This document shows, one piece after another, positions 1 through 64,000 of a DNA stretch of 64,000 nucleotides. The stretch lies in assembly GCA_965214495.1 (NCBI GenBank), contig OZ243958.1, positions 405,989 to 469,988 of the forward strand. The letters are read 5' to 3'. Below the pieces are notes generated by a model. That model was not told the DNA's origin, searched no databases, and saw only the letters and a list, made by a program, of their open reading frames with translations. The stretch is from Alphaproteobacteria bacterium. Lineage in GTDB: Bacteria; Pseudomonadota; Alphaproteobacteria; UBA7887. A program made the translations under genes and the position numbers. Position 1 is the stretch's first letter; every line of letters starts with the position of its first letter.

Positions 1-1912
1 TGGCGCCGTTGCGCGCGATGGCGCCGATCGGGCATGAATGCGCGCAGACCTGACACGGATTGCCGCATTCCGGTCGCCGCCGCAGCCACTCGAGCACGTG
101 AATGCGCCCGAGGATCGCCAGAACGCCGCCCAGCGGACACAGATAGCGGCAGAAGAAGCGCTCGACGAACAGGCCGGCGAGGAGTAACGCGGCGGCCCAG
201 GCGACGTATGGCCAGGCGCGTGCGAAGCCCATCGTGATCGCGGTCTTGAACGGTTCGATCTCCGCCGCCACCGCCGCGGCGTCGGGCGAGATCGCCGCAG
301 TGGCGAGAATGCCCGCGCCGAGAACGTATTTCACCGCCCACAACCGTTGTTGCAGCCGCTCCGGCACGGCCTTTTGGGGCAGCCGCGCCAGGCGTGCGAG
401 CCGGTTCGACAGTTCCTGCAACGCGCCGAACGGGCACAGCCAGCCGCAGAACACGCCGCGTCCCCACAACAACAGGGTCAGCACCGTGTAGCCGGCCAGG
501 ATGACCAGCAACGGGTCGAACAGCAGAAACTCCCAGTCGGCCGCGCCGAACGCCGCCCGGAACCAGCCGACCGCGGTGAGGATGGTGACCTGGCCTCCGG
601 CGATCCAGCCGAGCCAGACCAGGGTGGTGGCCAGCAACCCGACCCGGACGACGCGGTGCCAACGGCGCGACCGCGCCAGTTCGTCCTGAAACGCCATCGC
701 GCCGGTGACGGCGGCGAGCAACAGGATGAGGCCGAGTATCTCCCACTGCCGCTCGATCCACAGGCGCTGCCAGTCGGTGAGCGTGCTCTCGCGCCACCGG
801 CCTACGCCGACCGGCACCGGCTCGCGAAATCCGGCGTCTTCCAGCGCCACCCGGTCGCCGCGCACCACCTCGCCCGGCACGCGGTAGGGCAGGGAGAACG
901 TCCGTCCGTCGATGTCGATCTCCAGCGCCCACGGCGCCAGGGGATCGAACCCGCGGTCGCCGGCGATCCCGAACCGCGCGAGTTGATCGAACCGGGGCGC
1001 GCCGTCGATCGGCAGCCGCCGCGCCGGAGAGAAGTCCCGCGTCAACAGCTCGACGGCGCGTTCGCCTTGCGCGATGCGCGCGCCGTCGATCCGGTCCACC
1101 AGCCACGGGTTGGCCGGCAGCCACCGGTGCGGCCCGACCGAACCGATCATGACCTGATGCATATCGTGCGCGGCGACTTCGACGATCTTGCGAAACCGCC
1201 GTTCGCCGAACAGGTTGCGCCCGATCATCGGCGGCGTCGCCAGTGCTGCGTAGAACGTGGTGCCGGTCTCGCCCGCGCCGCCGGGAACCGTGAGCCGGCC
1301 CACCGCCCCGCCGGCCAGCAATTCGTCCCAGCCCCGCGGCGCGAAGGCGACCCGGTCGAGCGACAGGCCGCCGGGCGCATCCTGCACCACCCCGGTCTGG
1401 TAGCCGACGAGGGCGGCGGCGTTGAGCACCGCGCGCCGCATCGCGGTGACGCTCACGGTCGCCCCGGAGACGCCATCGACATGGCGGGGTTCGAACGCTT
1501 CGCCGCTCGTGAGGTCGTAACCGTGAGTTTCGGCAATATATCGGCCGGCCGCCTGCGGCGTGATCATGCCGGCGTCGATCAGCGGTTCGCGTTCTTCGAG
1601 CAACATATGGCCGCGGATCGCGCCGGACCGTTCGAGGCCGACGACGATGTCGAACGACTGCCCGGAATAGCCGCGCGGATGCACGGTTTCGTGAGTCGAG
1701 AACAGATAGCCGACGGTTTCGCGCCCCGCCAGCACCGGCGCGACGGGCGGTTCGCCTTCGACGGGCGCGAGCCCCTCCGCTTCCGGGAAAATGCCGTGCA
1801 CCACGGCGTCGGAGAGGCGCGTTTCGAGCGGGTCTTCCATACGCGCGTCGGCGCCTGCGGCCAACGAGATCGCCGCTGCCGCCCAGAGGATGAACCGCCC
1901 CGACCCTTTCAT
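1..1912 (-). CDS. nosR: NosR/NirI-family membrane-bound regulator (periplasmic FMN-binding domain, transmembrane segments, C-terminal polyferredoxin CxxxCP motifs). It is 3' truncated by the window start.
   Basis: Translating the minus strand myself gives MKGSGRFILWAAAAISLAAGADA... from the ATG at 1910-1912. It runs without a stop to position 1 and includes the motifs GVFCGWLCPFGALQE, FFCRYLCPLGGVLAILGRIHVLEWLRRRPECGNPCQVCAHSCPIGAI. The ORF track misses it because the stop lies outside the window. The long + ORF 347..2002 is its antisense artefact. Confidence 0.8.
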   Translation of the reverse strand, partial: MKGSGRFILWAAAAISLAAGADARMEDPLETRLSDAVVHGIFPEAEGLAPVEGEPPVAPVLAGRETVGYLFSTHETVHPRGYSGQSFDIVVGLERSGAIRGHMLLEEREPLIDAGMITPQAAGRYIAETHGYDLTSGEAFEPRHVDGVSGATVSVTAMRRAVLNAAALVGYQTGVVQDAPGGLSLDRVAFAPRGWDELLAGGAVGRLTVPGGAGETGTTFYAALATPPMIGRNLFGERRFRKIVEVAAHDMHQVMIGSVGPHRWLPANPWLVDRIDGARIAQGERAVELLTRDFSPARRLPIDGAPRFDQLARFGIAGDRGFDPLAPWALEIDIDGRTFSLPYRVPGEVVRGDRVALEDAGFREPVPVGVGRWRESTLTDWQRLWIERQWEILGLILLLAAVTGAMAFQDELARSRRWHRVVRVGLLATTLVWLGWIAGGQVTILTAVGWFRAAFGAADWEFLLFDPLLVILAGYTVLTLLLWGRGVFCGWLCPFGALQELSNRLARLARLPQKAVPERLQQRLWAVKYVLGAGILATAAISPDAAAVAAEIEPFKTAITMGFARAWPYVAWAAALLLAGLFVERFFCRYLCPLGGVLAILGRIHVLEWLRRRPECGNPCQVCAHSCPIGAIARNGA

Positions 1913-2436
1913 ACCCGGTTCCTCATAACCCGATCGGCGCCGACACGGCTCCGGGCGGTAGTATATGCGGAAGAGCCGCGGGTACGGTTTCCACGGCGTT
2001 GACACCACCGCGCCTGCATGTGACACGATCGAGCGTCGGGTGCCCGTGGCGGGCTCGATATGGTTCGCCCAGCCTGACATCATGAACCCTCCGCGCAGGC
2101 GCCTTCCTGCCTGTGGGCGTCCCAAGCTTTCTCCGCCGCAGCAACGAACGGCCGGCGTTCCCCGCGTGTTGCACATGGTCGGAAGCGTTCGCCCGGCTTC
2201 GATCCGCACATGGCCACGGATGGCGCTCGTCGGCTCGCGGCCGACGACGATGTCGAACGACCGGCCGGAACAGCCGCGTGGATCTTCGTGCGCGCTTCGC
2301 CGCCCGCCGCGCAGAGGGTGAACCGCCCCGCCGCGCCCGTATGCGCGTTATCATGGTCGGAATCGCACCGGCACGATTCCGGACTGCGGCCGATCGCTCG
2401 CCGGTTGCCCGCCCACCGGGAAAGGAGAGCGACCCG

Positions 2437-2592
2437 ATGAAACCGCGATCCTCTCGCGGCGGCGGGAACCGGCGCCGGACGAACCCCGTCGCGCGCGCGC
2501 TTCGCTCTCCGCGCGGGGCGTTCGCGCAACGCGTTCGACGGAACCGGCGTCGCTACAACCGCAAGAGCAAGCACCGGGTGCAACCGGAGTGA
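2437..2592 (+). CDS. Hypothetical small, highly basic protein (51 aa; MKPRSSRGGGNRRRTNPVARALRSPRGAFAQRVRRNRRRYNRKSKHRVQPE).
   Basis: An ATG is preceded by a strong Shine-Dalgarno (gggaaaggagag) about 7 nt upstream, and the product is Arg/Lys-rich. I see no homology, and it could be a chance ORF in a GC-rich intergenic region. Confidence 0.25.
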   Translation: MKPRSSRGGGNRRRTNPVARALRSPRGAFAQRVRRNRRRYNRKSKHRVQPE

Positions 2593-2601
2593 CCGCGGCG
2601 C

Positions 2602-3090
2602 TCAACGCGGCGCGATACCCTGTCCGGCCTTCGCGCGCCCGCGCCGGGCGGCGAAGAAGTTTCGCAGAAGAGACGCCGCTTCGCTCTCCGCGATGCCGCC
2701 ATAGACCTCCGGGCGGTGGTGGCAGCCAGATTGCGCGTAGAGGCGGGGGCCGTGGTCGATGCCGCCGCCCTTCGGGTCCGCGCAGCCGTAATAGAGGCGG
2801 CGGATGCGCGCGAAAGATGCCGCCTGGGCGCACATCGGGCAGGGCTCCAGCGTCACGTACAGGCTGCAACCTGTCAGGCGGGGCGAGCCGCGCGCCGCGG
2901 CGGCCGCGCGCAGCGCCAGCATCTCGGCATGTGCGGTAGGATCGTCGAGCGCTTCGGTGCGGTTGCCCGCCGCCGCCAGAATTGCGCCGTCGCGGGTTGT
3001 CACCACGGCGCCGACCGGCACTTCGCCCCGCGCCGCGGCGGCGCGGGCCTGCGCCAGCGCCTCGACCATCGGGTTCCCGCCGCTGTCCAT
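2602..3090 (-). CDS. tadA: tRNA-specific adenosine deaminase TadA (CMP/dCMP deaminase zinc-binding family).
   Basis: The sequence contains HAEMLALR and TLEPCPMCAQA zinc-ligand motifs, and VPVGAVV aligns with E. coli TadA. The ORF extends to 3156, but alignment puts the start at M(3090) or M(3069). The longer form would overlap the divergent gene starting at 3119. Confidence 0.8.
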   Translation of the reverse strand: MDSGGNPMVEALAQARAAAARGEVPVGAVVTTRDGAILAAAGNRTEALDDPTAHAEMLALRAAAAARGSPRLTGCSLYVTLEPCPMCAQAASFARIRRLYYGCADPKGGGIDHGPRLYAQSGCHHRPEVYGGIAESEAASLLRNFFAARRGRAKAGQGIAPR

Positions 3091-3118
3091 GCCGGCGGTA
3101 TAGCGTATCCTGTGCGTC

Positions 3119-3844
3119 ATGGCAGATCGCGACCGACCGCCGCTGATCGGCGTCACGCTCGACAGCGAACCCGCCGGCGGATACTCGAAATTCCCCTGGT
3201 ATGCGCTGCGGCGGAACTATGCCGGCGCGCTGCACCGGGCCGGCGCGCTGGCGGTCGCGCTGCCGCACGAACCCGAAGGCGCGGAAGCGTTGCTGTCGCG
3301 CCTCGACGGGCTGGTCGTCACGGGCGGCGCGTTCGACGTGGACCCGGCGCTGTTCGGCGCCGCGAGCCGCCACGACACGGTCAGCACCAAGGACCGGCGC
3401 ACGGCGTTCGAACTCGCCGTCTCCCGTGCGGCCGTGGCGGCGGACAAACCGCTGCTCGGCATTTGCGGCGGCGCGCAACTGCTCAACGTGGCGCTGGGCG
3501 GAACGCTGATCCAGCACATCCCCGACGCCGTGGCCGGCTGTCTGGCGCATGAGCAGCCGAACCCGCGCGACGAGCCGGGCCACACGGTCGTCGTCGCGCC
3601 CGGAACCCGGCTTCACGCGATTACCGGCGGCGGAACCCTGGCGGTCAACAGCGCGCACCATCAGGCGGTAGCCGAACCTGCGCCCGAAGTCCGGGTCAAC
3701 GCGACCGCGCCCGACGGAGTCGTGGAGGGTATCGAGCACACCGGCGCGCGATTCTGCATCGGCGTGCAGTGGCATCCCGAGTTCCTGATCTCCGACGGCG
3801 ACCGGGCGCTGTTCGCGGGCTTCGTGGCGGCGTGCCGGAACTGA
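3119..3844 (+). CDS. Class I glutamine amidotransferase-like / gamma-glutamyl-GABA hydrolase family (peptidase C26, PuuD-like).
   Basis: 241 aa with LLGICGGAQLLNVALGGTL (Cys nucleophile) and HTGARFCIGVQWHPEF (His-Glu) motifs typical of GATase1/C26. Confidence 0.8.
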   Translation: MADRDRPPLIGVTLDSEPAGGYSKFPWYALRRNYAGALHRAGALAVALPHEPEGAEALLSRLDGLVVTGGAFDVDPALFGAASRHDTVSTKDRRTAFELAVSRAAVAADKPLLGICGGAQLLNVALGGTLIQHIPDAVAGCLAHEQPNPRDEPGHTVVVAPGTRLHAITGGGTLAVNSAHHQAVAEPAPEVRVNATAPDGVVEGIEHTGARFCIGVQWHPEFLISDGDRALFAGFVAACRN

Positions 3845-4572
3845 ACGGGAAGGGTGAGCGCATCGCCCGGCGCATCGCCCGCGCCGGCCTGTGTTCGCGG
3901 CGCGAGGCGGAACGCTGGATCGCCGCCGGGCGGGTGGCGCTCAACGGCGCGATGCTCGACAGCCCGGCGGTAACGGTCGGCGCGGAGGATCGCGTGACGG
4001 TCGATGGCGCGGCGCTTCCGCCGCCGCCGCGCGCCGGGTTGTGGCGCTATCACAAACCGCGCGGCCTCGTCACGAGCCACGCCGACGAGCGCGGCCGGCC
4101 GACCGTGTTCGAGCGTCTGCCGTCCGGCCTGCCGAGGCTGATTTCGGTGGGGCGCCTGGATCTCAACTCCGAAGGGTTGTTGCTGCTGACGAATGACGGC
4201 GCGCTCGCCCGGCATCTCGAATTGCCGGCGACCGGCTTCACGCGCCGTTACCGCGTGCGCGCCGACGGCGTGCTCGACGAGGCGGCGCGGGTCCGGCTCG
4301 CCAAGGGAGTCCGTTTCGAGGGCGCCGCCTGGGGACCCGTCGGCGTGACGGTGGAGGAGGGGAGCGGGCGCAATCGCTGGCACACGGTCTCGTTGCGCGA
4401 GGGGCGCAACCGCGAGGTCCGCAAATTGTTCGCCGCTTTCGGGCTGGAAGTCGGCCGTCTGGTGCGAATCGCCTACGGGCCGTTCCAGCTCGGCAAGCTG
4501 GAGAAGGGTGCGGTTTCGCCGGTCGCGCCCCGGGTGCTGGCGGAGCAGCTCGGGGCGCGCTGGCGTTCGTGA
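3832..4572 (+). CDS. rsuA: rRNA pseudouridine synthase, RsuA/RluB family (N-terminal S4 domain).
   Basis: GERIARRIARAGLCSRREAERWIAAGRVALNG is an S4 domain, and RLDLNSEGLLLLTNDG is the catalytic-Asp motif. The ORF opens at ATG 3769, but the upstream gene stops at 3844. A GTG at 3832 gives a 13-nt overlap and is the more plausible start. Confidence 0.75.
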   Translation: MPELNGKGERIARRIARAGLCSRREAERWIAAGRVALNGAMLDSPAVTVGAEDRVTVDGAALPPPPRAGLWRYHKPRGLVTSHADERGRPTVFERLPSGLPRLISVGRLDLNSEGLLLLTNDGALARHLELPATGFTRRYRVRADGVLDEAARVRLAKGVRFEGAAWGPVGVTVEEGSGRNRWHTVSLREGRNREVRKLFAAFGLEVGRLVRIAYGPFQLGKLEKGAVSPVAPRVLAEQLGARWRS

Positions 4573-5132
4573 GGATCGTCGCCGGTCGTTTCCGGGGCCG
4601 CCGGATCGCGGTTCCGTCCGGTGCGGCGGCGCGTCCGACGAGTGCCCGCGCACGGGAGGCGCTGTTCGACATACTCATCCACAACCCGGCCTTCGCCGAC
4701 GCCCCCATCGCCGGCGCGACGGTGGTGGACGCGTTCGCGGGCAGCGGCGCGCTCGGCCTCGAGGCGCTGTCGCGAGGCGCCCGCTTCGTCCACTTCATCG
4801 ACATCGACCCCGCCGCGCTGGCGGTCGTGCGTGAGAATCTCTCCACGCTCGACGCCGCCGCGCGCACCGCGTTGCATCGCCGCGACGCGGCGGACCCGGG
4901 ACCGGCGCCGGAGGCGGCGGCGTTCGCCTTCCTCGATCCGCCCTACGGTGCGGGCCTTGCCGGCCGGGCGCTCGGCGCGCTGGCGGCGGCCGGCTGGCTG
5001 GCGCCGGACGCTGTCGCGACCGTGGAACACGGGGCGGGCGAGGCATTGGCGCCGCCCGACGGCTTCCGCACGGTCCTCCGCCGCCGCTACGGTCGTGGCG
5101 TGATCGACCTCTTGCGCCGCGCGGGTCGATGA
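4569..5132 (+). CDS. rsmD: 16S rRNA (guanine966-N2)-methyltransferase RsmD.
   Basis: 187 aa with MRIVAGRFRGRRI, VVDAFAGSGALGLEALSRGA (SAM motif I) and FLDPPY (motif IV). The start overlaps the upstream stop by 4 nt, indicating translational coupling. Confidence 0.85.
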   Translation: MRIVAGRFRGRRIAVPSGAAARPTSARAREALFDILIHNPAFADAPIAGATVVDAFAGSGALGLEALSRGARFVHFIDIDPAALAVVRENLSTLDAAARTALHRRDAADPGPAPEAAAFAFLDPPYGAGLAGRALGALAAAGWLAPDAVATVEHGAGEALAPPDGFRTVLRRRYGRGVIDLLRRAGR

Positions 5133-5318
5133 CGTGCCGCCACGTCCGGCAATTCTCGTTGCCGTTCCGGCGAATCCGAATTACCGCGCCATCGTTCGCG
5201 GTGTCGATAGCAAGGGGAGTTGGCCGGATGCCGTTTCGGTGCGCGGGCGTCCCGCCCGCATCCGCTCCGACGGCCGCCTTTGGCGGATGCCGTATTCGCG
5301 CGCGACACCCTTGCGGGC

Positions 5319-5822
5319 GGGTAGTGTCTCGGTTTGAAATCGACACACGCGGCGGGACGACCGGGTTCCAGCGTGCCACCATCCCACCGTCATCGCCGGC
5401 ACGAACCGCGACAATCCCTGTAGGGGCAACCCTTGTGGTTGCCCGCCCTTGTTTCCCGCCTGTTCGAGGGTTCGGGCACCCACAACGGGCGCCCCTACAG
5501 GCGACTGTCGCGTTTGCCCCAACGGGTCATGCAGGGTTCGGGCACCCACAAGGGGCGCCCCTACAGGCTCCCGGCGAGATCGTACTCGACAACGGCACCG
5601 GGTTCGGGCACCCACAAGGGGTGCCCCTACAGGCGACTGTCGCGTTTGCCCCGACGGGTCATGCAGGGTTCGGGCACCCACAAGGGGCGCCCCTACGGGC
5701 GGGTCGATGTCGCCTGGCACGCCCGCCCCTTCGCGGCGGCCTGGAGGCGTCGCCGTCCCGCTGTCATTGCCAACACGAACCTGAACGAACCGCGATAATT
5801 TTCAAACCGAGACACTACCCGA
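5319..5822. mobile_element. Non-autonomous MITE-like composite repeat of about 500 bp, bounded by 22-bp perfect terminal inverted repeats (cgggtagtgtctcggtttgaaa ... tttcaaaccgagacactacccg). Inside are five REP-like hairpin units (GGGCAcCCACAAGGGgcGCCCCTACAGG and variants).
   Basis: Both the TIRs and the internal imperfect palindromes were read directly. Related copies or fragments lie at about 12985-13300, 16880-16960, 18290-18440 and 60400-60700. It has no coding capacity; the overlapping ORFs 5129..5917 and 5181..5720 are artefacts. Confidence 0.55.
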
Positions 5823-5889
5823 CGCAGGGTTGCCGCGCGCCGTCGCGGCGCGTAGCGTCGCGTGCCGCCGAACCCGCAGGGAGAGTTCC

Positions 5890-6204
5890 ATGTCCGTCGT
5901 CCACGTCGTCGCCGTGATCACCGCCAGGCCGGGGATGCGCGACCGTATCCTCGACGCGTTCCAGGCCAACGTTCCCAGCGTGCGCGCCGAAGACGGGTGC
6001 ATCGAATACACCGCCACCGTCGATGCGGACGGCGTCGGACCGTTGCAGACGCGCTTCGGCGACGAAACCTTCGTGGCGGTCGAGAAATGGGCGAGTCTCG
6101 ATGCGCTGAAGGCGCACGCTGTCGCCCCGCACATGAAAGCCTATGCGGCGAAGACGAAGGACATGATCGCCGAACGCTCCATCCATGTGCTGACCCCGGC
6201 CTGA
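5890..6204 (+). CDS. Antibiotic biosynthesis monooxygenase (ABM) domain protein / putative quinol monooxygenase.
   Basis: MSVVHVVAVITARPGMRDRILDAFQANVPSVRAEDGCIEYTATVD... is typical of the ABM fold. An SD (gcagggagag) lies 5 nt before the ATG at 5890. The ORF opens at 5830 with TTG, but the ABM domain starts at M21. Confidence 0.7.
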   Translation: MSVVHVVAVITARPGMRDRILDAFQANVPSVRAEDGCIEYTATVDADGVGPLQTRFGDETFVAVEKWASLDALKAHAVAPHMKAYAAKTKDMIAERSIHVLTPA

Positions 6205-6211
6205 ACCGGCG

Positions 6212-6874
6212 TCACCAGCCCAGCCGGCGCTGCCGGTCGATCACCGCGCGGGCGCGGCGTTCGAAACGGCGCGCTTCGTCGAAACGGCGGATCCCCGCGG
6301 CGGCGAGGCGTTCGAGGGCGGCGATCCACAGTGCGGCCGCGGCGCGCGCGTCGCCCAGCGCGGTGTGCCGCCCGCGCACCGTCACGCCCCAGCGCGCGGC
6401 GGTGCCTTCCAGCGTGAGGTCTCTCTCGCGCGGTTCGAGCGCGGCGGCGAGGCGCACCAGGTCCAGCGTCGGCGGCGCCGTCCACGCGCGGCCGCACAGC
6501 CGGGTTTCCGCTCGCAGCATGGCGATGTCGAAACCGACATTGTGGCCGATCGCCACCCGGTCGCCGACATAGGCGGCAATCTCGCGCCATAGATCGGCGA
6601 AGTGCGGCGCGCCCGCCACCGTGGCGTCGGCGATGCCGTGGATCGCGGTGGCGGCGGGCGGAATCGGGCGGCCCGGGTCGATCAGGCGGTCGAACGGCGG
6701 GGTCGTTTCGTGGACGCGGCCGACCATGCGCAGCGCGCCGATGGAAACGATGCGGGCGATTCGCACGTCCAGCCCGGTCGTCTCGAGGTCGAGCGCCACC
6801 ACCGGCAGGTCGGCGAGCGCGGTGGGGTCGTGGGGCGTCGGCGCCGGAGCGCGCGAGAACGGCCACAACGCCAT
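6212..6874 (-). CDS. DnaQ-like 3'-5' exonuclease (DEDDh, DNA polymerase III epsilon-like domain).
   Basis: 220 aa with LDLETTGLD (Exo I), HNVGFDIAML (Exo II) and HTALGDARAAAALW (Exo III, Y/H-x3-D). The start ATG 6872-6874 overlaps the stop of the upstream gene by 1 nt. The rest of the 666-aa ORF 6212..8212 is out-of-frame antisense of the next gene. Confidence 0.85.
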   Translation of the reverse strand: MALWPFSRAPAPTPHDPTALADLPVVALDLETTGLDVRIARIVSIGALRMVGRVHETTPPFDRLIDPGRPIPPAATAIHGIADATVAGAPHFADLWREIAAYVGDRVAIGHNVGFDIAMLRAETRLCGRAWTAPPTLDLVRLAAALEPRERDLTLEGTAARWGVTVRGRHTALGDARAAAALWIAALERLAAAGIRRFDEARRFERRARAVIDRQRRLGW

Positions 6875-8295
6875 CAGAACAGGTCGGCGGAGAACGCGCC
6901 GTGCACCCGGTCGCGGAACGCTTCGACCGCGCGCAGCGCGGCGACGAGTTCCTGGCGCCGGCGCGCCGTCAGGCCGTCGGGGTCGAAACGGTAGCCGATC
7001 GACCGGCCGGCGCGAAAGTCGGCGATCTGCCGACGCAGGACCAGGCCGGCGAACAGCGCGAACGCCGCCTGCAACCCATCGTGCGAATCGCGGTCGAGCA
7101 ACCCGGCGGCCGCCAGCGCGTCGAGGCGCTCGCCGGTGCCGGCGGCGGTGACTTCGTGCATCAGGCACCACAGGCGGACGGCTTCGACCAGCGGCAGCAT
7201 CGCGTCGTATTTCAGGTCGAACATCCTCTCGCCGCGCCGCCGAATGCGGCCGAACCAGCCGAGCGCGGTCGGGCGCCCGGCCTGCATCGCGTGCATGGCC
7301 GCGAGCCAGGCTTTCGCGCCGGCCATCCGCGCCGCGGCGTGCGCGCGCAAGCGTTCGGCGAGCGCCGGGTCGCCGTGGACGGCGCGGAAGTCGATGAAGA
7401 CGCAGCCGAGTTGCACCATGGCGTCGGTCCCGCGCGCGAGCCACAGGTCGATCTGGTCCTGCCACTGGCGCAGGGTCTTGCGCCACAGCGGGTTGGTGGC
7501 CATGACCCCGCCGCGGCACAACGGCAGGCCGATTCGGTCGAGGTCTCCGGTCAGACGCAGCGCGAAGGCGACGAACCAGCGGTCGATCGCCGCGTGGTCG
7601 GCGTCGTCGTAGTCGGCGACGATCAGGCCGTTGTCCTGGTCGGCGCCGACGGCGCTTTCGCCGCGGCCGCCCGACCCCATGACGATCAGCGCGAAGCGCG
7701 CCGGCGCCGGGCCGAGGTCCCGCAAGGCGAGTTCGGCGACGCGGCGATGCAGGTCGGCGTTGATGGCGCTGATGAGCCGCAGCACGTCGGGCGCCGGCAC
7801 GTTGTCGGCAAACAACTGTTCGGCGACCGCGACCTGCTCGGCCTTGACCCGCGTCATGCCGGCGATCGTGTCTTCGTGGGCCAGCCGGTCGATCTGCTCG
7901 ACCGTTTGCGCCGCCCCGACGGCAAGCGCGGTGTGCAGGGCGATCATCCCGGTCGGGCGGCCGGCGTCGTCGAGCACCGGCATGTGGCGCAGCCCGCGCC
8001 GCCGCATCGTCGCGATCGCGCGGTACAGATGGTCGGCCTCGCCGACCGCCGTCACCGGCGCGGTCATCGCATCGCCCGCGGGGCGCGCGGCGTCGAGCCG
8101 GAAGGCGACGCGCCGCACCACGTCCTGTTCGGTGACGATGCCGACCGCCCGGCCGTTGTCGGTGACGATCGCGCAGGTCGCGCCCGCCATGGCCCTCACG
8201 ACGTCGCCGCACGGCGTTGCGACGGTGACGGTCGGCGGCGCCGCGCCCATGGCGTCGCGCACGCGGCGGGTGAAGATCGCCGTCTGCGAGGACAT
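6874..8295 (-). CDS. Signal-transduction protein with tandem CBS domains and a DUF294 (GlnD-like) predicted nucleotidyltransferase domain.
   Basis: 473 aa from MSSQTAIFTRRVRDAMGAAPPTV. The N-terminal CBS pair carries the characteristic Ile-Val-Thr-Asp/Glu-x-Gly strands twice (CAIVTDNGRAVGIVTEQDV) and GLRHMPVLDD. The C-terminal DUF294 contains GSGGRGE.....DQDNGLIV, a pol-beta-type NTase G[SG] motif with a D-x-D. The upstream 838-aa ORF extension is R-rich junk. Confidence 0.85.
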   Translation of the reverse strand: MSSQTAIFTRRVRDAMGAAPPTVTVATPCGDVVRAMAGATCAIVTDNGRAVGIVTEQDVVRRVAFRLDAARPAGDAMTAPVTAVGEADHLYRAIATMRRRGLRHMPVLDDAGRPTGMIALHTALAVGAAQTVEQIDRLAHEDTIAGMTRVKAEQVAVAEQLFADNVPAPDVLRLISAINADLHRRVAELALRDLGPAPARFALIVMGSGGRGESAVGADQDNGLIVADYDDADHAAIDRWFVAFALRLTGDLDRIGLPLCRGGVMATNPLWRKTLRQWQDQIDLWLARGTDAMVQLGCVFIDFRAVHGDPALAERLRAHAAARMAGAKAWLAAMHAMQAGRPTALGWFGRIRRRGERMFDLKYDAMLPLVEAVRLWCLMHEVTAAGTGERLDALAAAGLLDRDSHDGLQAAFALFAGLVLRRQIADFRAGRSIGYRFDPDGLTARRRQELVAALRAVEAFRDRVHGAFSADLF

Positions 8296-8348
8296 GGTTC
8301 GCGCGGGCGCGGGGGGCGTCCCGCCTGCGGCGAGGCGGTCGGCGGCGG

Positions 8349-9554
8349 TCAGGCCCGCTCGATCAGCGCGGCGATGCCCTGGCCGACTCCGATGCACATG
8401 GCGCACAGCGCGTAGCGTCCGCCGCGCCGTGCGAGTTCGACCGTTGCGGTGGTCGCCAGCCGCGCGCCGCTCATGCCGAGGGGGTGGCCGAGCGCGATCG
8501 CGCCGCCGTTCGGGTTGACGTGTTCGGCGTCGTCGGCGAGGCCGAGTTCGCGCAACACCGCCAGCGCCTGCGCGGCAAAGGCTTCGTTGAGTTCGATCAC
8601 GTCGATATCGCGCAGGGCGACGCCGGTGCGTTGCAGCAGCTTGCGCGTCGCCGGCGCCGGGCCGACCCCCATGAGCCGCGGCGCGACCCCGGCGGTGGCC
8701 ATCGCGACGACCCGCGCCGCCGGTTCGAGGCCGTGGCGCCGTGCGGCGTCTTCCGAAGCCACGATCAGCGCGCAGGCGCCGTCGTTCACGCCCGATGCGT
8801 TGCCGGCGGTCACGCTGCCGCCGTCGCGAAACGGCGTCGGCAGGCGGGCGAGGCCCTCGGGCGTCGTGTCGGGCCGGGGGTGCTCGTCGGTCTCGACGAC
8901 CGTCGGAGCGCCCTTGCGCCGGGGAACCGTGACGGGAACGATCTCGTCGGCGAACCGGTCCTCGCGCATGGCGGCTTCGGCGCGTCGCTGGCTCCGCAGC
9001 GCGAAGGCGTCCTGGTCGGCGCGTGAGATCTGGAACGCTTCCGCGACGTTCTCCGCCGTTTCGGGCATCGAATCGATGCCGTGGCGCGCCTTCATCTTCG
9101 GGTTGACGAACCGCCAGCCGATGGTGGTGTCGAAGGTTTCGACCTTGCGCGAGAAGGCGCCCTCGGCCTTGCCGGTGACGAACGGCGCGCGCGACATGCT
9201 CTCCACCCCGCCGGCGATCATGAGGTCGGCCTCGCCGGTCCTGACCGCCCGCGCCGCCGAGCCGAGCGCGTCGAGACCGGACCCGCACAGCCGGTTGACG
9301 GTGCTGCCGGACACCGTCTCCGGCAGCCCGGCCAGCAACAGCGCCATGCGCGCGACGTTGCGGTTGTCTTCGCCGGCCTGGTTGGCGCAACCGAGGACCA
9401 CGTCGTCCACCGCGTCCCAGTCGGTATCGGGGTGGCGCGCCATCAGCGCCTCGACGGGTTTCGCGGCGAGGTCGTCGGTGCGCACCGCCGCCAGCGCGCC
9501 GCCATAGCGTCCGATGGGCGTGCGCACCGCGTCGCAGATCCAGGCTTCGGTCAT
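8349..9554 (-). CDS. Acetyl-CoA C-acyltransferase / 3-oxoadipyl-CoA thiolase (thiolase family, PcaF/PaaJ-like).
   Basis: 401 aa with [11 protein letters not shown] (active-site Cys), [20 protein letters not shown] and [12 protein letters not shown] (C-terminal thiolase signatures). Confidence 0.9.
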
Positions 9555-9588
9555 GGCGTCGTCCCTCCGGTTTCGCCGCGCGCCGCGG

Positions 9589-9693
9589 TCAGACGAGTTC
9601 GAGCCAGTCGAACAGCAGTATCAGGCCGCGCATCGCCGCATAGGCGGCGGAGCCGAAAACCGCCGCGGCGAGAATGGCGCGCACGTGCCCCAT
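9589..9693 (-). CDS. Hypothetical 34-aa hydrophobic peptide ([34 protein letters not shown]).
   Basis: It sits in the 170-bp gap between the thiolase and deacetylase genes. I see no convincing SD, so the evidence is weak. Confidence 0.15.
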
Positions 9694-9725
9694 GCGGGCA
9701 GCATAACAAAGACGGGTCGGCGTCC

Positions 9726-10652
9726 CTACGCCGCCAGCGCGGCGACGTGCGCCGCGGCGGAGGCCGCGAGCGCGGGAAGGTCGTAACCGCCTTCGAGGAC
9801 CGAGACGACGCGCCCGGCGCAGCTATCGTCGGCGACCTCGCAGGCGCGTTCGGCGATCCAGCCATAGTCGTCCTCGACCAGTTCGAGATTGGCGAGCGGG
9901 TCGCGGCGGTGGCCGTCGAAACCCGCCGACATCAGGATCAACGCCGGATGAAAGGCGGCGAGCCGCGCGAAGAAGCGCTCCCACACGGCGCGGAACGCGA
10001 CTCCGCCGGCGCCGGGCGGCAGCGGCATGTTGACGATATTGCCGATTCCGGTCTCCGACGCGGCGCCGGTGCCGGGATAGAGCGGCGACTGGTGGCTGGA
10101 CGCGAACAGAACCTGCGGCCGGCGCGCGAACGCCGCCTGTGTGCCGTTGCCGTGATGCACGTCGAAATCGAGGATCGCGACGCGCTCGAGGTCATGGGCG
10201 GCGAGTGCGTGGGCCGCGCCGACCGCGATATTGTTGAACAGGCAGAAGCCCATCGCCCGATCGGGTTCGGCGTGATGCCCCGGCGGGCGCACGGCGCAGA
10301 AGGCGCGCCGGGTTTCGCCGCCGAGCACCGCATCGACCGCCGCACACACCGCGCCGGCGGCGCGCAGGGCGGCCGCGCGCGAACCCGGAGAAACCACTGT
10401 GTCGCCGTCGATCCGGGCATGTCCTTCGCGCGGGATCGCCGCGAGCACCCCGTCGATCATCGCAGACGTATGGACCCGTTCGAGTTGGGCGCGCGCCGCC
10501 TCGGGCGCCGGGCGGCGGGGAAGGCTCCCGAAGCGCGGCGCGGCGAGCGCGTCGGCGATCGCCCGCAGGCGCTCCGCGCTCTCCGGGTGGCCGGCGCCCG
10601 TGTCGTGGCCGAGAAAGGCCGGATCGGTGAAAATCGTCAGCGGTTCTTGCAT
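9726..10652 (-). CDS. Histone deacetylase-family protein (class II HDAC / acetoin utilisation AcuC / acetylpolyamine aminohydrolase-like).
   Basis: 308 aa from MQEPLTIFTDPAFLGHDTGAGHPE with PPGHHAEPDRAMGFCLFNN, ILDFDVHHGNGTQ (zinc ligands D-H-D) and VLEGGY. The longer 837-aa ORF is an artefact. Confidence 0.85.
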   Translation of the reverse strand: MQEPLTIFTDPAFLGHDTGAGHPESAERLRAIADALAAPRFGSLPRRPAPEAARAQLERVHTSAMIDGVLAAIPREGHARIDGDTVVSPGSRAAALRAAGAVCAAVDAVLGGETRRAFCAVRPPGHHAEPDRAMGFCLFNNIAVGAAHALAAHDLERVAILDFDVHHGNGTQAAFARRPQVLFASSHQSPLYPGTGAASETGIGNIVNMPLPPGAGGVAFRAVWERFFARLAAFHPALILMSAGFDGHRRDPLANLELVEDDYGWIAERACEVADDSCAGRVVSVLEGGYDLPALAASAAAHVAALAA

Positions 10653-10709
10653 TCGCGGGGTCCTCCCCTGAGACTCCGTCGCCGCACCGCCGCATGGAGA
10701 GACGCCGAT

Positions 10710-11657
10710 ATGGATGCCGTTACCCTGCAGACGGTCCTCGATCTTCCGGGCCTCAACGTCATCCTGCTGCTGCTGTTCGCCGCCATCGTGCTCTGGCGCG
10801 GCGTCACCATCGTTCCGCAGTCGGAAGTGTATGTGGTCGAGCGTTTCGGAAAATACCAGAGAACGCTGCCGGCCGGGCTGAACCTGATCGTGCCGTTTCT
10901 CGACCGGGTTTCGCACCGCATATCGGTGCTCGAACGCCAGTTGCCCGAATTCGCGATCAGCGTCATCACGCGCGACAATGTCGAGGTCAATCTCGAGGCG
11001 ACGGTCTTCTACCGGATCGTCGATGCGGCGCGGTCGATCTACCGCATCCGCGACGCCGACAGCGCGCTTCATACCGAAGCGACGTCGATCGTGCGTTCGG
11101 CGGCAGGCCGGCTCGAGCTCGACGAGTTGCAGTCGTCGCGCGAAGAGATGAACGAGGAGATCGGCCGCAACCTCCAGTCGAAAGCCGACGAATGGGGGCT
11201 GGACATCACCTCGACCGCGATCACCGACGTCGTGGTGGACGAGTTGACCAAGACGGCGCAGCGCCAGCAGTTGAACGCCGAGCGCGAGCGCCGCGCCGCC
11301 ATCGCCCGCGCCGGCGGCGAGAAACGCGCGGTGGAACTGGCGGCCGAGGCGAAACTCTACGAGGCGCAGAAAGAGGCCGAAGCGCTGCGGGCGACCGCCG
11401 ATGCGGAAGCCTATGCGGTTCGGGTCAAGGCCGAGGCGGACGCCGAACAGACCCGGCTGGTCGCCCGCGCGATCGCCGAAGACGGCCAGCCGGCGGTCGA
11501 TTTCGAGGTTCTGAAGCGCCAGGTCGAGGCGCTCGGCCAACTCGCGGCGTCGCCCAACGCGAAGACCGTCGTCGTACCCACCGAGGTGACCGGGGTCATC
11601 GGGTCGCTGCAAACCATCGCCGAGAACATGGGACGGTCGCGAGATGGAGTTCGCTGA
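10710..11657 (+). CDS. SPFH/band 7 family protein (stomatin/paraslipin-like; N-terminal TM helix, PHB domain, coiled coil).
   Basis: 315 aa: MDAVTLQTVLDLPGLNVILLLLFAAIVLWRGVTIVPQSEVYVVERFGKY... with a C-terminal Ala/Glu-rich coiled coil. The preceding part of ORF 9081..11657 is antisense of the deacetylase. Confidence 0.9.
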   Translation: MDAVTLQTVLDLPGLNVILLLLFAAIVLWRGVTIVPQSEVYVVERFGKYQRTLPAGLNLIVPFLDRVSHRISVLERQLPEFAISVITRDNVEVNLEATVFYRIVDAARSIYRIRDADSALHTEATSIVRSAAGRLELDELQSSREEMNEEIGRNLQSKADEWGLDITSTAITDVVVDELTKTAQRQQLNAERERRAAIARAGGEKRAVELAAEAKLYEAQKEAEALRATADAEAYAVRVKAEADAEQTRLVARAIAEDGQPAVDFEVLKRQVEALGQLAASPNAKTVVVPTEVTGVIGSLQTIAENMGRSRDGVR

Positions 11658-11952
11658 CACCCTCGAGCACTGGCTCTTCATGCCGCATCTGTGGGTGATG
11701 CTGGCCATCGTCCTGGTGGGCGCCGACATGGTGTTCGGCTTCCAGTATTTCGTGCTGTCGGTCGGTGTCGCCGCACTGGCGGTGGCCGGCCTGCTGTTCG
11801 CCCGGCAGGGTTCGTGGTTCGGCGATGCGGCGCCCATCGAAACCTGGCGCGGCGTCGGATTTTGGTTTGCCGTGCTGTCCGTCGTCTCGGTCTTCGCCAT
11901 CCGGTTCCTTTTCCAGCGCCGGCGCGGACCGCCGGACATCAACGAATATTGA
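11644..11952 (+). CDS. NfeD-like membrane protein (partner of SPFH proteins).
   Basis: 102 aa with two TM segments and a short C-terminal domain. The start overlaps the SPFH gene stop by 14 nt, which is the canonical SPFH-NfeD operon arrangement. Confidence 0.7.
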   Translation: MEFADTLEHWLFMPHLWVMLAIVLVGADMVFGFQYFVLSVGVAALAVAGLLFARQGSWFGDAAPIETWRGVGFWFAVLSVVSVFAIRFLFQRRRGPPDINEY

Positions 11953-12010
11953 GCGCCCGCACCCCGCGCGCGTATCGTCGGCGGCAGGGCGGGCCGTCCG
12001 GGAACCCGCA

Positions 12011-12967
12011 ATGTCCGGCATTCTGATCCGCGCGCGCGGCCTCGCATCCGCATTCGAGCGCCTTCCCGATACGGTGCGCGGCGCGCTGTGGATGCTGTTC
12101 GCCTGCGCCTGTTTTTCCGGCATGAACGGCGTCGTCCGCCATCTCGCGCAGGATCTGCCGATCTTCGTCGTGGTGTTCTTCCGGTCGTTGTTCGGGTTGC
12201 TGGCGATGCTGCCGTTCCTGTTGCGGCCGGGTCTTGCATCGCTCCGCATGACTCGCCCGCGCCTGCATGTCCTGCGCGCGGTCATCGGCCTGGTTGCGAT
12301 GGGGTGCTGGTTCTACGCCCTCGCCCATATGCCGCTGGCCGAAGCGACGGCGCTCAGCTTCACCATGCCGCTGTTCGCGTCGATCGCCGCGGTGCTGGTG
12401 CTGGGCGAGGTCATGCGGGTGCGGCGCTGGACCGCCATCGCCGTCGGCTTCGCCGGCGCGATGATCATCCTCCGGCCGGGTTTCGCCGCCGTTACCGACG
12501 CGACCTTGCTGGTCCTGTTCTCGGCGCTGCTGATGGCGGTGAGCCAGACCGTGGTCAAGATCCTGTCGCGCGACGAGCACGCCAACGCGATCGTTTTCTG
12601 GTTGGCGTTCCTGATGACTCCGGCGTCGCTGGTTCCGGCGTTGTTCGTCTGGGAGACGCCCGGCGCGGCGCATTTCGCGTGGCTTGCGGCGCTGGGGGTG
12701 GTGGCGACCGTCGGCCATCAGTGCATGGTCCGCGCGCTGGCCTCGACCGATGCGACGGCGATCTATCCGTTCGATTTCACGCGCCTGATCTTTGCCGCCC
12801 TGATCGGCCTGGCCGCCTTCGGCGAGGTTCCCGACCCGTGGACCCTTGTGGGCGCTGCGGTGATCATGGCGAGCTCCATCTACGTCGTCCGCCGCGAGGC
12901 GCAGTTGCGGCGGCGACGCCTGGCGGCGCAGGCGTCCGGTCTCGACGGAGGTTCCGCCGGTCGCTGA
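12011..12967 (+). CDS. EamA/DMT-superfamily transporter (10 TM helices).
   Basis: 318 aa from MSGILIRARGLASAF with two EamA half-domains, matching the hydrophobicity pattern throughout. The first 82 codons of ORF 11765..12967 overlap the NfeD gene and are not coding. Confidence 0.85.
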   Translation: MSGILIRARGLASAFERLPDTVRGALWMLFACACFSGMNGVVRHLAQDLPIFVVVFFRSLFGLLAMLPFLLRPGLASLRMTRPRLHVLRAVIGLVAMGCWFYALAHMPLAEATALSFTMPLFASIAAVLVLGEVMRVRRWTAIAVGFAGAMIILRPGFAAVTDATLLVLFSALLMAVSQTVVKILSRDEHANAIVFWLAFLMTPASLVPALFVWETPGAAHFAWLAALGVVATVGHQCMVRALASTDATAIYPFDFTRLIFAALIGLAAFGEVPDPWTLVGAAVIMASSIYVVRREAQLRRRRLAAQASGLDGGSAGR

Positions 12968-12984
12968 AACGCCGCGTTCGACCA

Positions 12985-13300
12985 TGAATGCGCCGCTGTC
13001 ATCGCCGGCACGGCCCGCAACGACCCCCGGGTGTGCGGGCGTCCCGCCCGCATCCCGACCGCCGTCATCGCCCGCACGGTCCGCAACAATTCCCGCCTGT
13101 TCGGAGGTTCGGGCGCCCACAAGGGGCGGCCCTACAGGCGGGTCCGTGCGGCCCGCCGCCGCGGCCTGTTCGGATGTTCGGGCGCCCACAAGGGGCGCCC
13201 CTACAGGCGGCTCTCCCTTGTCGCCCCGCCTGTTCGGGGGTTGGGGCGACCCCACAGGCGGGTCCGTCCGGGCCGCCGCCGCGGCGCGTCATTCGCGGCG
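12985..13300. repeat. Cluster of REP-like palindromic units of the same family as in 5319-5822 (gttcgggcgcccacaaggggcggccctacaggcgg x3), plus the associated gtcatcgccggcacg / gcgggcgtcccgcccgcatcc sub-repeats.
   Basis: Read directly. No 22-bp TIR ends are visible here, so this is a degenerate or partial copy lying between the transporter and the DUF465 gene. Confidence 0.5.
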
Positions 13301-13355
13301 CCTCGGCGTGCTATAATGCGCGCCGATTCTCGTCGGAAAGGGGCTTCGGACGCCG

Positions 13356-13553
13356 ATGAACCAGGAGACCATGGTCGAGCAGCTCGAAAGGCTGCGCGTG
13401 GAGCATTCCGTCCTCGACGGGCGGATCCATGAAATGACCAGCAAGGGCGTTTACGACGACATCCAGATGCTGCGGCTGAAGAAGCGGAAACTGGCGATCA
13501 AGGACCAGATGGGTCGCCTCGAGAGCAATCTGGCGACCGACCTCATTGCCTGA
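13356..13553 (+). CDS. DUF465 (YdcH-like) family small protein.
   Basis: 65 aa MNQETMVEQLERLRVEHSVLDGRIHEMTSKGVYDDIQMLRLKKRKLAIKDQMGRLE is the typical YdcH coiled-coil signature (LKKxKLxLKD). Confidence 0.7.
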   Translation: MNQETMVEQLERLRVEHSVLDGRIHEMTSKGVYDDIQMLRLKKRKLAIKDQMGRLESNLATDLIA

Positions 13554-13577
13554 GCGGTTGCGTTCCCGCCGGCGCCC

Positions 13578-14072
13578 ATGAGCGGCGCGGCGCGAATCGG
13601 CATCGTCATGGGCTCCCGGTCGGACTGGGAGACGATGAAGCACGCCGCCGATACCCTGGCCGAACTCGGCGTGGCGGCGGAGACCCGCATCGTGTCGGCC
13701 CACCGCACGCCCGACCGCCTGTTTCGCTACGCCGAAGAGGCGCGCGGGCGCGGTGTGAAGGTGATCGTGGCCGGCGCCGGCGGCGCGGCCCATCTGCCCG
13801 GCATGTTGGCGGCGAAGACGACTCTGCCCGTGCTCGGGGTGCCGGTGCGTTCGTCGAGTTTGAGCGGCCTCGACAGCCTGCTGTCGATCGTCCAGATGCC
13901 CGCCGGGGTGCCGGTGGGCACTCTCGCCATCGGTCGTGCGGGGGCCGTGAACGCCGCTTTGCTGGCGGCGTCCATCGTCGCCCTCGGCGACGCCGGGGTT
14001 GCCGAAGCACTCGAGTCGTGGCGCGCGGCCCAGACTGCCTCGGTGGCCGAACGCCCGGCCGATACGGCCTGA
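13578..14072 (+). CDS. purE: N5-carboxyaminoimidazole ribonucleotide mutase PurE.
   Basis: 164 aa with [26 protein letters not shown] and [29 protein letters not shown], all PurE signatures. Confidence 0.9.
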
Positions 14073-14085
14073 CCCGCCGGGGCGC

Positions 14086-15231
14086 ATGGACTCCGGCGCC
14101 GTCATTCCCCCCGGCGCGACCGTCGGCATTCTGGGCGGCGGCCAGCTCGGGCGCATGATCGCGCTCGCGGCGGCCCGGCTCGGCTATCGCGCGCACGTCT
14201 TCTGCCCGGAGCGCGCCGCGCCGGCGTTGCAGGTGGCGGCGGCCGCGACCGTCGCGGACTATGGCGACGGCGCCGCGCTCGACCGTTTCGCGGACGCGGT
14301 CGACGTCGCGACGCTCGAATTCGAGAACATACCGCTGGCGGCGGTCGAACGGGTGGCGGCGCGCGCGCCGATGCGGCCCGGCGCGCGCGCGCTCGCCGCG
14401 GCCCAGGACCGCCTCGCGGAGAAGGACCTGATGGCCCGGCTCGGCGTGGCGACCGCCGCCTTTGCGCCCGTCGATGGCCCCGAGAGCCTTGCGGACGCCC
14501 GCACGCGCCTCGGCGGCGATTGCATACTCAAAACGGTGCGGATGGGTTACGACGGCAAGGGGCAGACACGGGTCGGCGCCTACACCGATCCCGACTCCGC
14601 CTGGCGCGCGGTCGGCGGCGCCCCGGCGATCCTCGAGGCCAGGGTGGATTTCGTCTGCGAGGTCTCGGTCGTCCTCGCGCGCGGTCTCGATCGCCGGATC
14701 GTCGCTTACGATCCGGTGGAGAATCGCCATGTCGATGGCATTCTCCACACCACCGTCGCGCCCGCGCGGATCGACCCGGCGGTCGCGGCGGCGGCGCACG
14801 ACGCCGCGGCTCGCATCGCCGAGGCGCTGGACGTGGTCGGCCTGCTCGCCGTCGAGATGTTCGTCACCCGCGACGGCCGGGTTCTGGTGAACGAGATCGC
14901 GCCGCGGCCGCACAATTCGGGCCACTGGACGATCGACGCCTGCGTCACCTCCCAGTTCGAGCAGGCGGTGCGGGCGGTCTGCGGCCTGCCCCTCGGCGCC
15001 GCGCACCGCCTCGCCGACGCCGTGATGCACAACCTGTTGGGCCGCAGCGTCGAAGAATGGCGGCGCTGGCTCGCCGACCCGGACGCCAAACTGCACATCT
15101 ACGGCAAGGCCGAACCGCGTCCGGGCCGCAAGATGGGCCACGTGACGCAGCTCCTCCCGGACCGTTCCGGACCGTTCATGACCCCGCTGCCCGGGCATGG
15201 CGGTCGCCGGCGGCGCGAAGGACCCGTTTGA
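14086..15231 (+). CDS. purK: N5-carboxyaminoimidazole ribonucleotide synthase PurK (ATP-grasp).
   Basis: Starts at MDSGAVIPPGATVGILGGGQLGRM (M30 of ORF 13999..15231), 14 nt after the purE stop. It has an ATP-grasp core and ends NEIAPRPHNSGHWTIDAC. Confidence 0.9.
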   Translation: MDSGAVIPPGATVGILGGGQLGRMIALAAARLGYRAHVFCPERAAPALQVAAAATVADYGDGAALDRFADAVDVATLEFENIPLAAVERVAARAPMRPGARALAAAQDRLAEKDLMARLGVATAAFAPVDGPESLADARTRLGGDCILKTVRMGYDGKGQTRVGAYTDPDSAWRAVGGAPAILEARVDFVCEVSVVLARGLDRRIVAYDPVENRHVDGILHTTVAPARIDPAVAAAAHDAAARIAEALDVVGLLAVEMFVTRDGRVLVNEIAPRPHNSGHWTIDACVTSQFEQAVRAVCGLPLGAAHRLADAVMHNLLGRSVEEWRRWLADPDAKLHIYGKAEPRPGRKMGHVTQLLPDRSGPFMTPLPGHGGRRRREGPV

Positions 15232-15829
15232 GCGGCGCGTCGAAGGCGGCGCATGTCCGTTCCAGGCGCCCGCGCGCCTTCCCGATGCGCATGACCCCGG
15301 CGATTCGCCGGTCGAGAAACGCCCGCGTCGCGGCGAAGTCCGTGCTGTCGTCGTCCAGCCAGCACAGCAGGGTCGCGCCATAGACCCCGGCCAGCAGCCC
15401 GCGCTTCGTGTAGTAGTCGAAGCCGGTGGTGCGGTCGCCGGCGAGGCGCCACATCCGGTCCACCGTGTGCGCGAGGCTTCGCATCGCCTCGGGCGCGCCT
15501 GCGGGAGTCGCGCCGCGCGCCGCCAGCCGCCGCACCGGGCCCCGATACGGCGCCATGACCGCGAGACGGGCCTGGACGAGCGCTGCGATACGGTCGCGGA
15601 CCGCCATGCCGGCAAGACCGTCGCGGTCGATCGCCGCCTCGGCGCGCGCATCGAACATGTCGTTCAGCGCCTCGAGCGCGTCGCGAAGCCCGCGCGGAAA
15701 CCGGCGCCGCGCCGCGGCTCTCTCGAGGCCGAGGTCTTCGGCCGCGCGCTCGATGCACGACCACGTCCAGCCTTCGGCGCCGGCGCGGGCCAGCGCCGCT
15801 TCCAGGATCGCCTCGCGCTCAGACGGCAT
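15176..15829 (-). CDS. COQ9-family protein (TIGR02396 'rpsU-divergently transcribed protein'-like; TetR-like fold, ubiquinone biosynthesis accessory).
   Basis: 217 aa MPSEREAILEAALARAGAEGWTWSCIERAAEDLGLERAAARRRFPRGLRDALEAL resembles alphaproteobacterial COQ9 homologues. Its 3' end overlaps purK convergently by 56 nt, and its 5' end overlaps def by 11 nt. Confidence 0.65.
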   Translation of the reverse strand: MPSEREAILEAALARAGAEGWTWSCIERAAEDLGLERAAARRRFPRGLRDALEALNDMFDARAEAAIDRDGLAGMAVRDRIAALVQARLAVMAPYRGPVRRLAARGATPAGAPEAMRSLAHTVDRMWRLAGDRTTGFDYYTKRGLLAGVYGATLLCWLDDDSTDFAATRAFLDRRIAGVMRIGKARGRLERTCAAFDAPLKRVLRAAGDRHARAAGS

Positions 15830-16376
15830 CGCCCGGGTCCGGCGCCTCGCGCCAGCGCGGGTTGCGGCCCATTTCGGAAACGAAGTGCAGACTGGTCATG
15901 TCGGTCATCCGCATCGGATAGAGGATGCCGTCGAGATGGTCGCACTCGTGCTGCGCGACACGCGCGTGAAAGCCGTCCACCTCGCGTTCGATCGCCTCGC
16001 CGGCGGGGCCGAGCGCGCGATAGCGGATGCGGCGCGGCCGCGGCACCGCGCCGCGCAGGCCGGGCACCGACAGGCAGCCTTCCCAGTCGGTCGCGATTTC
16101 GCTGCCGACCGGCTCGATCTGCGGATTGACCAGTATGGTGAGCGGCGCCGCCGATCCCGCGCCGTCTTCGGCCCCTTCCGGCGGCACTTCGAAGACCACG
16201 ACGCGCAGCGGCACGTGTATTTGCGGCGCTGCAAGGCCGGCGCCGCCGATGTCGGCGAGGGTCTCGCGCATGTCGGCGATCAGGCGGCGGATGTCGGGGT
16301 GGGTCGGGTCTCCGACCGGCGCCGCACGCCGTTCCAGAACCGGATGCCCCATGCGGGCGATCTTGAGTATGGCCAT
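15819..16376 (-). CDS. def: Peptide deformylase.
   Basis: Starts at MAILKIARMGHPVLERRAAPV. Motifs are GLAAPQI (motif 1), EGCLSVPG (motif 2) and HECDHLDG (motif 3). The ORF extends to 16448, but PDF homology begins at M25. Confidence 0.9.
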   Translation of the reverse strand: MAILKIARMGHPVLERRAAPVGDPTHPDIRRLIADMRETLADIGGAGLAAPQIHVPLRVVVFEVPPEGAEDGAGSAAPLTILVNPQIEPVGSEIATDWEGCLSVPGLRGAVPRPRRIRYRALGPAGEAIEREVDGFHARVAQHECDHLDGILYPMRMTDMTSLHFVSEMGRNPRWREAPDPGDAV

Positions 16377-16476
16377 GCCCGGCACTATGGGCCGGCGGCG
16401 CGGGCCGGTCAAAGCCGGTGGAGAGGAGACACGACCGTCCGTTGACACGAACTTCGTATTTCACCAGCTTCGTATC

Positions 16477-16719
16477 ATGAAGAAGGTCACCGTCGCATTG
16501 CCCGACGATGTCGCGGCGTGGCTGAGGTCCCGGGCCGCGGAGAACGGGCGCAGCGTATCCGCATGGCTCGCCGGGGTGCTGGAAGGGATGCGGCGTGGCG
16601 AGGACCGGTACGACCTCGCCATGAAGCGCTATCTGGCCGGAACGCCGCGCCGGGCGGGTTGGGCCGACGGTCGCAAGCCTGCGCGCGACGAACTGCATGA
16701 CCGTTCCGGTCTTCGTTGA
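16477..16719 (+). CDS. Ribbon-helix-helix / VapB-like type II antitoxin.
   Basis: 80 aa MKKVTVALPDDVAAWLRSRAAENGRSVSAWLAGVLEGMRR is a CopG/RHH antitoxin pattern. Its 3' end overlaps the start of the PIN gene remnant by 23 nt. Confidence 0.65.
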   Translation: MKKVTVALPDDVAAWLRSRAAENGRSVSAWLAGVLEGMRRGEDRYDLAMKRYLAGTPRRAGWADGRKPARDELHDRSGLR

Positions 16720-16972
16720 CACCAACGTTCTCGTTTACCGGCAAGACGGTTCCGACCCGGCCAAACAGTCCCGCGCCCATGACTGGATCGCGCATCTTGC
16801 ACGGCGTCGCGCCCGAAGGCGCCTGAAGCGCGCGGTGCTTCGAAGATGCGGGCGGGACGGACTCGGTCCGCGGGGCCCGCGCACCGGCTGTCATTGCCGA
16901 CATGCACCGCACCCCGAACGAATCGCGATAATTTTCGAACCGGGACACGACCGAAGAGGAGAACGACGATGA
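16697..16972 (+). pseudogene. Truncated PIN-domain (VapC) toxin gene. Only about the first 35 codons, including the FVDTNVLVY first acidic-residue motif, are PIN-like. The rest of the 91-codon ORF reads through a copy of the repeat-element end (cgcgataattttcgaaccgggacac).
   Basis: MTVPVFVDTNVLVYRQDGSDPAKQSRAHDWIAH is followed by Arg-rich non-PIN sequence. Intact VapC proteins are about 130-140 aa and carry three more conserved acidic residues, which are absent here. Confidence 0.5.
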
Positions 16973-17322
16973 TCGCGGTGATTTTCGAGTTCACGGTGGC
17001 GCCGGGCGAGGAGGAGAGTTACTTCAGCCGCGCGGAACGGCTCGCCGGATCGGTGCGCGAGGCCGACGGCTTCATCTCGGTCGAGCGCTTCGAAAGCCGC
17101 ACCGAACCCGGCAAGTTCGTGTCGCTGTCGTTCTGGCGCGACGAACGCGCCGTTGCCGCATGGCGCGCAGATCCGGTCCACCGCGAGGCGCAGGAGGACG
17201 GCAAGAGCGGGATATTCTCGCGCTTTCGCCTGCGCGTCGCCCGGGTTTCGCGTGAGATCGGGTTCTCCGCCGCCGACGGGCGGCAGGCGCGCGACCTCCC
17301 GGCGCCGGGCGCGGGCCGTTGA
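16969..17322 (+). CDS. Antibiotic biosynthesis monooxygenase (ABM) domain protein.
   Basis: Starts at MIAVIFEFTVAPGEEESYFSRAERLAGSVREADGFISVERFES... with an SD (gaagaggag) 8 nt upstream. It is not closely related to the ABM at 5890. Confidence 0.7.
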   Translation: MIAVIFEFTVAPGEEESYFSRAERLAGSVREADGFISVERFESRTEPGKFVSLSFWRDERAVAAWRADPVHREAQEDGKSGIFSRFRLRVARVSREIGFSAADGRQARDLPAPGAGR

Positions 17323-17341
17323 CGCGGCCTCGGCGTTCCGG

Positions 17342-18256
17342 TTACGCGCGGTCCAGCGCCGCCATCAGTTCGCGCCATTCGCGCGGCGTGAGGCCGCTGT
17401 CGGCTTCGCTCACCGCCTCGCCGGACACCAGGCGCTTCACGACCGCGAGCGCGCCTGCCGACAGGGTCACCGCGCCGGCCATGTAGTCCGCGAAAGCCCG
17501 ATGTGCGACGGGCACCCACGGGCGCACGATGCGCTCCGCGATCGTTTCGGCGTAGGCGCGAATTTCATACTGCGCGTGCGGATCGGCGCGCAGCAGCAGG
17601 AAATGAAACAGGTTGTGCAGGTCGATCTTCCAATACCACTGGGTATAGAAGCTCACCGGCAGGTTCATCCGTGCGAGTTCGCGCGCCAGCCCCTCGCGCG
17701 TTTCGTCGCGGCGCGCGCCCGTTTCGTCTTCGTTCAGCATGTCGAGATAGCGGGCGTGGGCGCGTTCGGCGTCGCCGCGCAACATGCCGAGCACGCGGGC
17801 GGCTTCCGCGCCTTCCAGAACCGCCCCGCGCCCCTGCCGATTGGCCGCCGATTGCGTCGCCAGATGCGCCGGTTCGGGCACATAGAACTCGCGGTCGAGG
17901 ATCGAATAGCGCGCCGAGTATTCGTTGACGCTGGCGGTGCGGTGGCGAATCCACTGGCGGGCGACGAAGATCGGCAGTTTGACGTGCAGCTTGATCTCGC
18001 ACATCTCGAACGGCGTCGTGTGGCGATGCCGCATGAGGTAGCGGATCAGGCCGGCGTCGCGGCGCACCCGGCCGGTGCCGGCGCCGTAGGACACGCGGGC
18101 GGCCTGAACGATCGCCGAGTCGTCGCCCATGTAATCGACCACGCGGACGAAGCCGTGGTCGAGAACGGCGAGCGGCGCGCCGAGGACCGCTTCCAGCGCG
18201 GGCACGGTCGCGCGCCGCGTGGGCGCGGATTCGACGGGGCGCGGATCGGAACTCAT
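17342..18256 (-). CDS. thyX: FAD-dependent thymidylate synthase ThyX.
   Basis: 304 aa with the [14 protein letters not shown]hyX signature (RHRxxxxxxxS) and [10 protein letters not shown]. Confidence 0.9.
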
Positions 18257-18289
18257 GGACGGATGATAGCGCAGGCGGCCTCGCCCCGC

Positions 18290-18440
18290 CCGCAGGGGCG
18301 TTGTTGCGGTTCGTTGCGGTTCGTGCCGGATCGGCCCGTTTGCAGGGGCAAGCCTTGTGGTTGCCCTCGGTTGTCGTCGTTCTGCTCGGGGGTTCGGGCA
18401 ACCACAAGGGTTGCCCCTACAGATTGTTGCGGTTCGTTCC
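18290..18440. repeat. Two REP-like hairpin units (gcaggggcaagccttgtggttgccctcgg ... gggcaaccacaagggttgcccctacag) of the same family as in 5319-5822.
   Basis: The imperfect palindrome GGGCAACCACAAGGGTTGCCCCTACAG and its partner were read directly, between thyX and the adhesin-gene promoter region. Confidence 0.5.
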
Positions 18441-18662
18441 GAGGGCGGTCATGGGGTAAATGGAACGATCGTTCCATTTATAGTTGAACCGAACGTTTCA
18501 GAAAATATCCCGGTAATCTCGCGGCTACGGTCTTGACATTCCTGCAAGCGCAGGCGCCTTGTTCAAGGTCTGAGACTTGTCTTTGGGGGCGGTCGGATGA
18601 GATGTTTTCAACCTGTCTGCAAACGTGAGCGGGACGCGGAAAACGCGCGAAGCGTCGGGTTT

Positions 18663-18675
18663 GCCCCCCCCCCCC
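18663..18675. repeat. Homopolymeric (C)12 tract about 185 bp upstream of the giant autotransporter start codon.
   Basis: ttg cccccccccccc gcgcaactc was read directly. It is a potential slipped-strand site in a promoter region. Confidence 0.6.
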
Positions 18676-18858
18676 CGCGCAACTCTCGCCATCTATCTGG
18701 CGGATGACACCGGGCCTCGGGCGGGGCCGAAGCCGCCCGGCCGTGTCGCATCCAGGGCGCATATGACCGGCTTCGGGGCGCCGCCCGCGTTCCGGTCCGG
18801 GCGGTTCCGGGCCGCGCCGACGCCGTAGCTTCTCCGCCGCTTCCGGAGAGGGATCGAC

Positions 18859-20065
18859 GTGCTGAAACGGCTCGCCCGCGCCCGCCTTGCGGCCGTCCTC
18901 GCCGGCGTCGTCTGGTCGATGGCCGCCGCCGGGGTCTCCGCGCAGACAACGCTGACGCTGTCGGCCGAGCGCGGCGACGGGAACGTGGTGACCGGCGTGA
19001 ACGAGAGCGCGGGCGCCTTCACCGTCAGGGCGACGCTGGACGCGGCCGCGCCCGCGGGCGGGGTGACCGTGACCCTGGCGCAAGGCTCGACCAGCGGCGT
19101 CAGCCGTCCCGCCACCCTGGGCGCCGCGGCCGGCGAAGGCGACTGGACCCTGCCGTCGCCGCCCACCATCGCCATCGCCGCGGGCCAGACCTCCGGCACG
19201 GCGAGCATCGCGGTCGTTGACGACACGCATCACGAGTTCGAACAGAAGATCGTCCTCACCGCCACCACGGATACGACGCCCGTCCTGACCGCGCCCCGGC
19301 TCATCGTCAACCTCGGGAGCAACGATCCGAAACCCCGCGTAACCGGGATTACCGCCCCCGACCCGGTGAATGAGGGCGACACGGGCGCGGGGGCGACGCT
19401 GACATTCACGATCAACCTGGACCGGATAACCGAGACGGCGGCTTCCGTTCGATACAGGATGGGGGGCACCGCGACCGAGAACGAGGACTATACTGTCGCA
19501 CCCAGAGGGGGGCGCGACGTGATCGTCTCCGAGAGGACGAGCCAGGACGTCGTCGTCACCGTCATTCCCGACACCATCGTCGAGCCGAACGAGACCGTCA
19601 ATCTCGAAATCTATCGCTTCGGCAGCAATCTCCATCAAAACAACAATGCCTCAATACTCGCCGGCAGCAGGATCAACAACGATGACTCGCACACGGCGCC
19701 GGCGTTCGCTTCGACCGCCGGGATAGACGACCAGGTCTGGGTGGCGGACACCGCCATCTCCACGCTGGAACTGCCGGTGGCCACCGGCGGCAACGGCGCG
19801 CTGACCTACACGCTGGCGCCGGCGCTGCCGCCCGGGATGACCTTCGACGGCACAGCCGACCCCCCGACCGTTACCGGGACGCCGACCGGGACCCGGGCGA
19901 CCGCGACGTTCACCTATACGGTCGCCGATTCCGACGCCAACGAGGCCGCCGGCGACACCGACTCGCTGACGTTCGACATCGCCGTCACCGACGCGCCGCC
20001 CGGGGCGCTCACGCTGTCCATCGTCGAGACCGTGGAGCACAACGGCATGACCGTGCCCGGCGGCG
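18859..20065 (+). CDS. Giant autotransporter adhesin, fragment 1 of 4 (frame 1): Sec signal peptide plus the first Calx-beta/cadherin-like passenger modules.
   Basis: GTG start with an SD (ccggagaggga). The signal peptide MLKRLARARLAAVLAGVVWSMAAAGVSA/QT is followed by Calx-beta-like and cadherin-like (TYTLAPALPPGMTFD...TGTPT) modules. Sense is lost after ...VEHNGMTVPGG at about 20062 and continues in frame 2. The rest of ORF 18859..21411 is out of frame. Confidence 0.7.
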
Positions 20066-23000
20066 AGCGAGGGCACGGGCGACGACGAGGTCGCGCTCAT
20101 CGTGACCGCCACGCTGGACCGGCCTGCGTTGACGGGGGGCGCGACGATCCGGCTGTCCGACGCCACCGCGGCCGGGGCCGATACCGCGGTGCTCGGCGAG
20201 GACTGGTCGCTGCCCGCCGACCCCGCCATCGTCATCCCGGCGGGAGAAACGACGGGTTCCGCGTTCGTCACGATCCTCGACGACAACGTGGACGAGTGGA
20301 CCCAGACGTTCGACCTCGAGGGCGCGGTCGCCGCGCCCTCGAGCCTCACCGACACGCTCACCGTCGCCATCGAGGACAACGACCCCCGCGCCGCCGTCAG
20401 CTTCGGGCGGGATCCGGCCGCCCTGCTGGAGGGGACCGGCGGCGCGGGGGCGGTGCTCACCGTCCCGGTGCTGCTGGACCGGCCCCACGAGAAGGGCGGC
20501 GCGGCCGGCCTCGGCGTCGTCTATACGATCTCCGGCACGGCGGCGCGGGGCGAGGACTACACCATCGCGCCGGCGGCGGAGACCAGCACGGCCGGGCAGG
20601 CCCGCGTGTCGATCCCGCCCGGCGCGACGAGGGTGGACCTCGCCATCACCCTCGTCCGGGATACGGAGATCGAGGACGACGAGACGATCGCGCTCGACCT
20701 CCACGCCGTCGATGCCGAGCTGCAAGTGCTCCAGGGCGCGAAGACGAGCGCCCGCACCTCGATCCTGGACGACGACGTGGAGTCGTCGCCCGCCTTCGCC
20801 AGCGACGCCGCCGTTCCCGACCAGTTCTGGTGGAAGGACCGGGCCAACGCCCCCCTGACGCTGCCGGCGGCCAGCGGCGGCAATGGCGCGCTCACCTACA
20901 CGCTGACGCCGGCGCTGCCGGCCGGACTGACCTTCGACGCCGCGGCGAATCCCCCGACCGTCACCGGGACGCCGACCGCGAGCCTCGCCGCCGCGGCGTT
21001 CACCTACACGGTGACCGACTCCGACCCCACCTCTCCGGACAGCGCGAGCCTCGGCTTCGAGATTACCGTTGGCGCCGCGCCGACCGGCCTCGCCCTGTCC
21101 GCGGCCGCGACCGTGGACGAAGACGCCGACCTCCTGACGGTGACCGCCGAAATCGACCAGCCCGCGCGCACCGGCGGGGTGACGGTGACCTTCGCCGAGG
21201 CCGCGACGCCCGGCACCGCCGCGCTCGATACGGACTGGGCGCTGCCGCTGCCGGCCGCGGTCGCCATCGCGGCGGGCGAGACCGAGGCCGAGGCGGAGAT
21301 CGCGATTATCGGCGACCGGCGGGACGAAGACGACGAGACCGTCGTGCTCACGGCCAGCGCCGCCACTCCCGCCCTCACCGCGCCCGACCTCACCGTCACC
21401 ATCGTCGATGACGACACCCGCGCCGTCCTGGCCTCGACGGCCGCCCTCGTCGTGGATGAGGAAGACAGCGCGGGGGCGTCCTACGCCGTCACCCTCGACA
21501 GCCAGCCGATCGGGACCGTCACCGTCGCCGTCGGCGGCGCGACCGGGGAGGTCTCGGTCTCCCCGGACAGCCTGGAGTTCACCCCGGCCGACTGGCACGT
21601 CGCGCAGGAAGTGACCGTGACCGCAGCGGCCGACGCCGATGCGGCGGACGACGCCGCGACGCTGACCCACACCCCGACCGGTGGCGGCTATACGGGCGTG
21701 GCCGGGCCGCAGGTGCAGGTCACGGTCGCCGACGACGACCGGGCCACCGCCTTCGCCATGGGGGCCTCGGTCCCCGAGCAGACCTGGACCGTGGCCGACA
21801 GCGTCGCCCTGCAACTTCCGGCCGCCACCGGCGGCAGCGCCCCGCTGACCTACACGCTCACCCCGGACATCACGGCATACGGCCTGAGCTTCGACGCGGC
21901 CGCGCGCACCGTCGGCGGGTCGCCGGACCGGGCCCTCGAGAGGACGGCGTTCACCTGGAAGGCGACCGATGCCGACGCGAACGAGACCTCGTTGACCTTC
22001 CATGTCACCATCTACCGGCCGACCTTCGGGACGGAGCGGCTGGGCAACCTGTCGGTCTCGCCGGGGCCGCTGATCCCGCTCTGCGACCCGCGCGACGGAA
22101 GCTGCCCCGTCGGCTTCGACCCGGAGCGCACCTCATATACGGCGCCGCCGACCATGAGCGAGACGGTGACGGTGTCGTTCCTGGGGCCGAAGACCGGGGA
22201 TGCGGTGCGTCAAATCGTCTCGTTCGCTCGTTGCACCCCGGGCACAAGCTATTCCCAGATATGCAGTAATCACGTTTCGATCACCAACGCGACCGGCGTC
22301 TATTCGCAGACGGCCAGGCTGGGGCGGGGCAGAAACGAGATCGAGGTCCGCATCAGGGAGGAAGGAGCCGAGTCCGCCACCACCTACAGCATCGACGTCA
22401 CGCGGATCGGCAGGGTCGAGCTGACCGCCGAGCCGGCGAGCGTGGAGGAAGGCGACGGCGCGGCCCGGATAAAGGTCACCGCGCGCTACCCCTACCAGGC
22501 CGCCGCGCGTCTCGACCGCAGCACGATCGTCCTGAAGGACGCCACCCTGCCGTATCCCGTCACGGTGCCGGTGACGGTGGGCGGCGGCGGCAGCGCGCCG
22601 GCCGCGGGCGGCGGCGTGGACTTCGACGATGTGGCGGGCTTCACGCTCGTCATCCCCGCCGGCGGCAACCGCGACGCCGCGACCTTCGACCTGGCCGTGG
22701 CCGGCGACGCCCTCGACGAGGACGACGAGACGCTGGAGATCACCGGGGGCGAGGGCGTGGCGCCCGCGGAGCTGACTATCTTCGACGACGACGATCCGCC
22801 CACCGTCTCCATATCGTCCGACGACGCCGCCGTCACCGAGGGCGACGACCCGGCGGTGTCGGCCACCGTGCGCCTCGACGCCCCGAGCGGCAGGACCGTC
22901 ACCGTGGACTGGGCGACGAGCGACGGCTCGGCGAAGGCCGGCTCGGACTACACCGCCGGCTCGGGCACGCTCACCTTCGCCCCGGGCGAGACGACGAAGA

Positions 23001-24325
23001 CGGTCAGCGTCCCCATCCTCGACGACGAGGTCGCCTATGAGGGGCACAGGGAGACCTTCGCCATCGGGCTGAGCCTCCCGACGGGCGCGAACGCGATGCT
23101 CCACGACACCGATCGCACGGTCACGGTCACCGTTACCGACGACGACGGCGTCGGGGCGGCCCTGACCTTGTCCGCGCCCGGCGAGATGTGGGAGGGAGGG
23201 ACGGCGTCGGTGACCGCCACGCTGAGCCACCCGGCGCCGCCTCAGGGCCTCGACGTGACCCTCTACGAACCCACCGCGGGGCGGGGCGACGCCGTGCGGG
23301 ACTCGGACTGGTCGCTGCCGGCCGCCGTCATCGCCATCGCCGGGGGCGAGACGAGCGGCGCCGCGGCCCTCACGATCATCGACGACGACATCGACGAGCC
23401 CCGGGAGTCGATCGTGCTCCGCGCCACCACTTCCGGGCTCGTCCCCGGGCTGGACCTGTTCGCCCCCGACCTCACCATCTCGCTCTTCGACGACGACCGG
23501 GCGCCCGATCTGCTGGTCGTCTCCGCCAAGCCCGGCGAGCGGCCGGCCGACGTGGACGAGGGCGACAGCGGCCCCGGCGCGGAGTTCGAATACAAGCTGT
23601 CGCTGACCCGCGCCAGCGAGAAGGAGGTCCTCGTCACCTGGGAGGCCCTGGGCACGGCGAGCGCCGGCGAGGACTACAGCGCCGCGCCGCCCGCCGGGCA
23701 GTTCGCCTTCCCCAGGGGGCGGAAGGACTTCACCATCGTCCTCACCGTCATCCCCGACACCGACTTCGAGGAGGACGAGACGATCGGCATTCGGGTGCTG
23801 AGCGCCACCAATACCCTCGGCGTCCAGGAACCGGCGGAGACGGCGCTGAGCGCGATCCGCAACGACGACACCAACTCGACGCCCAGCTTCGCGGTCGATG
23901 CGCATATCGCCGATCAGGTCTGGGCGACGAGCGTCGATATCGGCACGCTGGAGCTGCCGGTGGCGGTCGGCGGCGGCGACGGCGGCCTGACCTACACGCT
24001 GACGCCGGACATCGCGGAATACGGGCTGACCTTCGACGCCGCCGCCGACCCGCCCAGCATCACCGGCGTTCCCGACAAGGAATTGGACGGCGTGGAGTTC
24101 CGTTACACGGTCACCGATGCGAACAACGACGCCAGATCCCTCGTCTTCGACGTCGTCATCGGAGAGCCGTCGTTCATCTTCCTCACCCCCTCGATTTACC
24201 GGGTTTCCGAGGACGCGGGCTCGGCCACCGTCCAGGTAAGGATAACTCCGGCCCCCGATCGGTCCGTTGACTACGAGCTGACCTTCACCGACGGCACGGC
24301 CACCGGGGCCGCCGACTATGAACGG
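20063..24325 (+). CDS. Giant autotransporter adhesin, fragment 2 of 4 (frame 2): repeated Calx-beta and cadherin-like domains.
   Basis: ORF 20102..24631, with sense continuing upstream to about 20063 (AASEGTGDDEVALIVTATLDRPALTGG). It holds multiple Calx-beta (DY..G.L.F.PGE....V.V.I.DD...E.DE.F.V.L) and cadherin-like modules. It ends inside a G7 run at about 24320, and the C-terminal 100 codons of the ORF are out of frame. Confidence 0.7.
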
Positions 24326-27300
24326 GGGGGCGACGGACACCACGTCCACCACCCCCAAAGAGGTAGCCAGCAGCCAGTCCGTCAAGCTCATCGACGACGA
24401 CATCGACGAGGCGGACGAGACCTTCACGGTGGCGATCGGCATCGATGCCGACACCTCGCGCGAGCACAGGGTGCTGGTCGATACCCCCAAAGAGGCCACC
24501 TGGACGATCGCCGACGACGACGATGCCCCGACGGGGATCGACCTGTCCGTGGACACGCCGGAGCTGGCCGAGAACGCCGCGCCGACCGAGGTCTCGGTGA
24601 CCGCCACCGTCACCGGCGGCACGACCTATGACGGCGCGACCACGGTGACCGTATCGGTGGACGGCAGCGGCGCCGCCGGCGTCGCCGGCTTCGCCGCGGT
24701 GGACGACTTCGACATCGTCATCCCGCACGGCGCGGAGAGCGCGAGCGGAACCTTCACCCTCGCCCCCGAGCCGAACGCCGCCGCCGGGACCGCGGAGACC
24801 GTCACCATCAGCGGTACGGCGCAGGGCGAGGAAGGCGCGTGGAAAGCCGACGAGCGCCCGGTGAACGGTTCGGCCACGATCGCGCTGGCCGATGCGCCGC
24901 TCTTCGCGGCCGAAGACGCCATCCCCGACCAGGGCTGGGTGACGGACACCGCCATCGCCGCGCTGGTGCTGCCGACGGCCACCGGCGGCGCGGCGCTCCT
25001 GGCCTACACACTGATGCCGGATCTCCCCGCCGGGGTGAGCTTCGACGGCGAGGCCGTCACCGGCACGCCGACGGAGACGGCGGCGGCGACCGCATATACC
25101 TGGACCGTCACCGACGCCGACGGCCACACCGACGCGCTGACCTTCGACATCACCGTCACCGCCGAGGCGCCGACCACGCTGACGTTCACCGCCGTCGTCA
25201 ACCCGGTGAACGAGGATGCGGGCAAGGCGGAGGTGCGGGCGCGGCTGAACCGGCCCGCGCCCACCGGCGGCGTGCGCGTGACCGGGCTCACCGTCCTCAC
25301 CGACGCTGCCATCCTGGGGGCCGACACCGCGGCGACCGCCGGCACGGACTTCACCCTGCCGGCTGACTTCACGATTCCCGCCGGCGAGTCGTCCGTGAGC
25401 GTGGACATCGTCATCATCGACGATGATCTGCTGGAAGGCGACGAGGTCATCATCCCCGACGCCACGACCGAGCCGGCGCTCACGGTCATCGGCGACCGCA
25501 TCGTCATCGCCGACGACGAGCGGCCGCCGAGCACGCTCACCCTCGCCGCCGACGCGACCGAGGTGGACGAAGACGTCGGCACGGTGGCGGTGACCGCCAC
25601 GCTGGACCACCCCGCCCCCGAGGGCGGCGTGACCGTGACGCTGGCCGAGGCCGCGACGCCCGGCACCGCCGCGCTGGGCTCGGACTGGGCGCTGCCGTCG
25701 CCGGCCACCATCGCCATCGCCGCGGGCGACACCAGCGGCTCCGCGAACCTCACCGTCACCGACGACGAGAGCGACGAACCCGGCCAGACGATCGTCCTCA
25801 CCGCCAGCACCGATACCACGCCGGCCCTCGACGCGCCCGACCTCACCATCGCCATCGACGACAACGACCCCCTGCCCGTGGTGAGCGTCGGCGCGGACCC
25901 GCCCGACGTGGACGAGGGCGACAGCGGCGCCGGCGGGACCTTCACCTTCACGCTGGAGCTGGACCGCGCCAGCGACAAGGAGCCGGAGGTCGACTGGGTG
26001 ATCGAGGGCTCGGCGGAGCGCCTGACCGACTACACCGGCGCCGGCAGCAACGACGGCGGCAGCGTGGTGTTCGGGCCGGGCGAGACGAGCCGCGATATCG
26101 TGCTCACCGTGGTGCCCGACACCTTCGACGAGCCCGACGAGACCGTTCGGCTCCGCATCGCGGCCGTCGACTCGAACGTGACGAGCGGCGCGAGGACCGC
26201 GAGCGCCTTCCGCCTGATCGTCGATGACGACGGGACGCCCACGACGCTGACGCTCTCCGCACCCGCCGAGGTGGACGAGACCGCCGGCCGGGTGCGGATA
26301 ACCGCCACCCTGGACCAGCCCGCGCCCGATGGCGGCGTGACCGTGACGGTGGCCCAGGCCGCGACGCCCGGCACCGCCACGCTGGACTCCGATTGGACGC
26401 TGGTGGACCCGCCCACCGTCTTCATCCCCGAGGGCGACAGGAGCGCGGGTTCGCCGAACGTGCTCGAGATCGAGCAGGACTCCGCCCTCGAACTCGCCGA
26501 GACCATCGTCCTCACCGCCACCACCGGCGCGCCCCTGAACCTCACCGCGCCCGACCTCACCATCTCCATCGTGGACGACGAGAACACGGCGCCGGCCTTC
26601 GGCTCCGGCGCTGCCATCGAAAACCGGATCTGGAAGACCCGTGTCGCCGTCTCCACGCTGAGGCTTCCGACCGCCACCGGCGGCAACGGGGCGCTGACCT
26701 ACACGCTGACGCCGGAACTCCCCGCCGGGCTGACCTTCGACGCCGCGGCCGACCCCCCGACCGTCACGGGCACGCCGACCGAGGGCCTGGCGACCACGCA
26801 GTTCACCTACACGGTGACCGACACCGACCTCGACAACGGCGCCGCCGACAGCGCCGCGCTCACCTTCGACCTCACGGTCACGGAGCTGCCCGTCGTCTCG
26901 CTCCGGGGCACGACCGTGACCGTCAGCGAGGGCGTGCAGGGGGGAGAGGCCACCCTGTGCATCGACTTCAGCAAGGCGCCGACCGAGGAGTTCCAGCTCC
27001 GCCTCGACTCCACCGACGTGACCGCCACGGGCAACGTCGATTACCAGGTTGTGAGTCGGGATGCGACGGTCAGCGCGGGGAGCCAGCTCTCCCGTTGCGT
27101 GACTTTCGAGATTGTGGACGACTCGATCGACGAGGGCGGCGAGACCTTCACCGTGGCGCTCAGCGTCCAGGGCGACAACGCGGAGAAGGCGTTCGTCAAC
27201 CCCGACGCGGCGATGGCGACGTGGACCATCACCGACAACGACGACGCGCCGGACGGCATCGACCTGTCGGCGGACACCCAGAGCGTCGCCGAGGGCGGCG

Positions 27301-30300
27301 GCGCCGCCGACATACGGGTCACCGCCACCGTCGCCGGCGATACGACCTACTCCGGCGTCACCACGGTCACCGTGTCGGTGGCCGGCAGCGGCGAGGACAA
27401 CGTGGTCGGCTTCACCGCGGTGGACGACTTCGACATCGCCATCCCGGACGGCGGCACGAGTGCGTATGCGGACTTCACGCTGACCCCGGTGGACGACACG
27501 CTGGACCAGTCGGACGAGACCGTCACCCTCCAGGGCGCGGCCGCGGGCGAGGAAGGCGCGCACAGGGCCGGCCAGCGCCCGGTGAACACGCCCTTGCCGA
27601 CCGTCACGCTGACCGACGACGACGAAGACACGGCGCCGGCCTTCGCCCAGGGCGCCGAAATTGCCGACAAAGCCTGGACGAAGGGCGTGGACGTCGGCGC
27701 GGTCGCGCTGCCGGCGGCCACCGGCGGCAACGGCGACCTGGCCTACACGCTGGCGCCGGACATTTCGGCGTTCGGGTTGACCTTCGACGCCGCGGCCGAC
27801 CCGCCCACCATCGCCGGCGCGCCGACGAGCACGCTGGCCGACGACCCGGATACCCCGGTGGACGAGACCCTGTTCACATACACCGTCACCGACGCCGACT
27901 TCGAGAACCCCGAGAGCGCCGCACTGACCTTCAACGTCGCCATCGACGATCCGCCGGTGGTGGCCGTCGCGGCGCAGAGCGTGGGCGAAGGCGACGGCGA
28001 GACGACGCTGACCGTGACCCGCACGGGCAACCTCACGGTCGCGTCGAGCGCGAGCTACGCCTTCACCGACGGCACCGCGACGGGCGGCGGGACGGACTAT
28101 ACGGGGACCGGCGGGACGGTCAGCTTCGCGGTGAACGAGACCTCGGCGACGATCCCCGTCACCATCGTTCAGGACACCATCGACGAAGACCCCGACGAAA
28201 CCTTCACGGTGACGCTGAGCGTACCGAGCGGGGCGACGCTGGGGACGGCCAGCGCCGTCATCACGATTACCGATGACGACGATGCGCCGACGAGGGTGGT
28301 GCTGAGCCTGGACGGGGACCCGAACACCGCGGGCGAGCAGGCTTCGGTGGACGAGGGCGGCGGCGCGCAGACGGTGACCGTGAAGGCGTCGCTCGATGGT
28401 GGCACGACGCGGGCCGAGGCCACGGTGGTGACCGTGACGGTGGCGGCGGACACGGCGACGGAGACGACCGACTACACGGCGACGGTGGCCGATCCGTTCG
28501 AGATCGAGATTCCGGCGGCGACGGTGAGCGGGACGGGGACGTTCTCGATTATTCCGGTGGACGACAGCATCGACGACGACGCCGAGACGCTCTCGGTGAC
28601 CGGAAGCACGGAAGCCTCGGTGGGCCTTGCGGTGACGGGAGCGGACCTGACGATCGCGGACGACGACGAGGTCCCGGCGAAGCCTGCGAAATTCGCGGCG
28701 GCGGCGGGCAACGCGCAGGTGACGCTGAGTTGGGACGACCCCGGGGACAGCAGCATCGAGAAGTACCAAATCCGGCAGTGGGAGAGCGCCGACAGCGAAC
28801 CCGCCACCTGGACCGACATCGCAAGCAGCGATGCCGACACGGTGAGCCACACCGTCACCGGGCTGACCAACGCCACCGAATACAGCTTCCGCATCCGGGC
28901 GGTGAACGCGACCGGCGACGGCGCGCAGTCCGACGCGGCGACGGCGACGCCGGCGGATGCCCCGGCAAAGCCGGCGAACTTCGCGGCGGCGGCCGGCAAC
29001 GCGCAGGCGACGTTGAGTTGGGACGACCCGAGCGACAGCAGCATCGAGAAGTATCAGCTCCGGCAGTGGGCGAGCGCCGACAGCGAGCCTGCCACCTGGA
29101 CCGACATTGCCGGCAGCGACGCCGACACGGTGAGCCACACCGTCACCGGGCTGACCAACGGGACAGCTTACAGCTTCAGGGTCCGGGCGGTGGGCGCGGG
29201 CGGCGACGGGGCGCAGTCGGACATCGCGACGGCCACGCCGGTCGCCGTCACGGGCGCCGATTCTTCACCGGCGCCCACGGTGGTCGGTGACGACATTACC
29301 GCCACCGTTGGCGGCACGAACGTGAAGTTGACGCTGCCGAGCGGCCATGGCGTGAGCGCCGTCACGTTTTCCGTGCCGACGCCGGCGGTCGCCGCACCCG
29401 ACGGCGTGACCTTTGGCGACGATCCGGCTTATGTGGACATCGACCTCGGCACGGCGTCGCTCTCGTCGGACGCCGCGGTCTGCCTCGCCGAGCCGAGCGG
29501 GCTGTCGGGCACGCTGGCGCTCTATCACCTCTCCGACGGCGGAACGGCGTGGACGGGGCTGGACGCCCCCGCCTCGACGCCGACCGGCTTCGTGTGCGGC
29601 GAGACGAGCGATTTCTCCAGCTTCGTGGTGGGCAAGCAGGAGGCGACGCTCGCACTGTCGATCGTGGAGACGATCGAGCATGGCGGCGAGACGGTGCCGG
29701 GGGTGTCGGAGGGCGAGAGTGCGGATGTGGCGCTCGTGGTGACGGCGACGCTGAGCGCGCCGTTGGCGTCGGCGGTCGAGTTGACGCTGGAGGACGCCTC
29801 GGGGACCGGCGACCGCGCGACGCTCGACGAAGACTGGTCGCTGCCGGAGGACCTGACGACGACGATCGAGGCGGGGGACACGACCGCCACCTGGACGGTC
29901 ACGATCGTCCACGACGCCGATGAGGAGTATAGCGAGACGTTCACGCTCCGGGCGACAGCCACCGCCCCGGCTCTGTCGGCGGATCTCGGGATCCGCATCG
30001 GGGACAACGACGACGCGCCGGTGCTGGACCGGATCGAGAAGACGGCGGACGTGGATGAGGGCGACAGCGGCACGGGCGCCACCATCACGTTCACGGTGTA
30101 TCTGACCGGTGCGACGGACAAGACCAGGCTCGAATACCTGTTCTCGCCGTACGGCGTGGACCCGAACCGGGCGACCTTCCTCCTCCCCTACGACACCTAC
30201 ACGGGGGCGGAGGACTACGCGCTGGAGACGGACACCCCGAACACGTGGGGGGTGCTGAAGTATGCGAAAGGACAGGCGAGCGCCGACATCGTATTCAGGG

Positions 30301-33300
30301 TGTTTCCCGACACCGACGGCGAGCCGGACGAGCGGTTCTACGTCGCCGTCACGTCGGATTGGCAGGACTCCGAGGCGATCCGCCTGAACTCGGCTCCGGC
30401 CACCATTCGGAACGACGACCTCTCCATGCTGAGCCTGTCCGCTGCGCCGAACCCGGTGGACGAGGACGACGGTCCGGCGGTGGTGACGGCGACGCTGAAC
30501 GAGCCGGCGCCGGAGGGCGGGGTCACGGTGACGCTGGCCGAGGCGAAGGATGAAGACGACGAGCCGCTCGGCAGCGCCGCCCTCGACACCGACTGGTCGC
30601 TGCCGTCGCCGGCCACCATCTCCATCGCGGCGGGCGAGACGAGCGGCGAGGCGAACGTCGCCATCACCAACGACTCCCTGGACGAGCCGGACGAGACCAT
30701 CGTCCTCACCGCCACCACCGGTGCGCCGCTGGACCTCACCGCGCCCGACCTCACCGTCACCATCGACGACGACGATCCCGAGCCCACCGCCTCCATCGCC
30801 ATCACCGCCGAAGAGGCGAGCGTCACCGAGGGCACGGACTCCGAGGTGTCGGCCACCATCGGTCTCGACGCCGCCAGCGCGAGGAGGGTCAAGGTGGGCT
30901 GGTCGACGAACAGTGGCACGGCGAGGTCCGACTCGGACTACACCGGCTCGGGCAGCGTGCTGACGTTCGCACCGGGCGAGACGACGAAGACGGTCACGGT
31001 TCCCATCCTCGACGACGACAAGTACGAGCCGGAGGTGGAGACGTTCACGATCTCTCTGGATCCCGATGTACCGAACTCGAATGCGCAGCTCCACGCGACC
31101 GATACGAGCGTCACGGTGATGATCACCAGCGACGACGCGGCGCCGGTGATCGCGCTCGCGGCGCAGACGGTGGGCGAGGGTGCGGGGGCGACGACGCTGG
31201 CGGTGACGCGCAGCGGGGACGATCTGAGCGTGGCGTCGAGCGCGAGTTACACCTTCACCGACGGGACGGCGACGGGGAGCGGGACGGACTACACGGGGAC
31301 GGACGGGACGGTGAGCTTTGCGGCCAACGAGACCGCGGCGACCATCCGCGTCACCATCGTGCAGGACACACGGTGGGAGGACCCCGACGAGACCTTCACG
31401 GTGACGTTGAGCGCGCCGAGCGGGGCGACGCTGGACCCGGAGACGCCGGTGACGATGACGATCACGGACGACGACGCGGAGCCGGTCGCGGTAAGCATTC
31501 CCGACGCGAACCTGCGCGCGGGGCTGGAGGCGGCGCTGGGCAAGAGCGCTGGCGACACGATTACGGACGCCGAGTTGGCGGGTCTGACGAAACTCGAAGT
31601 GGAGGCGGCGGAGGGAGCGGCCGAGAGCGCGAAGGTGAGCGACCTGACGGGGCTCGCTTACGCGGTCGGCCTGCGGACCCTGGACCTCACCCGCAACGCG
31701 CTCGAGAGCGACGACCTGACCCACATCGCCGGGCTGAGCGCGCTGCGCAACCTGTTCCTGGAATACAACGCAATCAGCGACGTGTCGTCGCTGAAAGACC
31801 TGACGGGGTTGCGCGACCTGCGGCTATACGACAACGACGTCACGGACATCGAGCCGCTGGTGGAGAACACGGGGCTGGGCAGCGGAGACTCCGTCGATCT
31901 GCGCATCAACAGCCTCGATTACCCCTCGGTCAACACTCACGTGCCTGCTCTGACGGGCCGGGGGGTGACGGTGAATTTCTTTGACCGGACGCCGACGACG
32001 CTGACGGTCGTCTCCGGCGACGATCAGGCGGGTCCGGGGGGCGAGGCGCTGGCGGCTCCGTTCGTGGTGCGAGTGGATGACGAGGACGGGGACCCGTTCG
32101 AGGGCGTGCCGGTGACGTTCACGGTCACCGCGGGCGGGGGGACGCTGGACGACGAGACCGACACCGAGACCCCGGTGGTCGTCGCGACGGACGCCGCGGG
32201 CGAGGCGGAGGCGACCCTGACCCCGGGCACGACCGTCGAGACCAACACGGTTCAGGTGACGGCGGCGGAGATCGCGGACGCCGCGACCTTGACCGCGACG
32301 ACGAACGACGTGCCGACGCTATCCATCGCCGACCAGACGGTGGCCGAGGGTGCGGGGAGCACGACGCTGACGGTGACGCGGACGGGCGATCTCAGCGGGA
32401 CCTCGAGCGCGAACTACGCCTTCGCCGACGGCACCGCGACGGGCAGCGGGACCGACTACACGGGGACGAGCGGGACGGTGACCTTCGCGGCCACCGAGGG
32501 CAGCAAGACCATTCCCGTCACCATCGTTCAGGACACGATCGACGAAGGCGCGAGTGAAGCGTTCACGGTGAGTCTGAGCAGTCCGAGCGGCGCGATTCTG
32601 GGCGATGCGGAGGCCGCGATCAGCATCGCCGACGACGACACGCGGGGCGTCACGGCGAGCGAGTCGGCGCTGACGATGACCGAGGCGGACGGGACGGGGG
32701 CCAGCTACACGGTGGTGCTCGATTCGCAGCCGACGGACGATGTGACGGTGGCCATCGGCATCGAGGACGGCTCCGGCAACCTGCTGACCGACCACGACCT
32801 GACCATCGGCCCGTCGGCGACGCTGACCTTCACGACAAGCGATTGGGCGACGGCGCAGACGGTGACTGTGACGGCCGGGGAAGACACGGACACGACGACC
32901 GACACGGCGACGCTGACGCATGCTCCGACCGGCGCCGACTACACGGGGGTGACCGGCCCGGAGGTGACGGTCACGGTCACCGACGACGATTTCACCGTCA
33001 CGGGCGCCGATTCTTCGCCGGCGCCCACGGTGGTCGGTGACGACGTTACCGCCACGGTCGGCGGCACGAACGTGAAGTTGACGCTGCCGAGCGGTCACGG
33101 CGTGGGCGCCGTCACCTTTTCCGTGCCGACGCCGACGGTCGCCGCACCCGCCGGCGTGACCTTTGGGGACGATCCGGCCTATGTGGACATCGACCTGGGC
33201 ACGGCGATGCTCTCGTCGGACGCCACGGTTTGCCTCGCCGAGCCGAGCGGGCTGTCGGGCACGCTCGAGCTCTATCACCTCTCCGACGGCGGAACGGCGT

Positions 33301-36300
33301 GGACGGGGCTGGACGCCCCCGCCTCGACGCCGACCGGCTTCGTGTGCGGCGAGACGAGCGATTTTTCGAGCTTCGTGGTGGGCAAGCAGGACGAGGAAGA
33401 GGAGCTGACGCCGGGTCAGGTGACGGGGCTGAGCGCGACGCGGGCGTCTTTCGGCGCCGGGCGCTTTGTGGACCTGAGCTGGACGGCGCCGGCCGACGGC
33501 GGCGCGGTGGTGTCCTACGAAGTGCAGTCGCGGCGCGGGACGAGCGGCGAGTGGACCACCGCTGCGAGCGACGTCGAGGGAACCGCCTATCGCGCGGTAG
33601 GGATAAGCTTCGCCTATTATGAATACCGGGTGCGGGCGCTGAACGCCCACGGCGCCGGGGAGTGGTCGGAGGAGGCCACGGTCGGCACGCCGCCGCCTCA
33701 GGAGCCGGGCGCGCCGCAGAACCTCGCAGCGACGGTGAACAGCTCCAGCCGGGTCACGCTCGTCTGGGTCGCGCCCACGGAGACCTACGGTAACGGCGAT
33801 CCGATCCCGGTCACCGGCTACGTGATCGAGCGCGCCACCGGCGACGAGGGCGCCTTCCACAGCGTCGAGAACAACCATGCCGCCAGCCCTTATGTGGACA
33901 CGGGGCTGACAGCGGGCACGCGATACCGGTGGCAGGTGATAGCGTTCAACGACGCCGGCTTCAGCAATGAGTCGAACGTGGTAGCCGCGACGACGACCGC
34001 GAATCAGGCGCCGACGGGTTCCGTGACGATTACCGGCACGGCGACGCAGGGCGAGACGCTGACGGCGGACACCTCCGGCATCGCGGACCCGGACGGTCTC
34101 GGGACCTTCGCCTGGCAGTGGCATCGCGACGGCGCGGATATCTCCGAGGCGACGGGGTCGACCTACGATCTGGTGCAGGCCGACGTGGGTGCGGCGATCA
34201 CGGTGACGGTGAGTTGGACCGACGGCGGCAATACGGCGGAGTCGCTGACCTCGACCGCCACGGCGGCGGTGACGAACGTGAACGACGCACCGACCGGTGC
34301 GGTGACGATCACGGGCACGGCGACACAGGGCGAGACGCTGACGGCGGACACTTCCGGCATCGCGGACGCGGACGGTCTCGGGACGTTCTCCTACCAGTGG
34401 AAGCGCGACGGCACGGACATCCCCGGCGCGACGGCCTCCACTTACACGCTGGCGCAGGCCGATGTGGGTGCGGCGATCGCGGTGACGGTGAGTTGGACCG
34501 ACGGCGGCAATACGGTGGAGTCGTTGACCTCGGCCGCCACGGCGGCGGTGGCCGCCGCCGCCGCCGACGACGGGCCGTACGGGTTCACGCTTTCTGTGGA
34601 TCAGGCTTCGATCCCGGAGGGATCGACGACGACGGTGAGGGTGACGGCGGAGCTTGACACGGACGATCCGACGGCGGTTGCGCCTGCGGACATCGTCCTC
34701 ACGCTGGGGGTGGTGGATTTGTCGGCGGCGTTGGACACGGACTACGAGCTTCCTGCGACGTTGCCGACGTTGACGATCTCGTCCGGGTCTCGCGTCGGCA
34801 GCGTGGATATTGCGGTGACGGCGCTTCGCGATGCGGGCGACGATGTGCGCCAGTTCAACTTCGTGGTGGAGAGCTTCGCGGTGACGGGGGGCTTGACGCT
34901 GACCGCGCCGGACGGTGTGGAGACGGCGGCGAGCGGGTCGGCGACGGTGAGTATCGCGCCGACGGCGTCGCTTCCGGTGCTGACGCTGGATACGGGCAAT
35001 CCTGCGGTTGCGACGCGTGAGGGTGACGTGGAGGGTCGCCCGGTGACGCTGTCGGTGTCGCCTGCGGCGTCGGAGGCGCTGTCGGTGTCGATGGGCGTGG
35101 CGGCCGTTCCGTCGGGGAGCGTGGTGTGGTGCGTGGGCGCGGCAGCGGACTGCGTGGAGGATTGGGACCATGACGGGGATGGGGACACCGACCCCATTCG
35201 CCGGGTCAGGACGCCGGACAACGAGCAGGAGACGCACGAGGTCACGATCCCGGCGGCCGCGTCGCAGGCGACCTTCCATGTGTTTGCGGCGCATGACGAC
35301 GACGCGCAGGACGGCGCGGTGAGGCTAACGGTGAACGAGGCGTCCTCGACGCTGGGGGCGACGGCGCTTTCGGAGGCGATCTCCGACGGCGAGTTCGGGA
35401 GCGTGGTGGAGACGCGCAACGCGGTGTCTGTGGAGGACGACGATGAGGCGCTGGCGTGGTCGGGGACGGTGGGCGACCAGTGGTATCGGCAGGGTGTGGC
35501 GATCGCGAGCTTGAGGCTGCCCGCGGCGACGGGGGGCGTGGGCGCGATTACCTACACGCTGGAGCCGGCGCAGGGGCAGGCGTTCCCGCCGGGTCTGGGC
35601 TTTGCGGCCGGCTCGCGCACGCTCTCGGGGACGCCGGAGGCGGGGGGCGTCTGGACGCTGACCTATGCGGCGACCGACGGGGTGAGCACGGTCACGGACG
35701 AGATCAAGGTGACGGTGGCGGGCGCGGTGTTCGCGGGTGCGGACGATGTAGCGGTGACCGAGGAGGGGGCGACGGACAGCTACACGGTGGCGCTGGCGAC
35801 GCCGCCGAGAGGTTCGACGCCGGTGACGGTGACGGTGACGGTGGTGCGGGGCGACGCGGAGGCGGTCGTCGATACCGATGCGGACGCGGCGGGTTCGCAG
35901 AACACGCTGACTTTCACGCACGGCAACTGGGCGACGGCGCAGACGGTGACGGTGTCGGCGGGTGCGGACGCCGACGCCGACGACGAGCAGGCGGTGCTCG
36001 GCCACGGCTTTGCGGGGTTTGGCTACGCCGGCGTGACGGTTGCCGATGTGACGGTGGCGGTTGCCGACGACGACACGGCGGGGGCGGTGTTCGCGCCGTC
36101 GGCGCTGCCGTCGCTGACCGAGGGAGGATCGACGGACTACACGGTGGCGCTGGCGACGCGGCCGCCGGGCCCGGTGACGGTGCTGATCGCGAGCGACAAC
36201 GCCGACGTGACGGTGTCGCCGGCGTCGCTGGCGTTCGCGGTGGACGGTTGGGCCACCGCGCAGAGGGTGACGGTGACGGCGGGGCAGGACGCCGACGCTG

Positions 36301-39300
36301 CGGATGACGCGGCGGTGCTGAGGCACTCGTTCAGCGGGCAGTATGGGGCGGCGACGCAGGGGCTGGCGGTGTCGGTGACCGACGACGACACGGCGGGTCT
36401 GGCGTTCGACCCGGCATTGCTGGAGCTGTCCGAGGGCGGGACGGGGCAATACACGGTGGCGCTGGCGACGCAGCCGGCGGGTCCGGTGACGGTGACGGTG
36501 ACGAGCGGCGACACGGCGGCGGCGACGGTGTCTCCCGGCGAGCTCACCTTCACGACCGCCGATTGGGACACGGCGCAGACGGTGACGGTGACGGCGGTCG
36601 AGGACGACGACGCGCAGGACGAGACGGTCTCGCTCGACCATGCGGTCACGGGTTATGCCGGCGTAGCCTCGGCGTCGTTGCTGGTTGCGGTGGCCGACGA
36701 CGAGACCGCGGGCGTCACCCTGGACACTTCGGGGCTGGCCGGGTTCGGGGAAGGCGGCGATGCGACCTGGACGGTCGTGCTTGACACGCTGCCGAGTGCG
36801 TCGGTGACGGTGACGCTGGAGTTGACCGGCGACGGCGACCTGTCGGTGGATCGGACGGCGCTGAACTTCACGACGGGCAATTGGGACACGCCGCAGACGG
36901 TGACGGTGAGCGCGGCGCAGGACGCCGACCTGACGGACGATACCGGACAGGTCGTCCATACCGCCGCCGGGGCGTCGGAATATGCCGGGCTGGAGGCGAC
37001 GGCGGCGCTGAGCGCGGCGGACGACGACAGTGCGGCGCTGGTGCTGAGCGCGAGCGCGCTGACGCTGCTGGAGGGCGGCGACGGGCAGTCGTGGACGGTG
37101 AAGCTGAACGCGCAGCCCTCGGGCGCCGTGCGCGTCGCCATCGCCAGCGACAATGCGGACGTGACGGTGAGCACGGCGGTGCTGGCCTTCACGACGAGCG
37201 ACTGGAACAGCGCGCAGACGGTGACGGCGCGCGCGGCGCACGACTCCGACGCGACGAACGACACGGGGGTGACGCTGACCCACACCGCCCACACCGCTGC
37301 CGTGGGCGGCTTCGACGGGGTGACGGCGGCGCTGTCGGCGTCGGTGACGGACCGGGCGCCGTCTCTGGCGATCGGCGCGGCGTCGGTGTCGCCGTCCGAG
37401 GGCGGGCAGGCGTCCTACACGGTGAAGCTGGGGACGCGGCCGTCGGCGACGGTGTATGTGGCGGTGGGGCACAGCGGCGACGCCGACATCCAGGCTGCCC
37501 CGGCGAGCCTGGAGTTCCGGCCCGACGACTGGAACGCGGCGCAGACGGTGACGGTGCGCGCGGCGCAGGACGCCGACTTCGTGGACGACGCGGCGGTGCT
37601 GACGCACACGGCGAGCGGCGGCGCCTATGCGGGTCTGGCCGGCGAGAACGTGGCGGTGAGCGTGACGGACGACGACGCGCCGGGTGTGTCGGTGGCGGGT
37701 TCGACGACCGACGACGCGTCGGTGACGGTGGCTGAGGGGGCGGCGGAGTCGGCGTTCTACAGCGTGGTCCTGACGGCGCAGCCGACGGACGCGGTGACGG
37801 TGTCGGTCTCGAAGAGCGGCGGTGCGCGGGTCGTGGCGCTTCCGTCGTCTCTGAAGTTCACGCCGGCGACGTGGAACATCGCGCAGCAGGTGGGGGTGTT
37901 TGCGCGCGCCGACGCGAACGGGGTGGACGAGACGGCGGTGCTGAGCCACAGCGCGTCGGGCGGCGGCTATGGCGGGGTGGACATCCCGTCGGTGGATGTG
38001 TCGGTGACCGACGACGACACGCCGGCGCTGACCTTCGCGCCCTCGGCGTTGGCGTTCGACGAAGGCGGCGAGAGCGCATACGAGGTGAGCCTTGCGACGA
38101 AGCCGACGGTGTCGGTGACGGTGTCGGTGTCGAGCGACAACGACGAGGTGACGGTGGACACCGACCCGGACACGGCGGGCGAACAGGACAGGCTGACCTT
38201 CACGGCGAGCGACTGGGATACGGCGCAGACGGTGACGGTTCGGGCGACGCCGGACGCGGACGCGGCGGACGACACCGCGGTGCTGTCCCACGACGCCGGC
38301 GGGGGCGAGTATGAGGACGTGTCGGGCGATGTGTCGGTGAGCGTGACCGACGGGATCGTCCCCGGGGTGGTGGTGAGCGCGACGGAACTCGATGTTGCTG
38401 AGGGCGGGACGGGGACCTGGACGGTGCGTCTTGCGACGCCGCCTTCGGGCACGGTGACGGTGACCGTGTCGAGCGACAATGCCGATGTCACGCTTGGGCA
38501 GGCGGCGGCGGACGGGACGCGGAGCCTGACGTTCAACGCGAACAACTGGTCGAGCGCGCGCGAGGTGCGGGTTCGGGCGGCGCAGGACGACGATGCGGTG
38601 GACGACACGGCGATGCTGTCTCATGCGGTGTCGGGCTACGGTTCGGTGACGAGCGGTCCCGCTGTGACGGTGACGGTGACCGACAACGACGAGGCGGGGG
38701 TGACGATCTCGCCGCTGGCGCTGGATCTGACGGAGGATGCGTCCGGCGGCGGCAACGAGGGTTCCTACACGGTGGTTCTCGACTCGCAGCCGACGGCGCC
38801 GGTGACGGTGACGGTGGCGAGCGACAACGCCGATGTGACGGTGTCGCCGGCGAGCCTGAGCTTCACGACGACCGACTGGGCGACGCCGCAGGAGGTGGCG
38901 GTGACGGCGGCGCAGGACGCCGACGCGGCGGACGACACGGCGGTTCTGTCCCATGCGGTGTCCGGCTACGGGGCCGGCGACGAGGCGGTGACGACCGGCC
39001 CCGCAGTGTCGGTGAGCGTGACGGACGACGACACGGCGGCGCTCGTGTTGTCGGTGTCGTCGCTGTCGTTCGAGGAGGGCGGCGCGGCGCAGGACTACAC
39101 CGTGGCGCTGGCGACGCAGCCGACGGCGACGGTGACGGTGGCGGTGACGAGCGACAACGCCGACGTGACGGTCGCGCCGGCGAGACTGACCTTCACGACG
39201 GGCAATTGGGCGACGGCGCAGACGGTGACGGTGACGGCGGCGGCGGACGCCGACGCGGCGGACGACACGGCGGTGTTGAGCCACGCGGCGAGCGGCGGCT

Positions 39301-42300
39301 ATGACGAGGCGGCGGGTTCGGTATCGGTATCGGTGACCGACGACGACGCGGCGCTGGTGGTGAGCGCGACCGAGGTGTCGGTGTCGGAGGGCGGCGTGGC
39401 GTCGTGGACGGTGAAGCTGGCGGCGGCGCCGAGCGGCCCGGTGATGGTGGCGGTCGAGCGCAGCGGCGACAGCGACGTTGCGTTCTCGCGGACGAGCCTC
39501 GAGTTCACGACGCTGAACTGGGACTACGAGAAGGTGGTGACGGTCGAGCCGGCGCAGGATGCGGACGCGGTGGACGATGTGGCGACCTTCACCCACACCG
39601 CCTCCGGCGGCGAATACGACGATGTCGCGCCGGTGGACGTGACGGTGACGGTGGACGACGACGAGACGCCGCCGGTTACGGGTGTGACGGTGAGCGCGAC
39701 CGCAGTGGCCGTGGATGAGGGCGGTTCGGGCAGCTATACGGTGGTTCTCGACTCGCAGCCGACCGGGACGGTGACGGTGACGAGCGGCAACGCCGACGTG
39801 ACGGCGGCGCCGGCGAGCCTGGCCTTCACGACGAGCGACTGGGATACGGCGCAGACGGTGACGGTGAGCGCGGCGCAGGACGCCGACCACGCCGACGACG
39901 CGGCGGCGCTGACGCACGGGGTGAGCGGCTACGGGACGGTGACGGCCGGCCCCGACGTGTCGGTGTCGGTGACGGACGACGACGCGCCGGCGCTGGTCCT
40001 CTCGGCGTCGAGCCTGACGGTGGCCGAGGGGAGCACGGCCAACTACACGGTGGCGCTGGCGACGCAGCCGGCCGGGACGGTGAGCGTCGGCATCGCGAGC
40101 CGCGGCAGCGACGGCGATGTGACGGTGGCCCCGGCGAGCCTGACCTTCACCGCGAGCGACTGGAACAGTGCGCAGACGGTGACGGTGAGCGCCGCGCAGG
40201 ACGACGACGGCATCGCCGAGCGGGCGACGCTGCGCCACCGGGTTGAGGGGTATGGCCCCGTCGTGTTCTCGGAGACCCTCGTGGTGGATGTGACCGAGGC
40301 CGACGCCGACGCGGTGGTGGTTACGGCGGACGACCCGCTGGCGGTGGCCGAAGGCGGCGAGGCGGCCTACACGGTGAAGCTCGCGACGCGGCCTGCCGGC
40401 GGGGCGGAGGTGACGGTGACGCCGGGCGTGAGCGGCGACGCCTCGGTGACGGTGTCGCCGTCTGTGCTGACCTTCACCACCGGCGACTGGAACGTGGCGC
40501 AGACGGTGACGGTGAGCGCGGCCGAGGACGACGACGGCGAGAGCGGCGCGGCGACCGTGAGCCACGCGGTCGCGGGCTACGGCAGCGTCGAGACGGGGCC
40601 GGACGTCCCGGTGACGGTGACGGACGACGACGCGCCGGGCGTCCTGGTGAACGGTTCGACAAGCGACGCGACGCTGGAGGTGACCGAGGGCGCGTCCGGC
40701 TCCTACACGGTGAGGCTGTCGTCGCAGCCGTCGGGCGCGGTGACGGTGACGGTGACGAGCGACGATACCGGCGTGACGGTCGATACCGACGCCGGCACGA
40801 CCGGCGCTCAGGACGAGCTCACCTTCACGACGAGCGACTGGGACACGGCGCAGACGGTGACCGTGAGCGCCGCCGAGGACGACGACCACACCGGCGAAAC
40901 GGCGACGCTGACGCACGCGGTGAGCGGCTACGGTTCGATATCCGGCGGCCCCGAAGTGTCGGTGAGCGTGACCGACGACGACACGCCCGCGCTGGTGCTG
41001 TCGCTGTCGTCGCTGTCGTTCGACGAAGGCGATGCGGCGCAGGACTACACCGTGGCGCTGGCGACGCAGCCGAGCGGCACGGTGACCGTGACGGTGACGA
41101 GCGACAACGCCGACATAACGGTCTCGCCGTCGAGCCTGAGCTTCACGACGACCGACTGGAACACCGCGCAGACGGTGACGGTGAGTGCGGCCTCGGACGA
41201 CGGCGTAGCGGACGATACGGCGACCTTGACGCACAGCGCGAGCGGCGGCGGCTATGGCGGGGTGAGCGCAGCGGTGTCGGTGTCGGTGACCGACCACGAC
41301 GCGGCGCTGGTGCTGGGCGCCGCAGGGCTGACGGTGGCCGAGGGCGGCTCGGACGGCTACACGGTGGCGCTCGCCGCGCGGCCGAGCGGGACGGTGACGG
41401 TGACGGTCGCGGTCACCGGCGACGTCGACATAACGGTCTCGCCGTCGAGCCTGAGCTTCACGACGAGCGACTGGAACGTGGCGCAGACGGTGACGGTGAG
41501 CGCGGGCGAGGACGACGATGGCGCCGACGGCGTGGCGTTCGTCCACCACCACGTCGCCAGCGGCGGCTATGACGGTCTCGCGCCGGTCACGATAGGGGTG
41601 ACGGAGAGCGACGACGACGGCGGCCTGACCTTCGGCAAGACCGCGGTGGAGAATCTGGCCGAGGGCGGTTCGGACACCTACACGGTGGCGCTGGGCGTGC
41701 AGCCGGGCGGCAATGTCGAGGTGGCGATCGCCCACAGCGGCGACGGCTCGATCGCCGCCAGCCCGACCGTGCTGCGCTTCACCGCCTCCGACTGGAACGT
41801 GGCGCAGACGGTGACGGTGAACGCGGCGCAGGACGCCGACGGCGAGGACGACGAGGCGGTGCTGACCCACACCGCTTCCGGCAGCTTCTATGACGGCGCC
41901 GGGGACGTCACGGTGACGGTCGCCGACGACGAGACGCCGGGGGTGACGGTGACGCCGACGGGCCTGAGCCTGAGCGAGGGCGGTGAGGCGAGCTACACGG
42001 TGAAGCTGGACACGCAGCCGCTGCAAACGGCGACGGTGACGGTGTCCGCGACCGGCGACGCCGACATCGGCTTCGACACCGAGGCCGCCACCGCCGGCGA
42101 CCAGACGACGCTGAGCTTCACCGCGACCGACTGGAGCGTGGCGCAGACGGTGACGGTGCGCTCGGCGCGCGACGCCGACACGGCCGACGACGCGGCGACG
42201 CTGACGCACACGGTCGCGGACTACGACAGCGGCGACGCGTCCGGCGTTCATCCGGTGACGGTGACGGTGACCGACGACACGCGGGCGCTGGTCTTCTCGT

Positions 42301-42892
42301 TGTCGGCGCTGGAGATCGACGAGGGCGGGTCGGGTTCCTACACGGTGCGGCTGGCCAACGGGCCGCCGACCGGGTCGGTCGTCGTGGCGATCGCGAGCGA
42401 CGACGCCGACGTGTGGACGGTGCAGAAGAACCTGGTCTTCACGACCGCGAACTGGGAGACGGCGCAGACGGTCGCGGTGCAGGCGGGCGAGGACGCCGAC
42501 GCGGAGGCCGACGAGGCCGCTCTGACGCACACCGCGAGCGGCGGCGGCTTCGACGGCGTGACCGGGGTCGTGACCGTCGCCGTGGCCGACAACGACACGC
42601 TGCCGGCGGCGCCGGCCGACTTCACGGCGACGCCGCGGGACGGCGAGGTCGCGCTGAGCTGGGACGCCCCCGCGCCGGCGGACGCGGTGACCGGCTACGA
42701 GTGGCGCCGGGACGGCGGCTCGTGGACCGCCATCGCGAACAGCGCCGACCTGACGAGCCACACGGTCACCGGGCTGACCAACGGGACTGCCTACAGCTTC
42801 GGTCTGCGGGCGGTGAACGCCAGCGGCGCCGGGGCGGCAGCGACCGCGACCGCGACGCCGCAGCCGAAGCCGGGACAGGTGACGGGGGTTGA
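24318..42892 (+). CDS. Giant autotransporter adhesin, fragment 3 of 4 (frame 0; about 6,190 codons): Calx-beta, FN3 x2, duplicated 130-aa block, LRR region, Big-like and cadherin-like repeats, and about 22 tandem 100-aa modules of the ...[26 protein letters not shown]... family.
   Basis: ORF 24318..43289. The two FN3 modules are ...LSWDDPGDSSIEKYQIRQW...YSFRIRAVNATGDG. The LRR stretch is at 31500-31900 (LTGLRDLRLYDNDVTDIEPL). Sense ends at a G5 run at about 42890 and continues in frame 1. Confidence 0.75.

Positions 42893-64000: not shown

What the first reader, a model, noticed from the sequence alone, without database searches (positions are those of the whole stretch)
5319..5822. Previously uncatalogued MITE-like element with 22-bp perfect terminal inverted repeats enclosing REP-type hairpins
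Left end cgggtagtgtctcggtttgaaa (5319-5340) and right end tttcaaaccgagacactacccg (about 5800-5822) are perfect inverted complements. Between them lie five copies of an imperfect palindrome GGGCA(C/A)CCACAAGGG(G/T)(C/T)GCCCCTACAGG and its complement, plus sub-repeats gtcatcgccggcacgaacc and gcgggcgtcccgcccgcatcc. The structure carries no ORF, which points to a non-autonomous element mobilised in trans. At least four further partial copies occur in this 64-kb window (12985-13300, 16880-16960, 18290-18440, 60400-60700), a high density. Solo right-end fragments sit immediately upstream of the start codons of both ABM genes (5890, 16969) and of rpsU. The element may therefore contribute promoter, RBS-proximal or terminator function.
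Basis: seen in the sequence. Interest (0 to 1): 0.65.

Follow-up and report, generated by a model that had tools for sequence, protein, structure and literature searches.

The report
IS1-type miniature transposon filled with REP hairpins
The 22-base inverted repeats are real and are the ends of a widespread IS1-family insertion sequence, so this 500-bp stretch is an ordinary transposase-less relic of that element whose inside is occupied by the host's own REP hairpins.

Summary
It encloses five GTAG-headed REP hairpins and no gene.

The arms can now be named. They are the terminal inverted repeats of a widespread insertion-sequence group, with consensus GGTAGTGTCTCAGTTTGAAATTT. In other genomes I found 44 inverted pairs of these arms, 396-4324 bp apart. 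Of these, 33 are flanked by a perfect 8-bp target-site duplication. Twenty-one carry a roughly 296-aa DDE transposase that RefSeq names "IS1 family". That transposase passes the Pfam IS1 threshold, and its stop codon lies inside one arm. Short pairs keep only transposase fragments.

The window copy (5320-5819) has no transposase remnant and no target duplication. Its interior is host-specific repeat DNA: REPs plus a "Y" module. A syntenic relative has a 148-nt spacer at this position, so the unit is an insertion.

Two of the four "partial copies" (16931-16952 and 60660-60681) are decayed solo ends. The other two are REP clusters without arms. I found no evidence for a promoter role.

Verdict: a non-autonomous, MITE-like member of a known IS family, nested with known REP elements. 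Whether it is currently mobile is unproven. Interest is low.

The parts
5320..5819 (.). Whole arm-bounded unit: a 500-bp non-autonomous IS1-family derivative. Family termini are GG at 5320 and CC at 5819. The perfect inverted repeat runs 2 nt further, to 5318 and 5821.
   Evidence: Absent from the syntenic RsmD-ABM spacer of L007.
5318..5339 (-). Left terminal inverted repeat (CG)GGTAGTGTCTCGGTTTGAAA. It matches the family consensus GGTAGTGTCTCAGTTTGAAATTT and the IS1/IS6-type end GGnnnTG.
   Evidence: nhmmer E=1.9e-6; literature.
5800..5821 (+). Right terminal inverted repeat TTTCAAACCGAGACACTACC(CG). The terminus at 5819 lies 70 nt before the ABM start codon at 5890.
   Evidence: E=1.8e-6. 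Homology to the upstream DNA of ABM orthologues resumes here.
5417..5445 (+). REP 1 (CCTGTAGGGGCAACCCTTGTGGTTGCCCG). With REP 2 it forms a tail-to-tail, REPIN-like doublet.
5467..5701 (-). Tandem array of REPs 2-5 with a 66-nt period. A 132-nt higher-order copy is 96% identical. GTAG heads are on the - strand at 5474-5501, 5540-5567, 5606-5633 and 5672-5699.
5384..5416 (+). Host repeat module 'Y' (..CCGTCATCGCCGGCACGAACCGCGACAAT), abutting the GTAG head of REP 1.
   Evidence: Nine Y copies occur in the window; none occurs in any other fetched locus.
5757..5797 (+). Second Y module (GCTGTCATTGCCAACACGAACCTGAACGAACCGCGATAAT), abutting the inner side of the right arm.
5238..5263 (.). Hairpin module 'X' (GCGGGCG-TCC-CGCCCGC), outside the element. 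It corresponds to the post-RsmD hairpin of the syntenic relative.
16884..16952 (+). Solo right end: a Y module plus a decayed arm ATTTTCGAACCGGGACACGACC at 16931-16952. The terminus lies 16 nt before the second ABM start codon at 16969. It sits where a PIN-toxin ORF is cut off.
   Evidence: (E=0.014).
60660..60681 (+). Solo, more decayed arm ATTTTCAAACCGTCACACGACC, preceded by Y-like and X-like modules and two REPs. It lies 93 nt before the rpsU TTG start at 60775.
13111..13204 (-). REP cluster of two units, plus Y and X modules at 12993-13090. No arm is present, so this is not a copy of the element.
18342..18420 (.). REPIN-like REP doublet flanked by Y modules. No arm is present.
60416..60472 (.). 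REP doublet upstream of the 60660 solo arm.

Best explanation
Positions 5320-5819 are a non-autonomous (MITE-like) derivative or relic of an IS1-family insertion sequence. It lies in the RsmD-ABM spacer.

Shown: the two 20-22-nt arms are the terminal inverted repeats that the roughly 296-aa DDE transposase of this IS group acts on. In autonomous relatives, the element inserts with an 8-bp target duplication, and the transposase reading frame ends (..ISN-stop) inside one arm.

Inferred: the window copy encodes nothing, so it could move only if a cognate transposase elsewhere in the genome acts in trans. Its interior is not IS-derived. It is host repeat DNA: a REPIN-like doublet of GTAG-tagged REP hairpins, expanded by local tandem duplication to five units, plus 'Y' modules. 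This DNA either colonised the element after insertion or was carried as non-coding cargo. Relatives of this IS commonly carry cargo genes.

Inferred: the arms at 16931-16952 and 60660-60681 are older, decayed solo ends of the same lineage. All four arms share the A12-to-G change that destroys the transposase stop codon.

Inferred: the missing target duplication is best explained by later rearrangement. Candidates are recombination between copies, or the adjacent deletion or inversion typical of replicative IS1/IS6-type transposition.

Any effect on the ABM genes or rpsU would be a by-product of insertion next to their 5' ends, not a demonstrated function.
For: 1. The arms are real and not chance.
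2. The same arms bound transposed elements elsewhere.
- In an Acidiphilium multivorum plasmid, arms flank a 2634-bp unit with a perfect 8-bp duplication, CTCGGCTT. It holds a transposase annotated 'IS1 family' whose TGA stop lies in the arm.
- In L003, arms with the perfect duplication CGAAGCTC enclose only an EamA transporter gene.
- Among 134 fetched loci there are 44 further inverted pairs, 33 with perfect 8/8 duplications.
- Twenty-one pairs hold full-length transposase homologues at 54-75% identity. Pairs of 396-900 bp keep only N- or C-terminal fragments.
3. Family assignment.
- Pfam DDE_Tnp_IS1 scores 30-33 bits, above its 24.1 cut-off.
- The NCBIfam IS1 model is the best hit.
- RefSeq names homologues in six genera 'IS1 family transposase'.
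- GGnnnTG ends are an IS1/IS6 hallmark (PMC6807381).
- An IS1-family ISAba3-like element has the TIR GGTGGTGTTTCA... and an 8-bp duplication (PMC6382973).
4. There is no transposase or coding signal in the window unit.
5. It is an insertion. The syntenic relative L007 has a 148-nt spacer once its own IS is removed, and homology to ABM upstream DNA resumes at the right terminus (also for L009/L014).
6. The paired arms are near-consensus and identical to each other over 22 nt, while the solo arms have 3 differences from the right arm and 5 from the left arm over the 22-nt family arm.
7. REP and Y modules occur in the window without arms. REPs occur in none of the other 44 arm-bounded elements.
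Against: - There is no target-site duplication at this copy (3/8). About three quarters of pairs elsewhere have a perfect one.
- Only one complete pair lies in the 64 kb. The rest of the genome could not be retrieved, so multi-copy status and a cognate transposase in this genome are untested.
- Nothing beyond about 22 nt at each end is IS-derived, so the two arms could have separate histories.
- The Y module abuts the inner side of all three right-hand arms and also abuts REP heads. A simple 'MITE later invaded by REPs' story does not explain this.
- NCBIfam IS1 scores for the relatives' transposases (64-78 bits) are below that model's cut-off of 100.
Confidence: 0.68

Rival explanations
1. 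This is not one element. Two independently derived solo IS1-type ends (or the product of an inversion or deletion between two copies) happen to bracket a pre-existing REP/BIME-like cluster. On this view 5320-5819 never moved as a unit.
For: - No target duplication is present.
- The interior is entirely host repeat DNA, also found without arms.
- The window holds two further solo arms, each with a Y module on its inner side.
- The block 5231-5315, left of the left arm, is homologous to 60540-60621, which at the other locus is followed by Y and an arm.
- IS1/IS6-type replicative transposition is known to remove duplications by adjacent deletion (PMC6807381).
Against: - Both termini face outward, as in a single element and unlike the inner ends of two flanking copies.
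- The two arms are identical over 22 nt and near-consensus, while the solo arms are decayed.
- The size of 500 bp is typical of confirmed miniature derivatives: 396-917 bp, many with perfect duplications.
- The relative's spacer lacks the whole block.
Confidence: 0.22
2. The arm motif is primarily a cis-regulatory element, or one domesticated as such: a promoter part, operator or 5'-UTR signal placed in front of ABM, ABM2 and rpsU. Its inverted pair would be a binding-site palindrome.
For: - Arms end 16-93 nt before three start codons in the window.
- Arms lie similarly close to gene starts in L001, L003, L005 and L006.
- IS6-family ends are known to supply -35 boxes for hybrid promoters (PMC7986276).
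Against: - No sigma-70-like promoter is found at any arm.
- ABM orthologues in L007, L009 and L014 lack the motif.
- Orientation toward the neighbouring gene is automatic for the outer end of any element inserted upstream.
- The family-wide target duplications and transposase show that the motif's selected role is transposition.
Confidence: 0.07
3. The inverted repeat is a chance or purely local inverted duplication with no relation to mobile DNA.
For: None beyond the absence of a target duplication.
Against: There were zero matches in 100 shuffles. The same 20-23-mer bounds dozens of elements with perfect 8-bp duplications in unrelated genomes.
Confidence: 0.01

Closest known systems
IS1 family insertion sequences, single-ORF type (for example ISAba3-like elements)
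   Same: - Ends are of the form GGnnnTG. Ours read GGTAGTGTCTCA, against GGTGGTGTTTCA for the ISAba3-like TIR (10/12).
- Relatives make an 8-bp target duplication.
- Relatives carry a DDE transposase hitting Pfam DDE_Tnp_IS1, named IS1 family by RefSeq.
- The transposase frame ends inside one inverted repeat.
   Different: - The window copy has no transposase, no transposase remnant and no target duplication.
- The transposases of the relatives score below the NCBIfam IS1 equivalog cut-off, so this is a divergent subgroup.
- Many relatives carry cargo genes.
IS6/IS26 family
   Same: GGnnnTG ends, an 8-bp target duplication, an N-terminal HTH plus DDE transposase, and a tendency to lose duplications through replicative events.
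   Different: The NCBIfam IS6 model scores far lower (25-34 bits) than the IS1 model (64-78 bits). Arm sequence beyond GGnnnTG differs from GGCACTGTTGCAAA. Elements are longer and often carry cargo.
Bacterial MITEs and mobile insertion cassettes (for example MITEAba12, Correia elements, tIS/MIC)
   Same: A short, non-coding, TIR-bounded unit presumed to be mobilised in trans. Relatives show a full range from autonomous IS through cargo-carrying copies to miniature deletion derivatives.
   Different: Multi-copy status and a duplication are not shown for this copy. The interior is made of another class of repeat (REPs) rather than IS-derived or unique sequence.
GTAG-tagged REPs, REPINs and BIMEs mobilised by RAYT (TnpA-REP) (Nunvar 2010; Di Nocera 2013; Ton-Hoang 2012)
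   Same: A GTAG head followed by a GC-rich 8-bp stem. Units are extragenic and clustered, with inverted doublets and a mosaic with other short modules (X, Y). The stem covaries across more than 100 unrelated contigs.
   Different: No RAYT gene lies in the 64 kb. Four of the five units are direct tandem copies rather than alternating. The cluster lies inside IS-type inverted repeats.

Membership tests
IS1 family (as a derivative of it) | Terminal inverted repeats ending in GGnnnTG | tested here: met
   Both arms begin GGTAGTG. The GGnnnTG feature is stated for IS1 and IS6 in PMC6807381. The ISAba3-like TIR is given in PMC6382973.
IS1 family (as a derivative of it) | 8-9-bp target-site duplication | tested here: not met
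   Window flanks are TGCGGGCG and CGACGCAG, 3/8. The feature is met for the arm family elsewhere: 33 of 44 pairs have perfect 8/8 duplications.
IS1 family (as a derivative of it) | IS1-type DDE transposase encoded between the ends | tested here: not met
   There is no transposase similarity in the unit or anywhere in the window (tblastn). Relatives carry one: PF03400 at 30-33 bits against a 24.1 cut-off, NCBIfam IS1 as best hit but below cut-off, and RefSeq naming. The window unit can therefore only be a non-autonomous derivative.
IS1 family (as a derivative of it) | Transposase reading frame terminates within one inverted repeat | tested here: inconclusive
   This is true in autonomous relatives (AAC TGA GAC in the arm, with C-terminus ..ISN). 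In all four window arms the codon reads CGA, so no stop is present. That fits a non-coding derivative.
MITE | Short (under about 600 bp), TIR-bounded, no transposase gene | tested here: met
   500 bp, a 22-nt perfect TIR, and no coding signal.
MITE | Flanking target-site duplication | tested here: not met
MITE | Several copies in the genome, and insertion polymorphism | not testable with these tools
   Only 64 kb is available, holding one pair and two solo ends. Genome look-ups failed. The species was not found in the genome collection. The syntenic relative lacks the unit.
MITE | Autonomous partner with matching TIRs | tested here: inconclusive
   Found in other organisms. Not testable in this genome.
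REP (GTAG-tagged superfamily) | 20-40-nt imperfect palindrome forming a stable hairpin | tested here: met
   8-bp stem and 5-nt loop, -8.6 to -10.4 kcal/mol. Stem dinucleotides covary in 97/113 independent contexts, with six Watson-Crick types.
REP (GTAG-tagged superfamily) | Conserved GTAG tetranucleotide at one end | tested here: met
   All five units in the element and 9 of 11 in the window carry GTAG. The superfamily is described in PMC3733652.
REP (GTAG-tagged superfamily) | High-copy, extragenic distribution | tested here: met
   Eleven units in four intergenic clusters in 64 kb, against 0-1 in shuffles.
REP (GTAG-tagged superfamily) | Cognate RAYT (Y1 transposase) gene in the genome | not testable with these tools
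   None was noticed among the window genes scanned. The genome is unavailable. In metagenome hits, the same REP core sits beside ORFs with the HUH motif MPNHVHLL.

The most novel reading that the evidence does not exclude
The Y module plus the IS1-type arm, found three times in 64 kb and each time directly in front of a gene start (ABM, ABM2, rpsU), could be a lineage-specific, domesticated cassette. It might act as a transposase-derived regulator site or a portable 5' region. Alternatively, the arm-bounded unit could be a vehicle that lets an IS1-type transposase move REP arrays, linking two otherwise separate mobility systems (DDE and Y1/RAYT).
Probability: 0.07. Interest if true: 0.55.

Novelty: new member of a known kind. 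Interest (0 to 1): 0.25.

Why it matters
This result mainly helps annotation. It gives a family name (IS1-type, 8-bp duplication, consensus end GGTAGTGTCTCAGTTTGAAATTT) to a motif that would otherwise look like a mysterious conserved sequence in front of genes in many Alphaproteobacteria and other phyla. It also separates that motif from the REP, X and Y repeats with which it is interleaved here.

Biologically, it documents insertion of mobile DNA within 16-93 nt of three start codons and the truncation of a toxin gene. It also shows REP hairpins residing inside a transposon-derived unit. None of this changes current understanding of IS elements, MITEs or REPs.

Tried and rejected
- Rfam found nothing at gathering score in the whole window, and only chance-level hits in 5100-6000. 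There are no tRNAs.
- BLAST of 5200-5900 against plasmids gave no match.
- The genome-collection scan with the arm motif gave only 6 hits, none from the window's species. Those hits nevertheless led to the first inverted pairs.
- Exact-protein look-ups to extend the window (ABM, its 100% cluster representative, DUF6524) were all 'not on record'. The cluster look-up gave no names.
- The metagenome scan for the Y-arm junction gave 0 hits.
- A literature search for the arm sequence returned only unrelated primers. 'ISMhu11' is not in the library.
- Early guesses from memory were dropped once the 8-bp duplications and the transposase were seen. These were IS630/Tc1 (TA target), the Tn3-family 38-bp repeat (5-bp duplication), ISL3, IS1595, an integron attC site, an IS200/IS605 or IS110 RNA element, and an SOS box in the Y module.
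- The 'GATAAT = -10 box' and hybrid-promoter ideas were dropped. No consensus promoter was found, and there is no -10-like hexamer at the required distance in the flanks.
- Co-orientation of arms with downstream genes was rejected as evidence of function, because it follows from geometry.
- I looked for a transposase C-terminus in the Y module by in-frame translation and found none.
- I searched for degenerate partner arms near 16.9 kb and 60.6 kb using 7-mismatch and nhmmer profile scans and found none.

Full report
**Setting.** The window has 70.6% G+C. The finding lies in the 757-nt spacer between an RsmD-type methyltransferase gene (4569-5132, +) and a 104-aa ABM-domain gene (5890-6204, +). 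Rfam and tRNA scans found nothing here.

**Observation.**
- A perfect 22-nt inverted repeat lies at 5318-5339 / 5800-5821. It has no equal in 100 shuffles.
- Between the arms lie five copies of CCTGTAGGGGCnnCCCTTGTGGnnGCCC. One has its GTAG head on the + strand (5417-5445). Four have it on the - strand and form a 66-nt tandem array at 5467-5701, whose 132-nt higher-order copies are 96% identical.
- Each unit folds as GTAG plus an 8-bp stem and a 5-nt loop.
- No ORF inside shows the codon-position G+C pattern of real genes.
- One detail is wrong. The hairpin gcgggcgtcccgcccgcatcc is at 5243-5263, outside the repeat.

**What the arms are.** A scan of one genome per species with the arm motif found only six places, none from the window's own species. 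Two of those loci held a second, inverted arm.
- In L003, the arms enclose an EamA transporter gene and are flanked by a perfect 8-bp direct repeat, CGAAGCTC.
- In L006, a 468-bp pair has flanks matching 6/8.

A short BLAST against plasmids found the motif in Mesorhizobium, Bradyrhizobium, Acidiphilium, Methylocystis, Methylocella, Hoeflea and others. In the Acidiphilium multivorum plasmid the arms bound a 2634-bp unit with the perfect duplication CTCGGCTT. That unit contains a 296-aa protein annotated "IS1 family transposase", whose last codons and TGA stop (..ATT TCA AAC TGA) lie in the arm itself.

A scan of IMG/VR contigs found 112 stretches. Pairing arms across all fetched loci gave the following.
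- There are 44 inverted pairs besides the window's, 396-4324 bp long, and 33 have a perfect 8/8 target duplication. Chance per pair is about 1.5e-5.
- Twenty-one pairs hold a full-length homologue of the Acidiphilium transposase at 54-75% identity. The shortest complete element is 1365 bp.
- Pairs of 396-900 bp retain only N- or C-terminal fragments.
- Longer ones carry cargo genes: XRE-HTH fused to an M78 peptidase, a P63C-domain protein, an SDH-type protease, and EamA.

The consensus end from 88 arms is GGTAGTGTCTCAGTTTGAAATTT.

**Family.**
- The transposases pass the Pfam DDE_Tnp_IS1 threshold: 30-33 bits against a cut-off of 24.1.
- Their best NCBIfam model is IS1, at 64-78 bits. This is below its cut-off of 100, but far ahead of IS6, IS481, IS1595, IS256 and ISL3.
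- RefSeq names homologues "IS1 family transposase" in Acidiphilium, Hoeflea, Mesorhizobium, Sphingomonas, Deinococcus and cyanobacteria.
- The end GGnnnTG is a stated feature of the IS1 family, shared with IS6/IS26 (PMC6807381).
- An IS1-family ISAba3-like element has the TIR GGTGGTGTTTCAAAAAGTATGCTG and an 8-bp duplication (PMC6382973). That TIR is 10/12 identical to our first twelve bases.

I therefore assign the arms to a divergent IS1-family group. IS6/IS26 is the nearest alternative.

**The window copy.**
- The window holds four arms: the pair at 5320 (-) and 5798 (+), and two solo arms at 16931-16952 and 60660-60681.
- There is no transposase similarity anywhere in the window.
- The pair spans 500 bp, within the size range of confirmed miniature derivatives. 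Its flanks, TGCGGGCG and CGACGCAG, do not match.
- Both termini face outward, as in a single element.
- The paired arms are identical over 22 nt and near-consensus. Each solo arm differs from the right arm at 3 of 22 positions.
- All four arms have G instead of A at position 12, which removes the stop codon needed only in coding copies.
- A relative with conserved synteny (L007: pseudouridine synthase, RsmD, then ABM at 82% identity) has a 148-nt spacer once its own IS1380-like insertion (CTAG duplication) is removed. Window homology to ABM upstream DNA resumes at 5816-5884, at the right terminus (also for L009/L014). The unit is therefore an insertion relative to relatives.

**The interior.**
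- The REP core CCACAAGGGnnGCCCCTACAGG occurs in more than 120 metagenome contigs of 23-73% G+C.
- The two free stem positions are complementary to their partners in 97 of 113 independent contexts, using six different Watson-Crick dinucleotide pairs. This is a selected hairpin of the GTAG-tagged REP superfamily (PMC3733652, PMC2817692).
- Some metagenome hits lie beside ORFs with the HUH motif MPNHVHLL, typical of Y1/RAYT transposases.
- The window has 11 REP units in four intergenic clusters.
- These units are interleaved with a "Y" module (GTCATCGCCGGCACGAACCGCAACAAT; nine copies) and an "X" hairpin. An X-like hairpin also follows RsmD in the relative.
- REPs, Y and X all occur without arms, at 12985-13300 and 18290-18440.
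- No other arm-bounded element contains REPs. No REP-scan locus (736 kb) contains arms. Y was found nowhere outside the window.
- The interior is therefore host repeat DNA, not IS-derived sequence.

**Mechanism.**
- Shown for the family: DDE transposition with 8-bp duplication, acting on these ends, with deletion derivatives and cargo-carrying forms.
- Inferred for this copy: it is a non-autonomous derivative that could move only with a transposase supplied in trans. REPs either colonised it and then expanded by tandem duplication, or were carried as non-coding cargo.
- Inferred for the missing duplication: later rearrangement is the likeliest cause. Replicative IS1/IS6-type events are known to remove duplications.
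- Main rival: the two arms may have separate origins and merely bracket a REP cluster. I give this about 0.2.

**Regulatory role.** I found no support.
- There is no sigma-70-like site at any arm.
- The motif is absent upstream of ABM orthologues.
- The arms' orientation toward neighbouring genes is a geometric necessity.
- The insertions are nevertheless very close to start codons: 70, 16 and 93 nt. At 16.9 kb the repeat block replaces the distal part of a PIN-toxin ORF that follows an RHH antitoxin gene. Effects on expression are therefore plausible but untested.

**Verdict.** The thing is a member of a known and abundant IS family, nested with known REP elements. Mobility of this particular copy is not demonstrated. 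Novelty: new member of a known kind. Interest is about 0.25.

Noticed in passing
window 16477-16972: An RHH (FitA/CopG-like) antitoxin gene (16477-16719) is followed by an overlapping ORF starting MTVPVFVDTNVLVY.., which reads like a PIN/VapC N-terminus. That ORF loses all resemblance after about 35 codons, where the X/Y/arm repeat block begins. The toxin gene appears truncated by the mobile or repeat DNA.
   Followed up: partly
L134-L253 (metagenome contigs), e.g. L153, L181, L193, L241: The REP core CCACAAGGGnnGCCCCTACAGG is found in contigs from soil, peat and human-gut metagenomes spanning 23-73% G+C, with near-perfect stem covariation. In a recurrent set of contigs it directly follows an ORF segment MPNHVHLLLTLE (the HUH motif of Y1/RAYT-like transposases).
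   Followed up: partly
L007 8315-9961; L009 about 8640-9858; L014 2292-3410: The DNA just upstream of ABM orthologues is repeatedly occupied by different insertion sequences: an IS1380-like element with a CTAG duplication in L007, and IS5-like elements or fragments in L009 and L014. The spacer seems to be a tolerated landing zone.
   Followed up: partly
L022-L133 (IMG/VR contigs): This IS1-type group is abundant in contigs classed as viral (112 stretches). It often carries cargo between the transposase and one end: an XRE-HTH fused to an M78 (ImmA/IrrE) peptidase in several independent copies, a P63C-domain protein, and an SDH-type ClpP-like protease.
   Followed up: partly
L002 7380-7600 and L004 6340-6620 (Aestuariivita MAG chromosome): Two copies of a longer repeat carry the arm motif about 40 nt inside their shared boundary, next to a 56-aa MerR-like HTH ORF on the opposite strand. 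No partner arm was seen. The context is unclear. L002 also has a G13 homopolymer run at about 7330.
   Followed up: no
window 5384-5416, 5757-5797, 12993-13090, 16884-16930, 18296-18455, 60500-60660: A 27-40-nt 'Y' module (GTCATCGCCGGCACGAACCGCAACAAT) occurs nine times. Its ..CAAT end abuts either the GTAG head of a REP or the inner side of an IS1-type arm. It was found in no other locus fetched, and the reason for the adjacency is unexplained.
   Followed up: partly
window 5238-5263, 13037-13060, 16845-16862, 60553-60575; L007 8250-8285; L009 about 10978-11014: A second palindromic family 'X' (GCGGGCG-TCC-CGCCCGC and variants) recurs in the window. Similar hairpins occur in related genomes, including directly after RsmD in L007. 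It may be a terminator-like hairpin family or a second REP class.
   Followed up: no
window 20102-47400 and 53665-60401: Three very long high-GC3 ORFs (1509, 6323 and 1503 aa) were not examined. They are followed by a 996-aa ORF with about 348-nt internal tandem periodicity, seen as a ladder of 86-94-aa antisense ORFs (mostly 89 aa) at 53880-56576. Next comes a 1249-aa He_PIG/Calx-beta protein.
   Followed up: no

What the first reader, a model, noticed from the sequence alone, without database searches (positions are those of the whole stretch)
24312..24330. Two of the three frame breaks in the giant adhesin are +1 shifts inside poly-G runs, and a (C)12 tract sits in its upstream region: phase variation or homopolymer error?
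The break at about 24320 lies in gaac-GGGGGGG-cgacgg (7 G). The break at about 42890 lies in gtgac-GGGGG-ttgacc, where the paralogous copy at 33430 has GGGG. Every single-base break in both large adhesin loci, five in total, is a +1 insertion.

A C12 homopolymer lies at 18663-18675, about 185 bp upstream of the start codon. Simple-sequence tracts in or upstream of large surface-adhesin genes are the classic substrate for slipped-strand phase variation. They are also the classic site of sequencing-technology indel errors. The two explanations give different biology: an ON/OFF-switchable adhesin versus an intact gene.
Basis: partly seen in the sequence, partly recalled or inferred. Interest (0 to 1): 0.7.

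Follow-up and report, generated by a model that had tools for sequence, protein, structure and literature searches.

The report
Single-base frame breaks in giant adhesin genes
Two giant surface-adhesin genes are interrupted by one-base insertions, mostly in short runs of G; these are assembly errors or fixed mutations rather than an on/off switch, and only the 13-C run upstream of the larger gene is a credible, untested switch candidate.

Summary
The breaks sit at a G7 (24324-24330) and a G5 (42884-42888; the paralog has G4). The upstream tract is C13 (18664-18676), not C12.

All five single-base breaks in the two loci are +1 insertions. Three lie in G runs (G4>G5, G5>G6, G6>G7) and two lie outside any run of 4 or more. 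A sixth break, at 56630, is a 28-nt deletion between two perfect CGGCGGC repeats.

With the three extra bases removed, the first gene encodes a 9,512-aa protein. It has a Sec signal peptide, a Calx-beta/FN3/LRR passenger and a C-terminal autotransporter barrel. Every break therefore abolishes surface display.

Phase variation does not explain the breaks. Three independent lesions sit in one gene and only one is in a run of 7, so no single slip can switch the gene on.

The sequence alone cannot separate consensus error (about 0.45) from genuine recent frameshifts (about 0.38). No close relative or independent assembly was found.

C13 is a strong outlier (0.03 expected by chance) in a window depleted of long runs. 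It is a plausible but untested expression-level phase-variation tract. The overall phenomenon is of a known kind and of low to moderate interest.

The parts
18664..18676 (+). C13 homopolymer in the 602-nt intergenic region between divergent thyX (17342-18256, minus strand) and the adhesin start. It ends 182 nt upstream of the GTG at 18859.
   Evidence: 1 match; 0.03 expected in shuffles. No sigma-70-like promoter was detected around it.
18859..20060 (+). Adhesin locus 1, segment 1 (phase 1). GTG start, RBS ggagagg, and Sec signal peptide VLKRLARARLAAVLAGVVWSMAAAGVSA|QT.
   Evidence: An in-frame stop at 18826 excludes an earlier start.
20051..20080 (+). Break b1, a +1 shift from phase 1 to phase 2. 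The window holds only CCC, GG and GGG runs, so the inserted base cannot be resolved.
   Evidence: The paralog alignment is too divergent to place the base.
24324..24330 (+). Break b2, a G7 tract and a +1 shift from phase 2 to phase 0, in the middle of a Calx-beta domain.
24330..42883 (+). Adhesin locus 1, central segment (phase 0), about 6,185 aa of Calx-beta, FN3 and LRR repeats. GC3 is 0.92 and there are no internal stops.
33425..33428 (+). In-frame G4 at the position paralogous to break b3.
42884..42888 (+). Break b3, a G5 tract and a +1 shift from phase 0 to phase 1, at the start of an FN3 module.
42889..47400 (+). Adhesin locus 1, last segment (phase 1). It holds FN3 repeats and the C-terminal autotransporter beta-barrel (about 46138-47397), ending ...QYRIRF.
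   Evidence: 667 homologs, many with PF03797.
47503..50484 (-). Intact classical autotransporter gene (993 aa) lying between the two giant loci.
   Evidence: PF03797, 1.7e-20.
50684..60401 (+). Adhesin locus 2. It has a signal peptide, LRR, Calx-beta repeats of 348 nt x 10.9, He_PIG domains, and a barrel paralogous to that of locus 1. It is broken three times.
50958..50975 (+). Break b4, a +1 shift inside an LRR unit (cccggcttgaatttgg). There is no run longer than 3.
53612..53617 (+). Break b5, a G6 where four paralogous repeats have G5. It is a +1 shift.
56630..56636 (+). Break b6, the single retained CGGCGGC at the junction of a 28-nt deletion. The preceding repeat has two copies exactly 28 nt apart, at 56282 and 56310. 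The frame shifts by -1.

Best explanation
The frame breaks are slippage-type single-base duplications in two giant autotransporter-type adhesin genes. They do not form a switch.

My single most likely reading is that the five +1 breaks are uncorrected indel errors of the assembly consensus, in which a base is over-called, mostly in G runs. On this reading the cell carries an intact 9,512-aa gene: Sec signal peptide, Calx-beta/FN3/LRR passenger and C-terminal beta-barrel.

Shown:
- the position and sign of each break
- that deleting one base restores the domain at b2 and the full-length reading frame for all three breaks of locus 1
- that both protein ends are needed for export

Inferred:
- that the extra bases are technical rather than biological

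The C13 tract upstream is a separate, real feature. If anything at this locus is phase-variable, it is C13, acting on transcription rather than on the reading frame.
For: - Three of the five breaks sit in G runs, and the hit rate per tract rises with run length: 1 of about 20 tracts whose inferred original length is G6, 1 of about 56 for G5, and 1 of the far more numerous G4. This is the usual homopolymer signature.
- All five breaks are same-base duplications of the same sign.
- The coding signal is untouched on both sides of every break. GC3 is 0.91-0.97, and there is no in-frame stop in 28.5 kb once the three bases are removed.
- b5 lies in sequence that is 60/60 identical on both sides to the neighbouring repeat, so the event is extremely recent or not real.
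- A 73% GC genome assembled from 262x PacBio reads with Quiver still carried 205 indels in 7.17 Mb, nearly all in G or C homopolymers (PMC4832174). That is the same order as 3 homopolymer breaks in 64 kb.
- A third paralog elsewhere in the same 3.26-Mb contig (P0020) is also called as a truncated 285-aa fragment that starts inside the barrel. This is expected if long genes rich in G runs are hit repeatedly.
Against: - All five breaks are insertions, whereas nanopore assemblies err mainly by homopolymer deletions (PMC12007338 Table 1).
- Two breaks (b1, b4) are not in runs of 4 or more.
- About 26 other genes in the window have full-length Pfam matches and no frameshift. This is only weak evidence, because 82 of the 108 G/C runs of 5 or more lie in the adhesin loci.
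- Locus 2 also carries a 28-nt deletion between perfect 7-nt direct repeats. This is a typical in-vivo mutation, not a consensus error, so at least that gene is probably genuinely broken.
- The sequencing platform and the reads are unknown to me.
Confidence: 0.45

Rival explanations
1. The breaks are genuine, fixed, recent frameshift mutations, so both giant adhesin genes are decaying pseudogenes. Replication slippage duplicated single bases, mostly in G runs, and deleted 28 nt between direct repeats. Once the first lesion had inactivated each gene, later lesions were neutral.
For: - The 28-nt deletion lies exactly between two CGGCGGC copies 28 nt apart. It is a classical spontaneous deletion and is unlikely to be a consensus error.
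- One process would then explain all six lesions.
- Lesions are confined to the two adhesin loci, while about 26 neighbouring genes and the 993-aa autotransporter are intact.
- Two insertions lie outside homopolymers.
- The all-insertion pattern does not fit the deletion bias of nanopore assemblies.
- A third paralog in the genome is also truncated.
Against: - There are no nonsense codons and no loss of GC3 periodicity in 38 kb.
- b5 sits in a perfectly homogenised repeat.
- Five of five single-base events share the same sign, which is unusual for spontaneous mutation too.
- The concentration in the adhesins is not significant once G-run exposure is counted.
Confidence: 0.38
2. The in-gene G tracts, especially the G7, are slipped-strand phase-variation tracts. 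They switch the adhesin ON and OFF at the level of translation, and the deposited sequence is an OFF variant.
For: - The G7 is the longest coding run in a window where runs of 7 or more are strongly depleted, and it lies in a surface-adhesin gene.
- From established knowledge, G6/G7-type tracts can revert at low frequency. Examples are the Bordetella bvgS C6/C7 tract and the M. tuberculosis glpK C7 tract.
Against: - Three separate breaks sit in one gene, one outside any run and one in a G5. ON would need three simultaneous corrections.
- The tract lengths are below those of classical contingency G/C tracts, which from my own knowledge are usually 8 or more.
- Paralogs carry the same runs one base shorter and in frame. 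Homologous adhesins in other organisms carry in-frame G7 runs inside intact ORFs (L083). G runs are therefore ordinary Gly-coding sequence in this family.
- No length polymorphism could be observed.
Confidence: 0.06
3. This reading is independent of the three above and not exclusive with them. The C13 tract is a genuine hypermutable tract in the adhesin's regulatory region. Changes in its length would alter promoter geometry or regulator spacing and so vary transcription of the giant adhesin.
For: - C13 is expected 0.03 times by chance.
- Every other G/C run in the 64 kb is 7 or shorter.
- It lies in the 602-nt intergenic region 182 nt upstream of a well-supported start codon of a surface adhesin.
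- No run of 9 or more occurs in about 800 kb of loci around thyX homologs from other organisms.
- From established knowledge, poly-C or poly-G tracts of 11-15 in promoters drive phase variation of Bordetella fim and of Neisseria opc and porA.
Against: - No sigma-70-like -35/-10 pair flanks or spans the tract. The nearest hexamer-like motifs, TTGCCC and TATCTG, would be 28 nt apart.
- The transcription start is unknown.
- There is no comparative or population data.
- The exact length of a 13-base run in a single assembly is itself uncertain.
Confidence: 0.3
4. Programmed +1 ribosomal frameshifting, or quadruplet decoding at GGG-G, reads through the breaks. The deposited sequence would then be correct and functional.
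For: b2, b3 and b5 all have the form GGG-G, where tRNA-Gly could re-pair in the +1 frame. All five breaks require the same +1 direction.
Against: - Paralogous copies lack the extra base, so the sites are not conserved.
- No slow or stop codon follows the slip sites.
- b1 and b4 have different contexts.
- Three successive low-efficiency events would give negligible full-length product.
- b6 is a 28-nt deletion that needs the opposite shift.
Confidence: 0.01

Closest known systems
Homopolymer indel errors in long-read or flow-based bacterial assemblies, giving 'frameshifted' pseudogene calls
   Same: The breaks are single-base changes concentrated in G/C runs of a 70% GC genome, and they fragment very long genes. 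The density is comparable with that reported for a PacBio-only high-GC assembly (PMC4832174).
   Different: All five events here are insertions, and two are outside runs of 4 or more. Nanopore errors are mostly deletions (PMC12007338). The platform of this genome is unknown.
Slipped-strand phase variation of surface proteins through intragenic poly-G/C tracts (Neisseria, Haemophilus, Campylobacter and Helicobacter contingency loci; the Bordetella bvgS C-run)
   Same: A G run sits inside a surface-adhesin ORF, and its length determines the reading frame.
   Different: Classical loci have one tract, usually of 8 or more units, whose change alone restores the frame. Here there are three lesions per gene and tracts of 5-7. 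One lesion is outside any run, and no length polymorphism is shown.
Promoter poly-C/G phase variation (Bordetella fim2/fim3 C-stretch; Neisseria meningitidis opc and porA)
   Same: A poly-C tract of about 13 lies upstream of a surface-protein gene.
   Different: In those systems the tract lies within or next to the -35/-10 spacer. Here no promoter could be placed and the tract is about 180 nt from the start codon. The link is resemblance only.
Classical (type Va) autotransporter adhesins
   Same: An N-terminal Sec signal peptide, a repetitive passenger, and a C-terminal barrel domain whose homologs carry PF03797 and end in an aromatic residue.
   Different: The query's own Pfam hit is below threshold. 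At 9,512 aa, with a Calx-beta/FN3/LRR passenger, it would be far larger than typical autotransporters, if it is intact.

Membership tests
Intragenic slipped-strand phase-variable (contingency) gene | A simple-sequence tract within the ORF that is long enough to be hypermutable (about 8 or more for G/C homopolymers). | tested here: not met
   The tracts at the breaks are G7, G5 and G6. b1 and b4 have no run longer than 3.
Intragenic slipped-strand phase-variable (contingency) gene | A length change of that one tract alone toggles between the full-length ORF and a truncated one. | tested here: not met
   Locus 1 needs three separate one-base corrections to read through its 9,512 codons. Locus 2 needs two such corrections plus repair of a 28-nt deletion.
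Intragenic slipped-strand phase-variable (contingency) gene | Tract-length polymorphism within a population or between strains. | not testable with these tools
   No reads are available and no close relatives were found. Flank proteins are singletons at 90% identity. The best adhesin homolog is 34-39% identical. The metagenome scans were empty or distant.
Promoter-tract phase variation (Bordetella fim / Neisseria opc type) | A long homopolymer upstream of a surface-protein gene. | tested here: met
   C13 at 18664-18676, ending 182 nt upstream of the GTG at 18859. The chance expectation is 0.03.
Promoter-tract phase variation (Bordetella fim / Neisseria opc type) | The tract lies in or beside the -35/-10 spacer or an activator site, so that its length sets promoter strength. 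| tested here: inconclusive
   The consensus scan finds no sigma-70-like promoter in 18200-18900. Alphaproteobacterial or ECF promoters are not covered by that scan, and the transcription start site is unknown.
Assembly homopolymer error | Indels located in homopolymers, with frequency rising with run length. | tested here: met
   Three of five breaks are in G runs. About 1/20 of G6 tracts, 1/56 of G5 tracts and a smaller share of G4 tracts are affected, counting tracts by their inferred original length.
Assembly homopolymer error | Similar breaks spread over other genes of the same assembly. | tested here: inconclusive
   None occurs in about 26 other genes of the window. Those genes hold only 26 of the 108 runs of 5 or more. 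A third paralog elsewhere in the genome is truncated.
Assembly homopolymer error | Raw reads or an independent assembly disagree with the consensus. | not testable with these tools
   The exact-sequence look-ups found this genome only once and returned no contig record for it.
Type Va autotransporter | An N-terminal Sec signal peptide. | tested here: met
   By inspection, VLKRLARARLAAVLAGVVWSMAAAGVSA|QT in locus 1 and MRRARRLLRTAPGAFAFALAVPLLAAPAALA|QD in locus 2. No predictor was run.
Type Va autotransporter | A C-terminal PF03797-type beta-barrel. | tested here: inconclusive
   The query itself gives only TIGR01414 at E=0.066 and no Pfam hit at 1e-3 or better. It has 667 homologs at 35-48% identity, many with precomputed PF03797, and one is named autotransporter beta-barrel protein. 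It ends in F, and the locus 2 barrel ends in W.

The most novel reading that the evidence does not exclude
The locus could be a two-level contingency system in a high-GC, apparently free-living alphaproteobacterium. A hypermutable C13 tract would tune transcription of a 9.5-kaa autotransporter adhesin. The G7 would be a genuine low-frequency translational switch, and the other breaks would be assembly errors. If the gene is intact, it would also be among the largest autotransporter passengers known.
Probability: 0.06. Interest if true: 0.55.

Novelty: already known. Interest (0 to 1): 0.22.

Why it matters
If the breaks are errors, this genome encodes at least two, and probably three, enormous autotransporter adhesins that annotation will have split or labelled as pseudogenes. 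The record should then be polished.

If the breaks are real, the strain has recently lost its whole family of giant adhesins. That would say something about its lifestyle or its history in culture.

Neither outcome is new biology in kind. The only element that could lead to something new is the C13 tract. It would be a rare example of promoter-tract phase variation outside the classical pathogens, and it is cheap to test.

Tried and rejected
- Comparison with related strains was not possible.
  - Ten flank proteins are in the public collection only once each, on a 3,261,019-bp NCBI/ENA contig.
  - Exact look-ups of four proteins returned no contig.
  - The genome-contig scan with the adhesin N-terminus gave only two 28%-identical Rhodothermales MAG hits.
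  - The metagenome scan with the repaired b2 region gave nothing.
  - The metagenome scan with thyX gave 80 loci at 74% identity or less. None had the adhesin next to thyX, and none had a G/C run of 9 or more.
  - The protein search with the repaired b2 region gave only 32-39% identical Calx-beta fragments.
- Identifying the genome and its sequencing platform from the contig length in the literature failed.
- Placing b1 by aligning paralogs failed because the copies are too divergent.
- Rfam and tRNA scans of the window found nothing.
- I tested whether the intact flanking genes argue against assembly error. The result is not significant once the distribution of G runs is counted.
- Programmed +1 frameshifting was considered and rejected, because paralogs lack the extra base and the contexts differ.
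- A G9-minus-2 origin of the G7 cannot be excluded for b2. It is unnecessary, because b3 and b5 have paralogs exactly one G shorter.
Full report
**What is in the sequence**

The window is 70.6% GC. A G7 lies at 24324-24330 and is the only G7 in the 64 kb. A G5 lies at 42884-42888, and the paralogous copy at 33425-33428 has G4, with 86% identity over 250 nt. The upstream tract is C13 at 18664-18676, not the C12 at 18663-18675 that was reported. It ends 182 nt before the GTG at 18859.

C13 is expected 0.03 times in dinucleotide-preserving shuffles. Runs of 7 or more are strongly depleted overall: two loci are observed against about 21 matches expected. Both of those loci belong to this one gene.

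**The gene**

ORF layout and GC3 periodicity show one coding unit from 18859 to 47400. It passes through phases 1, 2, 0 and 1.

Removing one base at each of the three breaks gives a 9,512-codon frame with no internal stop. Its parts are:
- an N-terminal Sec-type signal peptide preceded by a good RBS
- a passenger of Calx-beta, FN3, cadherin-like and LRR modules
- a C-terminal 420 aa ending in ...QYRIRF

That C-terminus has 667 homologs at 35-48% identity. Many carry PF03797, and one is named an autotransporter beta-barrel protein. The query itself reaches only TIGR01414 at E=0.066.

A second locus (50684-60401) has its own signal peptide, LRR units, a 348-nt x 10.9 Calx-beta array, He_PIG domains and a paralogous barrel. 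An intact 993-aa classical autotransporter gene lies between the two loci on the other strand.

An autotransporter needs its signal peptide and its barrel on one polypeptide. Any one break therefore abolishes surface display. This step rests on established knowledge of type V secretion.

**The breaks**

- b1 lies between 20051 and about 20080, in gtgcccggcggcgagcgagggcacggg. It is a +1 shift with no run longer than 3, and the paralogs are too divergent to place the base.
- b2 is the G7. Removing one G turns a half Calx-beta match (profile 8-58, 29 bits) into a full one (8-119, 64.8 bits).
- b3 is confined to 42883-~42895 by a stop in the downstream frame. Removing one G gives VTGL..., which matches the paralog's VTGL.
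- b4 lies in 50958-50975, inside an LRR unit (cccggcttgaatttgg). It is a +1 shift outside any homopolymer.
- b5 is a G6 at 53612-53617. Four paralogous repeats have G5, and 60/60 nt are identical on each side to the next repeat.
The last 348-nt repeat lacks 28 nt. The preceding repeat has two perfect CGGCGGC copies exactly 28 nt apart (56282 and 56310), and the broken repeat keeps one (56630). This is the footprint of a slipped-strand deletion between direct repeats. It shifts the frame by -1.

All five single-base breaks are therefore +1, as claimed. Three of them lie in G runs that are one base longer than the in-frame state. G/C runs of 5 or more cover about 1% of the adhesin DNA. By my estimate the chance of three of five breaks falling in such runs is near 1e-3, so the association with runs is real.

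**Is it phase variation?**

For the in-gene tracts, no.
- A contingency gene has one hypermutable tract whose length alone sets the frame. Locus 1 needs three independent corrections, one outside any run and one in a G5.
- Tracts of 5 to 7 are at or below the lengths at which G/C runs are known to behave as contingency repeats. This threshold is from established knowledge.
- G runs are ordinary Gly-coding sequence in this family. The window has 20 in-frame G6 runs, mostly in the adhesins. A homologous adhesin locus from a metagenome has in-frame G7 runs repeated every 660 nt inside intact ORFs.

Programmed +1 frameshifting at GGG-G was considered. It is rejected because the paralogs lack the extra base and b1, b4 and b6 do not fit.

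**Error or real mutation?**

I could not settle this. No related strain or independent assembly exists in any collection I could search, and the reads are not available.

*For error:*
- The hit rate rises with run length, as expected for homopolymer error.
- All five breaks have the same sign.
- The coding signal is perfect on both sides, and there are no stop codons in 38 kb.
- b5 sits in a perfectly homogenised repeat.
- The rate is comparable with the 205 residual G/C-homopolymer indels per 7.17 Mb left in a 262x PacBio/Quiver assembly of a 73% GC genome (PMC4832174).
- A third paralog elsewhere on the same contig is also called as a truncated fragment (P0020).

*For real mutation:*
- The 28-nt microhomology deletion is unlikely to be a consensus artefact. 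At least locus 2 is therefore probably truly broken.
- Two insertions lie outside homopolymers.
- Nanopore assemblies err mainly by deletion (PMC12007338).
- About 26 other genes in the window have full-length Pfam matches and no frameshift. This last point is weak, because 82 of the 108 G/C runs of 5 or more lie in the adhesin loci.

I put consensus error at about 0.45, genuine recent frameshifts at about 0.38, and a true G7 switch at about 0.06.

**The C13 tract**

This is the one feature that stands out statistically. It lies in the 602-nt divergent intergenic region between thyX and the adhesin gene. Poly-C or poly-G tracts of this length in promoters drive phase variation of Bordetella fimbriae and of Neisseria Opc and PorA. 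That comparison is from established knowledge and was not tested here.

No sigma-70-like promoter could be placed around the tract, and the nearest hexamer-like motifs are 28 nt apart. There is no transcription-start or population data either. I rate it at about 0.3 as a real expression-level phase-variation tract, independently of how the frame breaks are explained.

**Verdict**

The switch interpretation is not supported for the breaks and remains open for the C13.

The phenomenon is of a known kind: homopolymer indels that fragment giant repeat genes. Interest is low to moderate. The points worth following are the C13 tract and, if the gene is intact, the unusual size of an autotransporter passenger.

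Noticed in passing
window 56282-56636: There is a 28-nt deletion exactly between two perfect 7-nt direct repeats (CGGCGGC) in the last unit of the 348-nt array. It creates a GTGA stop/start overlap at 56652-56655. It looks like a genuine slipped-strand deletion, and it is the only lesion in the two loci that is not a single-base insertion.
   Followed up: yes
window 18859-47400, 47503-50484 (-), 50684-60401: Three autotransporter-type genes are clustered here, two of them giant. If intact, locus 1 encodes 9,512 aa, which would be exceptionally large for a passenger exported through a type V barrel. The cluster lies between thyX and rpsU and has no counterpart next to thyX in 80 related metagenomic loci.
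   Followed up: partly
outside the window (protein P0020, same 3,261,019-bp contig): A third paralog of the adhesin barrel is called as a 285-aa protein that starts in the middle of the barrel domain. This implies another frame break or stop in a third adhesin gene of the genome.
   Followed up: partly
window 1-64000: G/C homopolymers of 7 or more are about ten-fold depleted relative to dinucleotide shuffles (2 loci against about 21 matches expected). The only two exceptions both belong to adhesin locus 1.
   Followed up: yes
window 62000-62800: GC content drops sharply to 36-50% in a 70% GC context. The drop overlaps an ORF with weak methyltransferase similarity (62063-62809), followed by a 2OG-Fe(II) oxygenase gene. 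This may be horizontally acquired DNA.
   Followed up: no
L083 6577-10178 and 14608-16588: The closest barrel homolog (46% identity, from a contig whose name (ctg585627_30x_l) I take to indicate a long-read metagenome assembly) is itself preceded by an overlapping Calx-beta ORF, which suggests a split gene. The neighbouring ORF of more than 3,500 aa carries in-frame G7 runs every 660 nt.
   Followed up: partly
window 24318-24330: An ATG lies 6 nt upstream of the G7, in the downstream frame (ATGAACGGGGGGG). ORF finders therefore start the 6,323-aa fragment there. No Shine-Dalgarno sequence is evident, so it is probably coincidental.
   Followed up: no

Follow-up and report, generated by a model that had tools for sequence, protein, structure and literature searches.

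The block that is repeated within the passenger of a giant, probable autotransporter adhesin is akin to the "self-cleaving joint" domains (GAIN/ZU5) that adhesion receptors of animals carry and that have lately been given the name MAIN in bacteria. Taken as a whole, the reading that it is a ZU5/GAIN-B/MAIN member serving the adhesin as a self-cleaving break point is one towards which we lean slightly, and self-cleavage of the block, assessed by itself, we would place just short of an even chance. If this reading is true, three self-cleavage-type modules in one outer-membrane adhesin of ~9,500 residues may act as break points.

The adhesin gene and its three copies of the block

The block is encoded in a probable type Va autotransporter adhesin gene at positions 18859-47400 of the window, by which we mean the whole stretch of 64,000 nucleotides analyzed here (Alphaproteobacteria bacterium, GCA_965214495.1 OZ243958.1:405989-469988); the gene and its features described below lie on the plus strand. 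It comprises ~9,509 codons and is broken by three frameshifts into four ORFs, in view of which it may be a pseudogene, and its frame junctions were bridged, the read-through translations keeping continuous homology to paralogous modules. The second frameshift falls at a G7 run (24324-24330), located by three-frame translation and run coordinates, and the third at a G5 run (42884-42888), where three-frame translation and alignment of paralogous segments reveal G4 in the paralogous segment at 33430; because this last frameshift splits the gene, copy 3 of the block lies in a separate ORF (42889-47400).

The protein begins with a predicted Sec signal peptide (VLKRLARARLAAVLAGVVWSMAAAGVSA↓Q; 18859-18945), recognized as a signal-peptide-like N-terminus in the translation, continues with a passenger containing Calx-beta, He_PIG, FN3, LRR, Big_1, ~30 cadherin-like modules and A9/ZirU-like Ig repeats according to Pfam, and ends in a probable C-terminal beta-domain; its 14 cysteines all occur in pairs. 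The beta-domain (46144-47397, ending in GLQYRIRF) is divergent. A Pfam search of this segment itself returned no match, and it shares 38% identity (E 1e-66) with the C-terminus of ORF 56652-60401, which scores 25.9 bits against PF03797, for which the gathering score is 26; three relatives (P0006, P0047 and P0055) lie above that score. This homology, in the gene and in its relatives, supports the placement of the block in an autotransporter passenger that a sequence-only reading had proposed. Between copy 3 and the translocator lies a He_PIG-type Ig domain (45598-45880), which aligns with the He_PIG-matching region of a neighbouring gene and at the equivalent position of which the relatives match PF05345.

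Copy 1 of the 131-aa domain spans 29247-29639 (approximately residues 3459-3589 of the reconstructed protein; HMM i-Evalue 2.6e-44) and copy 2 spans 32997-33389, exactly 3,750 nt, or 1,250 codons, downstream. Both are in frame and encode VTGADSS...FVVGKQ, with 21 mismatches in 393 nt and seven amino acid differences (94.7% nucleotide and 95% amino acid identity). The near-identical duplication reported by the sequence-only reading is thus real, and self-BLASTN recovers it as an ungapped direct repeat of 400 nt (29242-29641 against 32992-33391) at 94.5% identity, slightly under the figure of more than 95% given there. The starts proposed in that reading, 29263 and 32998, depart from the true offset by 15 nt and miss the frame by one base. 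According to MAFFT, the identity begins at 29245/32995 and ends at 29641/33391 between unrelated flanks, and these edges coincide with those of the domain, in agreement with the proposal of a discrete module; it is one that all Pfam models miss. Scanning the window in six frames with the family HMM recovered the diverged third copy also proposed there (45187-45594, i-Evalue 1.5e-38) and gave exactly three copies in all. The third copy extends from about 45172 to 45594, shows 56% amino acid identity to copy 1 and is preceded not by a cadherin-like array, as had been thought, but by repeats that Pfam and NCBIfam name IG_AIR9/ZirU-like. The modules directly following copies 1, 2 and 3 are, respectively, Calx-beta-like, FN3 and He_PIG.

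Fold of the block

Searches of Pfam and of PDB sequences with the block found nothing, in agreement with the earlier remark that it matches no nameable domain, and the Pfam ZU5 and GPS models did not match the block or its family even at E<=1-10. The AlphaFold model, built with 48 homologues, is all-beta and of high confidence (pLDDT 96.1, pTM 0.89). Its best Foldseek match in the PDB is the ZU5 domain of ankyrin (3ud1_A, TMq 0.63, prob 1.00), and the further top matches include the ZU5 domain of UNC5b (0.50), the GAIN domain of BAI3 (4dlo, 0.50), CD97 (0.43) and the ZU5 domain of ZO-1. The strength of these matches is modest (best E 1.8e-3, TM-scores of 0.5-0.63). The model nonetheless places the block solidly in the bacterial ZU5/GAIN-subdomain-B/MAIN superfamily fold, and the module, formerly described as uncharacterised, thereby joins a known superfamily to which a profile link to a validated MAIN domain, described below, also leads. 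Many ZU5 domains, such as those of ankyrin and UNC5, are non-cleaving.

Two other identities were considered for the fold. An ordinary Ig-like, PKD or FN3 spacer missed by Pfam would suit an all-beta module of ~130 aa set amid Ig-like arrays. Yet no Ig, FN3, PKD or cadherin structure occurs in the Foldseek top 50 for the pLDDT-96 model against the PDB, and the confident Ig-like or PKD match that the sequence-only reading had named as evidence against its own view is therefore not seen. The corresponding Pfam families match none of the 48 family members at E<=1, save for one RibLong hit at 0.043, and we regard such a spacer as very improbable. Scarcely more probable is a carbohydrate-binding, lectin-like jelly-roll that would aid glycan binding by the adhesin. 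Foldseek does report weak matches to a chitosan-binding module (4zxe), to accessory domains of GH66 and CITase and to the lectin domain of lectinolysin (E 0.08-0.5, prob 0.15-0.5), but with TMq values of only 0.2-0.45 they all rank below ZU5 and GAIN; CBM models of Pfam match 0/48 members, and the conserved residues gather at the C-terminal hairpin instead of forming a binding face.

Homology to MAIN domains and conservation of the motif

MAIN (Microbial Autoproteolysis INducing) domains are GAIN-B-like and are exemplified by Bacillus subtilis YfkN, accepted at a TM of 0.63 against latrophilin, and by the IgA-Fc receptor of Streptococcus agalactiae, the MAIN domain of which self-cleaves unless its catalytic Ser is mutated to Ala (Brogan & Rudner, May 2026, bioRxiv 10.64898/2026.05.12.724683). 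We rebuilt the S. agalactiae sequence from Table S8 of that preprint plus P0122 and compared it with the family profile (A3) using hhalign, which aligned 72 columns (prob 78.5%, E 1.7e-5), with YH opposite YH and GQVVFKTSHFSLFAI opposite GFVCGETSDFSSFVV, ungapped. The HF↓S cleavage site of TSHF↓SLFAI thereby falls on F123-S124 of TSDFSSFVV in exact motif register. The same comparison with the S. pneumoniae MAIN domain gave no match. The profiles accordingly give moderate support for homology of the block to a validated MAIN domain.

An exhaustive HMM search yielded 90 relatives of the block; conservation was counted over a set of 48 members for the motif positions and of 78 members for the Cys pair and His94. 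The putative scissile bond, Phe123-Ser124 (TSDF↓SSFVV), is encoded at 29613-29618 in copy 1, at 33363-33368 in copy 2 and at 45556-45561 in copy 3 (ESF↓STFVV); in the model it sits in the turn that joins strand 115-120 to the final strand, 125-130, and the domain ends seven residues past Ser124. While mean column identity in the family is only 24%, C79, W102 and C117 are invariant, S124 and G118 are conserved at 96%, F126 at 94% and H94 at 85%, and the scissile site is Ser in 46/48 and Phe or Leu in 47/48 members, with a family consensus of SFSPF (SFS in copy 3). The two conserved cysteines noticed earlier are indeed present in 78/78 members. Their codons in copy 1 lie at 29481-29483 and 29595-29597 (29481-29597 for the pair; equivalents at 33231/33345 in copy 2 and 45430/45538 in copy 3), both residues fall in predicted strands, and they probably form a disulfide between the strand leading into the putative cleavage turn and its neighbour. 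Were such a loop of 38 residues to close while the protein is still in the periplasm, secretion by the autotransporter route could be impeded.

The Ser nucleophile equivalent and the hydrophobic X of H-X-(S/T) are thus present as F123-S124, but none of the three copies has the canonical His at -2: copies 1 and 2 carry Asp there, and copy 3 carries Ser. This His occurs in only three of the 48 members. A candidate for its function as general base is His94 (YHL; 29526-29528 in copy 1, 33276-33278 in copy 2, 45472-45474 in copy 3), which is His in 66 and Arg in 12 of the 78 members. Arg at this position tends to occur with D, E or H at -2 (9/12 against 13/66; Fisher p 3e-4, phylogeny being ignored), and this co-occurrence suggests that positions 94 and 122 are in contact.

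The missing histidine, required in GAIN and MAIN (PMC3321182), is also what lends weight to the reading of the same fold without the chemistry, in which the block would be a non-cleaving ZU5-like sandwich, as in ankyrin and UNC5, working as a rigid spacer or ligand-binding module and keeping the FS-x-F motif, Trp and disulfide only to hold the C-terminal hairpin together. Non-cleaving ankyrin ZU5 domains being its best structural matches, and copies 1 and 2 being internal and distant from the anchor, such a module is a serious possibility, which we put at roughly one chance in three. Moreover, relatives from Arenicellales and Nitrospirales still keep an upstream copy in which both Phe123 and Phe126 have been lost (RSGSPVVVG), which implies that uncleavable versions are tolerated. 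Against it stand the conservation of Ser124, far above the family mean and exactly where a validated MAIN domain has its nucleophile, that of a His at the place of the distal catalytic His of FIIND (PMC8081665), and the anchor-proximal placement of the domain across many anchor types, as predicted for a release module and not for a generic spacer: in the relatives it lies 340-610 aa ahead of an autotransporter barrel, a P[ED]TGG+TM+basic sorting signal or a T9SS-type or dockerin-like tail.

Comparison with known self-cleaving domains

The block shares with MAIN a ~130-aa beta-sandwich of GAIN-B/ZU5-like fold, the x-F-S-x-F-[AV]-[VI] motif at the turn that precedes the final strand and, with the S. 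agalactiae domain, the upstream YH. The hosts of both are secreted proteins of very large size in which FN3, cadherin, LRR, Calx-beta and Ig domains abound, and copy 3 and the relatives, like MAIN, lie directly N-terminal to a cell-surface anchor with adhesion or enzymatic domains upstream. Unlike MAIN, the family seldom has the His at -2 and possesses an invariant Cys pair and Trp, of which at least the Cys pair is missing from the streptococcal domain. The anchor here is a probable Gram-negative autotransporter beta-barrel instead of a sortase or SLH anchor; MAIN has been proposed as the Gram-positive counterpart of autotransporters, and the only three autotransporter assignments among MAIN proteins are dubious (bioRxiv 10.64898/2026.05.12.724683). 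The adhesin also carries three copies, of which copies 1 and 2 are separated from the anchor by thousands of residues, and cleavage of the block is a prediction. Copies 1 and 2 lie outside the published MAIN layout, which counts against the cleavage reading.

In the FIIND (ZU5-UPA) of NLRP1 and CARD8, the FS motif is served by a catalytic His 27 residues upstream on the neighbouring strand (PMC8081665, PMC9700037). The block resembles it, at the level of fold and motif and not of overall sequence, in its ZU5-type fold and in a motif of the [S]-F↓S-P type that has no His at -2, and the conserved His94, 30 residues upstream of Ser124, may correspond to that catalytic His. FIIND cleavage products stay associated, and by analogy those of the block would do likewise. 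Unlike the cytosolic FIIND, the block is extracellular with a predicted disulfide, and it is followed by He_PIG (copy 3) and not by a UPA subdomain or a CARD.

The GAIN/GPS region of adhesion GPCRs and polycystin-1 (PMC3321182) matches the block through subdomain B (TMq 0.50 for BAI3 and 0.43 for CD97, as above) and likewise has its scissile position at a kinked turn linking the final two strands, conserved cysteines on neighbouring strands, a conserved Trp, and a big adhesive ectodomain and a membrane anchor on its N- and C-terminal sides, respectively. The block differs in lacking the helical subdomain A and the HL↓T/S consensus and in having one predicted disulfide instead of two, and as no 7TM receptor accompanies it, tethered-agonist signalling is not expected. 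The importance of position -2 in GAIN is illustrated by latrophilin H836S, the cleavage of which is impaired, and by BAI3, which has Arg at -2 and is uncleaved in heterologous cells (PMC3321182). Autopeptidases of the ZU5 superfamily have also been described in the polymorphic toxins and the surface proteins of bacteria (Zhang et al. 2012, PMC3482391), but these are typically N-terminal in RHS/TcdB-type toxins and bear a C-terminal CxH motif. That motif does not occur in the block family, in which the invariant Cys precedes G-x-T-x-x-F-S instead of x-H, in an autotransporter context.

Proposed working of the joint

In the superfamily chemistry, the bond before a conserved Ser/Thr, in a tight turn ahead of the last beta-strand, can break by an N-to-O acyl shift, and the last strand of the cut domain stays hydrogen-bonded in the sandwich, leaving a non-covalent joint separable by force. 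Were the block to work in this manner, each module would fold upon export, with the Cys79-Cys117 disulfide pinning the strand just ahead of the F123-S124 turn. Ser124 would then attack the carbonyl of Phe123, with His94 on the neighbouring strand cast as the base, in the manner of the distal His of NLRP1 and CARD8, since the three copies carry another residue in place of the usual His at -2. The cleaved adhesin might hold together until tension on the bound passenger pulled out the last strand (SSFVVGKQ), whereupon the distal part would be shed. Copy 3 holds the canonical family place, with He_PIG next to it and then a linker that leads to the predicted outer-membrane beta-barrel; it ends ~600 residues before the C-terminus, which is the typical position in the family. 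Copies 1 and 2, with distances to the anchor of about 4,700 and 5,900 residues as a pair, are extra internal modules, duplicates of each other through domain-precise duplication or gene conversion.

Origin of the duplicated copies

Self-BLASTN detects no other repeat pair in the gene that is as similar as copies 1 and 2, and hence a late duplication or gene conversion, as the sequence-only reading had supposed, seems reasonable, although with a dS of 0.13 the term "recent" can only be relative. Their dN/dS of 0.22 indicates that both are under purifying selection. Copies 1 and 2 group with a homologue from a Terriglobia MAG (76% amino acid identity), and copy 3 with a paralogue from another part of this genome, a grouping according to which the former are no offshoots of the latter. 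Because the 3,750-nt repeat is in frame and its copies share one perfectly identical stretch of 96 nt, in-frame deletion of the interval through homologous recombination would be possible.

Repeat structure and history of the module

Self-BLASTN of the locus aligns positions 29242-29641 with 32992-33391 at 94.5% identity over 400 nt without gaps, the most similar repeat pair of a giant gene that is otherwise full of repeats of 70-87% identity. In pairwise alignment, similarity starts at 29245/32995 and stops at 29641/33391 and the flanks are unrelated; from these sharp edges it follows that the repeat unit is exactly the protein module VTGADSS...FVVGKQ. The peptide is found twice in the ORF at 24318-43289 (6,323 codons), as residues 1644-1774 and 2894-3024, and its coding segments, copy 1 (29247-29639) and copy 2 (32997-33389), are offset by exactly 3,750 nt (1,250 codons). 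Compared in frame, they differ at 21 of 393 nt (94.7% identity) and at seven amino acids (dS 0.13, dN 0.029, dN/dS 0.22). A six-frame scan with the family HMM detects exactly three copies in the 64 kb, at 29244-29648, 32994-33398 and 45187-45594, and the protein encoded by copy 3 is 56% identical to that of copy 1. The repeat described by the sequence-only reading is thereby confirmed, diverged third copy included, with small corrections: its identity of more than 95% was slightly high with respect to the measured 94.5-94.7%, and its two start coordinates were mutually 15 nt out of register.

The mismatches between copies 1 and 2 are unevenly placed: the first 272 nt contain 19 and the last 121 nt contain 2 (binomial p = 0.023, for a post-hoc partition). 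The longest perfectly identical run spans 96 nt (29519-29614). Two explanations are compatible with this skew, a conversion tract of younger age or stronger constraint on the C-terminal motif. The sole differences in the last 121 nt, at 29615 and 29618, are synonymous third-position changes in the codons of Phe123 and Ser124. Neighbour joining groups copies 1 and 2 with each other and then with a homolog from a Terriglobia metagenome-assembled genome (MAG; 76% amino acid identity), whereas copy 3 groups with the domain carried by P0005, a further autotransporter of the same genome (73%). Copies 1 and 2 thus constitute a separate lineage that has been duplicated or homogenised inside the giant gene, and their origin as recent duplicates of copy 3 is rejected by the same tree. 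The Terriglobia (Acidobacteriota) homolog (L012 311-351, minus strand, OZ244053.1), the nearest relative of copies 1 and 2 outside the source genome, keeps the TSDFS motif in a locus that ends before the downstream context of the domain.

A giant autotransporter-like gene carries all three copies

The three copies belong to one gene (18859-47400, plus strand), which comprises about 9,509 codons when joined and opens, in the ORF starting at 18859, with a signal-peptide-like N-terminus (VLKRLARARLAAVLAGVVWSMAAAGVSAQ). Three frameshifts (20050-20065, 24324-24330 and 42884-42888), two of them at G homopolymer runs, split it into four ORFs. Homology to paralogous modules runs through these frame changes, located near 20,058, at the G7 run 24324-24330 and at the G5 run 42884-42888, the last of which corresponds to a G4 run in the paralogous segment at 33430. 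The frameshifts could stem from homopolymer errors in long reads, from slipped-strand phase variation or from pseudogenisation. The 1.2 kb following copy 2 (33403-34552), made up of FN3-FN3-A9-type repeats, shares about 80% nucleotide identity with 42862-44039, the start of the array leading to copy 3, and the frameshift at 42884-42888 falls within this repeat.

The passenger contains Calx-beta, FN3, LRR, Big_1 and IG_AIR9 domains according to Pfam and ZirU-like repeats according to NCBIfam. A Pfam search with the last ~600 residues of the protein yields no match; this region shares 38% identity (E 1e-66) with the C-terminus of ORF 56652-60401, which matches He_PIG and the autotransporter beta-domain PF03797 (25.9 bits for a gathering score of 26), and three relatives (P0006, P0047 and P0055) lie above the PF03797 threshold. 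On the basis of this likeness and of the PF03797 matches in relatives, the protein is treated here as a divergent type Va autotransporter. ORFs of the window are present in the public protein collection as entries P0001 and P0003, and GC content is 70.6%.

The module belongs to a family with a ZU5/GAIN-like fold

Conventional searches assign the module to no named family. The three copies match no Pfam family at E<=10, and 48 relatives searched at E<=1 fall into no family consistently; neither ZU5 nor GPS is matched in either set. The block and its flanks return only FN3-related matches in NCBIfam, and PDB sequence searches with a single sequence or a 48-sequence profile return none. A word-indexed homolog search finds no match with one copy as the query and, with the profile of the family alignment (A3), nothing but short metagenomic proteins without names; plasmids searched by tblastn with the block and with the Streptococcus agalactiae MAIN (Microbial Autoproteolysis INducing) domain likewise give no match. 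Exhaustive searching of 1.84 billion cluster representatives with an HMM, on the other hand, recovers 90 proteins at E<=1e-3, 17 of them at E<=1e-10. Alignment A3, composed of 48 domain segments with a mean column identity of 24%, has the consensus ...xVCL...LYH(L/Y)...W...(V/I)CGxTxSFSPFxVG. Cys79, Trp102 and Cys117 are invariant, which bears out the two conserved cysteines noted earlier, and Gly118, Ser124 and Phe126 are conserved in more than 90% of segments.

The AlphaFold2 model built with A3 (mean pLDDT 96.1, pTM 0.89) is all-beta, with strands at residues 11-13, 16-21, 24-29, 40-42, 63-66, 76-81, 90-95, 115-120 and 125-130, which are unchanged in a model using the three window copies only (pLDDT 85). 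For both models, ankyrin ZU5 domains rank first among the Foldseek matches in the PDB (3ud1_A, TMq 0.63, prob 1.00), followed by the ZU5 domains of UNC5b and ZO-1 and the GAIN domains of BAI3 (0.50), CD97 (0.43) and BAI2. Foldseek E-values are modest (1.8e-3 at best), so that the fold match alone is suggestive, not conclusive. The domain is very probably a true ZU5/GAIN-B/MAIN homolog. The Ig-like or PKD identity that the sequence-only reading had set against its proposal was looked for in the same models, and no Ig, FN3, PKD or cadherin fold appears in the Foldseek top 50 against the PDB; Ig, PKD and FN3 identities are rejected on these grounds, and a CBM identity on the Foldseek results. The sequence-only reading is partly right: the block is a discrete module without a Pfam match and underwent late duplication or conversion, but it is part of a known superfamily whose mechanism is also known and can be tested.

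Relationship to MAIN domains

ZU5, GPS and Nup98 autopeptidase domains were unified by Zhang et al. in 2012, who pointed to the presence of ZU5-like domains in large surface proteins of bacteria (PMC3482391). MAIN domains, first described in May 2026, are GAIN-B-like sandwiches from bacteria and archaea; they cleave themselves at HF|S, yielding products that remain non-covalently associated (Brogan and Rudner, bioRxiv 10.64898/2026.05.12.724683). They lie between a large adhesive or enzymatic ectodomain and a cell-wall anchor, almost all in Gram-positive proteins anchored by sortase or SLH, and have been proposed as the Gram-positive counterpart of autotransporters (bioRxiv 10.64898/2026.05.12.724683). 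Using the S. agalactiae MAIN sequence, rebuilt from the truncated entry in Table S8 of that preprint and database fragment P0122, hhalign matches A3 with 78.5% probability (E 1.7e-5) over 72 columns, placing LYH opposite VYH and, gap-free, GFVCGETSDFSSFVV opposite GQVVFKTSHFSLFAI. This gap-free register makes Ser124 the positional equivalent of the S. agalactiae nucleophile, the change of which to Ala abolishes cleavage in the validated protein (bioRxiv 10.64898/2026.05.12.724683). The S. pneumoniae MAIN domain gives no hhalign match, which leaves a single comparison behind the link at sequence level.

In the 90 relatives, 340-610 residues separate the end of the domain from the C-terminus. 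This stretch contains an autotransporter-type barrel (final residue F or W; three relatives match PF03797), a sorting signal of the P[ED]TGG, hydrophobic and basic type, a T9SS-like tail or a dockerin-like tail. The ectodomain-MAIN-anchor logic of the preprint is seen in these relatives and in copy 3, which lies some 600 residues from the end, but copies 1 and 2, with about 5,900 and 4,700 residues between them and the C-terminus, do not fit that layout. The window domain lacks the His that MAIN domains have at position -2 (residue 122); it has a conserved distal His and an invariant Cys pair, and resides in Gram-negative autotransporters in several copies per protein (three here). Apart from the counterpart remark in the preprint, no paper in the literature collection searched links ZU5 or MAIN domains to autotransporters. 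The window shows a related MAIN/GAIN-like module within autotransporters themselves, with a different putative catalytic layout and several copies per protein.

Putative self-cleavage

Self-cleavage of the block, putatively at Phe123-Ser124, is judged slightly less likely than not. In its favor, Ser124 is 96% conserved in a family otherwise only 24% identical, the preceding residue is Phe or Leu in 98% of members, and the site falls in the turn that joins the last two strands of the model, as it does in GAIN domains (PMC3321182). We also count in favor that the ~9,509-residue protein has only 14 Cys, all in seven close pairs. Three of these consist of C79 and C117 of a domain copy, and the remaining four lie at nt 22082/22103, 22232/22262, 26958/27096 and 35130/35151. 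Against cleavage, the -2 His is replaced by Asp, Asp and Ser in copies 1, 2 and 3, respectively, and is present in only 3 of 48 relatives, and H836S impairs latrophilin cleavage (PMC3321182). BAI3, with Arg at -2, is uncleaved in heterologous cells, yet brain BAI proteins are cleaved (PMC3321182).

The ZU5 domains of NLRP1 and CARD8 cleave at F|S with Ser at -2 by means of a His 27 residues upstream, with H942/S969 in rat and the triad E1195/H1186/S1213 in human (PMC8081665, PMC9700037). By analogy, a distal His might offer the module a way round the missing -2 His for which there is precedent. The candidate is His94, 30 residues ahead of Ser124, at a position occupied by His in 66 of 78 members and by Arg in the rest; in the S. 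agalactiae MAIN, as read from its sequence, the His of the same YH precedes the nucleophile by 27 residues. Members with Arg94 favor Asp, Glu or His at -2 (9/12 vs 13/66; Fisher p = 3e-4, phylogeny ignored), a covariation suggesting that positions 94 and 122 may be in contact.

Distribution and implications

Searching GTDB genomes with the three-copy alignment retrieves no related loci. Scanning the GTDB species set with a degenerate DNA pattern that encodes VCGxTxxFSxFV[VA]G gives 16 loci, each of which the HMM confirms. An Arenicellales MAG (OY730442.1) accounts for six and a Nitrospirales MAG (OY729426.1) for five; a Proteobacteria MAG has two, and a Thermodesulfobacteriota MAG, a Terriglobia MAG and a Methylococcales symbiont of the sponge Hymedesmia have one each. 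The Arenicellales and Nitrospirales genomes carry near-identical tandems of a degenerate copy (RSGSPVVVG) and an intact copy (DFSVFVVG) followed by a barrel. Very similar adhesin C-terminal cassettes are thus seen in MAGs assigned to different phyla, at L004, L006 and L016 in OY730442.1 and at L011 and L015 in OY729426.1, the intact copy after RSGSPVVVG reading DFSVFVVG or GSFSVFVVG. Such near-identity suggests either horizontal transfer between co-resident bacteria or binning/assembly cross-talk.

The most comprehensive reading, which we consider rather unlikely in its entirety, would be that of a disulfide-stapled GAIN/MAIN-like subfamily in which a FIIND-like distal His replaces the -2 His and still supports self-cleavage. 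Built into type V autotransporters of Gram-negative symbionts, the module would segment the 9,500-residue adhesin post-translationally at its three copies into pieces joined non-covalently, creating several force-sensitive break points, and horizontal exchange would distribute module and adhesin cassettes among co-resident MAG lineages that belong to different phyla. Should the module cleave, the idea of a mechanically releasable joint would reach diderm bacteria, the His-at-minus-2 rule would not be universal outside FIIND domains, and giant symbiont adhesins would possess a concrete, mutable site for shedding or length control. Should it not cleave, it would be a clean natural case of a degenerate GAIN-like fold retained for structure. 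In either case, the 90 representatives form a family without a Pfam model that can be defined as one.

Neighboring autotransporter genes

Downstream of the giant gene lies another of similar type, a giant autotransporter-like gene at 50964-60401 (plus strand), which combines N-terminal LRRs and Calx-beta with a long array of near-identical ~105-aa modules, He_PIG repeats and a PF03797-like barrel. It has no copy of the ZU5/MAIN-like domain and is likewise broken by frame changes, near 53,650 and 56,650. Between the two giant genes, on the opposite strand, lies a third autotransporter (47503-50484, minus strand) with a strong PF03797 match (74 bits), which makes the locus a cluster of three type V genes.
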